Of a stretch of 64,000 nt of DNA, positions 1 to 64,000 are shown one piece after another. The first letter of the stretch is position 1. Every line of letters begins with the position of its first letter. The position numbers and the translations under genes were made by a program. Source of the stretch: a virus; the IMG/VR virus record IMGVR_UViG_3300035670_000182; one strand, given 5' to 3'. The notes below the pieces were generated by a model. The model was not told the DNA's origin. It worked only from the letters and a program-made list of their open reading frames with translations, and ran no database searches.

Positions 1-47
1 CGTCGCCCGATGAAACTCTAAACGCTCAGGTCAAGACGACTGCGTGG

Positions 48-554
48 ATGGAAAAGCTCGGCATCGTCGATGACGACAGCGCCATTGTCAAAGAGGCCGA
101 CGCCAAGGCCGCACGCAAAGTATTCTCGGCCCTTGCCGGCACTGCCCCACCTGCCGAAGCCAAGGTCCAGCTCACCCAGATCAAAACCCCCGAAGCCGTG
201 CGCCACCTCGTTGCTATGCTGTCCGCATACGACTGGGAGTTCGTCGAGATGGCCAAGGAGCTGCGCGGCATGGCCGTGGCCAAAATTCTTGAAGAGACCA
301 ACCACCCCGACGCCCGCATCCGCTTGAAAGCGTTAGACATGCTGGGCAAGGTGACCGAAGTGGGCCTCTTCACCGAGCGCATCGAGGTCAAGAACACCGA
401 CATGACCGACTCGGAAATCGACAAACGCATCAAGGACAAACTGGCCAAATTCATTGGGGTGACCGACGTAGACGTGACAGACGTTGAGCCAGCCGGTGAG
501 CAAGCACTAACTTATGAACCTGAACAACCTGACACTGACGCCAGCGGAGATTAA
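48..554 (+). CDS. hypothetical protein, possibly terminase small subunit
   Basis: 168-aa ORF directly upstream of and overlapping the TerL start, the usual TerS position. No diagnostic motif. The true start may lie upstream of the window. Confidence 0.3.
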   Translation: MEKLGIVDDDSAIVKEADAKAARKVFSALAGTAPPAEAKVQLTQIKTPEAVRHLVAMLSAYDWEFVEMAKELRGMAVAKILEETNHPDARIRLKALDMLGKVTEVGLFTERIEVKNTDMTDSEIDKRIKDKLAKFIGVTDVDVTDVEPAGEQALTYEPEQPDTDASGD

Positions 555-2052
555 GGCCATCCAAGCCGCGCTGCCGAAAATGTCGGTGGCCGAGAAGATG
601 GAGCTGTTCGACATGCTGGAAGAGCGCGAGCGTCGCAGCCTCGTCGCCGGCGCACGCAAGGGCATGATCGACTTCGCCAAGTATGTCTACCCCGGGTTCA
701 AAGTTGGCCCCCACCACAAGAAGCTAGCCCAGATCTTCACCGACGTGATCGAGGGCAAGAAAAAGCGGGTCATCATCAACATCGCCCCTCGTATGGGTAA
801 GTCCGAGTTCAGCTCGTACCTGTTCCCAGCGTACTTCCTTGGCCAGTACCCAGACAAGAAGATCATCATGGGCACTCACACCGCGGGCCTGTCCGAAGAC
901 TTTGGCCGGCGCATCCGAAACCTGTTAGACAGCGATGAGTACAAAGAACTTTTTCCAAAGACTGCTGTGGCTGCTGACCAGTCTGCCGCCGGCAAATGGT
1001 CCACGTCTGCTGGTGGCCAGTATTACGCTGCCGGTGTTGGCGGCGCTTTGGCTGGTCGTGGTGCCGACCTATTTGTTATTGATGACCCGCACTCGGAACA
1101 AGACGTCAAAATTAACTCACGTCTAGCGTTTGACACGGCGTGGAACTGGTTCCAAACCGGCCCGTTGCAACGCTTGATGCCCGGCGGTGCGATCATCGTC
1201 ATCATGACCCGCTGGTCTCTGCTTGACCTGACAGCCCGACTGATTGATTACCAGACCAAGAACCCCGACGCAGACCAGTGGGAAGTGGTGGAGCTGCCCG
1301 CCATCCTCAACGAGAACACCCCTGAGGAAAAAAGCCTGTGGCCCGAGCAGTGGCCGCTGGAGCAGTTGAAGGCCAAACGTGCCAACTTGGACCCACGGTT
1401 CTGGAACGCCCAATACATGCAGCAGCCGACGTCGGATATGTCGGCCATCATCTCGCGAAAGCACTGGCGCATTTGGGAGGGGGCGGAGCCGCCCACCTGT
1501 GAGTACATCATCCAGTCATGGGACACGGCCTTTGAAACCAAAAACAACTCCGACTACAGTGCCTGTACTACTTGGGGGGTCTGGTACAACGAGGAAGAAA
1601 ACGACGCAGCTCAGCTTATCTTGCTTGATGCTTTCAAAGACCGCATGGGTTTCCCAGAACTCAAGCAAGTCGCCCACAAGCACTGGAAAGAGTGGGACCC
1701 AGACGCCTTCATTGTTGAAAAGAAAGCTGCGGGCGCACCACTGATTCAAGAGCTGCGCAACATGGGCATACCTGTTCAGGAATTTACACCGAGCCGCGGA
1801 AACGATAAGATGGTGCGTCTTAACGCCGTGGCAGACCTGTTCTCTTCGGGTAAAGTCTGGGCTCCTGACACGCGCTGGGCGCGAGAAGTCGTTGAGGAAG
1901 TGGCCGCTTTCCCTGTTGGGGAGCACGACGACTTCGTGGACACACTAAGTCAAGCACTTTTGCGGTTTAGACAAGGCGGCTTTATTTCGCTTGACAGCGA
2001 CGAAGCCGACGAACCTCGGTTTTTTAAGCGGCGCACACACGCCTACTACTGA
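514..2052 (+). CDS. terL: terminase large subunit
   Basis: 512 aa. N-terminal ATPase region (MGKSEF..., VIDDPH Walker-B-like). C-terminal RNaseH-like nuclease region (IIQSWDTAFE..., FIVEKKAAG) as in Terminase_6-type TerL. Confidence 0.85.
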   Translation: MNLNNLTLTPAEIKAIQAALPKMSVAEKMELFDMLEERERRSLVAGARKGMIDFAKYVYPGFKVGPHHKKLAQIFTDVIEGKKKRVIINIAPRMGKSEFSSYLFPAYFLGQYPDKKIIMGTHTAGLSEDFGRRIRNLLDSDEYKELFPKTAVAADQSAAGKWSTSAGGQYYAAGVGGALAGRGADLFVIDDPHSEQDVKINSRLAFDTAWNWFQTGPLQRLMPGGAIIVIMTRWSLLDLTARLIDYQTKNPDADQWEVVELPAILNENTPEEKSLWPEQWPLEQLKAKRANLDPRFWNAQYMQQPTSDMSAIISRKHWRIWEGAEPPTCEYIIQSWDTAFETKNNSDYSACTTWGVWYNEEENDAAQLILLDAFKDRMGFPELKQVAHKHWKEWDPDAFIVEKKAAGAPLIQELRNMGIPVQEFTPSRGNDKMVRLNAVADLFSSGKVWAPDTRWAREVVEEVAAFPVGEHDDFVDTLSQALLRFRQGGFISLDSDEADEPRFFKRRTHAYY

Positions 2053-2095
2053 CATGACGATTTTTTTGATATACTGCGTCGTCATAGGAGGTCTT

Positions 2096-2602
2096 ATGCT
2101 GACATGCCGTGTGTGCAAACAACTACTACCTGAAAGTCTTTTTTCAAAAGACAAACACACAAGCTCCGGACTTCGCTCCGCTTGTAAAACCTGCTCGAAA
2201 GAAGAGTTCCGTAAGTACAAGCAAACAGACGCCTACCACGAACGCCTACTGCGTCAAAAAAATGCACGGGCAGAAGAAAAACAGGTCTCCCCACGGGTGC
2301 GATGGGCCAAAATAGCGTACGGAAACGCTGCTCGACGGGCTAAAAAAGCAAAGCGGGAGTTCACGCTTACGCTGCAACAACTTATTGACATGGCGCCAAC
2401 ACATTGCCCGTTGCTCAATGTCGAGTTAGACTACGCCGCAACCGTAAGCGCCGCAAACAGCGCGTCTATAGACCGCATTGACAGCACCCGCGGGTATACA
2501 CACGACAACTGCAAAGTCATTTCGTTCAAAGCCAACAGGATTAAGACCAACGCAACGCTGGCAGAAATAGTGTTGTTGGCTAAGAACATGCAACACTATT
2601 GA
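2096..2602 (+). CDS. HNH homing endonuclease
   Basis: Cys-rich N-terminus (CRVCKQ..CKTCSK). HNH core IDRIDSTRGYTHDNCKVISFKANRIKTN. AGGAGG SD 7 nt upstream of the ATG at 2096. AT-richer than its flanks. An alternative in-frame start exists at 2054. Confidence 0.7.
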   Translation: MLTCRVCKQLLPESLFSKDKHTSSGLRSACKTCSKEEFRKYKQTDAYHERLLRQKNARAEEKQVSPRVRWAKIAYGNAARRAKKAKREFTLTLQQLIDMAPTHCPLLNVELDYAATVSAANSASIDRIDSTRGYTHDNCKVISFKANRIKTNATLAEIVLLAKNMQHY

Positions 2603-5049
2603 GGACCGGTATGGCCACTAACATTGACAAAGCTCTTTTCCTACAACCGCAAGGCATCGGTGACGCCGCGCAAGCTGAGGATGGCATCGAAATCGAGATT
2701 GTTGACCCAGAAGAGGTCAAAATCGGCATGGACGGCTTGGAAATCGAGATCGAGCCGGGGAAAGAAACCGAAGACGACTTCGGTGCCAACCTCGCCGAGA
2801 GCATGGACCCTTCGGCCTTGGCCACCATGGCTGGTGAGCTGGACGGAGACATTGAAAACGACAAGAATTCCCGCAAAGACTGGGAAAAAGCCTACGTTGA
2901 GGGCCTGAAATTGCTGGGCTTGCAGTACGAAGAGCGTACCGAGCCGTGGAATGGCGCCTGCGGCGTGTTCCACCCTATGATTACCGAGGCCGTGGTGCGC
3001 TTCCAGTCGGAAACCATCACTGAAACCTTCCCTGCACAGGGCCCTGTCAAGACAAAAATCATTGGCAAAGAGACGCCTCAGAAGCAAGAAGCTGCTGTGC
3101 GCGTGCAAGACGACATGAACTACGAGTTGACCGAGGTCATGAAGGAGTTCCGCCCCGAGCACGAGCGCATGCTGTGGTCTTTGCCCGCCACCGGCTCGGC
3201 TTTCAAGAAGGTCTACTACGACCCAAGCTTTGGCCGCCAAGTCTCCATGTTCGTGCCAGCCGAAGACATCCTGTTGCCCTACGGCACCACCGAGCTGGAC
3301 AAGTGCTACCGCTTGACACACGTCATGCGCAAGACAAAGAACGAGCTGACCAAGCTGATGCAGGCGGGCTTCTATCGCGAGATCGAGCTGCCAGACCCAG
3401 ACAAGGCCAAGTCAGACATCGAGAAAGCCAAGGACAAGGAAACCGGCTTCTCCGACACAAACGACGACCGCTACACCCTGTACGAGTGCCACGTTGACCT
3501 CGACTTGGAAGGCTACGAAGACAAGGAAGACGGCGAACCCACCGGTATCGCCCTGCCGTACGTGGTGACCATGCTCAAGGGCTCCAACGACGTGCTGGCC
3601 ATCCGCCGCAACTGGGAAGAAGACGATGAACTCAAGCTCAAACGACAACACTTCGTCCACTACCAATACATCCCCGGCTTCGGAGCCTACGGCTTCGGAC
3701 TGTTTCACCTCATCGGGGGCTACGCCAAATCAGCCACAAGCATCATGCGTCAGTTGGTGGACGCGGGAACATTGTCAAACCTGCCCGGTGGCCTCAAATC
3801 ACGCGGCCTTCGCATTAAAGGTGATGACACACCGATTGCCCCCGGCGAGTGGCGCGATGTAGACATTGGCTCGGGCGCTATGCGCGATGCCATCTTGCCG
3901 CTTCCTTACAAGGAGCCAAGCGCGGTTCTGGCCGCCCTGATGGACAAGATCGTCGAGGAAGGCCGTCGCTTCGCCGCCACAGCGGACATGAAGATTGCCG
4001 ACATGAGCGCTCAGGCACCGGTGGGCACGACTCTGGCCTTGTTGGAGCGCCAGCTCAAAGTCATGACCGCTGTGCAGGCCCGTCTGCACTACACATTCAA
4101 GCAGGAATTGCAGTTGTTGGCCGCGATCATTCGCGACTACACCGACGCTGACTACAACTACGACCCAGAAGAAGGCAGCCGCAAAGCCAAACAAGCGGAC
4201 TACAACCATGTGGACATCATCCCCGTGTCGGACCCCAACGCCGCCACGATGTCTCAGCGGGTCATTCAGTACCAAGCGGTCATTCAGATGGCCCAGATGG
4301 CGCCGGATATCTACGACTTGCCCCAGTTGCACCGCCGCATGTTGGAAGTGCTGGGCATCAAGAACGCTGACAAGCTGGTGCCCCTGCCTGACGACATGGT
4401 GCCTCGCGACCCGGTGACCGAGAACATGGACGTGTTGAAGGGCGAGCCTGTCAAGGCTTTCCTGTTCCAAGACCACGAGTCGCACATCGCCGTGCACATG
4501 GCCATGATGAACGACCCAACCGTGGCGGCCATGATTGGCCAGAACCCCCGTGCACCTCAGATCAATGCAGCGCTCACGGCCCACATTGCCGAGCACGTTG
4601 GCTACGCCTACCGCCAGAAAATCGAGCAGCAGCTCGGCTTGCCGCTGCCGCCCGAGGACGAGAAGCTCCCGCCAGAGATCGAGGTGGCCTTGTCCGGCAT
4701 GATGGCTCAGGCTGCCAACCAAGTGCTGCAACAAAGCCAACAGCAAGCTGCCATGCAGCAAGCGCAACAACAAGCCCAAGACCCTGTTGTACAAATGCAA
4801 CAGAAGGAATTGGAAATAAAGGCCGAGGAAGTCGCCATCAAGCGCGACAAGCTGAAGCTCGACGAGATGAAAATCACCGGCGACCAGCAACTGGCCGGCA
4901 TCAAGGTGGGTGCACAGATCAAAGACAGCCAAGCGAAGCTGGCGTCAAAAGAGCGTACAGACGGTGTTCGTATGGGCATCGACATCGCCAAGGCGAAGCA
5001 AGACCTGCAACGCCAGCAAACAAAACCTAAGGAGAAGCCGACCAAATGA
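2599..5049 (+). CDS. portal protein
   Basis: 816-aa protein directly after TerL/HNH with a Gln-rich C-terminal tail. Size and position are typical of podovirus portals. No sharp motif. Confidence 0.65.
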   Translation: MRTGMATNIDKALFLQPQGIGDAAQAEDGIEIEIVDPEEVKIGMDGLEIEIEPGKETEDDFGANLAESMDPSALATMAGELDGDIENDKNSRKDWEKAYVEGLKLLGLQYEERTEPWNGACGVFHPMITEAVVRFQSETITETFPAQGPVKTKIIGKETPQKQEAAVRVQDDMNYELTEVMKEFRPEHERMLWSLPATGSAFKKVYYDPSFGRQVSMFVPAEDILLPYGTTELDKCYRLTHVMRKTKNELTKLMQAGFYREIELPDPDKAKSDIEKAKDKETGFSDTNDDRYTLYECHVDLDLEGYEDKEDGEPTGIALPYVVTMLKGSNDVLAIRRNWEEDDELKLKRQHFVHYQYIPGFGAYGFGLFHLIGGYAKSATSIMRQLVDAGTLSNLPGGLKSRGLRIKGDDTPIAPGEWRDVDIGSGAMRDAILPLPYKEPSAVLAALMDKIVEEGRRFAATADMKIADMSAQAPVGTTLALLERQLKVMTAVQARLHYTFKQELQLLAAIIRDYTDADYNYDPEEGSRKAKQADYNHVDIIPVSDPNAATMSQRVIQYQAVIQMAQMAPDIYDLPQLHRRMLEVLGIKNADKLVPLPDDMVPRDPVTENMDVLKGEPVKAFLFQDHESHIAVHMAMMNDPTVAAMIGQNPRAPQINAALTAHIAEHVGYAYRQKIEQQLGLPLPPEDEKLPPEIEVALSGMMAQAANQVLQQSQQQAAMQQAQQQAQDPVVQMQQKELEIKAEEVAIKRDKLKLDEMKITGDQQLAGIKVGAQIKDSQAKLASKERTDGVRMGIDIAKAKQDLQRQQTKPKEKPTK

Positions 5050-5243
5050 TTTCCGAATTCGCACGCGTATTGCGCGAACAAATACGCAAAGACCTAAACA
5101 ACTACGCTGATGATCTGGCCAGCGGAGTGTGCCAAAACTACGACCAGTATCAAAAACTCTGTGGGGTGATTCAAGGCCTAGCCCAAGCAGAGCGCTACAT
5201 CATCGACCTTGCTGACAAAGTGGAGAAAGCTAATGACGACTGA
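5046..5243 (+). CDS. hypothetical protein
   Basis: 65-aa ORF translationally coupled to the portal stop (ATGA overlap). Confidence 0.35.
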   Translation: MISEFARVLREQIRKDLNNYADDLASGVCQNYDQYQKLCGVIQGLAQAERYIIDLADKVEKANDD

Positions 5244-5682
5244 GAATGAAGCGGGTTTAATCCTGCCTCCCGGTATTCAACTACCAAAACACATCCAGCC
5301 CGCGGATGCCCCCGAGCAGGATGCTGACGACGAAACCAAAGCAGGTGCGCTGCCATTCCCAACAGGATGGAAGTTGCTATGCGTTGTGCCAGAGGTTGAC
5401 GAAAAGATCGCCGGCACTAGCCTCGACCTCGTTCGAGACACTGCTTCCATGCGACAAGAAGAGAGCGCCACAACCGTTCTGTTCGTGCTGCGCGTGGGCC
5501 CAGACGCGTACAAAGACCCAGCCAAGTTCCCCACAGGCGCTTGGTGCAAAGAGGGCGACTTTGTGCTCGTGCGTACATATTCCGGTACGCGTTTCAAAAT
5601 TTTCGGAAAAGAGTTCCGCCTGATTAACGACGATCAAGTGGATGCTGTTGTGCAAGACCCCCGCGGTTTGACCCGCGCATAA
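5209..5682 (+). CDS. hypothetical head-morphogenesis protein
   Basis: 157-aa ORF between portal and scaffold. Internal ATG at 5233 is an alternative start. Confidence 0.35.
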   Translation: MLTKWRKLMTTENEAGLILPPGIQLPKHIQPADAPEQDADDETKAGALPFPTGWKLLCVVPEVDEKIAGTSLDLVRDTASMRQEESATTVLFVLRVGPDAYKDPAKFPTGAWCKEGDFVLVRTYSGTRFKIFGKEFRLINDDQVDAVVQDPRGLTRA

Positions 5683-5691
5683 GGAGTAAGT

Positions 5692-6663
5692 ATGGACTTA
5701 GATGATAAGTTCGAGTTTCCGGACGAAATCGAGGAAAAGCAAAAAGCTGCGGCTAATGCCAATCCACCGGCTGAGGACGAGGAATTTGAGATTGAAATCG
5801 TAGACGACACGCCCCCAAAGGACCGTGGCCGTAAGCCCCTCGAAAAAGAAGTCGAGGACCCCACAGACGACGAAATCGAGTCTTACTCGGATAAAGTCAA
5901 GTCGCGCATCAAAGAATTGACACACGCCCGTCACGACGAGCGCCGTGCCAAGGAAGCCACCCTGCGTGAAAAGCAGGAGCTTGAGCGTCTTACACAACAG
6001 TTGCTGGACGAGAACAAGCGTCTCAAACAGCACGTCAACACCGGTGAAGAGCAGTTCGCTACCCAGACCAAGACCCTTGCCGAGCGCGAGTTCGAGCAAG
6101 CCAAGGCCCAATTCAAGCAGGCATCGGAAGCGTTTGACACAGACGCCATGCTGGCTGCCCAAGAAGCGATGCTGGAAGCCAAGTGGAAATTGGAGGAAGC
6201 GAAAAAATTTAAGCCGACCCCTTTACAACACGAAGAAAGTGATGTACAAACACGCCATGTTCAACCCGAACATGTTCAAGCGGACGAAAAAACCTTGCGC
6301 TGGCAAGCCAAAAACCAGTGGTTCGGAGCAAGCGGGTTTGAAGACGTTACCAGCTACGCACTAGGGCTGCATCAGAAGCTAGTGACATCCGGTGTGGACC
6401 CCCGCACGGATGAATATTTCGAGCAAATTGATGCTCGCGTTAAGTCGAAGTTCCCCGAAATCTTCGGTGGCACTAACGACGGCCAGCGGTCAAATGAGAC
6501 CCCTGTTAAAAAACCCGCATCGGTTGTAGCTCCCGCCAGTCGCTCGACTGGTAAACGCACAGTCCAACTAACTCCGACACAAGCAGCCCTTGTGAAACGA
6601 TTTAACTTGGACCCGAAAAAATACGCCGCTGAAGTTTTGAAACTGGAGAAAACAAATGACTAA
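5692..6663 (+). CDS. scaffolding protein
   Basis: 323 aa, acidic N-terminus, long E/K/Q-rich predicted coiled coil. Lies between portal and capsid genes. Strong SD AAGGAGTAAGT. Confidence 0.55.
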   Translation: MDLDDKFEFPDEIEEKQKAAANANPPAEDEEFEIEIVDDTPPKDRGRKPLEKEVEDPTDDEIESYSDKVKSRIKELTHARHDERRAKEATLREKQELERLTQQLLDENKRLKQHVNTGEEQFATQTKTLAEREFEQAKAQFKQASEAFDTDAMLAAQEAMLEAKWKLEEAKKFKPTPLQHEESDVQTRHVQPEHVQADEKTLRWQAKNQWFGASGFEDVTSYALGLHQKLVTSGVDPRTDEYFEQIDARVKSKFPEIFGGTNDGQRSNETPVKKPASVVAPASRSTGKRTVQLTPTQAALVKRFNLDPKKYAAEVLKLEKTND

Positions 6664-7105
6664 CCGCAACCCTCGTGATTTAGTGTCACGCGAAAAAGAA
6701 GTTCGTGCTGTATACGTACCGCCGACATCTCTGCCCGATCCAACACCTGAGCCCGGATATGTGTATCGCTGGATTGCGACCCACGTTCTAGGACAGGCGG
6801 AACCAACCAACGTGTCTCGTAAGATGCGCGAAGGCTGGGCCCCGGTGAAGGCAGAGGACCATCCGGAGCTGATGCTTTTGGGTAACGAGAAAACTGGCAA
6901 CGTCGAAATTGGCGGTCTCATGCTTTGCAAGATGACTGTCGAACAAGCCCGCGCCCGTGATGCTTATTACAACCAGCAAGCGCAGAACCAGATGGACTCA
7001 GTGGACAACCACTTCATGCGAAACAACGACCCTCGCATGCCGCTGTTCAGTGACCGCAAGTCATCGACCAGTCGCGGCGGCGGTTTTGGTTCAGGTTCTA
7101 AGTAA
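6656..7105 (+). CDS. hypothetical structural protein
   Basis: 149-aa ORF overlapping the scaffold stop. Gly-rich C-terminus. Confidence 0.4.
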   Translation: MTNRNPRDLVSREKEVRAVYVPPTSLPDPTPEPGYVYRWIATHVLGQAEPTNVSRKMREGWAPVKAEDHPELMLLGNEKTGNVEIGGLMLCKMTVEQARARDAYYNQQAQNQMDSVDNHFMRNNDPRMPLFSDRKSSTSRGGGFGSGSK

Positions 7106-7120
7106 ACAAGGAGTCCTTAA

Positions 7121-7732
7121 ATGGCATCTACCGCTTCTCCCTACGGTTTGAAACCCGTAAATCGAGTTGACGGCCTCCCATACGCTGGCGAGACACGTCG
7201 ATTGCTGATTACCCCTGCTGGTTACGCCAGCAACATCTTCTACGGCCAAGTCGTGAAGATTCATACCGACGGCTACATCAATCTCGTGACTGAGACTGGC
7301 GGCACTGGCGACGCATTCCCTGCTGGCACCATCGGTGTCTTCGTGGGCTGCTCGTACACCAACGCCCAAGGTCAAACTGTGTTCTCACAGTACTACCCCT
7401 CTGGCGCAGCTAACGGCATCGCTTTCGTGATTGACGACGACCGCGCTGTGTTCCAAGTGCAAGCCGCAGGACAAGTTACCCAATCCCAATTGGGCCAAAA
7501 CGTGTTCTTCTCTGCTGCACAAAACGGCACCAACGGCTCTGGCGGCTCTACACAAACAGGCAATTCTCTGTCTGCTGTGAGCGCTACCTCGCAAGCCGGC
7601 ACCGCCGCGTTCCGCATCGTAGATTTCGTTAACATGCAAGGTTTCTCGCAAGTTGGCGACGCTTACACTGACTTGTTGGTTAAGTTCAACATTGCTCAGC
7701 ATTCGTACACCAACGCTACCGGCGTGGCATAA
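7121..7732 (+). CDS. putative capsid-associated / head-decoration protein
   Basis: 203 aa, beta-rich and Gly/Thr/Ala-rich. Strong SD AAGGAG. Immediately upstream of the major capsid gene. Confidence 0.4.
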   Translation: MASTASPYGLKPVNRVDGLPYAGETRRLLITPAGYASNIFYGQVVKIHTDGYINLVTETGGTGDAFPAGTIGVFVGCSYTNAQGQTVFSQYYPSGAANGIAFVIDDDRAVFQVQAAGQVTQSQLGQNVFFSAAQNGTNGSGGSTQTGNSLSAVSATSQAGTAAFRIVDFVNMQGFSQVGDAYTDLLVKFNIAQHSYTNATGVA

Positions 7733-7744
7733 GGAGAAACTTAA

Positions 7745-8674
7745 ATGGCAATTTCACGCGCACAACTGCTCAAGGAACTGTTGCCCGGCTTGAACGCTTT
7801 GTTCGGCATGGAGTACGCACGTTACGGCGAAGAGCACAAAGAACTCTACGAAACAGAGAAATCTGAGCGTAGCTTCGAAGAAGAAACCAAGTTGGCCGGC
7901 TTCGGTGCAGCTCCTGTTAAGAACGAAGGTTCTGCCATTGCTTATGACAATGCGCAAGAAGCGTTCACAGCACGCTACAACCACGAAACCATCGCCTTGG
8001 GCTTCTCGATCACCGAAGAAGCGATCGAAGACAACTTGTACGACAGCCTGTCTGCTCGTTACACCAAGTCTTTGGCCCGCGCCATGGCTTACACCAAGCA
8101 AGTTAAAGCTGCTTCCGTTGTCAACAACGGTTTCAACGGCAACTACCTCGGTGGCGACGGCGTGTCTTTGTTCGGCGTCAACTCATCCAGCCAACGTGTT
8201 GGCCATCCCTTGGTGAACGGTTCTGTTAACTACAACAGCCCCACCACTGGTGTTGACTTGAACGAAACCTCGTTGGAAAACGCTGTGATTCAGATCGCTG
8301 CTTGGACCGACGAACGTGGTCTGTTGATCGCAGCCAAGCCTCGCAAGTTGGTGATTCCTCCTGCACTGATGTTCGTTGCCAAGCGTTTGCTGGACACCGA
8401 ACTGCGTGTGGCAACCGCCGACAACGACATCAACGCGTTGAAGCAGATGGGTGCAATCCCTGAAGGCTACACTGTCAACCACTTCTTGACAGACAGCAAC
8501 GCTTGGTTCTTGTTGACCGACGTGCCTAACGGCTTGAAGCACTTCGAGCGTATGCCTTTGGCTAACTCGATGGACGGCGACTTCGATACTGGTAACGTTC
8601 GTTACAAGTCTCGTGAGCGTTACAGCTTCGGCTGGTCAGACCCCCTCGGGGTTTGGGGCAGCGCCGGAGCTTAA
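7745..8674 (+). CDS. major capsid protein
   Basis: 309 aa, strong SD TAAGGAGA. Follows the scaffold module. Followed by a strong intrinsic terminator, as is typical for a high-expression coat gene. Confidence 0.6.
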   Translation: MAISRAQLLKELLPGLNALFGMEYARYGEEHKELYETEKSERSFEEETKLAGFGAAPVKNEGSAIAYDNAQEAFTARYNHETIALGFSITEEAIEDNLYDSLSARYTKSLARAMAYTKQVKAASVVNNGFNGNYLGGDGVSLFGVNSSSQRVGHPLVNGSVNYNSPTTGVDLNETSLENAVIQIAAWTDERGLLIAAKPRKLVIPPALMFVAKRLLDTELRVATADNDINALKQMGAIPEGYTVNHFLTDSNAWFLLTDVPNGLKHFERMPLANSMDGDFDTGNVRYKSRERYSFGWSDPLGVWGSAGA

Positions 8675-8692
8675 TTCTGGCAAAACCTACAA

Positions 8693-8716
8693 GGGGGCTT
8701 CGGCCCCCTTTCTTTT
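8693..8716 (+). terminator. rho-independent terminator (UUCG tetraloop)
   Basis: GGGGGC-TTCG-GCCCCC hairpin followed by TTTCTTTT, directly after the capsid gene. Confidence 0.6.
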
Positions 8717-8756
8717 AGTGGTAGACTGGCACACACAACACCTTTTTAAGTTCTTT

Positions 8757-9347
8757 ATGCCATACAAAATAAACACTTGCGGGCTGTACAAACTGGTTAA
8801 CAAAGCAACCGGGCAGTGCTACGTGGGGCAGTCCCAAAGAGTTGAAAAACGCATCAAAGAACACTTTCGACTGCTACGCAAAGGGGCGCATACTAACCCG
8901 CATTTGCAGCACGCGTATAACAAATACGGCGCTGAGAATTTCTACGGCGCTATTGAGGTTGAATGCAAAGATTTGCAAGAACTGGACATGTTGGAAGAAA
9001 CCTTTTTGAAAGGCGCGGCTTGGTTTGTCGAGCCAACCGTGTACAACATAGCAGATTTTGCAAAAGCCCCCATGCGCGGTAAAAAACACAGTGAAGAAAC
9101 AAAAAAGCGAATTCGTTTGGGGCGACGAGCTACAACATTTGACTTTCGTTCCGAAACTTATAGAAAAACACTTTCAGAGGCGCAGATGGCACGCTTTCAC
9201 TCGGACCCGAAATTTATTGCACGGCTAAAATTTATTTTAGATAATCCGGACATGTCCTACGCTGAGCGTGCGCGGCGCGTTCAAAAAGACACAAGTTCAA
9301 CCCGGCGCTTGGCGCTAAAATACGCACACTTAAAAGGAGCCTTGTAA
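8757..9347 (+). CDS. GIY-YIG homing endonuclease
   Basis: GLYKLVN...CYVGQS...R..E..HYNKYG motifs of the GIY-YIG core plus a basic NUMOD-like C-terminus. Distinctly AT-rich. Inserted between capsid and downstream structural genes. Confidence 0.75.
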   Translation: MPYKINTCGLYKLVNKATGQCYVGQSQRVEKRIKEHFRLLRKGAHTNPHLQHAYNKYGAENFYGAIEVECKDLQELDMLEETFLKGAAWFVEPTVYNIADFAKAPMRGKKHSEETKKRIRLGRRATTFDFRSETYRKTLSEAQMARFHSDPKFIARLKFILDNPDMSYAERARRVQKDTSSTRRLALKYAHLKGAL

Positions 9348-9925
9348 TGGCACAAACTCGATTTTCTGGACCAGTAGCCTCAGACAACGGCTTTCTCACT
9401 GGCTCGGCAGCTTCCCCCTTGGCAGTTACAACTGCCGGCAACGTTAACGCTTCGTACGCCACCACTTCGGCTGCGACTGGCGACACACGTTTGACCTATC
9501 AACGCCTTACTTTCACTTCGACTGGTTCGGGTGAAACTGGTCGTTGGTTCTCTGTTGTTACCGGCGCAGGCGCTGCTGCTGGCGGCACTATCAACGGTGG
9601 CCACATCTCCTTGTCCGTCACTGGCTCTGGCACCATCTCTGGCGCCGCTAACGCTTTGCGCGTGACATTGGGCCTTGGCGCTGCTACCAACGCCGGCGGC
9701 ACTATCGCTTCGCTCCAGTTGGACTCCGACATTGCTTCTGACGCAACCGTGCCCGCAACCGCCGCCTTCATGCGTGTGTCTAACAGCGGCGCTACCGCTT
9801 TGGGCACCTTGATGAACGTGCCCGCAGCTATGTTGCAGGACACCACTGCCACCGCTACCAAAGGCATCAAGATTGTTGACGCTGCCGGTAACGACTACTT
9901 CATCCTCTGCGCCGCAGCCCTGTAA
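9347..9925 (+). CDS. Ala/Gly/Thr-rich structural protein
   Basis: 192-aa beta-rich low-complexity protein, TAATG-coupled to the upstream gene. Similar in character to 10079..10678. Confidence 0.4.
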   Translation: MAQTRFSGPVASDNGFLTGSAASPLAVTTAGNVNASYATTSAATGDTRLTYQRLTFTSTGSGETGRWFSVVTGAGAAAGGTINGGHISLSVTGSGTISGAANALRVTLGLGAATNAGGTIASLQLDSDIASDATVPATAAFMRVSNSGATALGTLMNVPAAMLQDTTATATKGIKIVDAAGNDYFILCAAAL

Positions 9926-10095
9926 TGCAAATTACAAAAGAGTTTCTTCAAGCAGAACTCGCCAAAATGGAAAAGCAACGTGACCACGCACATGACGTGG
10001 CCGTTGCGGCCCAAGCGGCGATGGATGTCTTGAGTGGCATGTTGGCACGCTTAGAGCTGCCAGAACCGGAGCAAGAAAATGGGAATGCAGTATGA
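9925..10095 (+). CDS. small hypothetical protein (56 aa)
   Basis: TAATG-coupled ORF filling the gap between two structural genes. Not in the ORF track because it is shorter than 60 aa. Confidence 0.2.
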   Translation: MQITKEFLQAELAKMEKQRDHAHDVAVAAQAAMDVLSGMLARLELPEPEQENGNAV

Positions 10096-10678
10096 CATTT
10101 GGGCGGTAACGCCCTCCACCAGCGCGACGTACTACCGTGCGGCGGCAAGCATCGCCGGCGCAGGTCAACTGACCTTGCTGCAAACTGACGCAGGACGTAA
10201 CGGTGTTGGTTACAAGGTGTCGATCACTTCTGCTGGCGACGACAGCGGTGACACTTTCACTATTGTTGGCACCAAGGTAGGCGACCTGACAGGCAGTTTG
10301 ACAACTGAGGTTGTTACGGGCGCAAACGCCGGTGTGGCAACGTCCGTTAACTACTACGCCCGCATCAACAGCATCACTGCAAGCGGCGCTTCGGCAGGTA
10401 ACGTCAGCATCGGCACAACCGGTTCGTTGGCCTTGCCACGCACGCGTATCAAGAGCCTTTACTACGTCGGCACCACAAACGCAGGTTCGATTGTTTTCAC
10501 TATCAACAGCACCAGCGGTCCTGAGGTTTTGAAGATTGATACCCCAGCGGGGGCTACAGCCTTCTCTGACAGCTTGTTCTTGCCTGCTGACGGTATTGTG
10601 CTGGGTCGCAACACCAACAACGACTTTGGCATCATGACCTTGACCGAAGTGACGAAAGTGACGGTGTTCTGTGGCTAA
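10079..10678 (+). CDS. Gly/Thr-rich structural protein
   Basis: 199 aa. Composition and C-terminus resemble 9347..9925, a possible paralogue. Confidence 0.4.
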   Translation: MGMQYDIWAVTPSTSATYYRAAASIAGAGQLTLLQTDAGRNGVGYKVSITSAGDDSGDTFTIVGTKVGDLTGSLTTEVVTGANAGVATSVNYYARINSITASGASAGNVSIGTTGSLALPRTRIKSLYYVGTTNAGSIVFTINSTSGPEVLKIDTPAGATAFSDSLFLPADGIVLGRNTNNDFGIMTLTEVTKVTVFCG

Positions 10679-10925
10679 GACCCCGGCTTGGCAGCGTAAG
10701 GAAGGCAAAAACCCGAAGGGCGGTTTGAACGCCAAGGGCCGCGCTTCCTACAACAAAGCCAACCCGGGCAAGCCCGGTCTAAAGGCGCCTCAACCAGAGG
10801 GCGGCAAACGACGTGATTCTTTCTGCGCACGCATGGAAGGCATGAAGAAAAAGCTCACAAGCGCCAAGACCGCCAAGGACCCTAACTCACGTATCAACAA
10901 GAGCCTGCGGGCATGGAATTGCTGA
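10671..10925 (+). CDS. small basic K/G-rich protein
   Basis: 84 aa, very basic (KGG/KPG repeats). First of a run of small basic ORFs. Confidence 0.4.
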   Translation: MAKTPAWQRKEGKNPKGGLNAKGRASYNKANPGKPGLKAPQPEGGKRRDSFCARMEGMKKKLTSAKTAKDPNSRINKSLRAWNC

Positions 10926-10926
10926 T

Positions 10927-11118
10927 ATGACAACCGTACAAGAACAAACGAAACACATCGTAGACGCCGCTTCTGTGCTGACCGTTGTGGGAACACTTGC
11001 TGACATGCTACCTTCAATCGCTGCGCTCTTTACGATTGTCTGGACAGGCATTCGCATCTTTGAAACCGACACGGTTCAGCGACTGCTTGGCCGTATTAAA
11101 CCACCAACCGACGAGTAA
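10927..11118 (+). CDS. small membrane protein
   Basis: 63 aa with one central hydrophobic helix. Confidence 0.3.
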   Translation: MTTVQEQTKHIVDAASVLTVVGTLADMLPSIAALFTIVWTGIRIFETDTVQRLLGRIKPPTDE

Positions 11119-11135
11119 TTTTTAAGGAGGCCAAC

Positions 11136-11327
11136 ATGGCTAAATCATCTGGAAACGGCATCACCAAAGCCAAAATGGGTTCAGTTCGCACCGCAGCTCC
11201 AAGCCGCGACGGTATTGCAGCCAAGGGTAAAACCAAAGGCAAGCAAATTGCCATGAAGGGCGGCAAACCGCTGGGCATGAAGGCCGGCGGCATGACCAAG
11301 AAAATGGCTTACGGCGGTAAGTGCTAA
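11136..11327 (+). CDS. small basic Lys/Gly-rich protein
   Basis: 63 aa, high K/G content. SD AAGGAGG. Confidence 0.4.
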   Translation: MAKSSGNGITKAKMGSVRTAAPSRDGIAAKGKTKGKQIAMKGGKPLGMKAGGMTKKMAYGGKC

Positions 11328-11330
11328 GCC

Positions 11331-11618
11331 ATGATGGCGTGCCGCGGAATGGGGGCGGTTGCCCCCAGCAAAATGCCTAAAGGCGTGAAGAAAGCACGCC
11401 GAGATGACACCGACTTTACCGAGTACAAGCAAGGTGGCGAGGTCAAATCAAAGGTAAATGAAGCGGGCAACTACACCAAGCCCGGCATGCGCAAGTCCTT
11501 GTTTGAGTCAATCAAATCTCGGGCAGTACAAGGCACCGGCGCAGGGCAGTGGAGCGCTCGCAAAGCACAGCTCTTGGCCAAGCAATACAAAGCAAAGGGC
11601 GGCGGATATAAGTCATGA
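11331..11618 (+). CDS. small basic protein
   Basis: 95 aa, K/R-rich. Confidence 0.4.
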   Translation: MMACRGMGAVAPSKMPKGVKKARRDDTDFTEYKQGGEVKSKVNEAGNYTKPGMRKSLFESIKSRAVQGTGAGQWSARKAQLLAKQYKAKGGGYKS

Positions 11619-11848
11619 AAAAGCCTCAGCAATCGCTCAAGGACTGGACAGCCCAAAAGTGGCGCACCAAGTCCGGCAAACCGTCTTCCAAGACGGGGGA
11701 GCGCTATTTGCCCGAGGCCGCTATCAAGTCTTTAACGCCATCCGAGTACGCGGCAACTACCCGTGCAAAACGCGCGGGTAAGAAAGCAGGCAAGCAGTTT
11801 GTGGCGCAGCCAAAAACGATTGCAAAGAAAACAGCGGGATTTCGATAA
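11615..11848 (+). CDS. small basic protein
   Basis: 77 aa, K-rich. ATGA-coupled. Confidence 0.4.
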   Translation: MKKPQQSLKDWTAQKWRTKSGKPSSKTGERYLPEAAIKSLTPSEYAATTRAKRAGKKAGKQFVAQPKTIAKKTAGFR

Positions 11849-12021
11849 TGGCTGAGAAGTGGATTCAAAAAGCGATTAAAAAACCCGGCGCTTTGCACAA
11901 GCAAATGGGCGTGCCCAAGGGCGAAAAGATTCCCGCGGCAAAGCTCGCCAAGGCCGCTAAAGCCCCCGGCAAGCTGGGCCAACGTGCTCGTCTGGCGCAG
12001 ACGTTGAAGAAAATGAAATAA
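11848..12021 (+). CDS. small basic protein (57 aa)
   Basis: TAATG-coupled. Pattern KKPGAL..MGVPKGEKIP..GKLGQRARLA resembles DUF3008-type small bacterial basic proteins (from memory). Not in the ORF track because it is shorter than 60 aa. Confidence 0.3.
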   Translation: MAEKWIQKAIKKPGALHKQMGVPKGEKIPAAKLAKAAKAPGKLGQRARLAQTLKKMK

Positions 12022-12024
12022 CCC

Positions 12025-12957
12025 ATGGCAATAACATCCGGAACCACTGGTTTTAACCTCGACCTGACCGAACTGGTCGAGGAGGCGTTCGAGCGCGTGG
12101 GCTCGGAGTTGCGCACGGGCTATGACTTGAAGACCGCCCGCCGTTCGCTGAACTTGTTGTTCGCTGACTGGGCCAACCGCGGCGTGAATATGTGGACGTT
12201 TGAGCAGGGCACCATCCCCTTGGTGCAAGGCCTCAACACCTACGCGCTGCCAAACGACACCGTGGATTTGCTGGAGCACGTCATTCGCACGCAGGCCAAC
12301 CAGCAGTCTAACCAAGCCGATTTGACAATTACCCGCATCAGCGTCTCGACCTATGCGACCTTACCAAACAAACTTCAGCAGGCTCGTCCAATTCAGGTTT
12401 GGGTACAACGCATGGATGGTCAAACGGCAGCGCCAGCAACGACTCTTGCGTCTGGCATTTCGTCTACTGACACTACGATCACGCTCGTGAACGCGTCTAG
12501 CCTGCCTGCGGCGGGCTTCGTGCAAATCGGCTCCGAGACTATCAACTACGGCTACGTGGACGGCAATACGCTTGGCAACGTGTTCCGCGGCCAAAACGGC
12601 ACCACTGCGGCAGCTCATTTGGCCGGCGCCAACGTGAGCGTGCAGAACCTCCCTCGCGTGACCGTGTGGCCCACACCAGATGGCGCCCAGAGCTACCAGT
12701 TTGTCTATTGGCGCATGCGCCGTGTGCAAGATGCCGGCGGCGGTGTCAACGTGATGGACGTCCCATTCCGCTTCATCCCCTGCATGACCGCAGGGCTGGC
12801 TTACTACTTGGCGCTCAAAGTTCCCGGTGGACTCGACCGCTTGCAAGTTTTGAAGGCGCAGTATGACGAGGCTTGGGCCATGGCTGCCGACGAAGATCAA
12901 GAGAAAGCCGCGGTTCGTTTTGTGCCACGTCAGCAATTCATTGGCGGCGGGTACTAA
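12025..12957 (+). CDS. structural protein (putative head-tail adaptor/connector region)
   Basis: 310-aa ORF in the structural operon. No motif. Confidence 0.4.
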   Translation: MAITSGTTGFNLDLTELVEEAFERVGSELRTGYDLKTARRSLNLLFADWANRGVNMWTFEQGTIPLVQGLNTYALPNDTVDLLEHVIRTQANQQSNQADLTITRISVSTYATLPNKLQQARPIQVWVQRMDGQTAAPATTLASGISSTDTTITLVNASSLPAAGFVQIGSETINYGYVDGNTLGNVFRGQNGTTAAAHLAGANVSVQNLPRVTVWPTPDGAQSYQFVYWRMRRVQDAGGGVNVMDVPFRFIPCMTAGLAYYLALKVPGGLDRLQVLKAQYDEAWAMAADEDQEKAAVRFVPRQQFIGGGY

Positions 12958-13386
12958 ATGGGAAACCGGTTTGCATCCGGCAAGTACAGCATCGCCCAGT
13001 GCGATCGCTGCGATGGGCGCTTCAAGCTCAAAGAACTTCGCCGCGAGGTTATCAAGACCAAGAACTACGAGTTGCTTGTGTGCCCAGAGTGCTGGGATCC
13101 AGATCAACCGCAGTTGCAACTGGGTATGTACCCGGTGGATGACCCCCAAGGTGTTCGCAACCCCCGCCCTGATCGCAGCTATGTGACGTCTGGCACGACT
13201 GGCCTACAGGTCATCAACAGTGACAGCACAGATATACTCGCTCAAGGTTTTCAAAGCGAAGGTAGCCGAGACATTCAATGGGGGTGGAACCCTGTTGGTG
13301 GCGCAAGCTTGGATGACGACGGTTTGACACCAAACTATTTGAACATGTTGGTGGAAATTGGTACAGTAACGGTAGTAACGACATAA
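12958..13386 (+). CDS. zinc-ribbon structural protein
   Basis: 142 aa. CDRCDG...CPEC four-Cys ribbon near the N-terminus. TAAATG coupling. Confidence 0.4.
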   Translation: MGNRFASGKYSIAQCDRCDGRFKLKELRREVIKTKNYELLVCPECWDPDQPQLQLGMYPVDDPQGVRNPRPDRSYVTSGTTGLQVINSDSTDILAQGFQSEGSRDIQWGWNPVGGASLDDDGLTPNYLNMLVEIGTVTVVTT

Positions 13387-13396
13387 GGAGTCGAAC

Positions 13397-13588
13397 ATGG
13401 ACAAAAAAGACTTAGCGCAAGACAAGAAAATGATTAAAGCTGCCGTTGGTAAGCATGAAAAAGCCATGCACCCCGGCAAGCCTTTGACCAAGCTTCGTGC
13501 TGGCGGCAAGACCAACAGCGACATGCTGAAATACGGTCGCAATATGGCCAAGATCAAGAACCAGAAATCTGTGGGCCGTGGAGGCTAA
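13397..13588 (+). CDS. small basic protein
   Basis: 63 aa, K-rich. SD TAAGGAG. Confidence 0.35.
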   Translation: MDKKDLAQDKKMIKAAVGKHEKAMHPGKPLTKLRAGGKTNSDMLKYGRNMAKIKNQKSVGRGG

Positions 13589-13589
13589 T

Positions 13590-13745
13590 ATGAAAGAAAA
13601 AGTCAAACCCAACATGCCCCAGCCTAACAAGCAGCCAACGGGCAGCAACGGTTACCCAGAGAAAAATGTCAAGACTTCGGGCATCAAAGTCCGCGGTACT
13701 GGCGCAGCTACAAAAGGCGTGATGGCACGCGGACCAATGGCCTAA
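13590..13745 (+). CDS. small basic protein (51 aa)
   Basis: Coupled ORF, K/G-rich. Shorter than 60 aa, so absent from the ORF track. Confidence 0.25.
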   Translation: MKEKVKPNMPQPNKQPTGSNGYPEKNVKTSGIKVRGTGAATKGVMARGPMA

Positions 13746-13746
13746 C

Positions 13747-14478
13747 ATGACCTACGACGAACTTTACGCAAACATCCAAGCGTACACGGAGAACACGTTT
13801 CCCGATACGTATCTTGCTGATGGAAGTGTTGTTGACACTGAGACCCAGATCAACACCTTCATCAAGCAGGCGGAACAGCGCATCTTCAACACGGTGCAGT
13901 TCCCGTCGTTGCGTAAGAACGTCACAGGCACAACCACAGCAAACAACAAATACCTGTCGTGCCCCGGCGACTTCCTGTCCGTCTACTCGATGGCTGTGAT
14001 TGACGCCTCCGGCGTGTACGAGTATTTGTTGAACAAGGATGTGAACTTCATCCGTCAGGCGTACCCACAGCCCACGGACACGGCTATCCCGAAGTACTAC
14101 GCTTTGTTTGGTCCGACAACCACCAATGATGCGTCGCCTGTCATAACCGACGAGCTGTCTTTCATTTTGGGCCCCACACCTGATGCAGCCTACAGCGTTG
14201 AGCTGCACTACTACTATTACCCCGAGTCCATCACCACTGCATCTGACGGTCGTACATGGCTGGGTGACAATTTTGACAGCGTGCTGTTGTACGGTTCGCT
14301 GGTCGAAGCCTACACCTTCATGAAAGGCGAAGCTGATTTGGTTGCGCTGTACGAGACCAAGTACAAAGAAGCACTTGCACTGGCCTCCCGTCTTGGCGAC
14401 GGCTTGGAGCGCAGCGACGCGTACCGCAGCGGTCAATCCCGCGTACTTCCGTTGCCGCAAAATAACGGGGTCAAGTAA
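13747..14478 (+). CDS. structural protein
   Basis: 243-aa ORF in the structural operon. Confidence 0.45.
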   Translation: MTYDELYANIQAYTENTFPDTYLADGSVVDTETQINTFIKQAEQRIFNTVQFPSLRKNVTGTTTANNKYLSCPGDFLSVYSMAVIDASGVYEYLLNKDVNFIRQAYPQPTDTAIPKYYALFGPTTTNDASPVITDELSFILGPTPDAAYSVELHYYYYPESITTASDGRTWLGDNFDSVLLYGSLVEAYTFMKGEADLVALYETKYKEALALASRLGDGLERSDAYRSGQSRVLPLPQNNGVK

Positions 14479-14906
14479 TGGCTATCACACAAGGCGCAAC
14501 AAATACTTTCAAGCTTGGGCTGCCAAAAGGCGACTTCGACTTTGACGCCGACACGTTCAAGATTGCGCTGTACACAGGCTCCGCCAATATCGGCCCAGAC
14601 ACAACTGCGTACACGTCTGTAGGCGAGGTCGTGTCTTCGGGGTATACATCGGGCGGCGAGGTGTTGGCGGTTACTCAAACACCTACAATCGGTAATCAGA
14701 CCGGCAACGCGACAGTGTATTTGTCGTTTGCCAACGTGACTTGGACTTCCGCCCTGACAGCTCGCGGCGCGCTTATCTACAAGTCTGGTGTTGAAAACCC
14801 TACTGTTTGCGTGCTGGACTTCGGTGCAGACAAAACATCAACCACAACCTTCACTGTGCAGTTCCCTGCTGTCACCAGCACTGCCGCAATCATCCGTATC
14901 TCGTAA
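14478..14906 (+). CDS. beta-rich structural protein
   Basis: 142 aa, T/G/S-rich. Apparent paralogue of 14916..15434. Confidence 0.4.
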   Translation: MAITQGATNTFKLGLPKGDFDFDADTFKIALYTGSANIGPDTTAYTSVGEVVSSGYTSGGEVLAVTQTPTIGNQTGNATVYLSFANVTWTSALTARGALIYKSGVENPTVCVLDFGADKTSTTTFTVQFPAVTSTAAIIRIS

Positions 14907-14915
14907 GGAGCAAAA

Positions 14916-15434
14916 ATGTTTACCAACACAGCTAAAGCTGGCGGCGTTTACAAAGTGGTCTGCCACGACGCTGACGGTAACTTCAAGTGGGAAGAAACCA
15001 CACACAACCTCGTCGTGAACGAAGGTCTGCAAGACATGAACACGCAGTATTTCAAGGGCAGTGCATACACTGCCGCTTGGTACTTGGGTTTGATTACCGG
15101 CCCCGGTTCGGGTACTTCGATTGCCGCTGCTGACACGCTGGCTTCGCACGCAGGTTGGACTGAGTTCACCGACTACTCTGGTAACCGCAAAGCCGTGACC
15201 TTCGGCACAGCAACAACAGCCGACCCTTCGGTGATTGCCAACTCTGCCTCACCTTCTCAGTTCTCTATCACGGGTTCTGGTGGCGTGGTGGCTGGCGCGT
15301 TCTTGTGTAACGCCGCCTCTGGTACATCAGGTGTGTTGTTCTCTGCCTCGGACTTCCAGTCCCCCGGCGACCGCACAGTTGTGTCTGGTGACACACTGAC
15401 TGTTACCTACACCTTCAGCTTGGATGCGACTTAA
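14916..15434 (+). CDS. beta-rich structural protein
   Basis: 172 aa. C-terminal ..SGDTLTVTYTFSL resembles the end of 14478..14906. SD TAAGGAG. Confidence 0.4.
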   Translation: MFTNTAKAGGVYKVVCHDADGNFKWEETTHNLVVNEGLQDMNTQYFKGSAYTAAWYLGLITGPGSGTSIAAADTLASHAGWTEFTDYSGNRKAVTFGTATTADPSVIANSASPSQFSITGSGGVVAGAFLCNAASGTSGVLFSASDFQSPGDRTVVSGDTLTVTYTFSLDAT

Positions 15435-15436
15435 TC

Positions 15437-15895
15437 ATGGCACTCGTACTTGCAGATCGTGTCCGGGAAACCACGACCACGACGGGTACGGGCACCGTAA
15501 CTCTCGCTGGGGCTTACACCGGATTCCAGTCGTTCGCCGTCATTGGTAACGCCAACACCACCTACTACACCATCGCCGGTCAAGGCACGAACGAATGGGA
15601 AGTGGGTATTGGTACCTACACCTCGTCGGGCACAACGCTGTCACGCGACACGGTGCTTTCATCGTCCAACAGCGGTTCGCTGGTCAACTTTTCTGCCGGT
15701 ACAAAGGATGTGTTTGTCACGCAGCCAGCAGAGCGTACAGCGTATGTAGATGGGACCACGGCTTCGTTCGCAAACGGCGGCATCGTGCCGATTGTTTCTG
15801 GTGGTACAGGCGCTTCGACTGTGGCGGGGGCTCAAACTAATTTGCAGGTTGACCCTGCTGGTACGGCAGTTGCGATGGCAATCGCGCTAGGATAA
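15437..15895 (+). CDS. tail fiber/collar-like protein
   Basis: 152 aa. C-terminal SGGTGASTVAGAQTNL resembles the GGTGA..A..NLGL motif common in phage fibre proteins. Confidence 0.45.
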   Translation: MALVLADRVRETTTTTGTGTVTLAGAYTGFQSFAVIGNANTTYYTIAGQGTNEWEVGIGTYTSSGTTLSRDTVLSSSNSGSLVNFSAGTKDVFVTQPAERTAYVDGTTASFANGGIVPIVSGGTGASTVAGAQTNLQVDPAGTAVAMAIALG

Positions 15896-15898
15896 ATC

Positions 15899-16228
15899 AT
15901 GGCAACAAATACATTTAAATCGTACGCAAGCAAAGACGTTGGTACATCGGCTGCCACGGTTTACACCTGCCCAGCAGCCACACAGACCACACTGATTGGC
16001 CTGTCGATGGCCAACACCTCGGCTTCGCCTATCACGACTGATGCCTACGTTACCCGATCAGCGGTTAATTACTACTTGGTCAAAGGAGCTACGGTTCCTG
16101 TTGGCGGCTCGTTGGTGATTGTTGGTGGTGACCAGAAGGTTGTGTTGGAAGCGGCTGATGTGTTGTACATCGTCAATAGCGCGGCCTCTTCTGGCGACTG
16201 CTTCGCTTCATTGCTGGAGATCAGTTAA
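15899..16228 (+). CDS. small structural protein
   Basis: 109 aa, beta-rich. Confidence 0.35.
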   Translation: MATNTFKSYASKDVGTSAATVYTCPAATQTTLIGLSMANTSASPITTDAYVTRSAVNYYLVKGATVPVGGSLVIVGGDQKVVLEAADVLYIVNSAASSGDCFASLLEIS

Positions 16229-17376
16229 TGTCTTACATCGGTAACACCGCAACCACACAGGCGTTTACGCCTGCTGTTGATTTCTTCAACGGTAACGGCT
16301 CGACCACAGCTTTCACGCTGTCACGCCCTGTGGCATCTGTTGCACAGGTGCAGGCTGTTATCTCCAATGTGCCCCAAAACCCCGGCAGTGCGTACACTGT
16401 CAGTGGCAATACCATCACATTCACATCGGCTCCCCCAGCAGGTACGAGCAACATCTATGTGTACTACACCAGCCCGATCACGCAAGTCATTGCACCGGGT
16501 CAGAACACGGTAACGACAACCGCTTTGCAAGATGGCTCGGTTACAACAGCTAAATTGTCTACCGGTGCGCCGACTTGGGATGCGAATGGAAACGTGGCAC
16601 TTAACGGCGTTACGCCAAGTGCTTGGGGCGCTGGCTTCAAAGCACTTGAAAACATCGGTGGGGCTTTGTATTCAGGAAGTAATAGCGCAGTTTTGTTGTC
16701 GCAAAACTTTTACTACAACGGCACAAACAACATCTATAAAGCTAACGGATTTGCATCTGCGTATTCTCAAAATGCTGGCGCTCATATTTGGTACAGCGCA
16801 CCATCAGGCGTATCAGGAAACCCAGTTACGTTCACGCAGACTCTTGCCGTCGAGAAAGACAAGTCTCTGGCTTTGCAAGGCGCAACATCGCAGTCTGGGT
16901 CAGGCATCACCTTCCCCGCAACTCAATCAGCATCATCTGACGCAAACACGCTGGATGATTATGAAGAGGGTACTTGGACGCCAACGCTTACTTGCGGAGG
17001 TGGAACCCTAACCCTTAATTCAATTTATGATGTTTTAACATATACAAAAATTGGCAGGGTAGTAACCATAACAGGGCAAGTTGTTATTGGTTCGTCGAGC
17101 ACTCCAAGCGGAACGGTAACACTTGGAAACTTACCATTTAGCTTTGCAAACCTTACTGATTTGGCTGGTCAAACAAGGCCGTCAATTCATTTCTACGCAA
17201 GCGGAGCTGGCGCACCTGCAGCCGGATACTTTTCTGGATTTATTGGTTTTGTACAAGGTACAAACTCTGGAACAATCGTAGCAACATACAACGCCACTTA
17301 CGACAACACAATAGCCGACTGGTTCGCCAGTGGCTCTGACATTTTTGTCAATTTTTCGTATGTAACAGCAACTTAA
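16228..17376 (+). CDS. tail fiber protein 1
   Basis: 382 aa. N-terminal MSYIGN...NGNGST.AFTL...YTVSGNTITF domain is paralogous to the N-terminus of 18226..19206. Contains the SGSGITFPATQSASSDANTLDDYEEGTWT module. AT-rich distal C-terminus. Confidence 0.6.
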   Translation: MSYIGNTATTQAFTPAVDFFNGNGSTTAFTLSRPVASVAQVQAVISNVPQNPGSAYTVSGNTITFTSAPPAGTSNIYVYYTSPITQVIAPGQNTVTTTALQDGSVTTAKLSTGAPTWDANGNVALNGVTPSAWGAGFKALENIGGALYSGSNSAVLLSQNFYYNGTNNIYKANGFASAYSQNAGAHIWYSAPSGVSGNPVTFTQTLAVEKDKSLALQGATSQSGSGITFPATQSASSDANTLDDYEEGTWTPTLTCGGGTLTLNSIYDVLTYTKIGRVVTITGQVVIGSSSTPSGTVTLGNLPFSFANLTDLAGQTRPSIHFYASGAGAPAAGYFSGFIGFVQGTNSGTIVATYNATYDNTIADWFASGSDIFVNFSYVTAT

Positions 17377-17419
17377 TAGTCAGACCAGAATAGTTTGACC
17401 AGACACAAAGGAAACAAAA

Positions 17420-17674
17420 ATGTCACTCACCAAAACCACCACAGTCGATCAGATCACCGTCACAGAGAACGGCATCGTTCTTTACCGTGAAGCAACACGC
17501 ATCATGGAAGACGGTAACGAGATCAGCAAAACCTTTCACCGCACATCACTGACACCCGGTCAAGACCTGACAGGTCAACCAGCCAATGTGGTTGCAATTT
17601 GCAACGCAGCATGGACCACCGAAGTCATTGACGCATACAACGCACAAGTTGCAGCACAAACACCCGGAGCCTAA
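17420..17674 (+). CDS. small fiber-associated protein
   Basis: 84-aa ORF between the fibre genes. Confidence 0.35.
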   Translation: MSLTKTTTVDQITVTENGIVLYREATRIMEDGNEISKTFHRTSLTPGQDLTGQPANVVAICNAAWTTEVIDAYNAQVAAQTPGA

Positions 17675-17676
17675 AC

Positions 17677-18204
17677 ATGGCAATCAGCAGAATCGAATCT
17701 AACAGCATAGCGCCTAGTCAAACACTGACTACGCCAATCATTGCTACCACAATGGGGGTTGGCGGTGCTACGCCTTCGGGTTCTGGTTCTGGCATTACTT
17801 TCCCTGCTACACAGTCAGCGTCAACCGATGCAAACACATTGGATGACTACGAAGAGGGAAGTTGGACAACGACAACAGCGTCGACCGTAAATATCAGCGG
17901 CATTACATTGCAGCAGGCAAGATACACAAAAGTTGGTCGAATGGTAACCATTGATGGTTATTTTGATGCAACGATTGCAAGCGCAAACACGCTTACGTAT
18001 TTTTCTTTTACCATACCATTTCCTTTGATTTCAACTACCGCTGGCGGGTGTGGCGCGGCGGTTACGAATAATGAATTTGCGCCGGGCAGTGTGTATCGTG
18101 CATCTGGCAGCACTGCGCTTGTTTATATTCTTTTTAAGGCTTCGGTTGGTTTTAGTAGTGGGGCCAATACGTTGTATTTCACATACACATACCAAACAAC
18201 ATAA
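17677..18204 (+). CDS. fiber distal-module protein
   Basis: 175 aa. Shares the 30-aa module SGSGITFPATQSASTDANTLDDYEEGSWT with 16228..17376. AT-rich C-terminal half. Confidence 0.45.
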   Translation: MAISRIESNSIAPSQTLTTPIIATTMGVGGATPSGSGSGITFPATQSASTDANTLDDYEEGSWTTTTASTVNISGITLQQARYTKVGRMVTIDGYFDATIASANTLTYFSFTIPFPLISTTAGGCGAAVTNNEFAPGSVYRASGSTALVYILFKASVGFSSGANTLYFTYTYQTT

Positions 18205-18225
18205 CCGCCGAACATAAGGAACACC

Positions 18226-19206
18226 ATGTCATACATCGGCAACGAACCTCTCAGCGTAGCTTTCCTGACTGACACATTCAGCGGTAACGGCTCAACTGTC
18301 GCTTTCACAATGTCGGTGGCTCCGGCAAACACATCATCTATTCTTGTGGCAGTCACAGGTGTAGTGCAAGACCCATCGACATACAGCGTCAGCGGTACAA
18401 CCCTGACCTTCTCTGCTGCGCCTCCCTCGGGCACAAGCAACATCTCGGTGCGCTACCTTGGCATCCCTGCAAGCGGCGTAACAACCACAGCCTACCGCAC
18501 AGTCACCGACAGCACTGCCACTGCCGGACAAACCAGCTTCACCATCCCTTCATACACAGTGGGCTATGTGGATGTGTACCGCAACGGTGTGCGCTTGGCT
18601 GCTGCTGACTACACGGCTACAACAGGCACAACCATCGTCTTAGCTTCGGCTGCATCTGCTGGTGACACGATCACCACAGAGTCGTTCTATGTGTCGAGCG
18701 TGTTGAATGCTATTCCTGCGACAAACAACTCGGTGCAGCAAACATACTTGGCTTCTGGCGTGGCGGGTACAGGCCCTGCTTTTGGTGCTTATTTTTCAGG
18801 TAGCTACACAGCCATAACTAACGGAACATGGGTAAAAATCCCACTCAACACAGAAGAGTTTGACACGAACAACAACTTCGATTCGACAACCAACTACCGT
18901 TTTACGCCAACCGTTGCAGGGTATTACCAAATCAACGCCGCTGTACTTAACGATTTTTCAGTTGCACAGTTCACATCTTTCTTAGTTGCCATCTATAAAA
19001 ACGGCGCGGTCTACAAACAAAACAACATGATTTCCGGCACAGCAATGTACAACTATGGAAGTCAGGCACTTTCAGTGTTAATTTATATGAATGGCACGAC
19101 CGATTACCTTGAGCTATATGTTCAAACAAACGGCGGGACTGGTGCGGGCTACCAGACAGGTCAGCAATACACATACATGAACGGCTTCTTAGCGAGGGCA
19201 GCATAA
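18226..19206 (+). CDS. tail fiber protein 2
   Basis: 326 aa. N-terminal anchor domain paralogous to fibre 1. Divergent AT-rich C-terminal half. Confidence 0.6.
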   Translation: MSYIGNEPLSVAFLTDTFSGNGSTVAFTMSVAPANTSSILVAVTGVVQDPSTYSVSGTTLTFSAAPPSGTSNISVRYLGIPASGVTTTAYRTVTDSTATAGQTSFTIPSYTVGYVDVYRNGVRLAAADYTATTGTTIVLASAASAGDTITTESFYVSSVLNAIPATNNSVQQTYLASGVAGTGPAFGAYFSGSYTAITNGTWVKIPLNTEEFDTNNNFDSTTNYRFTPTVAGYYQINAAVLNDFSVAQFTSFLVAIYKNGAVYKQNNMISGTAMYNYGSQALSVLIYMNGTTDYLELYVQTNGGTGAGYQTGQQYTYMNGFLARAA

Positions 19207-19502
19207 TGACAAACGCAGTAGGCATCGCGCAATCAGGCGCAAACAACGTGACCATGCGCAACCGTATCATCAACGGGGGTATGATGATCTCACAGCGTGG
19301 GACTTCTCCAACCATTACAGGCGGGGGCGACTGCTCAGTTGATCGGTTTTACAATTACTATTCTGGCGGCAAGTCCGACGACGGCAAACAGTGTTTACTA
19401 TGTAACAGCCTATACAGCAACAGCGGAGCTATAAATGTACAAAGCACTTGCACCACACGAAATTACTGGCGAACCAATTCAAGCAATCAAACGGTTGGCT
19501 GA
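19206..19502 (+). pseudogene. tail-fiber N-terminal fragment (possible remnant)
   Basis: Begins MTNAVGIAQSG..MRNRIINGGMMISQRG, a fibre-like N-terminus. After about 50 aa it degenerates into Cys/Ser-rich non-protein-like sequence. A 55-aa ORF in another frame overlaps it (19433-19600). Confidence 0.3.
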
Positions 19503-19607
19503 TGGGGCATTTATCCCCTTCGACCCCGCCAACAGCGACTACCAAGCCTATTTGAAATGGCTGGAAGAAGGCAACACGCCAGAGCCTGCTGACGAATAAA
19601 ATAAACC

Positions 19608-20150
19608 ATGTTCGGCCTATCCTCCTACGCTCAAGCACCGTATGCCAGCCTTGGTACGACGGTGTTTTTGGTATCCGTCGATGAAAGCGCGGCGGCGTAC
19701 GATTTCGCGTATGTGGGAGTGCAGTTCACCAACCAGATTTTTGAATTTGCCAGCGGCCTAGACGACTACACACCAAGGGGCGACTTCAGCGCCATAGCAT
19801 CAGAGACAGCCAACGCGGCTGACTTCGTGTACCCCAACGTTGCGTTTATTGGTCAGGTCGCCGAGTCAATCACCGGTTCAGAAACCGCAGCTGTTGCCGT
19901 TACATTTGGCGTGTCTGTTGCCGAAGCTGCCGCAGGGTCAGAAACCGTGGCCACAACGCAGAACTTCGCGGTGTTCATCTCAGAGCTATCCACCGGTGCC
20001 GACACCATTGTTGGCGCGTATTTGTGGAACATCATTAATGACAGCCAGACTGCAAACTGGCAAAATATCAACGACGCCCAGACCCCCGGCTGGCAGACCA
20101 TCAACGACGCCCAGAGCACCAACTGGAACGTCATCAAGACCCAAACGTAA
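19608..20150 (+). CDS. tail fiber-like protein
   Basis: 180 aa. C-terminal tandem Q..NWQNINDAQTPGWQTINDAQSTNWNVI repeats. Confidence 0.4.
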   Translation: MFGLSSYAQAPYASLGTTVFLVSVDESAAAYDFAYVGVQFTNQIFEFASGLDDYTPRGDFSAIASETANAADFVYPNVAFIGQVAESITGSETAAVAVTFGVSVAEAAAGSETVATTQNFAVFISELSTGADTIVGAYLWNIINDSQTANWQNINDAQTPGWQTINDAQSTNWNVIKTQT

Positions 20151-20159
20151 GGACCAGAC

Positions 20160-20993
20160 ATGAGTACCTATTCACCCAACCTGCGTATCGAACTGATTAC
20201 CACTGGCGATCAGACCGGCGTGTGGGGCGTCACAACCAACACCAACCTCGGCACTTTGCTGGAAGACGCGATTGCCGGGTACACCTCTGTGTCCGTTATC
20301 GCCGCCGACCAAGCGCTGACTACAAACGACGGCGCGGCTGACCAAGCCCGCAATGCCTCGATTGCTTTGACAACCACGACCAGCGCTGACTTCAATGTCT
20401 ACGCCCCGCCTGTGGAAAAGCAGTACACCGTTTATAACGCTTCTGCGTACACTGCCACGTTTGGCTGCTGGACAACCGCAGACCTGCCGACCCTGAATTT
20501 TTACGGCAACACAGTGGACATTCCCGCTGGCGAAACTATGACGCTGTGGAGCGACGGCACAAACTTTGCCCCGTCGAACACGTACTTTGATGCTTTGACA
20601 ATCAATGACGCTACGCTTACAGGGACACCCGTCGCGCCGACGGCAGCCGCTAAAACTTCGACAACTCAAGTTTCGACCACTGCGTTTGTGGACCGCTTGC
20701 GTTCTTTCTTGTCTAGCTCTACAACTGGTACAGCGGTGCTGACTGACCGCGGGTGCTTGCTGCCATTGACCGGCAACATGACTATTCCAAACAGCGTTTT
20801 CTCGGCCAACGACGCGTTCACGATTTTCAACAACTCGTCTTCTCCCATCACACTGACACAGGATACCGGCCTGACTATGTACTGGGCGGGGCCTGCTACA
20901 ACTGGTAACCGACAACTTGCGGCACGCGGGCTGTGCACTGTGGTGTTTATTTCCGGCTCCGTGTGCGTCATCTCTGGCGCGGGGCTGTCATGA
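20160..20993 (+). CDS. tail fiber protein
   Basis: 277 aa. N-terminal LRIELITTGDQTGVWGVTTNTNLGTLLEDAI resembles fibre N-terminal anchor domains. SD TAAGGA. Confidence 0.5.
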   Translation: MSTYSPNLRIELITTGDQTGVWGVTTNTNLGTLLEDAIAGYTSVSVIAADQALTTNDGAADQARNASIALTTTTSADFNVYAPPVEKQYTVYNASAYTATFGCWTTADLPTLNFYGNTVDIPAGETMTLWSDGTNFAPSNTYFDALTINDATLTGTPVAPTAAAKTSTTQVSTTAFVDRLRSFLSSSTTGTAVLTDRGCLLPLTGNMTIPNSVFSANDAFTIFNNSSSPITLTQDTGLTMYWAGPATTGNRQLAARGLCTVVFISGSVCVISGAGLS

Positions 20994-21973
20994 TTCCTAT
21001 CATTGCACTGGCTGGGTCGGCGTACCGCAAACGTGCGACCATCACCATCAGCTCAAACACGGCGAACTACACCCTGTCTACATCCTCTGTTTCTGGATAT
21101 GTGGCTGGGGCTACTGACGTCACGCTTGTTATCAATAGCGGCGTGTGGTTGTACTCTACTGACGCAACACTACCTGCCTTAACTATCGACAGCTCTTTTG
21201 CCACGGGCGACACAATCCTTGTTCAAAACAGTGGATATATTTTTGGTGGTGGCGGGCGCGGTGCTGGCAGTACCTACAGCGGCGGTAACTACATCGAACA
21301 AGTCGGACAGGACGGCGGCCCGGCGATTTCTACATCCAAAAACTTTTCGCTCTACAACGCCAGCTACATTGGCGGGGGCGGGGGCGGTGGTGCTGGTATC
21401 CGTATTGGTACGGGCCCTTACAACTTTGTTGGCGGGGGCGGCGGGGCTGGTGGCGGAGATGGCGGCGGCTACGGCGTAACTAATGGCGCTAATGCAGTAG
21501 ACACCGCCGGTGCTGCGGGCAGCTTTGGGGTGCTAGGCGTTCTAACCGCTTCTGGCGGTGGCGGCGGAACTAAACAATTTGGCGCTCTAACTAGCGGCGT
21601 ATTTTTGTCGGTTGGAACCGCTGGCACAACTAACGGGGCTGGCGGTGTGGCAGGCCAAGGTGGTGGCGGTGGTGGCATCCTGATTTATAACGAGTTCTCT
21701 GGCAGTTCCTACGGCCTTGGTGGTTACGGTGGCGGGTATAACGCAGCCGGAGGTCCGGGCGTACCTCAAAACTGGACGGGCGGGTCTAGTGGTTTTGTTG
21801 CTGCCGCTGGCGGTGGCGGTGGTTGGGGTGGCGCAGGCGGCGCTGCTAACTGGTACTCGTATTCTCCAAACCTGTCTAGTATTAGCGGCGGCGCTGCTGG
21901 TAAAGGCATTGCGCTCAATGGCAACACGGTGAATATCATCTCCAACAACACCATCTGGGGAGCCGTGTCTTAA
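20990..21973 (+). CDS. glycine-rich fiber/spike protein
   Basis: 327 aa with long poly-Gly runs (GGGGGGGAG, GGGGGAGGGDGGGYG). ATGA-coupled to the upstream fibre gene. Confidence 0.45.
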   Translation: MIPIIALAGSAYRKRATITISSNTANYTLSTSSVSGYVAGATDVTLVINSGVWLYSTDATLPALTIDSSFATGDTILVQNSGYIFGGGGRGAGSTYSGGNYIEQVGQDGGPAISTSKNFSLYNASYIGGGGGGGAGIRIGTGPYNFVGGGGGAGGGDGGGYGVTNGANAVDTAGAAGSFGVLGVLTASGGGGGTKQFGALTSGVFLSVGTAGTTNGAGGVAGQGGGGGGILIYNEFSGSSYGLGGYGGGYNAAGGPGVPQNWTGGSSGFVAAAGGGGGWGGAGGAANWYSYSPNLSSISGGAAGKGIALNGNTVNIISNNTIWGAVS

Positions 21974-21974
21974 T

Positions 21975-22709
21975 GTGGACCCGTTCAGCCTTCTCATGGC
22001 AGCACAAGCTACCGTTGCGGCAATCCGCAGTGGGTGTGAGATGTTGTCTCAAGGTAAAGCTGAAATACAAAATGCGAAAGCTACGGTTGAAAAAACAGTC
22101 CGCGAAGCAAAGGCTATCTATGCTGAGATCATCGGTTTATGGGACTGGCTCAAAGGACTATTCGGTGCTGTACCGTCGAGGCCAAAGACACCGACTGCTG
22201 AGGTTAAAAATAATACGGCGGATAGCCCCCGTCGAGCAGTGGCTTACAAACCCAAGCCTGTTGAGCAACTGACATACGAGGAGTACCAGACCCAAGCCAT
22301 CCACCAGATTTGCGAACAGCTCAAGACCTTCTTCGAGATACGCAGGCAGTTGCAAGAATACTGTCACGACCTTGAAGAAGAATCGAAAACCACCACCGAC
22401 ATTGAAGGCGCGGCACTCGACCGGATACAAATCGAAATGCAGCTTGAACAGATGACAGTACAGATTCGGGAGACCATGATCTACACGCCCAAAGACATTG
22501 GGTTGCAGTCGATCTACACACGGTTCTTGAAGATGTACGACCAGATTCTGGAAGAGCGCGAGTTCGACAGAGCGCTGAAACGCAAACAAGAGATTGACGC
22601 AAGATGGCAACGCGAGTACCAACAACAAATTCTTCTGGCAAAGTTGGGCTACGCAATAGTGGTGGGGGTGGCCGTGCTGTGGATGACGGCACTGTTTTCC
22701 GTTCTATGA
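21975..22709 (+). CDS. coiled-coil protein with C-terminal transmembrane anchor
   Basis: 244 aa, GTG start. Long helical region plus a C-terminal hydrophobic helix. Confidence 0.4.
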   Translation: MDPFSLLMAAQATVAAIRSGCEMLSQGKAEIQNAKATVEKTVREAKAIYAEIIGLWDWLKGLFGAVPSRPKTPTAEVKNNTADSPRRAVAYKPKPVEQLTYEEYQTQAIHQICEQLKTFFEIRRQLQEYCHDLEEESKTTTDIEGAALDRIQIEMQLEQMTVQIRETMIYTPKDIGLQSIYTRFLKMYDQILEEREFDRALKRKQEIDARWQREYQQQILLAKLGYAIVVGVAVLWMTALFSVL

Positions 22710-22885
22710 AAGAGTTTTATTTTTGGGTTGCGATTGTTACGCTGCTTATCTTCATCAACTTTTCGACGTGGATGGGGCTTGCGTACATGAACAAAGAGTT
22801 GAAGAAAACCGAAGCGCTGTGTTTGCGCGTTGAAGACAAGGAAAAGAAAAATGACCGACGTAAAAAAGACCCTGACCCGGAGTGA
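22706..22885 (+). CDS. small N-terminal-TM protein
   Basis: 59 aa. ATGA-coupled. N-terminal TM then K/E-rich tail. Sits upstream of the lysis genes. Confidence 0.3.
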   Translation: MKEFYFWVAIVTLLIFINFSTWMGLAYMNKELKKTEALCLRVEDKEKKNDRRKKDPDPE

Positions 22886-23321
22886 GTTGGAGATCATCAT
22901 CAAGCGCCGTGCTGCTGTGCTGTTGATTATTCTTGCCGCGCTCGTTGCCGTGAATAGCTTCTTCAAGGACGGCAACTCTGGCCGCATCATGAAGGACATC
23001 ATCGCTGCCAACAACCAGTGGGCTTGGTATCAGGCCAAGAACGTGCGTTCTGTGGTGTATGAAACGGCCAACCGCCCCGCTGACGCTGAGCGCATGAAGA
23101 CCGACATGGAGGAAATCAAGGTGCGTGCGCTGGCCCTCGAAGCCGAGCAAAAAGCGCTGAGCGCCAAGGCACCTTACTACACATACTCGGCCATGCTGAT
23201 GCAGCTTGGCCTTGTGCTCTCTACTGCCGCCATTCTTGCGGTGTCGATGCCTCTGTTCTACGCAGCCGTTGCCGTTGGTAGCTCGGGCGTTGTTTTGTTT
23301 GCTATTGCCTTAGGAGTTTGA
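22851..23321 (+). CDS. membrane protein (holin-like, 2 TM)
   Basis: 156 aa with N- and C-terminal hydrophobic segments, adjacent to the endolysin. Confidence 0.4.
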   Translation: MTDVKKTLTRSELEIIIKRRAAVLLIILAALVAVNSFFKDGNSGRIMKDIIAANNQWAWYQAKNVRSVVYETANRPADAERMKTDMEEIKVRALALEAEQKALSAKAPYYTYSAMLMQLGLVLSTAAILAVSMPLFYAAVAVGSSGVVLFAIALGV

Positions 23322-23322
23322 T

Positions 23323-23802
23323 ATGTTGCCAGCAGTTATGTCGATTGTTTCTGGCTTGATTGCCAACAACATGCCAAAGGTCGCGGACGCCGTGATCGAG
23401 AAGGGTGTGGACTACGTGCAAGACAAGATGGGCATCACCTTAAAGCCCGAGCACGAAGCCACCTCTGCTGACTACGCCAAGTGGAGCGCCGAGGCAGCCA
23501 AGCACGAAGAGTTCATGGCCGAGCTGGACGAGAAGTCGCGCCAGCGTGCCACCGACATGCAAATGAAAGCGATGGAATCGGACGACCCGTTTGTTCGCCG
23601 CTTCATTTACTACTTCATCGGTTGGTGGTCTTTGTTCTCCACCATCATCGTTCCTTGCATGATCTGGTTGCCCATACCTGACACAAACCAGCGGTTTGCC
23701 GACGTTGCGCAAGGCGCGATATTTGGCACCGTGTTGACCGGTATGTTTGCTTTCTTGCTTGGCTCTAGCCAAGGTTCACGCGCCAAGGACCAGAAGAAAT
23801 GA
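23323..23802 (+). CDS. putative holin
   Basis: 159 aa. N-terminal and two C-terminal TM helices. SD TAGGAG. ATGA-coupled to the endolysin. Confidence 0.45.
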   Translation: MLPAVMSIVSGLIANNMPKVADAVIEKGVDYVQDKMGITLKPEHEATSADYAKWSAEAAKHEEFMAELDEKSRQRATDMQMKAMESDDPFVRRFIYYFIGWWSLFSTIIVPCMIWLPIPDTNQRFADVAQGAIFGTVLTGMFAFLLGSSQGSRAKDQKK

Positions 23803-24458
23803 AACCCACCCGTGCAATGCTAGTGACCGCTAAGGTCAAGGACCCTGACAAGTGGATTGACGCCATCGTCGCTACCTGCGCAGAGTTCGAGATCAACACA
23901 CCGCAGCGCATTGCGGCGTTCTTGGCGCAGACCTCACACGAGTCCGCCGGCTACACCATGCTGGAAGAGAACCTGAACTACTCCGACGTCACCATGGCGG
24001 CGGTGTGGCCCAACCGCTTCGCAGTGAAAGGCCCGGACGGCAAGTACAAGCTGGACGAAAAGGGTAAGAAAATACCCAACGCTTTTGCCAAAGCGCTGCA
24101 CCGCAAGCCGGAGCTTATTGCCAACGCCGTGTACTCGAACCGTATGGGCAACGGCACCATCGAGTCCGGTGAGGGGTGGGCGCACCGCGGGCGCGGGCTC
24201 AAGCAATTGACCGGCAAAGACAACTACACTCGCTGTGGGGCAGCCTTGGGCGTTGACCTTGTGGCCAACCCAGATCTTTTGTTGGAGCCACTCTACGCCG
24301 CCCGGTCCGCTGGGTGGTTCTGGAAAACCAACAACCTCAGTAAGTTTGCTGACGCGGGAGACATCAAAGGCATGACCAAGGTCATCAACGGCGGACTAAT
24401 TGGGTATGAGCAGCGCCAAGCTTTGTACGACGCCTGCTCTGGACAGTGCAGCGCCTAA
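23799..24458 (+). CDS. endolysin, glycoside hydrolase family 19
   Basis: QTSHESAGY..., GRGLKQLTGKDNY... and FWKTN motifs of GH19 chitinase-like lysozymes. Confidence 0.8.
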   Translation: MKPTRAMLVTAKVKDPDKWIDAIVATCAEFEINTPQRIAAFLAQTSHESAGYTMLEENLNYSDVTMAAVWPNRFAVKGPDGKYKLDEKGKKIPNAFAKALHRKPELIANAVYSNRMGNGTIESGEGWAHRGRGLKQLTGKDNYTRCGAALGVDLVANPDLLLEPLYAARSAGWFWKTNNLSKFADAGDIKGMTKVINGGLIGYEQRQALYDACSGQCSA

Positions 24459-24474
24459 ATAGGAAAATACGGGA

Positions 24475-26502
24475 ATGCCTTTACAGAAACTTCAATTCCG
24501 CCCCGGTGTAAACCGTGAAGGCACCACTCTTGCTAACGAAGGTGGTTGGTTCGAGTCCGACAAGGTTCGGTTCCGTTCAGGCTACCCAGAGAAAATTGGC
24601 GGGTGGCAGGTAGATACAGGCACTGTGACCAGTGGCGCTTTGGCGCCCCCAGCTAATCCTTCCCCTCTTGTGCAACCGTCTTACTGGGGCGTCGCACGCT
24701 CTATGTGGAACTGGTACAACCTTGCCAACGTGAACTTGTTGGGAGTCGGTACTAACTTAAAGTACTACATTCAAAACGGCCCTAACAGTGCTTTCAACGA
24801 CGTGACACCTTTGCGTGTGCCGACCGTGACCATCGCATCAAACGCGTTCACAACGACCAGCGGCTCGACAACTGTGCAGGTAAACGACACAGGCCACGGC
24901 GCTCAAACAGGCGACTTTGTGACGATCTCTGGCGTCGTTGGCGCTACAAACGGTATTCCTGCTGACAGCCTGAACCAAGAGTTTCGGATTACCTACAAAA
25001 ACGCGAACGAGTACTACATCACTGTGGACAGCCCTGCGACCTCTTCTGGCACCACGGGCTCCGCTGACTTCGATTACCAAATCACAACCGGCTTGGACAT
25101 TTACACCGTGGCGACTGGTTGGGGTGCTGGCGGCTGGGGCGGTGTGACTCCCGGGTCATCTAACACAGGCTGGGGCGAAGCCGCTTCGACTGGCGTGGGG
25201 CAACAGCTTCGTTTGTGGAGCGAGTCCAACTACGGCGAAGACCTAATCATCAATTACCGCGGTGGCGGCCTCTACTACTGGGCCAACAACGCCAACCCAA
25301 ATATCTTTGATCGCGCCCAGACGATGGCTCCTAGCGCTACGGTTGTGACAAAGGCGGGCTCGATTGTGATGGAGGCTACTGCTCCGTCGTTGTGCAACAT
25401 GGTCATGGTGTCCGATGCTTCACGCTTTGTGATCGCGTTCGGAACAAACGACCCCACTGGCGTCTACGCTACGACAGCGCTCGACCCGCTGCAAATTCGC
25501 TGGTCTAACCAAGAGCAGTTCAACGTTTGGACTCCGGCGGCTACCAACCAAGCAGGCGATTACCGCTTGTCGCACGGCTCGCAAATCATTTCTGCCATGC
25601 AGACCCGCCAAGAAATCTTAGTCTGGACAGATGCGGCCATCTACTCCATGCAGTACCTTGGCCCCCCATACGTATGGGGCTTTCAGATTTTGGGCGACAA
25701 CATTTCAATTGCTGGCCCCAACGCTGCTGCGACCGCCAACAACGTAACTTACTGGATGGGCACAGACAAGTTCTACATGTACTCAGGCCGTGTGGAAACA
25801 CTGCCCTGCACGCTGCGTCAGTACGTGTATGACGACATCAACATGGCTCAGCAATACCAATTCTTTGCTGGTACTAACGAAGGCTACAACGAGATTTGGT
25901 GGTTCTACTGCTCTATCACAGGACCCGACGGCACAGGCACGCCAGAAGACCCTAACGTGTTGGTCGATCGCTATGTCGTATTCAATCACCTTGAACGCAC
26001 TTGGTACTACGGCAACATGGAACGCACAGCTTGGCTTGACAGCCCATTGCGCGTTGAACCTATGGCCGCAGGTTACGGCGGCATGTTGTTGTATCAGGAA
26101 ACCGGGAACGATGACGGTACTACGAACCCACCTTCGCCTATCGAAGCGTATGTACAGTCTTCCGACTTTGACATTGGTGACGGACACAACTTCGGGTTGG
26201 TGACGCGTATCATTCCTGACGTGACCTTTGACGGCTCGACTGTTGACGCCCCAGCGCTGTACTTCACGGTGCGGCCTCGCCAAACACCGGGGTCTAACTA
26301 CGGCAACTCAAACAACCCGCAGGTGACCAGCGCTGACAACTATTCTGGCCAGCGCTACTACACAGTGCAACAGTTCACTGAGTATGTGTATGTTCGCGTG
26401 CGAGGCCGCCAGATGGCCTTCAAAGTAAGCTCAAGCGCCCCCGGCGTTGCTTGGCAGCTTGGCACACCGCGCCTTGAAGTGCGCCCAGATGGACGTCGTT
26501 GA
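24475..26502 (+). CDS. tail protein (tube/nozzle-like)
   Basis: 675 aa. N-terminal MPLQKLQFRPGVNREGT.LANEGGW..DKVRFR.G.PEKIGGW resembles conserved N-termini of podovirus tail-tube proteins (from memory). First gene after lysis. Confidence 0.5.
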   Translation: MPLQKLQFRPGVNREGTTLANEGGWFESDKVRFRSGYPEKIGGWQVDTGTVTSGALAPPANPSPLVQPSYWGVARSMWNWYNLANVNLLGVGTNLKYYIQNGPNSAFNDVTPLRVPTVTIASNAFTTTSGSTTVQVNDTGHGAQTGDFVTISGVVGATNGIPADSLNQEFRITYKNANEYYITVDSPATSSGTTGSADFDYQITTGLDIYTVATGWGAGGWGGVTPGSSNTGWGEAASTGVGQQLRLWSESNYGEDLIINYRGGGLYYWANNANPNIFDRAQTMAPSATVVTKAGSIVMEATAPSLCNMVMVSDASRFVIAFGTNDPTGVYATTALDPLQIRWSNQEQFNVWTPAATNQAGDYRLSHGSQIISAMQTRQEILVWTDAAIYSMQYLGPPYVWGFQILGDNISIAGPNAAATANNVTYWMGTDKFYMYSGRVETLPCTLRQYVYDDINMAQQYQFFAGTNEGYNEIWWFYCSITGPDGTGTPEDPNVLVDRYVVFNHLERTWYYGNMERTAWLDSPLRVEPMAAGYGGMLLYQETGNDDGTTNPPSPIEAYVQSSDFDIGDGHNFGLVTRIIPDVTFDGSTVDAPALYFTVRPRQTPGSNYGNSNNPQVTSADNYSGQRYYTVQQFTEYVYVRVRGRQMAFKVSSSAPGVAWQLGTPRLEVRPDGRR

Positions 26503-27158
26503 TGGCTACAGACAACCGATACCTTATCCCACCCAAAGCGCCGTTTTTACCGCTGGCGCCGGTGCAGTACGACCAGAGGTTCATGACGGACCTCACAAAC
26601 GCACTGCGTCTGTACTTCAACCAACTGGATAACACCAACACGACTTTGTTGGGGGAGAACGGCGGCCAGTATTTGGAGAAACCCTATGGCTTGTTCTTCA
26701 GCACCGTGGACCAGACAGCGGCGGTAGCAAACACTGCGTATGAGGTGACCTACCCAACAACATACTTGTCGAACAACATTTCAATCGACTCCAACTCTCG
26801 CATCACGGTGGTCAAGCCGGGGGTGTACTCGTTTACGGTGACGGCACAGCTCATCAGTACAAACTCAAGCGCCAAGACTTTCTATATGTGGATTAACCGT
26901 GGCGGCACAAACATCGGCTACTCCACCCGAGCCATTACGATGTCTTCCAACAACGAGTATTCCGAAGTGACTTGGGACTTCATCATTGACATTCCCGACC
27001 CTGCAACCGACTACATTGAGATGTATTGGTCAACTACAGATACCGCCGTACGCTTAGAGGCAACAACCGCTTCTTCGCCACACCCCGGTATTCCATCGGT
27101 GGTGCTGTACGCCACATTCATTTCACCCCTACCAGCCGTGTTGCCCACGCCACCCTGA
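26499..27158 (+). CDS. structural protein
   Basis: 219 aa, beta-rich. ATGA-coupled. Confidence 0.4.
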   Translation: MMATDNRYLIPPKAPFLPLAPVQYDQRFMTDLTNALRLYFNQLDNTNTTLLGENGGQYLEKPYGLFFSTVDQTAAVANTAYEVTYPTTYLSNNISIDSNSRITVVKPGVYSFTVTAQLISTNSSAKTFYMWINRGGTNIGYSTRAITMSSNNEYSEVTWDFIIDIPDPATDYIEMYWSTTDTAVRLEATTASSPHPGIPSVVLYATFISPLPAVLPTPP

Positions 27159-27196
27159 CATGGTAGACTCGATTAACCCCAATTTGTGAGGCTTTT

Positions 27197-28354
27197 ATGG
27201 GCTTAGGTTCACTCAACCCCGTACGTATTGTTCAAGGAAAAGGCGAAATTGGCGAAGCCTTGGGCCCTTTGGCGCCTGTCCTTGCCGGCGCCGCTTTAGG
27301 CCCAGCCGGTTTTGGCTTGATGAGCGCTGGCATGGCCGGATTGACCGTTGGCGGTATTACCGCTTTGGCTTCTGGCAACTTGGAAAAAGGATTGATGGCC
27401 GGCCTTGGTGCTTACGGGGGTGCTGGGATTAGCTCCGGTCTTTCAAATCTAGGAGCCGCCGAAGCAACAGCCGCTGCTAACCCCCAGCTTGCCGCCAGTG
27501 AAATTGGGCGTGAGATGGGGACCGCTGGATTTGCGCAACCTTCAGCCACTTCAAAACTTACCGCGGGACTGTCCGAAGCGTTTGCTAGCCCCAAAGCAGG
27601 GCTGGCCGCACTTGGTCAAGGGAGCATGCTGCAAGGTGCTGGGGTTCTCGGCGCTGCCGCATTGCCGCTTATGGCGGGGAGCACTTCCCCAACCGTGACG
27701 CCCATGCCAAACGAGTCTTTGATTCGTCCATACACATTCAGCCGCCAGCAACTGGCCCAGCCAAACATGGTGCAGGCCAGCTACCAGCCCGGCCAAGACA
27801 CAAGCGAACGCCGCTGGTTTGATGACGCTTATACAGCACTGACACCGTACAAGGCCCCCGGCGCTGAGTACAAAATGGCGGGCGGCGGCCCCATCGAAGC
27901 CATGTCTAACGCCAACGCAATCGGTATGAACACGGGCTATCCGCAGGCAGACATTCAAGGCCACGCATACGCAACTCCTTGGCAAGACCCCGTGTCCACA
28001 AACATGGTGACTGGTGCAGCCGACACAGGCGTCAACCGCATTACCGGCGAGATGAGTTTTGCCGCTGGCGGGCTCGGTTCTTTGGGCGGATATTCTGACG
28101 GCGGACGTATGCTCAAAGGCCCCGGCGACGGTATGAGCGACAGCATCCCCGCACGCATTGCAGGACGCCAGCCAGCCCGCTTGGCCAACGAAGAGTTTGT
28201 CATCCCTGCGGATGTTGTGTCCCACTTAGGCAATGGCTCTTCGGAGTCAGGCGCTAAGCAGCTCTACAAAATGATGGACCGCGTGCGCATGGCCCGTACC
28301 GGCAACAAGAAACAAGGCAAGCAGATCAACCCCCGTAAGCTGATGCCAGCATAA
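27197..28354 (+). CDS. internal virion / ejection protein
   Basis: 385 aa. Gly/Ala-rich N-terminal half. Confidence 0.4.
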   Translation: MGLGSLNPVRIVQGKGEIGEALGPLAPVLAGAALGPAGFGLMSAGMAGLTVGGITALASGNLEKGLMAGLGAYGGAGISSGLSNLGAAEATAAANPQLAASEIGREMGTAGFAQPSATSKLTAGLSEAFASPKAGLAALGQGSMLQGAGVLGAAALPLMAGSTSPTVTPMPNESLIRPYTFSRQQLAQPNMVQASYQPGQDTSERRWFDDAYTALTPYKAPGAEYKMAGGGPIEAMSNANAIGMNTGYPQADIQGHAYATPWQDPVSTNMVTGAADTGVNRITGEMSFAAGGLGSLGGYSDGGRMLKGPGDGMSDSIPARIAGRQPARLANEEFVIPADVVSHLGNGSSESGAKQLYKMMDRVRMARTGNKKQGKQINPRKLMPA

Positions 28355-28363
28355 GGACGCGTC

Positions 28364-29407
28364 ATGGCAGAACCGACACAAACGCAAATCACAACCACTT
28401 CCATTCCCGACTACGCCAAACCGTACGTCGAGAAGATGCTTGGCAAAGCCGAAGCACTCACAGCCACCCCGTACCAAACATTCCCCGGCCAGCGCACCGC
28501 TGACTTCACCGGCTTGCAGCAACAAGCTTTCCAAGGCGCCGGCAACTTGGGCGTAGCCCCTCAAATTGGCGCAGCTTCGGACTTAGCAGCAACCGCAGGG
28601 CTCGGCGCGTTACAAACCCAGTATGGGCCCGGGCAGTTCTACGGCGGCCAGTTTGGCGGTTACGATGCTGCGCGATACATGTCACCCTACATCGAGCAAG
28701 CGCTGGCTCCGCAGCTACGTGAGGCTCAGCGCGCTTCTGACATCATGCGCCAGCAAAACCAAGCGCAGGCTGTTGGCCAAGGCGCCTTTGGCGGCTCTCG
28801 CTCCGCCATCGTTGAGGCTGAACGCCAGCGCAATCTGGGTACGCAGATGGGCGACATTGTTGGCAAGGGCTACCAGACCGCCTACGAGCAAGCTGCTAAC
28901 CAGTACAACCAAGACATGGCCCGCCGCATGCAGGCTCAGCAACTTGGCGAACAGTCACGCCAGTTTGGCGCAGGGCTTGGCCTACAAGGATTGCAAACCG
29001 CGTTGCAAAGCGCGGGTGCCTTGGGCAACTTGGGCGCCACGCAGTTCACGCAAGACGTGGGTACATTGGGCTTGCAAAACCAGTTCGGTACGCAGCAGCA
29101 ACAGCAGCAACAAAACATTCTGAACCAGCAGTACCAAGACTTCCTGACTCAGAAGCAGTACCCGTACACCCAGTTGAGCTACATGTCTGACATGCTGCGC
29201 GGCTTGCCTCTGTCGCAGTCGTCTAGCCAGTTGTTCCAGCCGCCACCATCAATGCTGTCGCAAGTGGCAGGTTTGGGCACGACCGCAGCAGGTTTGCTCG
29301 GCGCTTACAACAAGGCACAAGGTGCCAAGAAAGGCGGCCCCGTGAAGGAAGCCCCGAAGAAAAAGATGGCCGGTTTAGCCGACTTGGCCGTAGCAAAGAT
29401 GGCGTAA
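28364..29407 (+). CDS. internal virion protein (Gln-rich)
   Basis: 347 aa. Gln-rich low-complexity C-terminal region. Confidence 0.4.
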   Translation: MAEPTQTQITTTSIPDYAKPYVEKMLGKAEALTATPYQTFPGQRTADFTGLQQQAFQGAGNLGVAPQIGAASDLAATAGLGALQTQYGPGQFYGGQFGGYDAARYMSPYIEQALAPQLREAQRASDIMRQQNQAQAVGQGAFGGSRSAIVEAERQRNLGTQMGDIVGKGYQTAYEQAANQYNQDMARRMQAQQLGEQSRQFGAGLGLQGLQTALQSAGALGNLGATQFTQDVGTLGLQNQFGTQQQQQQQNILNQQYQDFLTQKQYPYTQLSYMSDMLRGLPLSQSSSQLFQPPPSMLSQVAGLGTTAAGLLGAYNKAQGAKKGGPVKEAPKKKMAGLADLAVAKMA

Positions 29408-29415
29408 GGACAAAC

Positions 29416-30822
29416 ATGATTAACGTCAACCAAATCGCAGCCCAGCTCTCGCGCATGCCTGACAGCGCATTGCAGCAGTACGCCAACATGCACAAGGCAG
29501 ACCCCTACATCTTGTCGCTGGCAGTGTCGGAGTCAAATCGTCGCAAGCAAATGCGCACCGCCGCACAAGGCCAAGGCGCTATGCCCCAGCCAAAAGTAGC
29601 CGACGCTGAGATTGCAGGTATGGCTATGCCAGAAGAAGTTGGTATTGGCCAGCTCCCCGCCGAAAACATTCAGGGCATGGCTGGCGGCGGCATCGTTGCG
29701 TTTGCTGATGGTGGTGGTTATGGGTTTGGAAACACTGCTCAGCCACGTCAATACACCCAAGCAGAGCTGGCCGAAGCCAAACGTCTGCGCGAGATGGGCT
29801 TGTTTGATTTGCTGCGCGAGAAGTTTGGTCCGGCATGGGAGTCGCTGACTACTGGCCCACAACCACAAGTGCGTGAACAGACTTTCCAGACAGGAGTAGA
29901 CATTGGCGGGCCGGGTAGTAGCCCCGCAAACATGGGCGCGGCGCGTGTTGCTCCAACCGTCACTTTCGGCGACGATAAAGGCGGCGCTGGCGCGGATAAA
30001 CTCCCCCCGCTGCCCCCTACACAACCCGCTACACCCCAACTGGCCAGTGGCTTGCCCGGCTTTTTGAAAGCCGCGGAGAAGTTTGCCCCCGAGAAAGCTG
30101 AATCGCAAGAGTCGTTCTTGGCACGTCAAAAAGCTGCGATTGGGGATTCCCCCCTAGCCGCCCAGACAGAGCGTTTGGAAAAGCGTGAGAAAGCCGCCAG
30201 CGGAGAAAAAGAAGACGCATTCAACATGGCGCTTATCAAAGCCGGTCTTGGCATGATGGCCGGCAAGTCCCAGTACGCTTTGCAAAACATCGGTGAAGGC
30301 GGCGCAGCCGGTTTGGCGGACTACAACGAAGCCATCAAAGACTTGAAGAAAGCCTCGCTTGAACGCGAGAAGATGCGAAACGACCTTGAGAACGCGCAGT
30401 ACGCCTACAAACGCGGTGACTTTGACGCTTACGAAAAATCTCGTGAAAAAGCTGGCGACCGTCAAGCGTCGTACCGCAACCAGTTGGTGTCTGGCATCGC
30501 CGCTATCACTGGCAGCGAGACCTCTGCACGCGCACACCTTGCCGCTGCTGGCATGCCCGGCGCACAAGAGCGTTTGATTGGCCGCATTGGTTCAGACCCC
30601 CGCTTCGCTGCTGCATACGAGAAATACGCTTCAACGAACGCAGAAGCCAAGGGGCTGCCAGCACTGGCAGCTAAGATCGCTGCAACGCCCGGAGGCATGA
30701 TGGCGCTCAAGGCCGAGAACCCTGTGCTGTACCAAGCAATCAACGATTACCTGATGGGTTTGACTGGTGCGGGCGGTGTGCCTTCACCCATGAATAACCC
30801 CACTGGTGCAGCGCGCCCGTAA
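29416..30822 (+). CDS. internal virion protein
   Basis: 468 aa, helical. Precedes the giant gene. Confidence 0.4.
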   Translation: MINVNQIAAQLSRMPDSALQQYANMHKADPYILSLAVSESNRRKQMRTAAQGQGAMPQPKVADAEIAGMAMPEEVGIGQLPAENIQGMAGGGIVAFADGGGYGFGNTAQPRQYTQAELAEAKRLREMGLFDLLREKFGPAWESLTTGPQPQVREQTFQTGVDIGGPGSSPANMGAARVAPTVTFGDDKGGAGADKLPPLPPTQPATPQLASGLPGFLKAAEKFAPEKAESQESFLARQKAAIGDSPLAAQTERLEKREKAASGEKEDAFNMALIKAGLGMMAGKSQYALQNIGEGGAAGLADYNEAIKDLKKASLEREKMRNDLENAQYAYKRGDFDAYEKSREKAGDRQASYRNQLVSGIAAITGSETSARAHLAAAGMPGAQERLIGRIGSDPRFAAAYEKYASTNAEAKGLPALAAKIAATPGGMMALKAENPVLYQAINDYLMGLTGAGGVPSPMNNPTGAARP

Positions 30823-30844
30823 TAGCTAGAATCTAGCACCCGCT

Positions 30845-30872
30845 CAGCAGGACCGGCCCTGCTAAGTTTTTT
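30845..30872 (+). terminator. rho-independent terminator
   Basis: AGCAGG-ACCGGC-CCTGCT hairpin then AAGTTTTTT. A GCTAGAATCTAGC palindrome (30824-30836) lies just upstream. Confidence 0.5.
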
Positions 30873-30900
30873 CAAAGCCGCAAAAAATTCGCAAAACACT

Positions 30901-33900
30901 ATGCCTCAATATCTGCCCTTACCAGACGGTTCATCAGTAACTATTCGGGAGGGCGAGTCTCCCGCACAAGCGTGGGCACGAGCGCAGCAGATGTACCCCG
31001 AGGCTTTCGGGGCAGCCCCAGCAAACAAAGCTGAGTCGGGCTTCATGCCTGCGCTTAAAGCTGGCTACGAAGAACTCAAAGGTAGTACCGCCGCGCTAGC
31101 TGGGCGTGTTGGCATCACCGATATTGACGCCGCCGAAAAGTACCGCGCTGAGCAACAGGCCAAGGCACGCGGCATCTTCAAACCAACCGAAGAATGGGGT
31201 CTAACAAAAGGTCTTGAACTTTTGGGTGGCTCTCTGCCTTACATGGCTGCCCCCTTGGCCGCTGGCGCTGTTGCACCCGCTGGCCTCCCCACGCTCGGCG
31301 CCGCAGGCTTAGCTTCTTTGGCGCAGTTTACCGGCACCAACATTGGCCGCCAGATGGACGAAGGCACTGGTTTGCGAGAAACCAGTCTGGGCGCAGCCGC
31401 TGCCGGCGCCGTGCCTCAAGCCGCGCTTGATCTCATTCCAATGGCGCGTTACATCCCGGGCGTGCGTCAAATCTTTGGGTATGCAGGTAAGAAAATTAGC
31501 GCTGATGCCGCGGAAGAATTGGTCAAGCAAGGCACGGCTAAAGTCATGGCCGACTACGCCAAAGCCACCGGCAAGGCCATGGGCGCCGAAGGCGCAACAG
31601 AAGCTGCGCAGCAATTCATTGAGCGCTTGCAAGCAGGGCTGAACCTTACCGATGAACAAGCCCGTGACGAGTACTGGCAAAGCTTGGTGGGCGGTGCCGT
31701 GCTTGGCGGTGCGTTGGCCCCTGCCGGTCGCGCCATTGAACGCGGACAAATCAAACGCACACAGCAGCAAGAAGCTGAACAGACCGCCCGCAAACAAGCT
31801 TTTGAAGAACGCAAGGCGGCGAAGCTGGCCGAAGAAGAGCGCTTGAAGTCACCTGACTACGCGTTGGAAGTCCAGCAAAAGTATGAGGAGGCCGAAGCCC
31901 AGCGCAAGGCACTTGTTGCCCAGAAGATCAAGGTTGAGAAAGGCTCCGACACCGAGACCGCCGACCGCGCATTCAACAAAGACATCGACATGCAGTTGCG
32001 TGAGTTGTCTAAAACTTTGAAACCGCTGGCTACTGAACAGGCGCGTTTGCGCCCCGTCATCAAGCAAGCGCAAGAAGCCAAGCGACGCGAAGAGATGTCT
32101 CCGATGGAGTACATGCTTGAGCAAACCGGCGAAGTTCCTGCGGCCACCCCGGTCGAGCCCGGCACTATGCCGACGCCTGTTGAGCCAGAAGAAGTCAAGG
32201 TGCCTGAGGCTTTGCAGTTTGCCAAAGCGCAGATTGAAGCTGCCAAGTACAACGAGCTGGAGCCCGGCCCCGACGCATATACCGAGTACCTCATCAAACG
32301 CCCTGACTACGCACGCAAACTGGTGGACACCGTGACGGGCTTGCCCGGTCTGAGCCCCAAAGAAAGCCGCACCGTCTTGAGTCGTTTGCGCTCTGTGCTG
32401 GACTTGCAAGAACGAGAAGCTACCCGTATGGGCGAGGCAGGCACCGCTGCCATGCAACAGCGTTTGAGCACCGTTGAGGCCGAAGAACAAGCCGCGCTGG
32501 AAGCCAGCCGTGAAGCCGAACGCCAAGCCGCCTTGGACGCACAGGCCCAGCAAACAGAAGTGTTGCGTGAACAGCGGATTGCTCCTGAAGTTGAAGGTAT
32601 TCGCCGTTTGGGCAAAGTGCCCGAAGATTCTTTTAGTGCCGCCAATGCCGAGGCTGCCCGCGAACGTATGGCCCAGCGCCGACGCGACGAAGAGCTTGCT
32701 GGACAGTTAGTAGAAACCCTACCTCTGGGCGAAAAGCGCATGGCCCCCGGGCGCATCGAGACTGGCCGCGCCGGTCCAAAAGGTAACCGTAAAGAGCTGT
32801 TGACACAGCTTGCCATTGCGCGCATTACCGACAACCGTGACGCTGCGCAAGAAGCTATCGCTGGACTGCGTGACTTGTCCGCCGCCGATGAAGTGACAGG
32901 CCGTGGCCGCGTTGACGAAGAAACTTTGCAAGCCCTTGGCGCGGGACGCAAACCGCCGTCCATGCAGAGCGAAGCCCAAGCCGAGAAATATGTTGACGAG
33001 CAGAACTTGATCTTTACTGGCCTTGTTCGCCAGTTGGAAAACCGCCGCCGCATGGCAGGCAAACTATCGACGCCCGGCACGTTCCAACAAGATGTGCGTG
33101 ACGCCAAAGAAAAGTATGCTGCCGCGCACATTGCCGAGCTGGAAGCCCGCCGCGAGAGCTTGGGTTTACCCAAAATGGCGGACTGGGAAAAGGGCGAGTC
33201 ACGCGCCCGCGTGATGGAAGCGCTCAACGAGTTGGAAAACCGTTGGGGCCAGATCAAAGGCCGTAAAGCCGAGGCAGGCCAACGCACGTTTGGCGCACCG
33301 ATGGAAGCTGTCAAGGTGCTGCAACAGCAGATGCGCGACAATGTGAACGCGACAATCAACAACGCCATCACGCGTGACATGACACGTCAGACAGAAGAGA
33401 TTAGTACAAAAACTGGCGCGCCCAAAGACACGTATTACTATCAAGATGCCCAAGGCAACGTCGTTGAAGGTAAGAAGTTAGAAATAGAACGCAAACGGGG
33501 GCCGCAGCTTACTGCTGACGAGATCAAACTGCGCGGCGAACCGCGCCGTGCGGCAGACGAGAAAACGGACGCACTTCGCCTTATTGAGCAAGTACTTACT
33601 AACGTGGAACGCCGCACCCGTGCTGTGCCCGTCACAACAGCTAAGCCTACTGCCAAGGTCACTTCGCTTGAAGAGATTGCCAAGCTGTACGAAGTTGAGA
33701 AGACCGGCGGTTTGTCAGAAAAGACCGACCCCGCCACCGTCGAGTTGTTGCAGCAACTGCGCGAAGCATTGCCTGCCTCTACTGACCCAGAGTTTGCAAA
33801 GCTCTCGCGTGAAGTGGCGCAGCGCGTCATGGAAGGCAATTTGCCCAACGCCAACGATGTGCGCGACTTGAACGAAATGATGCAGGCTCAGCGTGATGCT

Positions 33901-36900
33901 GGCCAAAGCGTGACACGTCCCGGTGCTACCCCAGAAGAGTTACGCCGCACCAGCGCTCAACAGCAAGGCGCCCTGTTCCCAGAAGCCGAAGTCATGGTGC
34001 AGCGCGCTACGCCTGCCAACTTCCAACGCTTGCTTGACTCTAAAGATGTGCAAGGCATGCGCCGCGCTATTGCCGAGATGCGTGCCGAGAACACCGCGGT
34101 GTTGCAGCAGCTCAAGAAGTATGTGCCCGACATGCAAAAGTCCATGAAGGCGGCTATTGAGGGGTTGAACAAAGCTCGTGCACAAGTTGCAAAAGCTAAA
34201 GAAATTGCACAGGCCGACTTGATGGAGCCAGCGTGGTACGCCCCTGCCGTACGCGACGTTGTGGAGTACGAGACTGCCTTGCAGTCGTTGCCGTTGGGCA
34301 TCAAGCGTCTCAAAGAAATCCAACCCAAATTGGTTGGCAAAGCTCTTAAAGAGAATAAGCAAGAAATAAAACGTTTGCAAGACGGGCTGAAAGAAGCTCA
34401 AAACAGGGTTGACGGCGCGCGCAAAAAGCTCGACAGCTTGATGACCCAGTACCAAAAAGACGTGGTGCTGCGCCAAGCTACGCAAAACGCCGCCAAGCGT
34501 GCTGTCAAAGCAGAGAAGGCTGCCGCTGAAAAGTTAGCCAGTTTACGCCAGCAAGCCGCACAAGTTGAGGAAAGCCTGCCGCTGGACTCAACAGAGAAAG
34601 CGCTCAAAGAAGCCACGCAAGCTGCGCGTGAGGGCATGGGCCTGCCCGGTCGTCGTCTGGTTAAGGACACTACTGAAATGAAGCGCCGCGCCGCACAGAT
34701 TCGTAGCGGCATGGGCGGTCTTGAAAAGGCGCTGGACAAGGCTAAGAAAGCCAACAAGACCGAAGACGTCGAGCGCTTGCAAAACCGTTTGAACGAGCTG
34801 GAAAACCAGCTCGACTCGTTGTACGAGACCTCACCGGTGGTGGAGACAAAACTCAAAGAAGACGGCGAAGCGTTGCTTGACCAAGCGTTTGAAGACGCGC
34901 AAATTGCCTTAGCGGCAAAGCAACGCGCTGAGCTGGGCATCCCCACGCAGACGCTGGCTGGCCGCCGTGTTGGCCCCGTGGTTAAGAACGTTCGTTCCGG
35001 CCTAAAGTCACAAGCAGGCGAGCGCAAGTCTTTGAGCAGTGCAGCCGACGCTGCCACTGACGCTCTTGTTGCTGCCCGTGCTGAGCGCACAGAGCTTGAG
35101 CGCCGTGAGAACTACCTCAAAGACAACGGCAAGAAAATTCCCGGCGACTTGAAGCAAAAGCTCAAGGATGTTGACGCACGCATCAAAGACGCAACCAAAC
35201 TGGTCAACCAGCTTGCTACCGAGGAACGGGCGGCCCGCAAACTCGTGACCGCAGAAGGCCAGAAGGCTGTTGCCGCTGAGATCAAACGCGCTGATGAAAC
35301 TGGGAGCGTTCCAAATATTGGCACCGATGCAACAGAGACTACTTCTGCACAACAAGACCCGTTAACAGCGGAAGCAAAAGAAGCATTGGAAGACGGGCGT
35401 ATTTTGGACGTTTTGACGGACATTGCAAATAACAGCAAGGTTCCTTTCATTCGTGAAAACGCTGAAAAACTATTAAAGTTTGTTTCGCGTACTCGGATAG
35501 GACTTGCCCCTGATATAACTGTTAATGGGGCTGCTGTCCCCGCCGCTTTTAACTCAGAAGTAAACGCTATTGGTGTTCGCCCCGGCTACGAAACCGAAGC
35601 AAACGTTGTGCACGAGGCAACGCACGCAGCTACCATGCGCGCTTTGGAGGGGCCCGAGTCTTCTCTAAACGCAGATCAACTCGCAGCAAAGCAAGAAATC
35701 ATTGAAATTTTTGAAGCGCTTAAAGCTAAAGGGGTGCTTGAAGGCGAGTACGCGGCTAAAAACGTAAAAGAGTTTGCGTCAGAGGTTCAGTCAAACGCCG
35801 CTTTACGAAAAAAACTAGACACCCAAACACTTTTTGGGTCTACGGCGCTGCGTCGTTTTTTCAATGCTGTAATGCGCCTCATCGGCATGCGTCCAAAATA
35901 CGTTAACAGCGCCGAAGCACAAGCGGTTATTGAACGTTTGTACATGCAATCAGGAAAATTAGCCGCCCCCGCAGCTCCGGCGGGGCAAGCAAAAGCACCC
36001 GGCTTTGAAAATGCACTGGACGTGGCCAGCGAGGTGATCTCGCAGCCAAAAACCATTCGTGAGCGCATCGAAGCAAACCTCGGCTTGGCTTTCCGCACGC
36101 AGTTCTTGGACCGCCTAGCCCCGCTGGAGAAGATTGCCACCGAGTACATGGACAGCTTCAAAGGCACGCAGATGATGTACTACCTACGCATGATGGACCA
36201 GAAAATGTCTTTCGTGCAGCAAGCTGTTGGGCGCGGCGTGCCGCAGCTCAAAGCTATCGAGCGTCCTGACGGCGAGACCGAGTACGTGTTCCAAAGCGAA
36301 GACGGGCCAAACTTGGCCAAGGTTGTTGAGACCTTGAAGAAAACCCCCGGCATGAACGCAGCCGCAGCAAACCAGTTGTTCACGCTCTACTTGGGCGCTA
36401 AGCGTGCTGACCGTGTGGGGTACAACGCTTTGAACTTTGGCGTGTCGGAAGACAAACTGCGCTCAGCCGTGGCTGACATTGAAGCCAACGACGAGGTGCG
36501 TGCCGTGTTCGAGCAAGCCCGCGACGAGTACAACGAGTACAACCGTGACCTGATGAAGTTCATGGAGCAAACCGGTGCGCTCAAGCCTGAGGAAGCAAAG
36601 CGCTTGGCTGAGACCAACGACTACATCCCTTACTACCGCGAAGAAAACGGCAACGCCGTGCTGGTTATTGGTGGCGAAGGCACCTACAAGGTGGGCAACC
36701 TGAAAGACCAACCGCAGCTCAAACAGTTGATTGGTGGCGAAGAGAAGATTCTCGACTTCTTGACCTCTAGCGTGCAGAACACCAGCATGTTGATGGACAT
36801 GGGCCTTCGCAACCAAGCCACTAAGAACGCCATGTTTGAGTTGGTTAACTTAGGCTTTGCTAAGATTCTCAGAGGCGAGACTTCCGGCGACGACATTGTT

Positions 36901-38502
36901 CGTTTCAAGGAAAAGGGCGTGGACAAGTATGTGGCGATTGACGCTGCCGCCTCGGGCATTCCTGCTGAGCTTTTGGTCAAGGGCATGGAAGGTATCCCCG
37001 TCAACAACTCTGCGCTGGTGCAAGCCATGGCCATGCCGGCCACGCTGCTGCGCCGCGCAATCACACTGAGCCCGCTTTACGCAGCACGCCAGTTGTTCCG
37101 TGACTCGGTTGCCGCGCCGCTTTTGTCAGGCGCAGACTTCACGCCAGTCATGGGAGCTTTGAAACAACTAGGAAAGAGTGACACCCGTGAAAAGTTGGAG
37201 AGCCGTGGCATCGTGGGCGGCCAAGTGTTCACTGGCACCAACGAAGATTTGAGCCGCATCCTGAGCGAGTTGCAGTCCGGCAAGATTGGCGTGGGGCAGT
37301 TGATTGCTCGTGCCGAAGCTGTGGCCATGGAAGCAGACGCACTGACCCGCCGCGCCCAGTATGACTCGTACATTGCGCAGGGGTTGTCGGACATGGAAGC
37401 CACGCTCATGTCGCTGGAGTCTATGAACTTCAACCGTCGAGGTTTGTCGCCAAGCATGCGTCTGGCCAGCCAGTTGATTCCGTTCTTCAACGCCCAAGTG
37501 CAGAGTTTGGACGTGCTGTATCGCGCCATGTCAGGCAAGATGCCGATGAACGAGCGTCTGGATATTCAGGGCAAACTCTACCGCCGCGGCGCGTTGCTTG
37601 CCGGTACTGCGGTGGCCTACGCCATGATGATGCGGGACGACGAGGCTTACAAGAACGCTTACCCCGACGAGAAGTACGGCAACTTTTTCGTGCGCTTGCC
37701 CGGACTGGATGAGCCTGTGCGTATCCCCGTGCCGTTTGAAATTGGCTACATCTTCAAGGCGTTGCCTGAGGCCATCGTCAACTCTATGGCCAGCGAAGAG
37801 GGTGCGACCGAGGCGTACAAGGCGTTCAAGAATATCGCCATCCAAACCGTCCCGGGCGGCACATCGCTGTTCTTGCCAGCAGCGATCAAACCGATCGTTG
37901 AGAACGTCACCAACTACTCGTTCTACAGCGGGCGCGGCATCGAGTCCAAGGCCGAAGAGATGCGCCTGCCTGAGTACCGTTTCCGTGACAACACATCGGA
38001 GTTGGCCAAGAGCATTGGGCAGTTGACCGGCACATCGCCGTTGAAGATTGAGAACTTGATTCGTGGCTATACAGGCAGCATGGGCACGGCGCTGGCGCAG
38101 TCGCTGAACTTTGCTATGCCGACCGAGGGCACACCGGAGAAGGCAGCCAAGCGCTTGTCTGACGCCGCAGTGATTGGCCCGCTGTTCCAGCCTAACGACG
38201 CCGGCGGCATCATCGGCGCTACCTACGACCGCGTGGCTGAGATTCAGCAGGTTCAAAAGACCTACAACGAGATGTTGCAGCAAGGCCGCGCAGCCGAAGC
38301 CCGCGCATTCATGCAAGAGCGTTCAGAGGAACTGGCCAAGGCCGCCATCGCTGGCAACGTGCAACAGCAGTTGGGCAGCATCACCAAGGCGATGAACGCG
38401 ATCAAGGCTTCCAACATGCCGCCAGACGAGAAGCGCGAACAGCTCGACCGCATGCAGAAGCTTCGCATTGAAATCGCTAAGAACGCTCGTGGCCTACTCT
38501 AA
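30901..38502 (+). CDS. giant virion protein (2533 aa) with HExxH motif
   Basis: Single uninterrupted ORF. N-terminal third is predicted helical/coiled coil (E/K/A-rich). VVHEATHAATMRALEGPE (nt 35608-35660) fits HExxH plus a downstream Glu. No RNAP motifs A/B/C. Lies at the end of the structural operon, like podovirus internal core/ejection proteins. Weak or absent SD. Confidence 0.6.
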   Translation: MPQYLPLPDGSSVTIREGESPAQAWARAQQMYPEAFGAAPANKAESGFMPALKAGYEELKGSTAALAGRVGITDIDAAEKYRAEQQAKARGIFKPTEEWGLTKGLELLGGSLPYMAAPLAAGAVAPAGLPTLGAAGLASLAQFTGTNIGRQMDEGTGLRETSLGAAAAGAVPQAALDLIPMARYIPGVRQIFGYAGKKISADAAEELVKQGTAKVMADYAKATGKAMGAEGATEAAQQFIERLQAGLNLTDEQARDEYWQSLVGGAVLGGALAPAGRAIERGQIKRTQQQEAEQTARKQAFEERKAAKLAEEERLKSPDYALEVQQKYEEAEAQRKALVAQKIKVEKGSDTETADRAFNKDIDMQLRELSKTLKPLATEQARLRPVIKQAQEAKRREEMSPMEYMLEQTGEVPAATPVEPGTMPTPVEPEEVKVPEALQFAKAQIEAAKYNELEPGPDAYTEYLIKRPDYARKLVDTVTGLPGLSPKESRTVLSRLRSVLDLQEREATRMGEAGTAAMQQRLSTVEAEEQAALEASREAERQAALDAQAQQTEVLREQRIAPEVEGIRRLGKVPEDSFSAANAEAARERMAQRRRDEELAGQLVETLPLGEKRMAPGRIETGRAGPKGNRKELLTQLAIARITDNRDAAQEAIAGLRDLSAADEVTGRGRVDEETLQALGAGRKPPSMQSEAQAEKYVDEQNLIFTGLVRQLENRRRMAGKLSTPGTFQQDVRDAKEKYAAAHIAELEARRESLGLPKMADWEKGESRARVMEALNELENRWGQIKGRKAEAGQRTFGAPMEAVKVLQQQMRDNVNATINNAITRDMTRQTEEISTKTGAPKDTYYYQDAQGNVVEGKKLEIERKRGPQLTADEIKLRGEPRRAADEKTDALRLIEQVLTNVERRTRAVPVTTAKPTAKVTSLEEIAKLYEVEKTGGLSEKTDPATVELLQQLREALPASTDPEFAKLSREVAQRVMEGNLPNANDVRDLNEMMQAQRDAGQSVTRPGATPEELRRTSAQQQGALFPEAEVMVQRATPANFQRLLDSKDVQGMRRAIAEMRAENTAVLQQLKKYVPDMQKSMKAAIEGLNKARAQVAKAKEIAQADLMEPAWYAPAVRDVVEYETALQSLPLGIKRLKEIQPKLVGKALKENKQEIKRLQDGLKEAQNRVDGARKKLDSLMTQYQKDVVLRQATQNAAKRAVKAEKAAAEKLASLRQQAAQVEESLPLDSTEKALKEATQAAREGMGLPGRRLVKDTTEMKRRAAQIRSGMGGLEKALDKAKKANKTEDVERLQNRLNELENQLDSLYETSPVVETKLKEDGEALLDQAFEDAQIALAAKQRAELGIPTQTLAGRRVGPVVKNVRSGLKSQAGERKSLSSAADAATDALVAARAERTELERRENYLKDNGKKIPGDLKQKLKDVDARIKDATKLVNQLATEERAARKLVTAEGQKAVAAEIKRADETGSVPNIGTDATETTSAQQDPLTAEAKEALEDGRILDVLTDIANNSKVPFIRENAEKLLKFVSRTRIGLAPDITVNGAAVPAAFNSEVNAIGVRPGYETEANVVHEATHAATMRALEGPESSLNADQLAAKQEIIEIFEALKAKGVLEGEYAAKNVKEFASEVQSNAALRKKLDTQTLFGSTALRRFFNAVMRLIGMRPKYVNSAEAQAVIERLYMQSGKLAAPAAPAGQAKAPGFENALDVASEVISQPKTIRERIEANLGLAFRTQFLDRLAPLEKIATEYMDSFKGTQMMYYLRMMDQKMSFVQQAVGRGVPQLKAIERPDGETEYVFQSEDGPNLAKVVETLKKTPGMNAAAANQLFTLYLGAKRADRVGYNALNFGVSEDKLRSAVADIEANDEVRAVFEQARDEYNEYNRDLMKFMEQTGALKPEEAKRLAETNDYIPYYREENGNAVLVIGGEGTYKVGNLKDQPQLKQLIGGEEKILDFLTSSVQNTSMLMDMGLRNQATKNAMFELVNLGFAKILRGETSGDDIVRFKEKGVDKYVAIDAAASGIPAELLVKGMEGIPVNNSALVQAMAMPATLLRRAITLSPLYAARQLFRDSVAAPLLSGADFTPVMGALKQLGKSDTREKLESRGIVGGQVFTGTNEDLSRILSELQSGKIGVGQLIARAEAVAMEADALTRRAQYDSYIAQGLSDMEATLMSLESMNFNRRGLSPSMRLASQLIPFFNAQVQSLDVLYRAMSGKMPMNERLDIQGKLYRRGALLAGTAVAYAMMMRDDEAYKNAYPDEKYGNFFVRLPGLDEPVRIPVPFEIGYIFKALPEAIVNSMASEEGATEAYKAFKNIAIQTVPGGTSLFLPAAIKPIVENVTNYSFYSGRGIESKAEEMRLPEYRFRDNTSELAKSIGQLTGTSPLKIENLIRGYTGSMGTALAQSLNFAMPTEGTPEKAAKRLSDAAVIGPLFQPNDAGGIIGATYDRVAEIQQVQKTYNEMLQQGRAAEARAFMQERSEELAKAAIAGNVQQQLGSITKAMNAIKASNMPPDEKREQLDRMQKLRIEIAKNARGLL

Positions 38503-38642
38503 AGAACCACACGCCAATTAGCCCGCCCCGGATGCACGCCACTGCGCGTGCATCCAAAAGGCGAAGCTTCAAGGCAGCTTTCAATCCGTCTTGGCGAACA
38601 GCCTCAACGTCTAAGCAGGGGACGAAAAACCCCTGCCCTTTC
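38503..38642. terminator. convergent-transcription terminator region
   Basis: Two stem-loops (GGATGCACGC..GCGTGCATCC 10-bp stem; GCAGGGG-ACGAAAAA-CCCCTGC) between the converging late and early modules. Confidence 0.4.
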
Positions 38643-41546
38643 TCAAGCGTCTTCCAAGGATAGTGAACCACGAGCGTCCTCGTCCATGTCCGAAATGCGA
38701 CGGCTTATTTTTAACACAGCTACGCGCATCTGCGGGCCTTTTGTACGGGCGGTCATGTCCTTCTTCGGCATCGGCGTCACGCTGAACATGCTGGCTAGTT
38801 GGCGCTTGAAGTCCGCGTAGCCAAAGCTCATGGTCGAGCAGTACGCCTTGAGCATCTGTTCCTCGATGAAGTAGTCGATGTGGTCTTTGGTCATGCCGTG
38901 CTCAACGCGCCCCATGATTCGGCTGCGGGTAATCGACTGATCGACCACGCCGCCATCGCCCAGCTCCGCCAAAATACGCCCGCCCTCGATGTGGCGAACA
39001 ACGATGAAGCTGCCGTAGTTCTCGCGTGTGTAGGAGTTCAACACGTCCTCTGCGTCGCGTGCGCTGGACTTGATATTGCCCCGAGCAGCGGTCACCACTT
39101 TCTTGAGGCAAGCAATGATCTCCTTCATGGGGAAGTTGATGATGCCAGCGTGCTTGTCGCCCATCAACGCACCTGCGTCCACTATGGTTGCGATACCGGC
39201 CATCCAAAAGCGCTCGTCGTTGGTAGCGTTGAACTCTTTGTAGATGTCGTGCACGGTATCAGGCACCATGACTTTGAGCAGGTCCACGTTCTTAGCCATG
39301 TACTCGGCCAGCATGTATCCGGCCACGCCATAGTTTTGCTGCAAGGACTTGATGATCTCGATCTCGTGCGGCTCCCACGACAACTCATCGGTCAGGATGA
39401 ATTCCAGCAAGCGACGCAGTTCGCCCTCAGACGAGTGCTTGCGCCCGCCGGTCAGGTAGTCCACCGCATGGGTGTTTGACGACATGATGGCGTTGGTCAT
39501 CCACGTTGAAAGGTTCACGCGTTCCTTGTTGGCGCCGGACTCCATACGCTCTTTGCCGCGGCCCTCGGTCATGTCCAACAAAAACTCAGGGAACCACTCG
39601 AAGTCCTTGCGGTTCTTGGCTGTGATCTCGTCGGTGATGAGGGGGTGGCTGTTGAGCAAACCCAAGCGTTGTTGCATAGCAACAGGGGACGTGCTCTTGC
39701 CGGTGCGGTAGTGCGTTGGGTGGCCCCACACAGACGCCGCAGCTTCCAAAGCCAAAGACTTACCTGTGCCTGACTCGGTGGAGCCGCAGTGGTAGGTCAT
39801 GCCGTAGATACCAGTGAAGCGCATCAGCGGTGCGCCAGCGCCGGCCAACAAGATAGTCAGGTGGTTGTACATGCGCTTGTTGATGAGCATCTGAACGAAC
39901 AGCTTCCACTGCTCGATGGTTCCAGTCGGCTTCGTGTTGGCCACGATGTTCTCCAGCCCGGGCATAGGCACTGCCACCGGTGGAGCATTCTTCGAGAAGA
40001 TTTTGCCAGCGTAGACATACGTGTCGTCGTCTTGCCAGCCGTAGTTTGCAGGAACTTTCACAGGGGTCTTTGAAGTGCTACACGCTTCAACGCAAGCGCG
40101 TACATAGGCGAACAAGTTCTGGTCGTTGCCAGAGCCAAACGAGGCGATGATGTTTTGCTGAGCCAATGCCTTGACGGTTTCGTCTTTGCTGACCACCGCC
40201 TTCTGCGGCATGGTGATGGGCATAGCGCCGTCAGGCCGTAGCGCCAGCATGTGCACGGTGTGCTCCCCAGCATGGGCGAGGATGTCAACAACAAACAGCT
40301 CGTACGGCAACAGCATGATCTGCCGCTTGACGGCATTGCCCTCGGCGTCTTCGTCTTCTTTCTCGATGAACACACCACCACGCGCACCGTAGGCGTAACC
40401 CTTTGGCGGCGTTGGGCGCAGAATCTTGCGAATCTCTTCGTTCACGCTCGGGCTGTCAGACGGCACGACAACTTCGATTTCCTTTTCCTCGGTATCCACC
40501 ATGGTCTCGCGACCCAGTGCCAAGGGGTTGGTGATCTTGCCGTAGTGCTTGCACCCGTCACACACGCCGGGGTTCTCGCTGTCGAACTTGACGCATGGGT
40601 ATGGCCCCTTGATCTCGGCCATCTTCTGAATCATGCGCTGCTCGGTGTATGGGTGCTGCTTGGTCAGCCACAGCGCGGCCTTCTGCCCGTCGTCGCAAGG
40701 CTTGGCAATGCTCAGCCAGCCGCGCCACAGGGGTTCCATGCCGTCCTCGGTTGCGTTCTCAATGAAGTATTCGAGCTGTGAGCAACCTGTACCCGCTTGG
40801 GTGCGCTTCAATATGTGCTTGAAGTAGGTAGCCGTGTTCTCAAACAGCTTCACGTTCGTGGCTGTCTTGGCAGCCTCAGGGCGTTTGCCGGGCAGAGCTA
40901 GGCCCGACGGGGCGTGCGCTATGTCCTCTTCGTCCAGCAAGTCGAGCACGCACGCTTTGAGCGCGCGAAAGCTAAACGTATCACCTTCTGCCATCAGCTT
41001 GACAGGGCGTGGCTCGGGGTACTTCTCTTTGAAGTTGAATGTGTCAGGCACGCGCAGTACACGGGCGGCGTCAGCCGTCACCGTCATGTCGATGCTCAGT
41101 TTCTTTTGCTTGCACAGCTTCTTGAAGTTCTCGGCCAGCGGCTTCCACTCGTCAATGGTGACTTCTTTTGTGAAAGGCCAGTAGCAGTGAATACCGCCAC
41201 CAGAACCAACAATCCAAGGCATGCCGAGGGCGTCGAGTCCTGTGTCTTCCAAGAAAGCCTTGAGCGCGATAGCTGCTTGCTTCTTGCTGGCGTAGCCGTC
41301 CATGTCGATGAACAGCGACTTGATGTGGCGTGCGTTGTCAGCCTTGCGTTTGCCCGACTTCTCGAAAGTAGCCAACGCATAGAAAACGTTGCGCTTTGCG
41401 GCAACCCAGTCGTCTACATGGGGGTAAAAATCAGATACGTCTTCAACATAAATGTGCTCCTTTTTTGTTGTACTAAGCTCTGCCGCACAGTAGAACCCGT
41501 GGCCCGGAGACGGCAAAACCACCGCTAGAAAGTCAAGCGGAGTCAT
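38643..41546 (-). CDS. primase-polymerase (AEP) / SF3 helicase
   Basis: 967 aa. N-terminal AEP motifs (FIDMDGY; GSGGGIHCYW). Cys cluster CDGCKHYG. C-terminal P-loop GSTESGTGKS and Walker B LITDEI. Confidence 0.75.
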   Translation of the reverse strand: MTPLDFLAVVLPSPGHGFYCAAELSTTKKEHIYVEDVSDFYPHVDDWVAAKRNVFYALATFEKSGKRKADNARHIKSLFIDMDGYASKKQAAIALKAFLEDTGLDALGMPWIVGSGGGIHCYWPFTKEVTIDEWKPLAENFKKLCKQKKLSIDMTVTADAARVLRVPDTFNFKEKYPEPRPVKLMAEGDTFSFRALKACVLDLLDEEDIAHAPSGLALPGKRPEAAKTATNVKLFENTATYFKHILKRTQAGTGCSQLEYFIENATEDGMEPLWRGWLSIAKPCDDGQKAALWLTKQHPYTEQRMIQKMAEIKGPYPCVKFDSENPGVCDGCKHYGKITNPLALGRETMVDTEEKEIEVVVPSDSPSVNEEIRKILRPTPPKGYAYGARGGVFIEKEDEDAEGNAVKRQIMLLPYELFVVDILAHAGEHTVHMLALRPDGAMPITMPQKAVVSKDETVKALAQQNIIASFGSGNDQNLFAYVRACVEACSTSKTPVKVPANYGWQDDDTYVYAGKIFSKNAPPVAVPMPGLENIVANTKPTGTIEQWKLFVQMLINKRMYNHLTILLAGAGAPLMRFTGIYGMTYHCGSTESGTGKSLALEAAASVWGHPTHYRTGKSTSPVAMQQRLGLLNSHPLITDEITAKNRKDFEWFPEFLLDMTEGRGKERMESGANKERVNLSTWMTNAIMSSNTHAVDYLTGGRKHSSEGELRRLLEFILTDELSWEPHEIEIIKSLQQNYGVAGYMLAEYMAKNVDLLKVMVPDTVHDIYKEFNATNDERFWMAGIATIVDAGALMGDKHAGIINFPMKEIIACLKKVVTAARGNIKSSARDAEDVLNSYTRENYGSFIVVRHIEGGRILAELGDGGVVDQSITRSRIMGRVEHGMTKDHIDYFIEEQMLKAYCSTMSFGYADFKRQLASMFSVTPMPKKDMTARTKGPQMRVAVLKISRRISDMDEDARGSLSLEDA

Positions 41547-41561
41547 GTCTATCCTTTGTTT

Positions 41562-41756
41562 TTATTTGAAAAGGTCGAGTTGTTTTTCGTCGCGTGGGGG
41601 GAACTCATCCGATGGGGCCAACGCGGTGAAGCGGCGCAGCAGCTCATGCTGAAACGCCAAGGATAGGCTCTCGGTGCCAAGGATGAGGGCGCAGCGATTG
41701 ATTAGTTCGCTGTTGGTCAGGTTTCGAGGTTGAATGTCTTGCATGTTTTCTTCCAA
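41562..41756 (-). CDS. hypothetical protein
   Basis: 64-aa ORF upstream of the primase gene. Confidence 0.35.
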   Translation of the reverse strand: MEENMQDIQPRNLTNSELINRCALILGTESLSLAFQHELLRRFTALAPSDEFPPRDEKQLDLFK

Positions 41757-41995
41757 GCGTCGTCAGCCGAGTTTGACGACTGCAAAATTTTGAGGAGCAC
41801 TTCTGCGCGTTCGACGTATGCAGGGAAAATATCCTTGCCCAAGAACCAGTTGTACACGGTCTGCCGTGTCACACCCAGCGCTTTGGAAATACGCACTACC
41901 GAGAAGTCGTGATAGATAGCCCAACGCCCGAGCTGGTTGCCCAATGACTTCGGTGTGTCAGCTACGTCGTTGATTATTTTTTGTGAGTAAGGCAT
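41717..41995 (-). CDS. HTH transcriptional regulator (Cro/XRE-like)
   Basis: 92 aa. Helix-turn-helix VRISKALGVTRQTVYNW. Confidence 0.55.
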   Translation of the reverse strand: MPYSQKIINDVADTPKSLGNQLGRWAIYHDFSVVRISKALGVTRQTVYNWFLGKDIFPAYVERAEVLLKILQSSNSADDAWKKTCKTFNLET

Positions 41996-42003
41996 AAGTG
42001 AGC

Positions 42004-42019
42004 GGGGGCCGAAGCCCCC
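42004..42019 (-). terminator. UUCG-tetraloop hairpin
   Basis: On the minus transcript this reads GGGGGC-UUCG-GCCCCC, identical to the capsid terminator hairpin. No strong U-tract, so it may be a weak terminator or an RNA-stability element. Confidence 0.35.
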
Positions 42020-42025
42020 TGAGAG

Positions 42026-42352
42026 TTAACCAGTTACGCTTTTGCTAGGGAACAGCTCAGCCAGCACTTGTTCGTACTGTTGTTTGCGGCGCTCTAGCAA
42101 GGCGGCTTTGTCGAGTTTGTCGAGCAAGTTGGGAAAGTTGATTTCTTCCTTGGCACACATCTCTTGAACGTCCGACTCTAAGCGAATCAGCTCGTCGTCT
42201 AGCTTGGCCATTTCCAACTCAGCCTGTGAGCGTACCTTACGGGCACGGATGGGCGCAAGGGCTTCCGACAATTTTTCTTTCGACAGTGCGATGACTTCGG
42301 CAAAAGGTTTCAGTTTCATATCATTCCAGTAATAAAAGAGTTTTGTTGTCAA
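42026..42352 (-). CDS. hypothetical coiled-coil protein
   Basis: 108 aa. Alternative start at 42319. Confidence 0.4.
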   Translation of the reverse strand: MTTKLFYYWNDMKLKPFAEVIALSKEKLSEALAPIRARKVRSQAELEMAKLDDELIRLESDVQEMCAKEEINFPNLLDKLDKAALLERRKQQYEQVLAELFPSKSVTG

Positions 42353-42599
42353 TATATTCAGGGGTGGGCATTACCTTTGATGGCAGCGGTTTTGGTTGCT
42401 TGCCTTCCTGAATTTGTTGTCCCGTCACACCGCCCATGTAGGTGTCGGTGTTCGGGTTGTAGTACGCCTGTTGCATTGCGGCATAGCGCTGGCGCTCAGC
42501 CTCTTCGTAACGCCGTCTTTGCTCGTGCTCGTAGGCGGTCTGTTGGTCCCAGTACCTAGGGTCGTACCAGCCGGATGTGCTACCAATGCTTGCCATCAC
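42321..42599 (-). CDS. hypothetical protein
   Basis: 92 aa, Q/Y/E-rich. Confidence 0.35.
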   Translation of the reverse strand: MMASIGSTSGWYDPRYWDQQTAYEHEQRRRYEEAERQRYAAMQQAYYNPNTDTYMGGVTGQQIQEGKQPKPLPSKVMPTPEYIDNKTLLLLE

Positions 42600-42737
42600 A
42601 CCCCCTTACGGAACTTGGAAACGAACCAGTCGCGCAAGTCGTTGAGCTTCCAACCGACCCAGATGCCGATCACAAGCGCCAACCCCATAGCAACGAGAAC
42701 GTCTCCGCGTCCAGCAAAAATGCCGACTGTGCTCATT
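42597..42737 (-). CDS. small transmembrane peptide (46 aa)
   Basis: MSTVGIFAGRGDVLVAMGLALVIGIWVGWKL... Single TM. Start overlaps the lipoprotein stop. Not in the ORF track. Confidence 0.25.
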
Positions 42738-43137
42738 GCTCGATCTTCTTCAAGGTCTTGGGAATTTCGTTGTTGCAGGTGTTCTCCTGCTTAGCCAAGA
42801 CAGCCCGCGCTTTGAAGTCCTCGTCTTTGTAGCAACCAAGGTTGCCCGAAACAGTTGAGCACTTGAGCTTGACTTCCACCGCTTTTGTTTTGGCGTCAAT
42901 CAAATCAACGCTAGCCCAACCGTCACCTTGTGGGCAGGGGGCTTGCTGCGTGCTGTCGCCGCGGGCCAAGATGTTGTTCTTCTCGAACCCGTTCTCTGCG
43001 CGCCACTTCTGTGCGTTGTAGCGGCTGTTGTCATTGGCAATGCTGCGCTGAGTTTCGAGCGTGTCGAAAGACACTTCTTGTTTGCCACACGCGGTCATTG
43101 CGGCGGCTACGACGGATAACAAAATAAATTTTTTCAT
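42733..43137 (-). CDS. lipoprotein
   Basis: 134 aa. Signal peptide with lipobox AAMTAC. SD AAAGAGGAA. Confidence 0.6.
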   Translation of the reverse strand: MKKFILLSVVAAAMTACGKQEVSFDTLETQRSIANDNSRYNAQKWRAENGFEKNNILARGDSTQQAPCPQGDGWASVDLIDAKTKAVEVKLKCSTVSGNLGCYKDEDFKARAVLAKQENTCNNEIPKTLKKIEQ

Positions 43138-43160
43138 GAAGTTCCTCTTTGGTTTGAAAG

Positions 43161-43190
43161 TGAAACGGGGCGAACCCCGTCTCGTTTTTA
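43161..43190 (-). terminator. UUCG-tetraloop terminator (bidirectional)
   Basis: ACGGGG-TTCG-CCCCGT hairpin after the SSB-like gene. U-tracts on both sides. Confidence 0.5.
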
Positions 43191-44234
43191 CTCTTCGTCG
43201 TCCCAGTCAGCGACCACTTGCGCTAGCTTTTTCTTGGCTGGCACAGAGGTTTCTTTCTTGGACTCTTTGCGCACGACTGGCTCGTCGTCCTCGTCGTCTT
43301 CCTCAACCACAGGCTTGGCCTTGGTCTTGGCTTTAGGCGCGGGGGCTTCGTCCTCATCGTCGTCGTCTTCGGGCTCAGGCGCTGGCTTGGCCTTGGTTTT
43401 TACCTTGGCTTTTGGTGCTGGCGGCTCGTCGTCCTCGTCGTCTTCATCCACTTGTGGCTTGGCTTTCGCTTTAGCCTTGGGCTTGTCGCCTTCCAGCGCG
43501 TCAGCAGGCTTGACTGCATCCACAGCGGCAACAGTCATGGTCACCGCACGCACAGCGTCATCGGTCAGGCCGCGCTCATTCGCAGTAGCGAACTCGTCGT
43601 CGGTCAACCAGCGCATAGCTTTGAAGAACAACTTGGGGCTTTCGGCCTTGGTGTCGAACTTCAAGCGGGTCACCACCATGCTGGGGTCAACGCCTTGGGC
43701 AACCAACCAACGAGCGTATGCTTGCAGGGGGCGGTTCTCGCCTTCTTCCTTGCCGAACAACGATGTTGCGGGCAGGGGCAGTTGCATCACGTCGCCTTCG
43801 ATCTCGTCAGCCAACACAACGGCCAAGCGTTGTTGATAGCGGCAAGCGCGGCTGTTGCCTGTACCAGAGCCAGCGATGTTTTGTTCGCACTTGGCGCAGG
43901 TGTCGGCTTGGGGGTTCTTGGCCTTGGCGTCAGGCTTGTCGCCGTCAGCAGACCAGCACTCAGGAGCCCCCGCAGTTTCACCGTCGTACTTGGCGGCATA
44001 CCACACGCGACCAACCTTGGGGGCGGCACGCACGATCACGACGTCAAGGTAGCGCTCTTCGATAGCCGCCACTTCTTCGCCGTCAGACATCAAGCGAAAC
44101 ACACCACCTTTGATGGAGATGCGCTTGCCGCCACCGCCACCGCTACCAACTAGGGCTTTGGCGGTTTCAGACAGTTCGCCTTTCTTGGCGAACGCGGGGA
44201 CGTTTGCCCCTTTGAACAGAGTGATATTGCTCAC
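43188..44234 (-). CDS. putative ssDNA-binding/annealing protein with acidic C-terminal repeats
   Basis: 348 aa. Cys cluster (ECW...CAKCE...C). C-terminal half is three tandem ~19-aa repeats of a poly-D/E block alternating with KAKxKAKP. Ends DWDDEE, like SSB acidic tails. Confidence 0.45.
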   Translation of the reverse strand: MSNITLFKGANVPAFAKKGELSETAKALVGSGGGGGKRISIKGGVFRLMSDGEEVAAIEERYLDVVIVRAAPKVGRVWYAAKYDGETAGAPECWSADGDKPDAKAKNPQADTCAKCEQNIAGSGTGNSRACRYQQRLAVVLADEIEGDVMQLPLPATSLFGKEEGENRPLQAYARWLVAQGVDPSMVVTRLKFDTKAESPKLFFKAMRWLTDDEFATANERGLTDDAVRAVTMTVAAVDAVKPADALEGDKPKAKAKAKPQVDEDDEDDEPPAPKAKVKTKAKPAPEPEDDDDEDEAPAPKAKTKAKPVVEEDDEDDEPVVRKESKKETSVPAKKKLAQVVADWDDEE

Positions 44235-44455
44235 TTAGTACCTTTCAAAAATTTGTAGAACTCCTCAGCACGAGGAATGATTTTGTTGACCGAACGCTTC
44301 TCAGACTTGAGCGCCTTGAAGATGGCGACAGACTCGTTCAATGCGTTTTGGCGAAGCCACTGGTCTTCACGTTTTTCTTGTGCGGCCAAATCGGCCAGCG
44401 CAGAAATGGCTGAGGTTGCTGATTGGTTTGTGAGGGTTACGTTTTCGTTTGACAT
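44231..44455 (-). CDS. hypothetical protein
   Basis: 74-aa ORF, ATGA-coupled. Confidence 0.35.
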   Translation of the reverse strand: MSNENVTLTNQSATSAISALADLAAQEKREDQWLRQNALNESVAIFKALKSEKRSVNKIIPRAEEFYKFLKGTK

Positions 44456-44459
44456 GTAA

Positions 44460-44696
44460 TTAACTCCAAGTTACTGCTTTGACTGCCCACATCTGGGCGG
44501 TTTGTGTTTCAGTGATAGCGATGCTGAGCATGCGCTTCACCTCGTTGTCCGTTGCTTGCTCACGCAACGAATTCAGATGGTCAACAACGCCAGCGAACTC
44601 GTGTTTGAGTGCCGCCACAGATTCGTTGCCGCCGGGATTAAAAGAGACGCCACAGGCTTTCTCACCAAAAGTAAATTCTCGGTTCATAGTTCTCAC
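44460..44696 (-). CDS. hypothetical protein
   Basis: 78-aa ORF. Confidence 0.35.
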   Translation of the reverse strand: MRTMNREFTFGEKACGVSFNPGGNESVAALKHEFAGVVDHLNSLREQATDNEVKRMLSIAITETQTAQMWAVKAVTWS

Positions 44697-45097
44697 TTGC
44701 TTGGTTTGCGTACCGATACGCTGTACTCCGCGTTGGAGCTAAGCCCCGGGGGTACGAGTCCCGGGTTTTCTTCAAGAAACTGCTTCATGTTGCCTTGATG
44801 CACACGCTTCTCATACAGGTCTAGGGCGTCGTGTTCGACCACGAAGGTTTTGAACGAGTCCCAGTCTGTGGTGGTGTAGCGTGTGGTCACGCCGAGCACG
44901 ATGGTGCCCTGTGATGTGCGGACGGATGTGACGCCCTGCGCCTGCATCTGTTCCTTCATTGCTTGCTTGAGTTCTTCTTGGGTGGCTTTGAGCACCTCGA
45001 CTTTGTTCTCGTACTCTTGGGTGAGCACTTGAATTTCGTCGCGAACTTTACGATAGACCTTGGCCAGCCTATCAAGGGGTATGACGTCTTCTGACAT
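44693..45097 (-). CDS. Gp157-like recombination-associated protein
   Basis: Start chosen at internal ATG with SD GGAGAAG. N-terminal coiled coil plus a C-terminal region resembling the Sipho_Gp157 family (from memory), which often neighbours recombinases. Confidence 0.35.
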   Translation of the reverse strand: MSEDVIPLDRLAKVYRKVRDEIQVLTQEYENKVEVLKATQEELKQAMKEQMQAQGVTSVRTSQGTIVLGVTTRYTTTDWDSFKTFVVEHDALDLYEKRVHQGNMKQFLEENPGLVPPGLSSNAEYSVSVRKPSK

Positions 45098-45188
45098 TTG
45101 CTTCTCCGGTTGCGCTGCTTTTTGCAGCGTTTTTGTTTTGTCTATGGTTTGACAGTGTACACGTTTTTGAAATGCTTGCAACCCCCTT

Positions 45189-46754
45189 TCATGTGGATTT
45201 AATCTCGGTGTCGAACATCTCGGTCAATAGTGAGTGGTCGCTCACCTTGGACTCCAATGCCTTAAACATTTTCTTCTCGATGGGCGACCCTTGGATGTGG
45301 ATAACCGTCACCTTGTCGGACGTCTGGCCTTTGCGGTCAGCGCGTGCGCAGCACTGGATGTACTGCTCCACGCTCATCAACGGGCCGTAGAAAACCACCG
45401 TATCAGCGGCTGTCAGGGTAATACCGTGAGCCGTTGCCTGTGGCTGCATCACGAGCACGCGGGGCTCTGGGTCGTTCTGAAAGCGTCGAATGATGTCTGC
45501 CCGCTTGGTTGCTTTGACCTCGCCGTAAATAACTTCGTTTGCAATGTTCTTGCTGGTTAAGTACTTTGAGATACTGTCTATGCTTGAGACGAACAGCGCA
45601 AACACAATAACCTTGCGGTCTGTCTCTTCGAGAATTTCTTCGAGCACGCTCAAACGTGGTGACGCATCGAACTCGACAACCTCGCGGTCGTCTGTGTAGG
45701 CCGCGCCGCAGGAGATTTGCAACAGCTTAGACACGCCAGCGGCGGCATTGACCGCGCTGATTGTTTCCCCCGCCGCTTGGATGAGCATGCGCTCTTTGAG
45801 CAAGTCGTAGTACTTCTTCTGTTGTGGCGTCAAAGCAACTTCGCGGGTCATGGTGATGACTGGCGGCAAGTCCAAGCACTGCGCTTTTGTGAAGCGAATG
45901 GATGGTTGCAACGCATCGTGCACCAACTCAACAGCGTTGGCTACCGGCGCCCACTTGTACAGCGTTATCTTGTTCATCACTTTGTCGCGCCATGCGGTGA
46001 AGAACTTGGGCACACCCTCAGGGTTCACGAGCTTAGCCAAGCCGTACGCATCGACAGGTGACTGTGATGCAGGTGTACCAGTCATCATCCACAACAAGGT
46101 CTTAGGCGTGATGATCGAAGCCAGTGTCTTCCATCGCTTGGTAGTAGCGGTTTTGTACGCGTTGGCTTCGTCAACAATAACAAGATCGAACTTGCCATTT
46201 GCACGAATCTCGTCAGCGATCAAGTTGAGGCCTTCGTAGTTGGTGATGACGAATTCGTAGTTCTGCTGAATCATTTCAATGCGACGCGACGCTTGCGTGT
46301 GGTGGGCGACGATGGCACTGCGATGAATGATGCTGTTGCTCAAGTCTTGCATCCACGCTGAGTGCATGATCGACAGTGGGCAGAGAATCAAAACACGGCG
46401 AACCTCACCACGCTTCATTAGATAGTCAGCGGCCCACAGCGCAGACAGTGTTTTGCCTGTACCGGGTTCACTAAACACAAACGCCTTGCGATGCAAGGTT
46501 AAGAAAGCAGCAGTCTCTACTTGGTGGGCCATAGGCTTAAATCGCCCGGGCCAGTCGTACCGTTTAATGATCGGAGAGGGTACGTCTCTCACTCCCATAT
46601 TGCGAAGCACTCGCGCTTCGTCTAATCCCCAAAACACCGCCACCTCTGAGGTGCCGTCGTCGTATGTTTCAACGACCTTGCTTCGGGGAATGATGCTGTA
46701 CCTTTCAGGTTGGCGTGTGCGAAGTAGCAGCGCCTTGTTGTCGATAATTTCCAT
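45189..46754 (-). CDS. SNF2/SF2-family helicase
   Basis: 521 aa. Walker A SEPGTGKT. DEAH-like VIVDEANAYK. Helicase C-domain with motif VI QCCARADRKGQ. Confidence 0.75.
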   Translation of the reverse strand: MEIIDNKALLLRTRQPERYSIIPRSKVVETYDDGTSEVAVFWGLDEARVLRNMGVRDVPSPIIKRYDWPGRFKPMAHQVETAAFLTLHRKAFVFSEPGTGKTLSALWAADYLMKRGEVRRVLILCPLSIMHSAWMQDLSNSIIHRSAIVAHHTQASRRIEMIQQNYEFVITNYEGLNLIADEIRANGKFDLVIVDEANAYKTATTKRWKTLASIITPKTLLWMMTGTPASQSPVDAYGLAKLVNPEGVPKFFTAWRDKVMNKITLYKWAPVANAVELVHDALQPSIRFTKAQCLDLPPVITMTREVALTPQQKKYYDLLKERMLIQAAGETISAVNAAAGVSKLLQISCGAAYTDDREVVEFDASPRLSVLEEILEETDRKVIVFALFVSSIDSISKYLTSKNIANEVIYGEVKATKRADIIRRFQNDPEPRVLVMQPQATAHGITLTAADTVVFYGPLMSVEQYIQCCARADRKGQTSDKVTVIHIQGSPIEKKMFKALESKVSDHSLLTEMFDTEIKST

Positions 46755-46766
46755 TGCTTCTCCGTT

Positions 46767-47006
46767 TTATTTGTTGTCGCCTTGGTTGGCCTTCTTGGAA
46801 CGCAAACGCAGATTACCCGGTGTTGATTTGCCGCCCTTGCGCAGAGGCTTGATGTGGTCAATGTCTTTGCCAGTGCGGTCAATACCTTTCTTGTCGTACG
46901 CACGACGCGCACGTTGGCGCTCATGCTGGTCAGACCCGGGGCCGGACTTACCGGTCTCCAAGTCTCGCTTGTACTCTGCTTTGTAATCGCGTTTACGTGT
47001 TGCCAT
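46767..47006 (-). CDS. HNH endonuclease (small)
   Basis: 79 aa. DIDHIKPLRKGGKSTPGNLRLRSKKANQ HNH core. Confidence 0.6.
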   Translation of the reverse strand: MATRKRDYKAEYKRDLETGKSGPGSDQHERQRARRAYDKKGIDRTGKDIDHIKPLRKGGKSTPGNLRLRSKKANQGDNK

Positions 47007-47015
47007 TTTTAACTC

Positions 47016-47684
47016 CTAGTGTTTGGGGTGGAACTCACAGCCTTTGACGGGGCACCAGCCGCACAGCGGGTTCTTGTTGGGGTTCCAAACGTCGTGCTCC
47101 ATCGAAGCCTCGATCTTACCGACCCGCTCCCGATAGCGCCACCATTCCGCGCTGGCTTCCCCCACCTCCATGCTCATCTTGACCATATCGTCCTTGACCA
47201 CAAAAAGCAGCGAGGACTTGACTTGGCGAATGTGCGGGTAGTGGGCGAAGACCATGATGGACATGAGCTTCAACTGGTCGCGGTCGGGGTACTTGTTGCT
47301 ACCCGTTTTGTAGTCCACCACCCACGCTGTAAGGTTGTCGTCATCAAGAATGAGCAAGTCGGCAATGCCGCGCACCCAAGTCTTGCGTGAGCGCCAGTCA
47401 CAGGGTTTCAGGTTGACGTCCAGCGCCATCTTTTGCTCGGCTAGCTTTCGCCCGGGCTTCTTCATCAAGGCATCCAGAACGGGCTGGATGAACTCGAATT
47501 GCGGCGGCAACGGGGTGCCCTCAGCCACAAACAACTCAGCCGCTTTGTGCAGCTCGTTGCCGTAGCGCGAAGCGTCCGACTCCTCGAACGGGTACTTCTT
47601 CAACACGCGAACCTCGTGGTATTTGCGTGCGCAGTTTTCGTAGTCTTTCAGAGCCGTGTGGCTCCACGCTATTTGTGTCATCAA
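47016..47684 (-). CDS. PD-(D/E)XK exonuclease, Cas4/RecB-like with Fe-S cysteines
   Basis: 222 aa. D...VVDYKTG (D/ExK) core. One N-terminal Cys plus C-terminal CGWCPVKGC cluster, the Cas4-like pattern. Confidence 0.65.
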   Translation of the reverse strand: MMTQIAWSHTALKDYENCARKYHEVRVLKKYPFEESDASRYGNELHKAAELFVAEGTPLPPQFEFIQPVLDALMKKPGRKLAEQKMALDVNLKPCDWRSRKTWVRGIADLLILDDDNLTAWVVDYKTGSNKYPDRDQLKLMSIMVFAHYPHIRQVKSSLLFVVKDDMVKMSMEVGEASAEWWRYRERVGKIEASMEHDVWNPNKNPLCGWCPVKGCEFHPKH

Positions 47685-47983
47685 AATCTCGCTGTGCTGA
47701 TTGCTTTGTACAAGCGGCTGGAAATGCCGTGCACAAACTCTTCGTCGTTGTTAAGGCGGTGGCGTCCCATGTCGTGAAGTATGGCGTGGATGAGTTCGTG
47801 CCAGAACGTGTCGTGCACTGTGTCCTTGCTGTACTTGCGTCGTGTGACGTTGCTCTTGGTACTGACCTTGATCTTCTGCTTGGGGTAGTTGACCTCCCCC
47901 ATGTGGCCATGCTCTTGCATTGCCTCGACAACCTCGACCGAGTACCACTTGTCGCCTACTTTAATTTTGCGTGGAATATCCAT
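47681..47983 (-). CDS. small HExxH-motif protein
   Basis: 100 aa. FWHELIHAILHDMG. Putative zinc-binding or metallopeptidase-like. Confidence 0.4.
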   Translation of the reverse strand: MDIPRKIKVGDKWYSVEVVEAMQEHGHMGEVNYPKQKIKVSTKSNVTRRKYSKDTVHDTFWHELIHAILHDMGRHRLNNDEEFVHGISSRLYKAISTARF

Positions 47984-47991
47984 GCTTCTCC

Positions 47992-50058
47992 TTAGTTTTT
48001 GGCCATGCCATATCGACGGTGATGGCCACCGTCAGCCGCCAGAGGAATCCCCGGCATGTACTTTGGCTCAACTGTCATTTGTGACAGCATCCAGTCGTAC
48101 GCTTCTTTTGCTTCGCTCTTAGGGGCGATTGCAATTTGCTCGTCATGCACTGTCCCTGCCACGAAGTACCGTTTAGAGGTACGTAGCATGCCGTCAGTCA
48201 TGACACAACGCGCAACACCTTGTGTTACGTTGTTAGTTACCTTTCCGGCGTAGAGCTTTGTAGCGTCTTCACCGTACACCCAGTTCATGATTACGTTGCC
48301 GTGGCGGTCACGTACTGGCTTCTTGGTTTCTTTGTTAATTTCAGGTTCGCGGCGGAGATCAGGATACAACAAACTCATGCCCGAAGGCAAGATGATCTCG
48401 CCCTTTTTGAACAAGACGCAACCTTTATGGTTATATTCTCTGCCGTCGTACAGACTGCTTTGAATCAGGTTGCCAAACAAGTCCCACATGTCCGTCACAG
48501 GGGCGGCGGTTGCGCGGTAGATGTCGATGATCTTCTTGGACGCCACGCAGTGAATGACCAACTCTTCAGTGGAGCAGACGTGCGCGATCTCTTCCATTTT
48601 CTTTATGTTGTCTGGCCAGTCGAGAAACTTCTGCACATACGCTGGGGTCACGCCCAGTTTTTTCGCAAACGCTTTGTCATACCGAACTGGGGGCGCACCG
48701 AGGAAGCCAACAAGTAACTGCGCCGCGAACGACGCCCAGCCCAAACCATACCCGCACCCCAAGAGCGCAGATTTAGCAGACTGCCGTAAATCCGGGTGCG
48801 ACTCTTTAGTGAGGCCGGGTATGTTGAACATCTGACTGCCGAATGCGGCATAAGCGTCAGCACCTGAGCGGAAGACGTCGAGGAGATCTTCATAGTCCGA
48901 AAGCCACGCGAGTACTCGCGGCTCAATTTGCGAGAGATCGCCCACGATGAGTTCGTACCCTTCGGGAGCCATAATCGCTTTGCGCAGGAAGCTGCCTCGC
49001 TTGAGGTTTTGCATGTTGATGGCCGAGCCTTTGCTCGCTGTCCAACGGCCAGTAGACGCGCCGTAATAAGAAAGCGGAACCGGTAGTGCCCCTCTGCGCG
49101 AGATGTCAAGGAACCGTTGGGCGCGAGTTCGCTCCGTCGTAGACTTAACCCGAAGGCGAGCCTCACAAAGAGAGGCAACGTCATCACGTTCACCATTGAG
49201 CAACGCTTGGAAGAGGGCGTCATTCTTCGCAAGCGCGAGTGTTTCGCGCCCGGTAGTTTTACTTGTTTTACGCGGGGCAGGAACCCCGAGGCGCTCAAGT
49301 ACGGCAGCAAACTTTGGGTTCGACGCGAGGTCAGCTTCTTCCACGTTAAGCTTCGTAAGTAGGGTTTCACGTTTGGTTCTTTCATCAACGATAGCGTCGC
49401 GCAGCATGTCACTGTCCAGTTCCAACTGCGGTAGCGTGTACATCTTGAGCGTCATGTCGATCAGACGCAACTCTTTCTTCGGGTACACCCATTGGTCAGG
49501 CGTATCAACGTCGTACTCACCCGCTTCGTATGGCGTGTGATCGAACTGCACAAGCTTGTTAAACACACGCTCACACAAGAACACGTCGTGCTTGCAGTAC
49601 TCGGCCAGCTCTTTCTCCATCACCGCACCCAGCTTGCGCACGCCGTTGGTGCTATGCACTGCTTTGCCCTTGGCTGGTAGATTGTAGTGCTCGGCCAGCT
49701 TCATCAGGCTGTTGCCTACTTCGACCCCCCGCAAGGCGCGAGCCATACTAAGAGAATCAAAAACAAAACAGGGGTGCCAATCGTAAATCCAGCTAAGGAT
49801 AGAAACATCAAACTGTGCATTGTGTGCGAGTACCGCCGTAGTTTCCTGCGGGTAGCAACTGAGAATGCGCGGTAGTTCACTTGCGCGATACCACTGCGTA
49901 ATCTTGTCACTGCCGTACTCATGAATGCAAGCGCCGAACGCTTTGAACTTTTCGTCACGAATATACTCCTCGGTGGTCATCTTCGACAACGTGTACTCTT
50001 TGCTGTCCCAAAAAGTTTCGAAGTCGATTGTTATAAGTTGTTTGAATGGTGCTTTCAT
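47992..50058 (-). CDS. DNA polymerase I family (3'-5' exo + polymerase)
   Basis: Exo I ITIDFETF. Pol motif A VGDLSQIEPRVLAWL. Motif B RQSAKSALLGCGYGLG. Motif C VAGTVHDEQ. Start placed at internal ATG 50058 (MKAPFKQL...). Confidence 0.85.
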   Translation of the reverse strand: MKAPFKQLITIDFETFWDSKEYTLSKMTTEEYIRDEKFKAFGACIHEYGSDKITQWYRASELPRILSCYPQETTAVLAHNAQFDVSILSWIYDWHPCFVFDSLSMARALRGVEVGNSLMKLAEHYNLPAKGKAVHSTNGVRKLGAVMEKELAEYCKHDVFLCERVFNKLVQFDHTPYEAGEYDVDTPDQWVYPKKELRLIDMTLKMYTLPQLELDSDMLRDAIVDERTKRETLLTKLNVEEADLASNPKFAAVLERLGVPAPRKTSKTTGRETLALAKNDALFQALLNGERDDVASLCEARLRVKSTTERTRAQRFLDISRRGALPVPLSYYGASTGRWTASKGSAINMQNLKRGSFLRKAIMAPEGYELIVGDLSQIEPRVLAWLSDYEDLLDVFRSGADAYAAFGSQMFNIPGLTKESHPDLRQSAKSALLGCGYGLGWASFAAQLLVGFLGAPPVRYDKAFAKKLGVTPAYVQKFLDWPDNIKKMEEIAHVCSTEELVIHCVASKKIIDIYRATAAPVTDMWDLFGNLIQSSLYDGREYNHKGCVLFKKGEIILPSGMSLLYPDLRREPEINKETKKPVRDRHGNVIMNWVYGEDATKLYAGKVTNNVTQGVARCVMTDGMLRTSKRYFVAGTVHDEQIAIAPKSEAKEAYDWMLSQMTVEPKYMPGIPLAADGGHHRRYGMAKN

Positions 50059-50297
50059 GGTGTGCCTCGTGCGCGAATCTTCTCGCCGATAACTTTTGAT
50101 GGGTGTGGGTATGCTTCGACCCACTCGTCCGCTACCTTTGCGCACGCCTCACGCTCAAGCGCAACCATTTCGCCTACTAGCTTCATCACCCACGCAGGCA
50201 CGGGACGGTGCGCGGCAAGACGAAGAACGTCTTTGGTGAAGTGTTGTGCCCCGAACGGGCACGAGGGGTCAAGCCCCTCGCATGCGCATTTACTCAA
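50055..50297 (-). CDS. hypothetical Cys-rich protein
   Basis: 80-aa ORF, ATGA-coupled to the polymerase. Confidence 0.35.
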   Translation of the reverse strand: MSKCACEGLDPSCPFGAQHFTKDVLRLAAHRPVPAWVMKLVGEMVALEREACAKVADEWVEAYPHPSKVIGEKIRARGTP

Positions 50298-50596
50298 TTC
50301 ATCATCTCCTTGGGTGGTGCGTCGTCCATTTGGTGCTCAAGCAAGTGTTCGAGCAAGCGTTGCAACATCGACGTGGCTTCCATCTCGTTGCTGTTGACCG
50401 TCACAAGAGCGAGGCTATCTACTCGGTCGGAGTCAAACACGCACACTGCCCGGCGCGATGGGTCTGTGTAGCAAACAATCAGCAGCTCCACCAGCATGCG
50501 CATGTGATCGCGCTTCTCTTGGCTAAGTCCGGCGATGGATTCCATGAACTTAGCGGCGTCGGGGGTCAGTTCAAATTCTTTCTTTACGGTGTCCAT
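50294..50596 (-). CDS. hypothetical protein
   Basis: 100-aa ORF. Confidence 0.35.
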   Translation of the reverse strand: MDTVKKEFELTPDAAKFMESIAGLSQEKRDHMRMLVELLIVCYTDPSRRAVCVFDSDRVDSLALVTVNSNEMEATSMLQRLLEHLLEHQMDDAPPKEMMN

Positions 50597-50889
50597 TTCA
50601 ATAATTCCTCTAGGTTGTGCATGTTGCTTTCGTTGATGACAAAGGCCAAGCCCTTGGCTTCTTGTATGCGTTGAATCTCGCGGTCTTGCAAGGCAGTCGT
50701 CTTGCCGTTGCCAGCCTTACATTCAATCGCGAGGAAGCGCCCCTCGTAACAGCAAATAATGTCAGGTATGCCAGCACGCCCCATGCCGTTTTGCATGGGC
50801 GAGAAGTGGTAGATACCCATAACGTCAAGTTTTTTCTTGACGAACGCTTTTACTTTTCCTTCGGGGGTCATGGCCATGTGGTTCTCCAA
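50584..50889 (-). CDS. VRR-NUC domain nuclease
   Basis: GIPDIICCYEGRFLAIECKAG PD-(D/E)XK core typical of VRR-NUC. Confidence 0.6.
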   Translation of the reverse strand: MENHMAMTPEGKVKAFVKKKLDVMGIYHFSPMQNGMGRAGIPDIICCYEGRFLAIECKAGNGKTTALQDREIQRIQEAKGLAFVINESNMHNLEELLKWTP

Positions 50890-51036
50890 GTTAAGGGTGA
50901 GGGGGCTAGTAGATTCCGCGCCCCCTCGTCGCGGTTTGAAAGGGCAGGTACCTGAAAAACTCGTGCCTGAACACGGCTGGGGCAGATACCTACTCGGGCG
51001 CTACTTGCATCTACAAGGCGCATAGAACCCGATCAT

Positions 51037-51291
51037 TTACACCCCCAGCTTAGATTCCTTTGGGTAGCGTTGGTCCATCTCGATCAACAGATCGACTTCG
51101 TGTTTGATCTTGAGCAAGTCTTCGTAGCCGTTCTTGTCACGCCAGCGTGTGATGCGCTTGACGATACAGCCTTCAAGGAACGAGAGGCCGTTGGCCTCGA
51201 TGTACTCAACCGGCTGAATAGCGCGGTTCTTATAGTGGCCGCCGCCGACTTGGACGTCGAGGGGGCTTGACGTGTTGGTAGTGCTTACCAT
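51037..51291 (-). CDS. DUF3310-family phage protein
   Basis: GGGHYKN..IQPVEYIEANGL.FLEGCIVKRITRWR...DLLKIKHEVDLLIE matches the DUF3310 pattern (from memory). Confidence 0.55.
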   Translation of the reverse strand: MVSTTNTSSPLDVQVGGGHYKNRAIQPVEYIEANGLSFLEGCIVKRITRWRDKNGYEDLLKIKHEVDLLIEMDQRYPKESKLGV

Positions 51292-51307
51292 AGCGCTTCT
51301 CCTGTGT

Positions 51308-51721
51308 TCATGATCTTTTCTCGGTGGATTTTGTAGATGATTTTGGGGTCAGCGCGATCGAAGGGCCACCATTCGCCGCGCTCAATTTTCTCTTTGATGG
51401 TACACCCATTTGCCTCGCTATGGTGCTGACCATGTTGGGACTGAGGTTGAAGTCGATCGCGATCGTCAGGTGCTTCTCCCCTGTGAGCAGGCGCTCTTTT
51501 ATCTGCGCGTTTCGTTGCGTGCGTATCCGCACCTTTTCTACTGCGTGCTGATGTGCTGGTATGTACTTTCGTATTGTTCCCCATAACGCGTCTCCTAGTT
51601 CGTAGGTGTTGAACTTGTGCCCGCACGACAGGCACGCACGGCGTCGCTTATTTACAACGTCGGAGTACATGTCGCGGGTATCAAGCACTGAGGTATGGCC
51701 GTTACACTTCGGGCACTTCAT
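51308..51721 (-). CDS. zinc-ribbon + HTH regulator (NrdR-like N-terminus); possible frameshift
   Basis: MKCPKCNGHT..RRRACLSCGHKF zinc ribbon. HTH-like IAIDFNLSPNMVSTIARQMG. C-terminal 35 aa are low-complexity. The overlapping frame 51285..51635 carries a more protein-like C-terminus that couples to the downstream gene. Confidence 0.45.
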   Translation of the reverse strand: MKCPKCNGHTSVLDTRDMYSDVVNKRRRACLSCGHKFNTYELGDALWGTIRKYIPAHQHAVEKVRIRTQRNAQIKERLLTGEKHLTIAIDFNLSPNMVSTIARQMGVPSKRKLSAANGGPSIALTPKSSTKSTEKRS

Positions 51722-51908
51722 CGCGGGCCTTCAACAGTTCGTCAGCGTACCAATAGGGCGAAGACCCGTTAAAGACGCCGCCGTGTGCGAGCATCCCCAT
51801 CATGGCGAACATGGCCGCCAAGTCACGCATGGTCATTTCGTCGAGCGGTATATCTTTTGTTTCACTAACCATTCGGTCTCTCCGTAAAAATTTTGCCGCA
51901 TAAATCAC
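51702..51908 (-). CDS. hypothetical protein
   Basis: 68-aa ORF. Confidence 0.3.
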   Translation of the reverse strand: MIYAAKFLRRDRMVSETKDIPLDEMTMRDLAAMFAMMGMLAHGGVFNGSSPYWYADELLKARDEVPEV

Positions 51909-51910
51909 AG

Positions 51911-51947
51911 CGAAAAAGAACTGACACCCGTCGTTTGACTGTCAGTT
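51911..51947 (-). terminator. stem-loop terminator containing TGACACCCGTC motif
   Basis: GAACTGACA...TGTCAGTTC 9-bp stem followed by UUUUU on the minus transcript. Confidence 0.45.
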
Positions 51948-52028
51948 CACGAACCCCGCCCACAGTGGTCGTCCAGCGGGGGTATCCGGTATAGGCTGGA
52001 ATTGCCGTAACCTTCGTATGGGCGCAAG

Positions 52029-52409
52029 TCATAGCCGGTCAGCGTAGGCTTGCAGTAGCTCTTGCGAGATGGACTGGATGGCGTAGGCTTCTTGCTCACG
52101 CCCGGGCGTGTGCTCACCTATGCCGTCCGCGTAGCGTTGCCAGACATGTACCGCCTCATGTACAAGTAGCCCTGCTATCTCTACCGCCTTGTGGTGCGGC
52201 TTGACGCGAAGGCACACGATGCACGCGAGTTGCCCCTTGTCGTTCTCTAGGCGGTGCGTGGTGGCGTCAGCTACATCAGAGCTTATCCACTCGTCCGTAG
52301 GCTTGACGCCCATGTCCTTAAACGCTCGGAAGTACTCGTCTTCACTCAGGCACAGCGTAAGGTACGGGCCGGGGTAGGCGATGCGCCGGTCTAGCCACTT
52401 AACTTTCAC
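52029..52409 (-). CDS. HExxH-motif protein (SprT-like?)
   Basis: 126 aa. LLVHEAVHVWQ. Confidence 0.4.
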   Translation of the reverse strand: MKVKWLDRRIAYPGPYLTLCLSEDEYFRAFKDMGVKPTDEWISSDVADATTHRLENDKGQLACIVCLRVKPHHKAVEIAGLLVHEAVHVWQRYADGIGEHTPGREQEAYAIQSISQELLQAYADRL

Positions 52410-52746
52410 TTGGCGGCTCCTTCATACCACGCGCCTTAGCCAGCACGAGGTCTACTTGTTGCTGAATGCTTGGCTCGGGCCAAGGCGGCACGCTGGTGCT
52501 CCACTTCATATGCACCTCACGCATGGCTTTGCTACCGGTTTGGTTGCGCACGTTGTGCTTGGTGTACTCGCGCTCAATCAAAGCAAACGCTTCGAGCCGC
52601 ACTTTGGTCGGCACGTAGTTCAAGTAATCGAGCGTCTTGGTCACATCGCGCACAGTAACGGCGCTCACATCGTGGGCCATGATGTAATAGAGCAACCGCA
52701 AGATCACCCAGTCTTTGGCTTTGAGATCGTCTGTCGATTCGATCAT
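52399..52746 (-). CDS. hypothetical protein
   Basis: 115-aa ORF. Confidence 0.35.
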   Translation of the reverse strand: MIESTDDLKAKDWVILRLLYYIMAHDVSAVTVRDVTKTLDYLNYVPTKVRLEAFALIEREYTKHNVRNQTGSKAMREVHMKWSTSVPPWPEPSIQQQVDLVLAKARGMKEPPSES

Positions 52747-53006
52747 TTCTTCACCTCTGCTTTTGCGTATACAAAAAAATCCTTGGGGCGTAGGTCACGC
52801 TTGGTCTCGCTAATAGGCGCGGTATTCGCGGTTTGTATAGCGTTGCGCTTGATCTCTTTCCAAGGGTCGTTACCGTGGCGCTTTTGCCAGTCCATGTAGG
52901 CCTTGTAGTCGAAGGGGCTTGGGCACACATCGGTCAAGGGTTTCAAGACAAAGCAATTACGCTCGTGGTCATACACTGTTAGGCTCATCGGGTTCCTTTG
53001 GTTCAT
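52743..53006 (-). CDS. hypothetical protein
   Basis: 87-aa ORF. Confidence 0.35.
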   Translation of the reverse strand: MNQRNPMSLTVYDHERNCFVLKPLTDVCPSPFDYKAYMDWQKRHGNDPWKEIKRNAIQTANTAPISETKRDLRPKDFFVYAKAEVKK

Positions 53007-53178
53007 CAGCGGCCCACATCCGAACGTGGAAGTATTGGCCGTAGCTCTTGCGCTCGGCTTCGGGGTAGCCGCACTTGACTATCCACTCCACCATGTCGCC
53101 GTCTGTTGCGGGGTCATATATTTTAGGGAACCCGTACTTCCATCCGCTAGGCGGGTCAACCCATACTTTGTTGGTCAT
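52969..53178 (-). CDS. hypothetical protein
   Basis: 69-aa ORF. Confidence 0.35.
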   Translation of the reverse strand: MTNKVWVDPPSGWKYGFPKIYDPATDGDMVEWIVKCGYPEAERKSYGQYFHVRMWAADEPKEPDEPNSV

Positions 53179-53489
53179 GTGTTCTTCTCCTTGAGTTTGG
53201 CTTCGATTGCTCGGGCAATGCTTCGATACAGGGTTTTGTTGGTTTCATGATATGTAGCAATGGCAGGGAATGCCGCTTCGAGATCCTCGTCCGTCAGCCC
53301 AACCCATCTCATCAACGACCTATTGCCGTGAGTGTTCTTGCACATGGCACACACAGGCTCTTTTTCACGCTTAAATGGGTGAAGCAACTCTTCCATTTTT
53401 TGCTCGTCACGCCGTTGTTGGTAAATTCCAAACCCCATATCTTCAGCTTCGTCGTGTCTCATGAATGTTTCTCCTTCCGTGGCGAACAA
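53175..53489 (-). CDS. hypothetical protein
   Basis: 104 aa. C-terminal ...KLKEKNT, paralogous to the end of 53626..53991. Confidence 0.35.
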   Translation of the reverse strand: MFATEGETFMRHDEAEDMGFGIYQQRRDEQKMEELLHPFKREKEPVCAMCKNTHGNRSLMRWVGLTDEDLEAAFPAIATYHETNKTLYRSIARAIEAKLKEKNT

Positions 53490-53626
53490 ACAGCATGGCC
53501 TTTTCCAATTTGAGACAAAATGCTTTCTCTTGCCCTATAACAATCTTCTTGGGTTTTGTATTCGTATTCCCGTTGCATATGACAAATGGCAAACGACATC
53601 CCAAAACACACAGAAAGAACCCAAGT
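53459..53626 (-). CDS. small Cys-containing protein
   Basis: About 55 aa from the ATGA-coupled internal start MTWVLS... Confidence 0.25.
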   Translation of the reverse strand, partial: TWVLSVCFGMSFAICHMQREYEYKTQEDCYRARESILSQIGKGHAVCSPRKEKHS

Positions 53627-53991
53627 CATGTGTTCTTCTCCTTGAGTCGTTTCTCTGCCCAATCCATGGCGTCCAATCGGTTGCCGCCAAAGTCTTGGTT
53701 TATGAAGTCAACCTTGTCCTTGTCGGTTAGGCCTTGCCATTCACGCTTTGGCTGTGGGTGGGTGTAGACGGAATATTCTCCATCTGGCAATCCATTGAGT
53801 TTGACATTACGAAATACATGAACACCGTGGGCATGATTAAGAATAGCCACCGGCTCCTGCTTCTCTGCCTCTGCGATGGCTTGGCATAGGGATGTGATGG
53901 CATGATGAATTAATTCATCTTCGTCTTGACTTGTTTCGGTATGAATGTACGTCAACGCCTCAAGCGCCTGTTTCATTGCTTCTATGGTCAT
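53626..53991 (-). CDS. hypothetical protein
   Basis: 121 aa. Ends ...KRLKEKNT. Confidence 0.35.
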   Translation of the reverse strand: MTIEAMKQALEALTYIHTETSQDEDELIHHAITSLCQAIAEAEKQEPVAILNHAHGVHVFRNVKLNGLPDGEYSVYTHPQPKREWQGLTDKDKVDFINQDFGGNRLDAMDWAEKRLKEKNT

Positions 53992-54167
53992 GTGTTTTTC
54001 TCCTCTTTAAAGTCTTGTTCAGTTTGTAGCTTGGTGAGAAGCCACTTTACACCGTTGATAGTGTGAACGCCTTCGGTTAGCGCCACCACCTCAACACCTT
54101 CTTCGCCATCACGGCTGTCGTAGCATGCACAGCCACGCTCGTAACATGCCTTGTCCATAATGGTCAT
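53988..54167 (-). CDS. small Cys-rich protein (59 aa)
   Basis: MTIMDKACYERGCACYD... ATGA-coupled. Not in the ORF track. Confidence 0.25.
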   Translation of the reverse strand: MTIMDKACYERGCACYDSRDGEEGVEVVALTEGVHTINGVKWLLTKLQTEQDFKEEKNT

Positions 54168-54168
54168 A

Positions 54169-54357
54169 TCAATCCCCTATCAAACTTTGCCAGTAATGCA
54201 GCTTCGTCATTTCCAACACGCCCATCACCGTTGCAGTGGTCATGTGGTCGTACTTGGGGTCGTTAATCACCTCACGCAGTTCGTCCATCAAGTCCTGCCC
54301 CATTGCTTTTTGGTCTGACGAAGGGATGACGCTTAGCTTCGGTCTCTTGTTGCTCAT
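54169..54357 (-). CDS. hypothetical protein
   Basis: 62-aa ORF. Confidence 0.3.
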   Translation of the reverse strand: MSNKRPKLSVIPSSDQKAMGQDLMDELREVINDPKYDHMTTATVMGVLEMTKLHYWQSLIGD

Positions 54358-54563
54358 AGCCCGAACTCCCCATCAAAGCGCAAGCGCAGGTACAGCATTG
54401 CACCGAACACTGTTGCGCAGATAGCGATGAAGATGCGGTCATCTTTTGGCCAGACCGTCAGGTCAAAGCTCGCGTTGATAAGACTGCCCAACAAGTAACA
54501 ACCCAACGCCGCAACGGCGAAGGGCAACACGCTGAGCGCACAGATACGGATAGCTGGAATCAT
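54354..54563 (-). CDS. small membrane protein
   Basis: 69 aa, two hydrophobic helices. Confidence 0.4.
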   Translation of the reverse strand: MIPAIRICALSVLPFAVAALGCYLLGSLINASFDLTVWPKDDRIFIAICATVFGAMLYLRLRFDGEFGL

Positions 54564-54579
54564 GTGTTGCCTCCTTGGT

Positions 54580-55422
54580 TTACTTGCCTACATGCACGAA
54601 CGGTGTGGTCGAGCCGGGCACCATAGTCGAGGGCAACTTGCCGTCCCACTTCTCGATAGCCTTCAACTCCACATACTCACGCCCGCCTTGCGCTGATACA
54701 GCGGCGGCTTTGATGCGGATGGCATCGGCCAGACCCTGCGCTTCAACTCGTTGACGATCTGCCTCAGCTTTTGCGAGTTCGACTTCTTTTTGTTTGGCGT
54801 TGATTTGGAATTGTCTGTTGGCGGCTTCCTTGATGGCTTGTTCGAGTGCTGGGTCTGTGACCAGATTGCGCACGTTGGCCGAGCGAACGAAAAACCAACC
54901 CTTCCCTGCGCTTTCGTCTAAGTCATCTTGCAACTGCTTGACTACCTTGGCGGCGATAGCTGTGCGCTCAGTGTGAACCGTGGCCGAGCCGTAGGTAGAG
55001 ATCGTGTTGTAGATAGCCTCGCGTGCTTGACGCTTGACATAGTTCATACCGATGCGGTTGCCGTCCTCGCCTTTCTCGTGCGTCACATCCCCCGGCCAGC
55101 GCGTCATGATGTCAGCGGCTTTAGCTGGGTCGATCTGCACATAGACGTCCACGTCCAAGTCAGCCAGCGTGATCTTGTCGTTTGTCTGCGGCTTCATGTC
55201 ATCGAACTGCAACAGCAACTCTTTGGCCGACACCTCAGTCACACGCTTGAACACGGTGAAGTAAACGCCGGGCGGTAGGGTCTCGTGCTTGACTTGGCCA
55301 AGCGTTGACTCCACGCCGATGTTGCCTGTGTCAATTTGTGAGCATGCAGTGAGCGATGCGGCGGCGATTGCGATAAGAATGTTTTTCATGTGTATGTCCT
55401 TAGAAAAGTTTGCCTGAACCAA
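54580..55422 (-). CDS. SPFH/band-7 (prohibitin-like) lipoprotein
   Basis: 280 aa. Signal peptide with lipobox LTAC. SPFH-like body. C-terminal coiled coil (KQKEVELAKAEADRQRVEAQ). Confidence 0.55.
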   Translation of the reverse strand: MVQANFSKDIHMKNILIAIAAASLTACSQIDTGNIGVESTLGQVKHETLPPGVYFTVFKRVTEVSAKELLLQFDDMKPQTNDKITLADLDVDVYVQIDPAKAADIMTRWPGDVTHEKGEDGNRIGMNYVKRQAREAIYNTISTYGSATVHTERTAIAAKVVKQLQDDLDESAGKGWFFVRSANVRNLVTDPALEQAIKEAANRQFQINAKQKEVELAKAEADRQRVEAQGLADAIRIKAAAVSAQGGREYVELKAIEKWDGKLPSTMVPGSTTPFVHVGK

Positions 55423-55627
55423 AAGTTGCTTGCAGGGAAAAGCCCAGCAAGATTCCGAACATCAGTAAGAGCGCATTAAACAAATGTGTCTTTCTGAATC
55501 TGCGTACCGTGTTCTTCACATCTTCGGGCAGGTAGTACCACCCGAAGTAGCAAGCGAACACAAGTATGGTGAGAAGCGCGATGTGTTTCATACGGCGCTC
55601 CAAAAGTAGAAACAAATACATGCCCAT
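55400..55627 (-). CDS. small membrane protein
   Basis: 75 aa, 2 TM. Confidence 0.4.
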   Translation of the reverse strand: MGMYLFLLLERRMKHIALLTILVFACYFGWYYLPEDVKNTVRRFRKTHLFNALLLMFGILLGFSLQATFGSGKLF

Positions 55628-55824
55628 GCAACAAGGCCTACGATAAACAACGCCTTGTCTTGCCAGCGTTGCTCAGGTGGGTACCACCACTTTGCGTTTT
55701 CGGCGTCGTCAGGGAATGCGTCGAGCATGGTGCGTGGGTAGCACCGTGTCGTAGGCCAACCGTAGTTGTCTGTCATCTCAACCCCCGAACATCGCTTTGA
55801 GCGCTTCGTACAAGCGGCGTGCAT
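55588..55824 (-). CDS. small membrane protein
   Basis: 78 aa. C-terminal TM, Trp-rich. Confidence 0.4.
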   Translation of the reverse strand: MHAACTKRSKRCSGVEMTDNYGWPTTRCYPRTMLDAFPDDAENAKWWYPPEQRWQDKALFIVGLVAWACICFYFWSAV

Positions 55825-56590
55825 CCACCACGTTCATCGTGCGAAGGATGTTATCGGGATCGAACCCGCCTTCACGCGCAACAACAGGGCTACTAATAAC
55901 AGGGCTACTAGCGACAGGCAACGCGGCAAGACCTGCTGGCGCTTCTTCACGCTTGCGGCGTGTGATGTTAATGATACGCTTGGCTGTTGGCTCAGGTGCT
56001 TTGACAACTGCTTGTGCCTTAGCTTTACGGCGTGCGGTGGCGATGCTGAATGACTTGAACTCATTTGCTACACAGTAAACGCGGCGTTTGTCGTCTTTGC
56101 GGCACAGACCAACGAACACCAGCTGAGACACGATAGAAGCGACTGAGCTGGCTCTAAAGCCTTGCTTCACTAGCGCAGCGGTGACGTCTGCGGCAGTCAA
56201 GCCGGGGTTATTCTTCACGTAGTCAAAAGTAACGCGTGTGACGTTGTTTGTGATACCAAATTTTTTCTTCATAGACTCTTTCGGTTGTGTTGATTGTTGA
56301 TCGTCTTTGTCCCACTCATCGAGTGTGTTCTTGAGGGATTCGTGCTTTGCTTGCACGTTATTTTTATCAAGCGCAGTGCGCAGTGCTGTGTTGAAGTCAG
56401 GCATAGAAGTTTCTCCTTTCAGTAATGACTTTGCCTTTTCCATGAGTGCCTTAGCTTCGATTGCTCCCGCGCTAAGAGGTGCGGTTGGATTGCGTAGTGC
56501 TTCGCCGTGAAGGGCGCGCTCAAGCCTCTCTGGTGCAAGAGGCTTGGTGTTGAGGTCGGGGAAGTGACGTTGGTATCCACGTTTGTACAT
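55778..56590 (-). CDS. hypothetical protein (possible winged-helix DNA-binding)
   Basis: 270 aa. Central wHTH-like segment. Basic C-terminal half. Confidence 0.4.
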   Translation of the reverse strand: MYKRGYQRHFPDLNTKPLAPERLERALHGEALRNPTAPLSAGAIEAKALMEKAKSLLKGETSMPDFNTALRTALDKNNVQAKHESLKNTLDEWDKDDQQSTQPKESMKKKFGITNNVTRVTFDYVKNNPGLTAADVTAALVKQGFRASSVASIVSQLVFVGLCRKDDKRRVYCVANEFKSFSIATARRKAKAQAVVKAPEPTAKRIINITRRKREEAPAGLAALPVASSPVISSPVVAREGGFDPDNILRTMNVVDARRLYEALKAMFGG

Positions 56591-56649
56591 TGCTCTCTCC
56601 TTTCGCAGAGTGTCGTCGAATGTATGGGTGTTGTCAAGTGCTAGACAAG

Positions 56650-56916
56650 TTAGTGGACACTCTCGGTCGGCGCCTCATCCAGCTTCAGCCGCACCAAGTT
56701 AAGCGTCTCGCGTAGGCTTGCGATCACTCGATCATCAACCTCGTGACCACCGGCGTCGAGTAGTTGGCAGAACAGCCAGCCCGCCGCGCCAAGAAAGCAA
56801 GCGTCTTCGATGCGCTCGACACCTGTTGCGGCGTGCTTCTCTGCCACCTTAAATAGCGCTTCGCTCATAGCCTCGCGCATGTCCACCATGATTTTGTATT
56901 GGTCTTTGATACTCAT
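56650..56916 (-). CDS. hypothetical protein
   Basis: 88-aa ORF. Confidence 0.35.
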   Translation of the reverse strand: MSIKDQYKIMVDMREAMSEALFKVAEKHAATGVERIEDACFLGAAGWLFCQLLDAGGHEVDDRVIASLRETLNLVRLKLDEAPTESVH

Positions 56917-57461
56917 TTGTTTTCTCCTTTGTTAAACATCCAATCGCGCACCTCGAATGTAGGCACACGCACGCCGTTGACAGACGGCTCCAATATCAGC
57001 GACACCTCCGACACCTGCGGCCCTTCGAAGAACAGCACCTGCGTATCACGCCCAAAGTAGATCGAGTGAATCTCGTCGTGCTTCATGCTGTACCACTCGC
57101 CTTGCGTGTGCATGTTGTCTTGATAGCCCCACTCAGTCTCGCCCACAATCTTCACATCGGGGTACTCGCCTATCTTTGTGAACTTATGTGCGCTCACGAA
57201 GTAATTGTCACGCGAACCAGCAACGCAGTGTTGCGCGGGTAGCCATATGCGCTGGCGCACGCTCCCCTTCAAAACCAAGCAGGTGAAGTCAAAGCGATGA
57301 CTGTGCGGCGTGATGCTGTGTTGTTGCGCTCGATCATGCGTGAACATGCGAACCTTGCCGTTAGTCAGCAGGTGGCTTGTCAGACCGGGGATGATGTAGT
57401 TATGCAACTCGCTTGCTTTCATGCTGTTGATAACGCTGATGGATTCCTCAGGAATTTTCAT
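56913..57461 (-). CDS. cupin-like protein (tentative)
   Basis: 182 aa. PHSHRFDFTCLVLKG resembles cupin motif 1. Adjacent to the amidoligase/GATase pair. Confidence 0.35.
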   Translation of the reverse strand: MKIPEESISVINSMKASELHNYIIPGLTSHLLTNGKVRMFTHDRAQQHSITPHSHRFDFTCLVLKGSVRQRIWLPAQHCVAGSRDNYFVSAHKFTKIGEYPDVKIVGETEWGYQDNMHTQGEWYSMKHDEIHSIYFGRDTQVLFFEGPQVSEVSLILEPSVNGVRVPTFEVRDWMFNKGENK

Positions 57462-57756
57462 TTAGTTTCTCCTTCTTACATTTGTACACTCTATACCAGT
57501 CGCCGGGGAACCCGAACAAAGCCTGCATTACGCTTGACTTAACTGGAACGAACCCGCCATAGTATTTGCGGCGGCCAAACCCGTAGCGTTTGCGGGTGCG
57601 TTGGTGGAACCAGTGAGTCAGCACCTTGTTGTCCTCTGACGCCCACTCAGGGAAGCGCACTTGTATGCGCTTGTACTTGGTGGCTATGACTTCACCTAGC
57701 ACACGCCGTCCCCATTTGCCGTCATAGCAGACATAGCATTTATCTCCGCGTTTCAT
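57448..57756 (-). CDS. hypothetical basic protein
   Basis: 102-aa ORF directly downstream of the terminator/repeat element. Confidence 0.35.
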   Translation of the reverse strand: MKRGDKCYVCYDGKWGRRVLGEVIATKYKRIQVRFPEWASEDNKVLTHWFHQRTRKRYGFGRRKYYGGFVPVKSSVMQALFGFPGDWYRVYKCKKEKLNENS

Positions 57757-57778
57757 TTTGTTTCTCCAAAAAATAAAA

Positions 57779-57824
57779 GGGGGTCACCTGACCCCCTACA
57801 AATGACACCCGTCAAAGAGCGCCA
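57779..57824 (-). terminator. palindromic repeat element copy 1 (GGGGGTCACCTGACCCCC + TGACACCCGTCAA) acting as terminator
   Basis: On the minus transcript: stop codon, GACGGGTGTCA, hairpin GGGGGUCAGGUGACCCCC, then UUUUAUUUUUU. Confidence 0.55.
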
Positions 57825-59056
57825 GCGTTGGCTACGAACGCCTCAGCTTCAGCGCGCGCGTCAGCCTCGTCCTCCACGATGCCATCGTCATCACCGTCAG
57901 AGCCGTCACCCACGGGGTCTTGCTCGCCCTCATCGACCAGCTCGTACCAGTAGCAGTAGTAGCAGAACACCTCAGCCATTACGCTTGCACTCTTGCCCTC
58001 GTGGATGAAGTCGTGCATCGCCGCCACATCACCGTCAATAGCCGCTTGAAAGATCTCGGCCTCGAAGCCTGTCATGTCTTCGGCTTTTGCGTGTGCTGGT
58101 GTTGCAAGGTAATACTTGAAGATAGTGTTGATAGTTGTGATAGGGAATGTGCTAAGGCAAGCAGTGAGTGATTCCACATCTGCATCAAGAAGATACTCGA
58201 GCAGAGCGCCCGCCTCAGCCGCATTGCACGCCACATCAGCGTCAACGCCATCAATCACCTCGCCCTTGGCCTCGATCACACCGTCCTCGTTAGCATCGGC
58301 ATGGTGCGCGCTCTTGGCATACGACAGCGCGGCTTGTGGGTGTTGCGACTTGCCAGTCACATCGTAGTCTTTGAAGCCGTAGTAGTCGTTCTCGTCGTCC
58401 CAGCCACCCATACCCATGTGGCCACCGAAAGCCCATGACTTGTGCTTGCGGCCATACTTGTTGGAATAGTAGTGAGGGATGAGTTTGCTAGGCGACCATG
58501 CATAGGTATTGCTGAACCACATGCCGTCATGCTCGATGCCTTGGTCGTGATTGACATGGGACATGCGACCGGCACCATCCATGAACACAAAGCGATTGTC
58601 ACCGATGAACTCAGCGACCATCGTGAGATAGCCTGTGTCGTGAATCAACTCAGGATACTTGTGCACAGAGTCAGACAAGTAGTCGTTGATGAAGTGGAAT
58701 GTGTCGCTACGCGCCTTGTCTGCATCGTTGCCTGTGTGCAAGACACCGTTGTGCATCATGGCGATATAGCCGGGCACCACATCATATGGGTGACAGTTGT
58801 CGAGGTTAGTGTGACCGTGTGTAGTCCAGCGGAAGTGAATAGCCACATCACGATCATCCGTGGGCATGCGCTGAATCATGTTAGTCGCTTCACCGAGGTT
58901 GCGAGGCAGAGACTTGACGACCTTCAACCCCTTGGCTGTGCCATACATGATGCCGATGCCATCGGGGTTTGAGTCGAAGATGTCTGCAAGCAGAGCGTGA
59001 GTGTTGAGCAAAGTAGAACGAACTTTTGCGGCGTTGCCAGTAATGATGAGACACAT
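57812..59056 (-). CDS. class-II glutamine amidotransferase (Ntn-hydrolase) domain protein
   Basis: Begins MCLIITG, Cys at position 2 as the Ntn nucleophile. HFRWTTHG and MHNGVLHTGN match the GATase-II R..T.G and HNG motifs. Acidic C-terminal tail. Confidence 0.6.
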   Translation of the reverse strand: MCLIITGNAAKVRSTLLNTHALLADIFDSNPDGIGIMYGTAKGLKVVKSLPRNLGEATNMIQRMPTDDRDVAIHFRWTTHGHTNLDNCHPYDVVPGYIAMMHNGVLHTGNDADKARSDTFHFINDYLSDSVHKYPELIHDTGYLTMVAEFIGDNRFVFMDGAGRMSHVNHDQGIEHDGMWFSNTYAWSPSKLIPHYYSNKYGRKHKSWAFGGHMGMGGWDDENDYYGFKDYDVTGKSQHPQAALSYAKSAHHADANEDGVIEAKGEVIDGVDADVACNAAEAGALLEYLLDADVESLTACLSTFPITTINTIFKYYLATPAHAKAEDMTGFEAEIFQAAIDGDVAAMHDFIHEGKSASVMAEVFCYYCYWYELVDEGEQDPVGDGSDGDDDGIVEDEADARAEAEAFVANAGAL

Positions 59057-59270
59057 AGTAAATACTCCTGATTAAATGAATGAAGGGTTGGTTGATGAGA
59101 AAACAATTTCACGGCGCAGTTGACGCGCCATGTTGGTGGCCTCCGCATGGCCACGCGGGTCGCCGCGCTGGGCGCATCGTGTAGCTTCGGCAAGGGCCGC
59201 TCGGTAGCGCTCGTGCAGAGACGCCCCTGTGGGTCGAGGTGGGGGTTGGAATTCCTCGCGTATACGCCGG

Positions 59271-61214
59271 TCAAAGACGCCCCCTTGCGCGGGCCACATC
59301 GCGCGGTTCGGCAGTCACGGCCTCGGGTGCAGGTGTTGCATCAGGGCATGAGTCTTGAACCGGTGGGACAACAGGCTTGGCGGCTTTCTTGCGGCGCACG
59401 CCATACCAGTCAGACAAGTGAGGGTAGACATTCTGCGTAGTAGATAGCCACGCCACGAACGAATCGCCGTTGAGGTTGCGCCACGATGCAACACGACAGA
59501 ACATAACGACAGCGTGTGTGAACTCCATCTGTGCAAGTAGTCGCGCCTTGTTAAGCGTTGCGCGGAAGATGCGAAGCTCGACTGTGTTGTATCGACCATA
59601 TGTCTCAGGCAGACCGAGACGCTTGCACTCACGAGCACTGAGGTTCTGTGTGTTGATGATGCGATAGCGCTCAGTCGATTTGCCTTTGACTGCTGTGCTT
59701 GGATTAACAAGGATGTGTTGTTGCTCAGCGGCACAATACTCACGCGCTTGGTTGTCGTGCAGTGGATGACGGCCAGCGATCTTGCGAATGAAGTCAGCGT
59801 TTGAATCGGCGTTGAAGAACATAAAGAACTTGCCGAGAGTCATACGCGAGAAGCCACGCGAGTCGATGTGAATGTGCATGCCGCACTTCTTGGCGTCCCA
59901 TGCACGATAGCCACTAGGAACATCCCACGCTTTGAACTGCTTGATGTGGTGGTCTAGCTTGCGTGGTGCAGTAACGATCTCGATGCCGTCATCGGGCAAT
60001 GAACCGTCATACTTACACACAACATAGTCTTCACCAAGGGATGAGCGAATACCCTCGACTGCTTGACGCTGGCTACGGTCACCGATGCCGATCTCCAACT
60101 CGATACCCATGAGCAACTCGCCGTATGGTGAGGGCGTGAACGAAGTGTCTTTGTTGAGGTGGTTGAGCACATTGGTGGAGTAGTCCATCATGCTGTTAGC
60201 GTCTTCGCCGTCGTCCTCTGGCTCAGGCTCAGGCTCAGGCGTCAAGTGATACTCCTGATCGCTATCCCAGTAGTACACATTGTCACAGTGGTACATCTCG
60301 TCATCATCTACGCACCGCACTGCATACTCGTCGTAACACTCCTCGCAGTACGAAGTGTCTTGAATATGGTGCACATTGGCAGAGTGCTCGAAGTGGCCGC
60401 AATCAGGCCGCATGACTTGCAAGCGTATGTTGAACTTACGGCGCAGATGGTCTCTAACTTTCTCGAATGTGTCCACATGCGTTAAACTGCGTCCGCTAAA
60501 GTTCTCAAGGATGAATGTATCAAGGTACTCTGTAGACTCAGACGCGATGCACTGGCGTACCTGCTCACCAAGCAGCTTCATTGTTTTGCGTATTTGCTTG
60601 AACCGAGACAAGTCGCTGCCGTAGGCAAGATCGGAGTAATCTTGCCCCTTGTATGAGATAACACCGGCCATTCGCGAGGCCCCGATGCGTCTGGCACCTC
60701 CGTAGTTAGCGCGGTTGTACAAAAGCTCAGAGGCGCGGCCTAGTATTTTGATTGTGGTACCAGACATGCCTTCGCAGGGGCGATTGGCCATGCCGCTGAG
60801 CAACTCGTGCATACTGATTGCTTGCTCTTTGATGTAGCGCTCGATAGCGAACTCACGAATCATTGGCTTACGGCGCACGCGCTGTACAGGCTCGTGCCAC
60901 TCTCTACGAAACTCATAGCTAAAGTAAGGCCTGTCGTTGTATGACTCACAAGCGCTTTGGATTTTGTTGATGTAGTCATCAACGCTATTGGCCACAAGCA
61001 CACCGCGAGCCTCTGCGGTCATATCCATACGACCGTTCACGCCCATGTTGCTATTGCGATGCATTGCGTAGTAGAACTTGCCGATGTTGAGCACCGCGAT
61101 GCGGTTGTGCGTTGATATGAGACGATCGACACCCTCGCCGCCCTCGAGGTCAAAGACTTGGTTGTATTGTGTCCCTGTCTCAGGTGTGATGAAGTTTACA
61201 AAGTAAATACGCAT
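59271..61214 (-). CDS. amidoligase (glutamine-synthetase-like, Amidoligase_2) with N-terminal Cys/His-rich domain
   Basis: C-terminal half carries GIELEIGIG, DGSLPDDGIEIVTAP, CGMHIHID and NTVELRIF, matching the Amidoligase_2 motif series (from memory). N-terminal half has a Cys/His cluster. Acidic PEPEPEPEDDGED linker. Confidence 0.6.
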   Translation of the reverse strand: MRIYFVNFITPETGTQYNQVFDLEGGEGVDRLISTHNRIAVLNIGKFYYAMHRNSNMGVNGRMDMTAEARGVLVANSVDDYINKIQSACESYNDRPYFSYEFRREWHEPVQRVRRKPMIREFAIERYIKEQAISMHELLSGMANRPCEGMSGTTIKILGRASELLYNRANYGGARRIGASRMAGVISYKGQDYSDLAYGSDLSRFKQIRKTMKLLGEQVRQCIASESTEYLDTFILENFSGRSLTHVDTFEKVRDHLRRKFNIRLQVMRPDCGHFEHSANVHHIQDTSYCEECYDEYAVRCVDDDEMYHCDNVYYWDSDQEYHLTPEPEPEPEDDGEDANSMMDYSTNVLNHLNKDTSFTPSPYGELLMGIELEIGIGDRSQRQAVEGIRSSLGEDYVVCKYDGSLPDDGIEIVTAPRKLDHHIKQFKAWDVPSGYRAWDAKKCGMHIHIDSRGFSRMTLGKFFMFFNADSNADFIRKIAGRHPLHDNQAREYCAAEQQHILVNPSTAVKGKSTERYRIINTQNLSARECKRLGLPETYGRYNTVELRIFRATLNKARLLAQMEFTHAVVMFCRVASWRNLNGDSFVAWLSTTQNVYPHLSDWYGVRRKKAAKPVVPPVQDSCPDATPAPEAVTAEPRDVARARGRL

Positions 61215-61249
61215 TTCATTTCTCCAGTTAAAACGGTGACTTTAGGATT

Positions 61250-61320
61250 GGGGGTCACCTGACCCCGTTGCGTGGGAGAGTCCCCCCACATACAAAAAGA
61301 GCTGACACCCGTCAAGATGC
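61250..61320 (-). repeat. palindromic repeat element copy 2
   Basis: GGGGGTCACCTGACCCC plus TGACACCCGTCAA overlapping the stop of 61312..61659. A GAGCTG...CAGCTC stem followed by TTTTTG on the minus strand. Confidence 0.5.
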
Positions 61321-61659
61321 CAGCTCCTCAGGTATTTCGATGTTGTCGCCTAGCTTTGATGCAACGAAGCACCGCATGGCGGCGATGAGTGGTGTTGTGC
61401 CTGTTATTGGTTTGCCCGGGCCAAAACGAATAGCCACCCAATCGGCACTTCTTGGCAGAATCTGAATTTTCTCCCTCTCAATGATCGGCCCGCCTTGCGC
61501 CCAGTTGGTTGATGGGCTATACACCCAAGACAAGTCACCTCTCTCCTCCATGACGGTGTTCTTGTGGTCGATGTAGTAATCAAATTCCGGCTCGCCTTCT
61601 TGATTCGCGCGGGCCACCGCCCAGTCAAGTGCGGCGCCTGTCAGTTCATTTGTTTTCAT
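61312..61659 (-). CDS. NinX-like (DUF2591) protein
   Basis: MKTNELTGAALDWAVARA... N-terminus as in NinX/DUF2591 phage proteins (from memory). Confidence 0.4.
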   Translation of the reverse strand: MKTNELTGAALDWAVARANQEGEPEFDYYIDHKNTVMEERGDLSWVYSPSTNWAQGGPIIEREKIQILPRSADWVAIRFGPGKPITGTTPLIAAMRCFVASKLGDNIEIPEELAS

Positions 61660-61988
61660 ACGGTCAACTCCTTATCGGTTGTAGTTTCTTCGGGTTCATC
61701 TAGGCGCGGGATGGGTCGCAGGCAGTCGTCAGCGAAGGGGCGCGCTTTGAACAGCCGGACTTCTTTGGTTCCAGCGGCTGTCCATGCGAGAGGTGCCCCG
61801 TGACTGCGTATGACCCACACAAAGGCGCCCCTAAATGCATCCTCGTGTAGTCGCCACGCTGGACGGCCTTCTATGGGAAAAAATTCATCTCCGACTACAT
61901 AAGGGCGCACCACTTCTACGATCTTGCCTATGTTTTCGGGCAGGGTAGCCCGCACGATGATTGCCAAGTCGCCTTGCTTGCAGTTCAT
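61656..61988 (-). CDS. hypothetical protein
   Basis: 110-aa ORF, ATGA-coupled. Confidence 0.35.
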   Translation of the reverse strand: MNCKQGDLAIIVRATLPENIGKIVEVVRPYVVGDEFFPIEGRPAWRLHEDAFRGAFVWVIRSHGAPLAWTAAGTKEVRLFKARPFADDCLRPIPRLDEPEETTTDKELTV

Positions 61989-62159
61989 ACACCTTCTCCT
62001 TTGCTAACAGTCCATCCGAACTTGCGGTAGTACTTGATCTCTGTCTCGAAAGCGTGGTTGTAGTCGGCGTCACCTTTCTTATATCCATACGCTTGCAAGT
62101 TGGCTTCGACTCGCCGCACTAGCGGCATCTGTTCTTTGAGTAGTTCATGTGCGGTCATT
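61983..62159 (-). CDS. small hypothetical protein (58 aa)
   Basis: SD GAGGAGAA. MTAHELLKEQMPLV... Not in the ORF track. Confidence 0.3.
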
Positions 62160-62191
62160 GCAGTTCTCCTCAGCGTGTCTGTGTGGTTTTC

Positions 62192-62311
62192 TCATTTCAT
62201 TTCCCCCTCGATGCGGTCTGCCGCCATGATGAGTAGCATCTTCAGTGCTATGTTGTCCGCGCTTTGCGCCGCTGTGCGTAGCGTTGCGGCTAGTTCTTTG
62301 TCTGTCATCAT
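62192..62311 (-). CDS. small hypothetical protein (39 aa)
   Basis: Start set at MMTDKE with SD AGGAGAAAG. The longer track ORF reads through the palindromic repeat and is unlikely. Confidence 0.25.
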   Translation of the reverse strand: MMTDKELAATLRTAAQSADNIALKMLLIMAADRIEGEMK

Positions 62312-62376
62312 GATCTTTCTCCTATCAGGCCAGTTGATAAAAGGTTTGCGTGTGGCCAAGTCCCGCAAACTTTGAA

Positions 62377-62428
62377 GGGGGTCACCTGACCCCCTTGACA
62401 CCCGTCAAAGAGCGCCCTCGCGCTCTTT
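62377..62428 (-). repeat. palindromic repeat element copy 3
   Basis: GGGGGTCACCTGACCCCC plus TGACACCCGTCAA overlapping the stop of 62405..63166, plus an AAGAGCGC..GCGCTCTT palindrome. Confidence 0.5.
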
Positions 62429-63166
62429 CCAATAGTTCGCTAAATAAAACCCACTCCATGTTGGAGGCAGGTCTGTGCCTTCCTCGGCCTCGCGTATCCA
62501 CGCAAGGGCTTGCTTTATCTTGGCTATGGTGCGTGTCGCTTTTTCCATGCGCTCGTCGCTATCGGCAAGTCGTGCCTTGTTGTATATGACACCGGCCATG
62601 ACCAACTCTTTCTCGGTGCGCTTGAGTAGGCGTGCGTGACGCTTTGCCCAGTCACTCTTTGGTATGGTGCGCTCGAAAGGCAGCTTGCGCTTAGCCCCTC
62701 GCTTATGGGGTATCGCATTGAATAGGTCGATCACCTCTTGCCGGTCGTCATCGTCTACCCAATCAGTCCAGTGCATGCCTTTGTTCTTAGCCTCTACCTC
62801 AAGCGCCAGCTTTGTAGGCGTCATGCCTTTGCGCCGCTTTGCCAGTGAAAGGTGAGAAATGAGGGTGGCGATAACCTCTCGATAGCGTGTGAGGGCGACG
62901 ATTCGGGGGTCACCTGACCCCGCTGGATATTTCAGCATGCGCTCGACCAGTCGCAACTCATACTTGGCAGGGTCTAAGATTTCTCGCCATGTTTTGTCGA
63001 GCTGAAACTTGGTGCCTCGTGCCACGCGTAGTGCGTGCCGCTGTGCTTCAACCACTTTGATGATGTGCTCTGCCGCTTCGGGGTGGCGGCGTAGCTTCTT
63101 GAAATGCTCACGAATCTGGTTGTCATTCATGTGCATGTAGTGCCGATACTGTAAACGCATAGTCAT
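62405..63166 (-). CDS. early protein, hypothetical (253 aa)
   Basis: First long ORF downstream of the AT-rich regulatory region. Contains an in-frame copy of the palindromic repeat at 62905-62921. Confidence 0.4.
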   Translation of the reverse strand: MTMRLQYRHYMHMNDNQIREHFKKLRRHPEAAEHIIKVVEAQRHALRVARGTKFQLDKTWREILDPAKYELRLVERMLKYPAGSGDPRIVALTRYREVIATLISHLSLAKRRKGMTPTKLALEVEAKNKGMHWTDWVDDDDRQEVIDLFNAIPHKRGAKRKLPFERTIPKSDWAKRHARLLKRTEKELVMAGVIYNKARLADSDERMEKATRTIAKIKQALAWIREAEEGTDLPPTWSGFYLANYWKEREGAL

Positions 63167-63169
63167 TTC

Positions 63170-63560
63170 TCACTTTCAAAAACAGGAATGGGACGATTTT
63201 ATATGAAGTATCCAATGATTTCTAGAAAAGGGCTACCAACACGGACACCTCGCAGGCCGCATGAAGCCTAGATAAAAAGGTCAACTGTCCGAAATTAATA
63301 TCTTTGTGCCGCAATGCAACAAGGCAAGCCACAAAAAACAAGAAAGAATAAAGACGCGAAAGAACACACATATATAAATACTCCCCCTTATATATATACA
63401 TAAATAAAAAGATATATTATTAGGACGATTCGCCAAAATTTCTAGGGTTCATGCGGGCTAGCAGGTGTCCGAGTTGGGGCACGCCCTGCGAAATCCACAC
63501 CTACCTAGAAAAACCGCGATTTAACCTTGTTTTGAAATGTGAGAAATCATTAGGGGGTCG
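63170..63560 (-). promoter_or_regulatory. AT-rich early regulatory region with CTAG-containing palindromes
   Basis: About 390 bp with no ORF. Strongly AT-rich blocks (63370-63420). TTTCTAGAAA palindrome (63222-63231). TTTCTAGG / CCTAGAAA inverted pair (63441-63448 / 63498-63505). GCTAGC (63463-63468). Several sigma70-like TTGACN/TATAAA hexamers on the minus strand. Confidence 0.45.
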
Positions 63561-63587
63561 CTTGACCCCCTTCGCCCTCACTTGAAC
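63553..63587 (-). repeat. palindromic repeat element copy 5 (GGGGGTCGCTTGACCCCC + TCACTTGAAC)
   Basis: Hairpin immediately 3' of gene 63578..63823. The TCACTTGAAC part encodes that gene's stop and last residues. Confidence 0.45.
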
Positions 63588-63823
63588 AGCTTGGTTTGCA
63601 CTGGTGCTTGCATGGATTCGAGCCACGCCTCGAATGCGGCTTCGCCTGTTAAGCATAGGCCACGGCTTGCGCCCTTGCGGTACACATTGACCATGAAGTA
63701 GTCTTTGTGCGCTTTGCCCAAGGGGTAGTAGTACATGATGTTGAACTCGCCGTGAATGGGTAGGCTGAGTGTGCCCATGTGCTTGATGCTTGGGGTGTTG
63801 GCAAGTGTTGAGAGGTTACGCAT
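63578..63823 (-). CDS. hypothetical early protein
   Basis: 81 aa from ATG 63823 with SD AGGAGA. The longer track ORF reads through the upstream hairpin. C-terminus ...TKLFK resembles that of the partial gene at the window edge. Confidence 0.4.
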   Translation of the reverse strand: MRNLSTLANTPSIKHMGTLSLPIHGEFNIMYYYPLGKAHKDYFMVNVYRKGASRGLCLTGEAAFEAWLESMQAPVQTKLFK

Positions 63824-63908
63824 GATTGATTCTCCTGAGAAATGATTGATAGACACGAAATGAAACAGCGGCCAGCCCTCGCAGGCAGAGCCGCCGCAAA
63901 TTTTCAAA

Positions 63909-63936
63909 GGGGTCAAGTGACCCCGTTCACTTGAAC
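63909..63936 (-). repeat. palindromic repeat element copy 6 (GGGGTCAAGTGACCCC + TCACTTGAAC)
   Basis: Same architecture as copy 5, directly 3' of the partial gene. Confidence 0.45.
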
Positions 63937-64000
63937 TGCACTGATGCGCGAAGCTGAGAAATCAGCGCATCGAACTCGGCTTTGGTCAAGCCAGCGTCAA
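63927..64000 (-). CDS. partial CDS (C-terminal end only; continues beyond window)
   Basis: Open frame to the window edge ending ...LRASVQFK-stop. The tail is paralogous to that of 63578..63823. Confidence 0.3.
   Translation of the reverse strand, partial: DAGLTKAEFDALISQLRASVQFK

Follow-up and report, generated by a model that had tools for sequence, protein, structure and literature searches.

A lineage-specific hairpin repeated at early-operon gene boundaries in a clade of uncultured phages, with the first early gene product as its candidate reader

The six palindromes in the 64,000-nt stretch of viral DNA analysed here (the window) are real copies of a signal at early-operon gene boundaries, and the hairpin family to which they belong is that of a clade of uncultured ~65-kb phages. 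Our tentative reading is that they belong to a hairpin signal specific to the lineage, set as punctuation along the initial ~8 kb of the early operon, and that its candidate reader is the protein encoded by the first early gene (gene 1), probably acting at the RNA level. Since the version of the stem tracks the sequence of gene 1, the hairpin is probably a private recognition site of the gene 1 protein and not an ordinary terminator.

A pattern search recovered all six palindromes described in a sequence-only reading of the window, and none elsewhere in the 64 kb. GGGGTCA-N(1-4)-TGACCCC matched exactly at P2, P4, P5, P6 and the in-gene copy (Table 1), with no match in 100 shuffles, and the relaxed pattern GGGTC-N4-GACCC added P3 (GGGGTCGCTTGACCCC). 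A 3-nt spacer had been assigned to P3; the common form of the element is instead GGGGTC-N4-GACCCC, a stem of 6-7 bp with a 4-nt loop, and P3 fits the relaxed pattern. The window hairpins are GC-rich with stems of 6-10 bp, and the local folds that enclose them have minimum free energies (MFE) of -11.8 to -47.8 kcal/mol. Just beyond the window end, the leader ahead of gene 1 holds a seventh copy (P1), seen in L100; an extended -10 promoter stands ~40 nt upstream of it, and the gene 1 ATG follows after 21 nt. This phage has seven copies in all, every one of them in the opening ~8 kb of the early operon.

Table 1. Hairpin copies, genes and neighbouring elements of the early operon in the window
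Feature	Position	Strand	Remarks
3' end of first early gene	63928..64000	-	last 23 codons and stop at 63928-63999; remainder past window end
Hairpin copy P2	63909..63924	-	3 nt past stop codon of first early gene
Non-family GC-rich hairpin	63865..63897	-	GCGGCGGCU...GGCCGCUG then UUUCAUUUC; 12 nt downstream of P2
81-aa early gene	63578..63823	-	between P2 and P3
Hairpin copy P3	63554..63569	-	sense GGGGTCAAGCGACCCC; innermost pair an A.C mismatch
AT-rich imperfect palindrome	63160..63552	.	~390 bp, (TA)n centre; between P3 and 253-aa ORF
253-aa all-helical orphan ORF (cluster c2)	62405..63166	-	host of in-gene hairpin
In-gene hairpin copy	62906..62921	-	within 253-aa ORF, codes ..A-G-S-G-D-P..; no U-tract
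Second motif	62396..62406	-	sense T-TGA-CGGGTGTCA; overlaps 253-aa ORF stop codon
Hairpin copy P4	62378..62393	-	10-bp extended stem AAGGGGGTCA / TGACCCCCTT
Conserved hairpin downstream of P4	62345..62369	-	stem co-varies across clade, loop conserved
Canonical intrinsic terminator	61296..61329	-	12-15 bp stem then UUUUUGU; 3' of NinX-like gene
Second motif	61303..61313	-	3' arm of long-stem terminator 61296-61329
Hairpin copy P5	61251..61266	-	36 nt 5' of amidoligase-like ATG (61214)
647-aa amidoligase-like gene	59271..61214	-	anchor for finding relatives
414-aa class-II glutamine amidotransferase-like (GATase-like) gene	57812..59056	-	
Second motif	57803..57813	-	overlaps GATase-like stop codon; pairs with upstream GGCGCUC via G.U pairs
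Hairpin copy P6	57780..57795	-	3' of GATase-like gene; sense AGGGGGTCAGGTGACCCCCT then TTTATTTTTT
Related terminator	51913..51948	-	GAACTGACA...TGTCAGTTC then TTTTT; holds fourth second-motif copy

Since all genes of the hairpin region are on the minus strand, the copies come after a stop codon and before the next ribosome site, the exception being the copy inside the 253-aa ORF, where the palindrome does lie in frame as had been noted. P3 lies 8 nt past the 81-aa gene's stop codon, directly before the AT-rich palindromic region, the arms of which are 63236-63305 / 63408-63477 and 63160-84 / 63528-52. P4 lies 11 nt past the 253-aa ORF's stop codon, and P6 is followed by GGAG and an ATG at 57756. 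P5 has no U-tract, and a separate long-stem terminator stands ~30 nt upstream of it. Among the six window copies a canonical U-tract was found at P6 only, in agreement with the sequence-only reading; the leader copy P1 also has one. No sigma-70-like promoter was found next to any copy. A boxA-like CGCTCTTTGAC is present at two of the six window sites and at one site in the relative L017, and is absent from most relatives.

A search of related genomes had been proposed; ~80 uncultured relatives carry 4-10 copies each of their own genome-specific perfect hairpin, at shared syntenic positions. Across 58 loci of the clade we counted 297 unique copies with at least 13 stem types, variants of which include GGGTCA, GGGACA, GGGAGA and GGGAAA. 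Copies are confined to the early operon: 576 kb of this operon gave 313, and the 231 kb lying upstream of its leader, made up of late-gene, tRNA and non-coding sequence, gave none. The hairpins are built on a constant G-run / C-run base, above which two or three base pairs vary and a loop of 2-4 nt is free in sequence; all copies within a genome are alike. The conserved sites are the leader before gene 1, the position after gene 1, those before, after and inside the 253-aa gene, that before the amidoligase-like gene and that after the GATase-like gene.

Concerted change of the stem is clearest between L030 and L069, which are 88-95% identical in nucleotide sequence across the flanks of four hairpin positions and yet differ at all six copies, with GGGGAAA..TTTCCCC in one and GGGGACA..TGTCCCC in the other, a compensatory change in both arms. 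In three deep lineages, a loop at the homologous place in the ~250-aa protein houses the in-ORF copy, the stem of which is each time that of the genome concerned. The 253-aa protein, which the hairpins flank, is all-helical and gave no Pfam hit and no structural match; it does not qualify as the repeat-flanked Y1 (HUH) transposase of a REP/RAYT (REPtron) element. The genome-specific stems, the concerted compensatory change, the conserved in-ORF copy and U-tracts at only about one-third of copies support the earlier view of a repeated, recognised element most copies of which are not canonical terminators, although that view made no choice between a processing site, an operator and a recombination hotspot.

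As judged by sequence comparison, stem type was shown to track one protein only, the first early gene product. Gene 1 is the sole conserved early cluster without a cross-type pair above 0.72 identity, whereas the 21 other clusters all have such pairs at 0.88-1.0. At matched identity of the 250-aa gene, divergence of gene 1 is greater when stem types differ, and its three N-terminal sequence classes match three hairpin classes. Between this phage and L017, which have a stem type in common, identity is 97% for the gene 1 products, against 39% for the 250-aa gene, 78% for the amidoligase and 69% for the GATase. The full gene, seen in L100, encodes a 134-aa orphan whose N-terminal domain is variable and whose C-terminal motif is conserved; it has no match in Pfam, PHROG or PDB. 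A single-sequence model (pLDDT 74) gave no significant fold match; its order is helix-helix-helix-beta-hairpin and its top Foldseek hits, none significant, were MarR, MexR and SSV1 F-93. Part of the association could reflect linkage and rate, since a copy stands on either side of gene 1, which evolves faster than any other early gene, and recent recombinants with mixed stem types (L046/L052 and L068/L071) indicate that strict matching is not essential. The products of 41717..41995 (an HTH protein) and 51308..51721 had been put forward as binders; neither gained supporting evidence, and covariation with the stem is seen for the first early gene instead. The product of 51308..51721 is an NrdR-like zinc-ribbon protein.

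We suggest that the 134-aa orphan is the probable sequence-specific reader of the hairpin and that recognition most likely takes place on the nascent RNA. The U-tract copies P6 and P1 would serve as conditional terminators or attenuators, and copies without a U-tract as loading, pause or mRNA 3'-end sites. The first early protein would then time read-through and expression of successive early cistrons, with the hairpins controlling early transcription or mRNA fate. Several features are signs of action at the RNA level. Stems are extended by at least two extra pairs in 22% of copies (6% expected), and loop length can vary inside one genome, as in L052 with spacers of 2 and 3 nt. U-tracts (at least five T in 8 nt) accompany 31% of clade copies in a position-specific manner (P5 67%, P6 58%, P1-P4 13-31%, in-gene 0%), and the helper hairpins beside family copies use G.U pairs that are possible on the sense strand only.

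The main rival to recognition of RNA, which we consider unlikely but the strongest of the alternatives, is that the palindromes are double-stranded DNA operators, to which the gene 1 protein or a different phage regulator would bind as a dimer, serving as a roadblock or repressing by looping and thereby shutting off or pacing the early operon; they would be a symmetric analogue of mycobacteriophage stoperators or of KorB-type global operators. The inverted arms are invariant around a variable 2-4-nt centre that occurs in either orientation, with reverse-complement loops within a genome (aaac/gttt in L078, cag/ctg in L091, tt/aa in L041), and the innermost A..T persists even where the spacer is 2 nt and pairing is impossible. 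This combination of invariant stem, free and reversible loop and retained A..T fits a dimer site on double-stranded DNA better than a protein-read RNA hairpin. A dimer would also impose symmetric change of both half-sites, the leader copy stands at ~+40 relative to the early promoter, the copies flank an AT-rich promoter- or origin-like region, and the order of the gene 1 model and its Foldseek hits, although not significant, point in the same direction. An operator is harder to reconcile with the two spacer lengths in L052, pairing above chance of the non-conserved flanks, position-specific attachment of U-tracts and A-tracts, and the lack of copies both upstream of the early leader in relatives and in the rest of the window. 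RNA and DNA recognition are not separable by these data.

By analogy, the hairpin family is a variant of known phage repeat signals. In lambda-type nut sites the N antiterminator recognises a boxB hairpin, and lambda, P22 and phi21 each have their own N/boxB pair. The early operon resembles this arrangement in having a short hairpin in the leader and another after gene 1 ahead of a terminator-like hairpin (12 nt beyond P2), a hairpin sequence that is lineage-specific, and a candidate reader that is the first early gene product. It differs in having at least seven sites per operon against one in lambda, and in that specificity appears to lie in the stem, with loops that vary freely and are even reversible; gene 1 is without an arginine-rich N-terminus, the boxA-like motif is at few sites and not general in the clade, and some copies bear their own U-tract. 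The stoperators of Cluster A mycobacteriophages, to which the L5 gp71 repressor binds, are asymmetric 13-mers that share one orientation; they act in lysogeny and span the genome. They share with the hairpins the many copies of a short site in short intergenic gaps and one phage protein affecting elongation, here a candidate reader, whereas the hairpins are palindromic and restricted to the early operon.

The closest described analogue, and one that adds to the case for an operator, is the 17-bp palindrome TGTTCGG-NNN-CCGAACA of Cluster O mycobacteriophages, which is of unknown function, is suspected by its authors to be a site for a dimeric protein, and is present in more than 30 copies genome-wide with one sequence for the whole cluster (PMC4351075). 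Both elements have invariant 7-bp arms, a variable centre and both orientations, with mostly intergenic copies, a few in genes, and indels between copies. The hairpins, unlike the Cluster O palindrome, number six or seven and are confined to the early operon, and neither a family of stem variants nor a co-varying protein has been described for Cluster O. The PeSL cassette of T4-type phages comprises a conserved early promoter and a stem-loop (PMC2839356, PMC4122927). It too is a repeated stem-loop between early genes of unknown function, and it is tied to gene replacement between relatives, as the hairpins may be; unlike PeSLs, the hairpins have no conserved early promoter beside them, and concerted stem switching or tracking of a protein is not reported for PeSLs.

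Less probable again is the explanation that the hairpins are ordinary structural elements, that is, intrinsic terminators or attenuators or elements that stabilise the 3' ends of processed mRNAs, acting without a dedicated trans factor, made uniform by copy-and-paste spread and short-patch recombination and doubling as cassette exchange points in the manner of PeSLs. Like intrinsic terminators, they are GC-rich and directly follow stop codons, and the U-tracts, present at P6 and P1 in this phage, reach their highest frequencies at P5 and P6; five of the six window copies, however, have no U-tract, and one stem sequence is common to every copy and switches in concert. Homogenisation of 16-nt palindromes in the absence of selection does not explain the same double substitution at six sites in 95%-identical flanks, nor do ordinary elements account for a stem-matched copy without a U-tract kept within a coding loop or for the finding that gene 1 alone tracks stem type. 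Exchange at the hairpins is suggested by the mixed-type recombinants and by one clear replacement border, at which homology with the relative L002 resumes exactly at P5, where other cargo replaces the NinX-like gene; the absence of a sigma-70-like promoter again sets the hairpins apart from PeSLs. Homology breakpoints fall within 25 nt of a hairpin in 13% of cases against 4.4% at random, an enrichment confounded by the intergenic position of the hairpins, and the proposed recombination hotspot finds weak, confounded support.

The 6-7 bp stem, the short loop and the lineage-specific sequence of the family are as in N4-like early promoters. It is very improbable that the present hairpins are similar single-stranded DNA signals, serving an injected RNA polymerase as N4-type promoters or clustered around a replication origin, at the AT-rich palindrome, as sites of priming or initiation: this would suit their dimensions, their clustering within a few kb of the conserved AT-rich region, the 2533-aa virion-type protein encoded at 30901..38502 and the mismatches in imperfect copies and base flanks, more often G.T wobbles when read on the antisense strand. 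Against it, the 2533-aa protein carries an HExxH motif together with an LPD38 domain but no RNA polymerase motifs, and gave no PDB sequence match and no polymerase hit in Pfam; the leader is preceded by an extended -10 promoter of host type, the copies directly follow stop codons with one in an ORF, and some are 5.5 kb from the AT-rich region.

A second motif, TGACACCCGTC, has exact copies at 51922, 57803, 61303 and 62396. On the sense strand it reads T-TGA-CGGGTGTCA, the stop codon being the complement of TCA in ...CGTCAA. As the sequence-only reading had it, the 414-aa and 253-aa proteins both finish in GAL-stop, the C-terminal extension ..KEREGAL of the latter being encoded by the repeat module, and the third gene in which TGA is followed by CGGGTGTCA is the NinX-like 115-aa gene. 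The fourth copy, at 51.9 kb, had correctly been placed within a terminator, of which it forms the 3' arm of a long stem. The non-family hairpin downstream of P2 looks like a terminator and has counterparts in relatives (CACCGCAAG..CTTGCGGTG TTTCA), and the loop of the conserved hairpin downstream of P4 is CUUGGCCA here and UUGGGCAAU in most relatives. Two genes ending in FK-stop had been taken for paralogues; they have no significant similarity (BLASTP E = 3.9) and share only a C-terminal motif of ~20 aa.

The sequence-only reading had described six copies of a near-perfect palindrome in the early region, and a pattern search confirmed that description in all respects except the strand and the paralogy assigned to the neighbouring genes. 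Five of the six copies match GGGGTCA-NN-TGACCCC exactly, a pattern for which 100 shuffles gave 0 matches. The hairpin 16-mer of this phage is GGGGTCAGGTGACCCC and the sixth copy reads GGGGTCGCTTGACCCC. A search allowing three mismatches found no further copies in the 64 kb, and no Rfam family matched in positions 50000-64000, even at E-values up to 5. As the earlier reading had stated, a single copy in the window (57780-95) carries a clean U-tract, and one palindrome (62906-21) lies in frame within the 253-aa ORF. At 61.3 kb, a separate long-stem terminator is followed by the family hairpin. The strand bookkeeping had to be corrected, since every gene between 38.6 kb and the window end lies on the minus strand; read in this direction, each intergenic copy comes after a stop codon and ahead of a ribosome site and ATG. 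The supposed paralogy of two of the genes was not supported (BLASTP E = 3.9). The palindrome finding is real, and belongs to a clade-wide system that was previously undescribed.

The window represents most of a phage contig of roughly 66 kb. The first 38.5 kb carry structural genes on the plus strand, among them that for the 2533-aa protein, and the minus strand from 38.6 kb onwards carries replication and early genes, including those for a family A DNA polymerase, an SNF2-type helicase, a primase-helicase and an amidoligase-like and GATase-like pair. No close relatives were found among isolated phages; the DNA polymerase is ~30% identical to those of Pseudomonas phages KPP25/phiR18 and Rhizobium phage RHph_TM3_14A. 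The operon start beyond the window was provided by Logan contig L100, which is identical to the window end. Read in the sense direction of the operon, this contig has seven tRNA genes and then an extended -10 promoter, followed by a hairpin in the 5' leader, the seventh palindrome copy (GGGGTCAGTTGACCCC then TTTTCTTTTT) and gene 1, the first early gene (134 aa, L100 1759-2163). The palindromes therefore fall within the opening ~8 kb of the early operon.

Features of the window and of contig L100, and syntenic positions of the family hairpin in relatives
Feature	Coordinates	Description
Palindrome copy	57780-95	
Palindrome copy	61251-66	
Palindrome copy	62378-93	
Palindrome copy	62906-21	
Palindrome copy	63554-69	
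Palindrome copy	63909-24	
P1		before gene 1
P2		after gene 1
P3		before conserved AT-rich palindromic region
In-gene copy		inside ~250-aa gene
P4		after ~250-aa gene
P5		before amidoligase-like gene
P6		after GATase-like gene
Second motif	51922-32	sense-strand reading T-TGA-CGGGTGTCA
Second motif	57803-13	sense-strand reading T-TGA-CGGGTGTCA
Second motif	61303-13	sense-strand reading T-TGA-CGGGTGTCA
Second motif	62396-406	sense-strand reading T-TGA-CGGGTGTCA
Post-P4 hairpin	62345-62369	
C-terminal extension of 253-aa ORF	62405-62440	..ANYWKEREGAL
AT-rich imperfect palindrome	63160-63552	~390 bp, (TA)n centre; between P3 and 253-aa ORF
Amidoligase-like and GATase-like genes	57812-61214	647 aa and 414 aa, adjoining
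2533-aa protein	30901-38502	
NrdR-like gene	51308-51721	137 aa
23-nt repeat	53174-53196	
23-nt repeat	53625-53647	
23-nt repeat	53987-54009	
tRNA cluster	L100 271-921	just past window 64000; Glu, Trp, Ser, Asn, His, Tyr, Pro

Scans of viral contigs with a single protein gave no matches; an alignment-based scan with the amidoligase-like protein as anchor recovered 80 viral-contig loci and several from other assemblies. Nearly every one of these loci carries 4-10 copies of one perfect hairpin of its own, with stem types (the genome-specific stem sequences) GGGTCA, GGGACA, GGGGAC, GGGAGA, GGGAAA, GGGAAC, GGGGAG, GAGAGA, GGAGAA, GGGTAG, GGAGAG, GGGGTA and GGGGTC. The stems share a constant G-run/C-run base and differ in their upper 2-3 pairs; the loop, of 2-4 nt, is free in sequence, and the loops of a single genome are frequently reverse complements of one another. 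Across the relatives' loci, the 576 kb of early operon hold 313 copies and the 231 kb preceding the early leader hold none. In three pairs of loci (L046 and L052, L068 and L071, L054 and L064) the amidoligase regions are 97-100% identical and the hairpin types of the left early module differ; these appear to be recent recombinants carrying mixed stem types.

Several features set the hairpins apart from ordinary terminators. A U-tract (≥5 T in the 8 nt past the stem) accompanies 31% of 291 copies, with frequencies of 67% at P5, 58% at P6 and 13-31% at P1-P4, and none at the in-gene copies. Two collinear loci, L030 (GGGGAAA hairpins) and L069 (GGGGACA hairpins), are 88-95% identical in the flanks of four hairpin positions, yet an identical paired substitution, A to C in one arm and T to G in the other, separates them at all six copies; their gene-1 proteins are 49% identical. 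The copy within the ORF occupies a homologous loop (..Y-x-x-G-hairpin-P..) in three deep lineages, each time with the local stem, which rewrites the loop peptide as AGSGDP, GEKVSP, GELVPQ or SGQRDP. Taken together, these features demand selection on pairing or symmetry as well as on sameness within a genome, the simplest cause being a trans-acting reader.

ORFs of all loci were clustered and protein identity was compared with stem type. For gene 1, mean identity was 0.60 for same-type and 0.22 for different-type pairs, with no cross-type pair above 0.72, an association to be read in the light of the two copies that flank gene 1, its fast evolution and the existence of recombinants with mixed stem types. 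The other conserved clusters, including those of comparable overall divergence, all have cross-type pairs at 0.88-1.0 (21 of 21). When genome pairs are matched for identity of the 250-aa gene, those of differing stem type show the greater divergence in gene 1. Between this phage and L017, a relative of the same stem type, gene 1 is 97% identical, compared with 39% for the 250-aa gene, 78% for the amidoligase and 69% for the GATase. Three sequence classes of the gene-1 N-terminal domain correspond to three hairpin classes, and a C-terminal motif of ~35 aa (..IIDAGLTKAQFDALLAQLR.SV.F.) is common to all of them; family and structure searches with gene 1 found no match. We tentatively suggest that gene 1 may define a new family of nucleic-acid readers, in which the variable N-terminal domain reads the 2-3 bp code of the upper stem, with at least 13 co-evolved natural protein/hairpin specificities acting as phage-private signals. 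Each phage would then own private termination, read-through or roadblock signals, a set extending into a coding sequence.

We favour action at the RNA level, whereby the gene-1 protein would control conditional termination, read-through or 3'-end definition. Stem extension past the core is commoner than expected by chance, spacer length differs within one genome, the attachment of U-tracts and A-tracts depends on position, the copies are restricted to a single transcription unit, and adjacent helper hairpins contain sense-strand G.U pairs. A strong rival is a DNA operator or roadblock, for which the invariant arms and the free, reversible centre would argue, as does retention of the innermost A/T even with a 2-nt spacer, where pairing is impossible. 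Moreover, the closest published analogue, the 17-bp palindrome of Cluster O mycobacteriophages, was taken by its authors as the site for a dimeric protein (PMC4351075). Mismatches in imperfect copies are almost confined to the innermost pair, as A.C or T.T, and the G.U versus A.C bias is uninformative for the choice between RNA and DNA. We infer the mechanism solely from comparative data.

The hairpin system is a variant of known phage repeat signals, itself new, and we do not assign it to the nut, N4-promoter, PeSL, stoperator or REP families, each of which has a defining feature that it was found to lack. For a nut site of boxA plus boxB, the boxA-like CGCTCTTTGAC is limited to three sites and is not conserved in the clade; at these sites it doubles as the 5' arm of a hairpin with G.U pairs and supplies the last codons. 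UGA-CGG with a downstream hairpin is a type of stop-codon read-through signal in eukaryotic viruses, and this reading was set aside as the extension peptides are not conserved. A REP/RAYT or other mobile element was rejected since no transposase-like protein was found and the 253-aa protein has no sequence or fold match, as were N4-like hairpin promoters, no virion RNA polymerase having been found.

If the inference holds, the system would be a clean natural case in which a regulator shifted its specificity jointly with numerous cis sites, metagenomes still showing the intermediate and recombinant states, and in which a regulatory site is kept at one spot in a coding loop while its sequence is rewritten. 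It would also explain the layout of early gene expression in a large group of uncultured freshwater phages, and provide short, mutually orthogonal hairpin/protein pairs for testing in reporter systems; a true gene-1 reader family would amount to a natural library of orthogonal protein-hairpin switches. Should it fail, the hairpin is still a well-defined comparative marker of module boundaries in this phage group.

The second motif, TGACACCCGTC, is exact at its four sites, and its proposed overlap with stop codons was upheld on the minus strand, where the TGA of three different genes lies within the motif. Across loci (L019, L020, L062, L078, L084, L096 and others) all 39 occurrences of the form ACGGGTGTC are on the sense strand and none on the antisense strand, usually directly after a TGA or TAA stop and 0-40 nt ahead of the family hairpin, regardless of the genome's stem type. 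It is often the 3' arm of a G.U-containing hairpin that pairs with the end of the upstream gene. The extension of the 253-aa ORF, absent from homologues, derives its coding sequence from a perfect 9-bp hairpin (AAAGAGCGC-GAGG-GCGCTCTTT) and the shared repeat module, so that the repeat supplies the last residues of the protein and its stop codon. The post-P4 hairpin is conserved (within the 65 nt after P4, in 45 loci), with a co-varying stem and a conserved loop, UUGGGCAAU in most loci and CUUGGCCA here. Beyond this hairpin come CACCAUCC and a short loop-complementary segment just ahead of the next ribosome site; a pseudoknot between the loop and the sequence before that site was not significant against shuffles.

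The AT-rich palindrome, one arm of which contains the start codon of the 253-aa ORF, is a candidate replication origin or bidirectional promoter region; the same architecture occurs in L017, L011, L015 and L035 (arms of 24-135 nt, AT-rich centre). The amidoligase-like gene and the class-II glutamine amidotransferase-like gene are kept together clade-wide, with more than 200 homologues, and may form a modification pathway. The 2533-aa protein, probably an injected polyvalent protein, is largely predicted coiled coil; it has an LPD38 domain at the C-terminus and, near residue 1572, an HExxH metalloprotease motif. The NrdR-like gene, which closely follows the 51.9-kb terminator when read in the sense direction, encodes an N-terminal zinc-ribbon domain (Pfam E = 1.8e-13). 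Three small minus-strand genes in a row each have a copy of the 23-nt repeat GTCATGTGTTCTTCTCCTTGAGT (two identical, one 74%) spread over the ribosome site and start codon. In L100 and L017 alike, the tRNA cluster is flanked by the small terminase gene on one side and the early promoter on the other, and runs on the opposite strand to the early operon.
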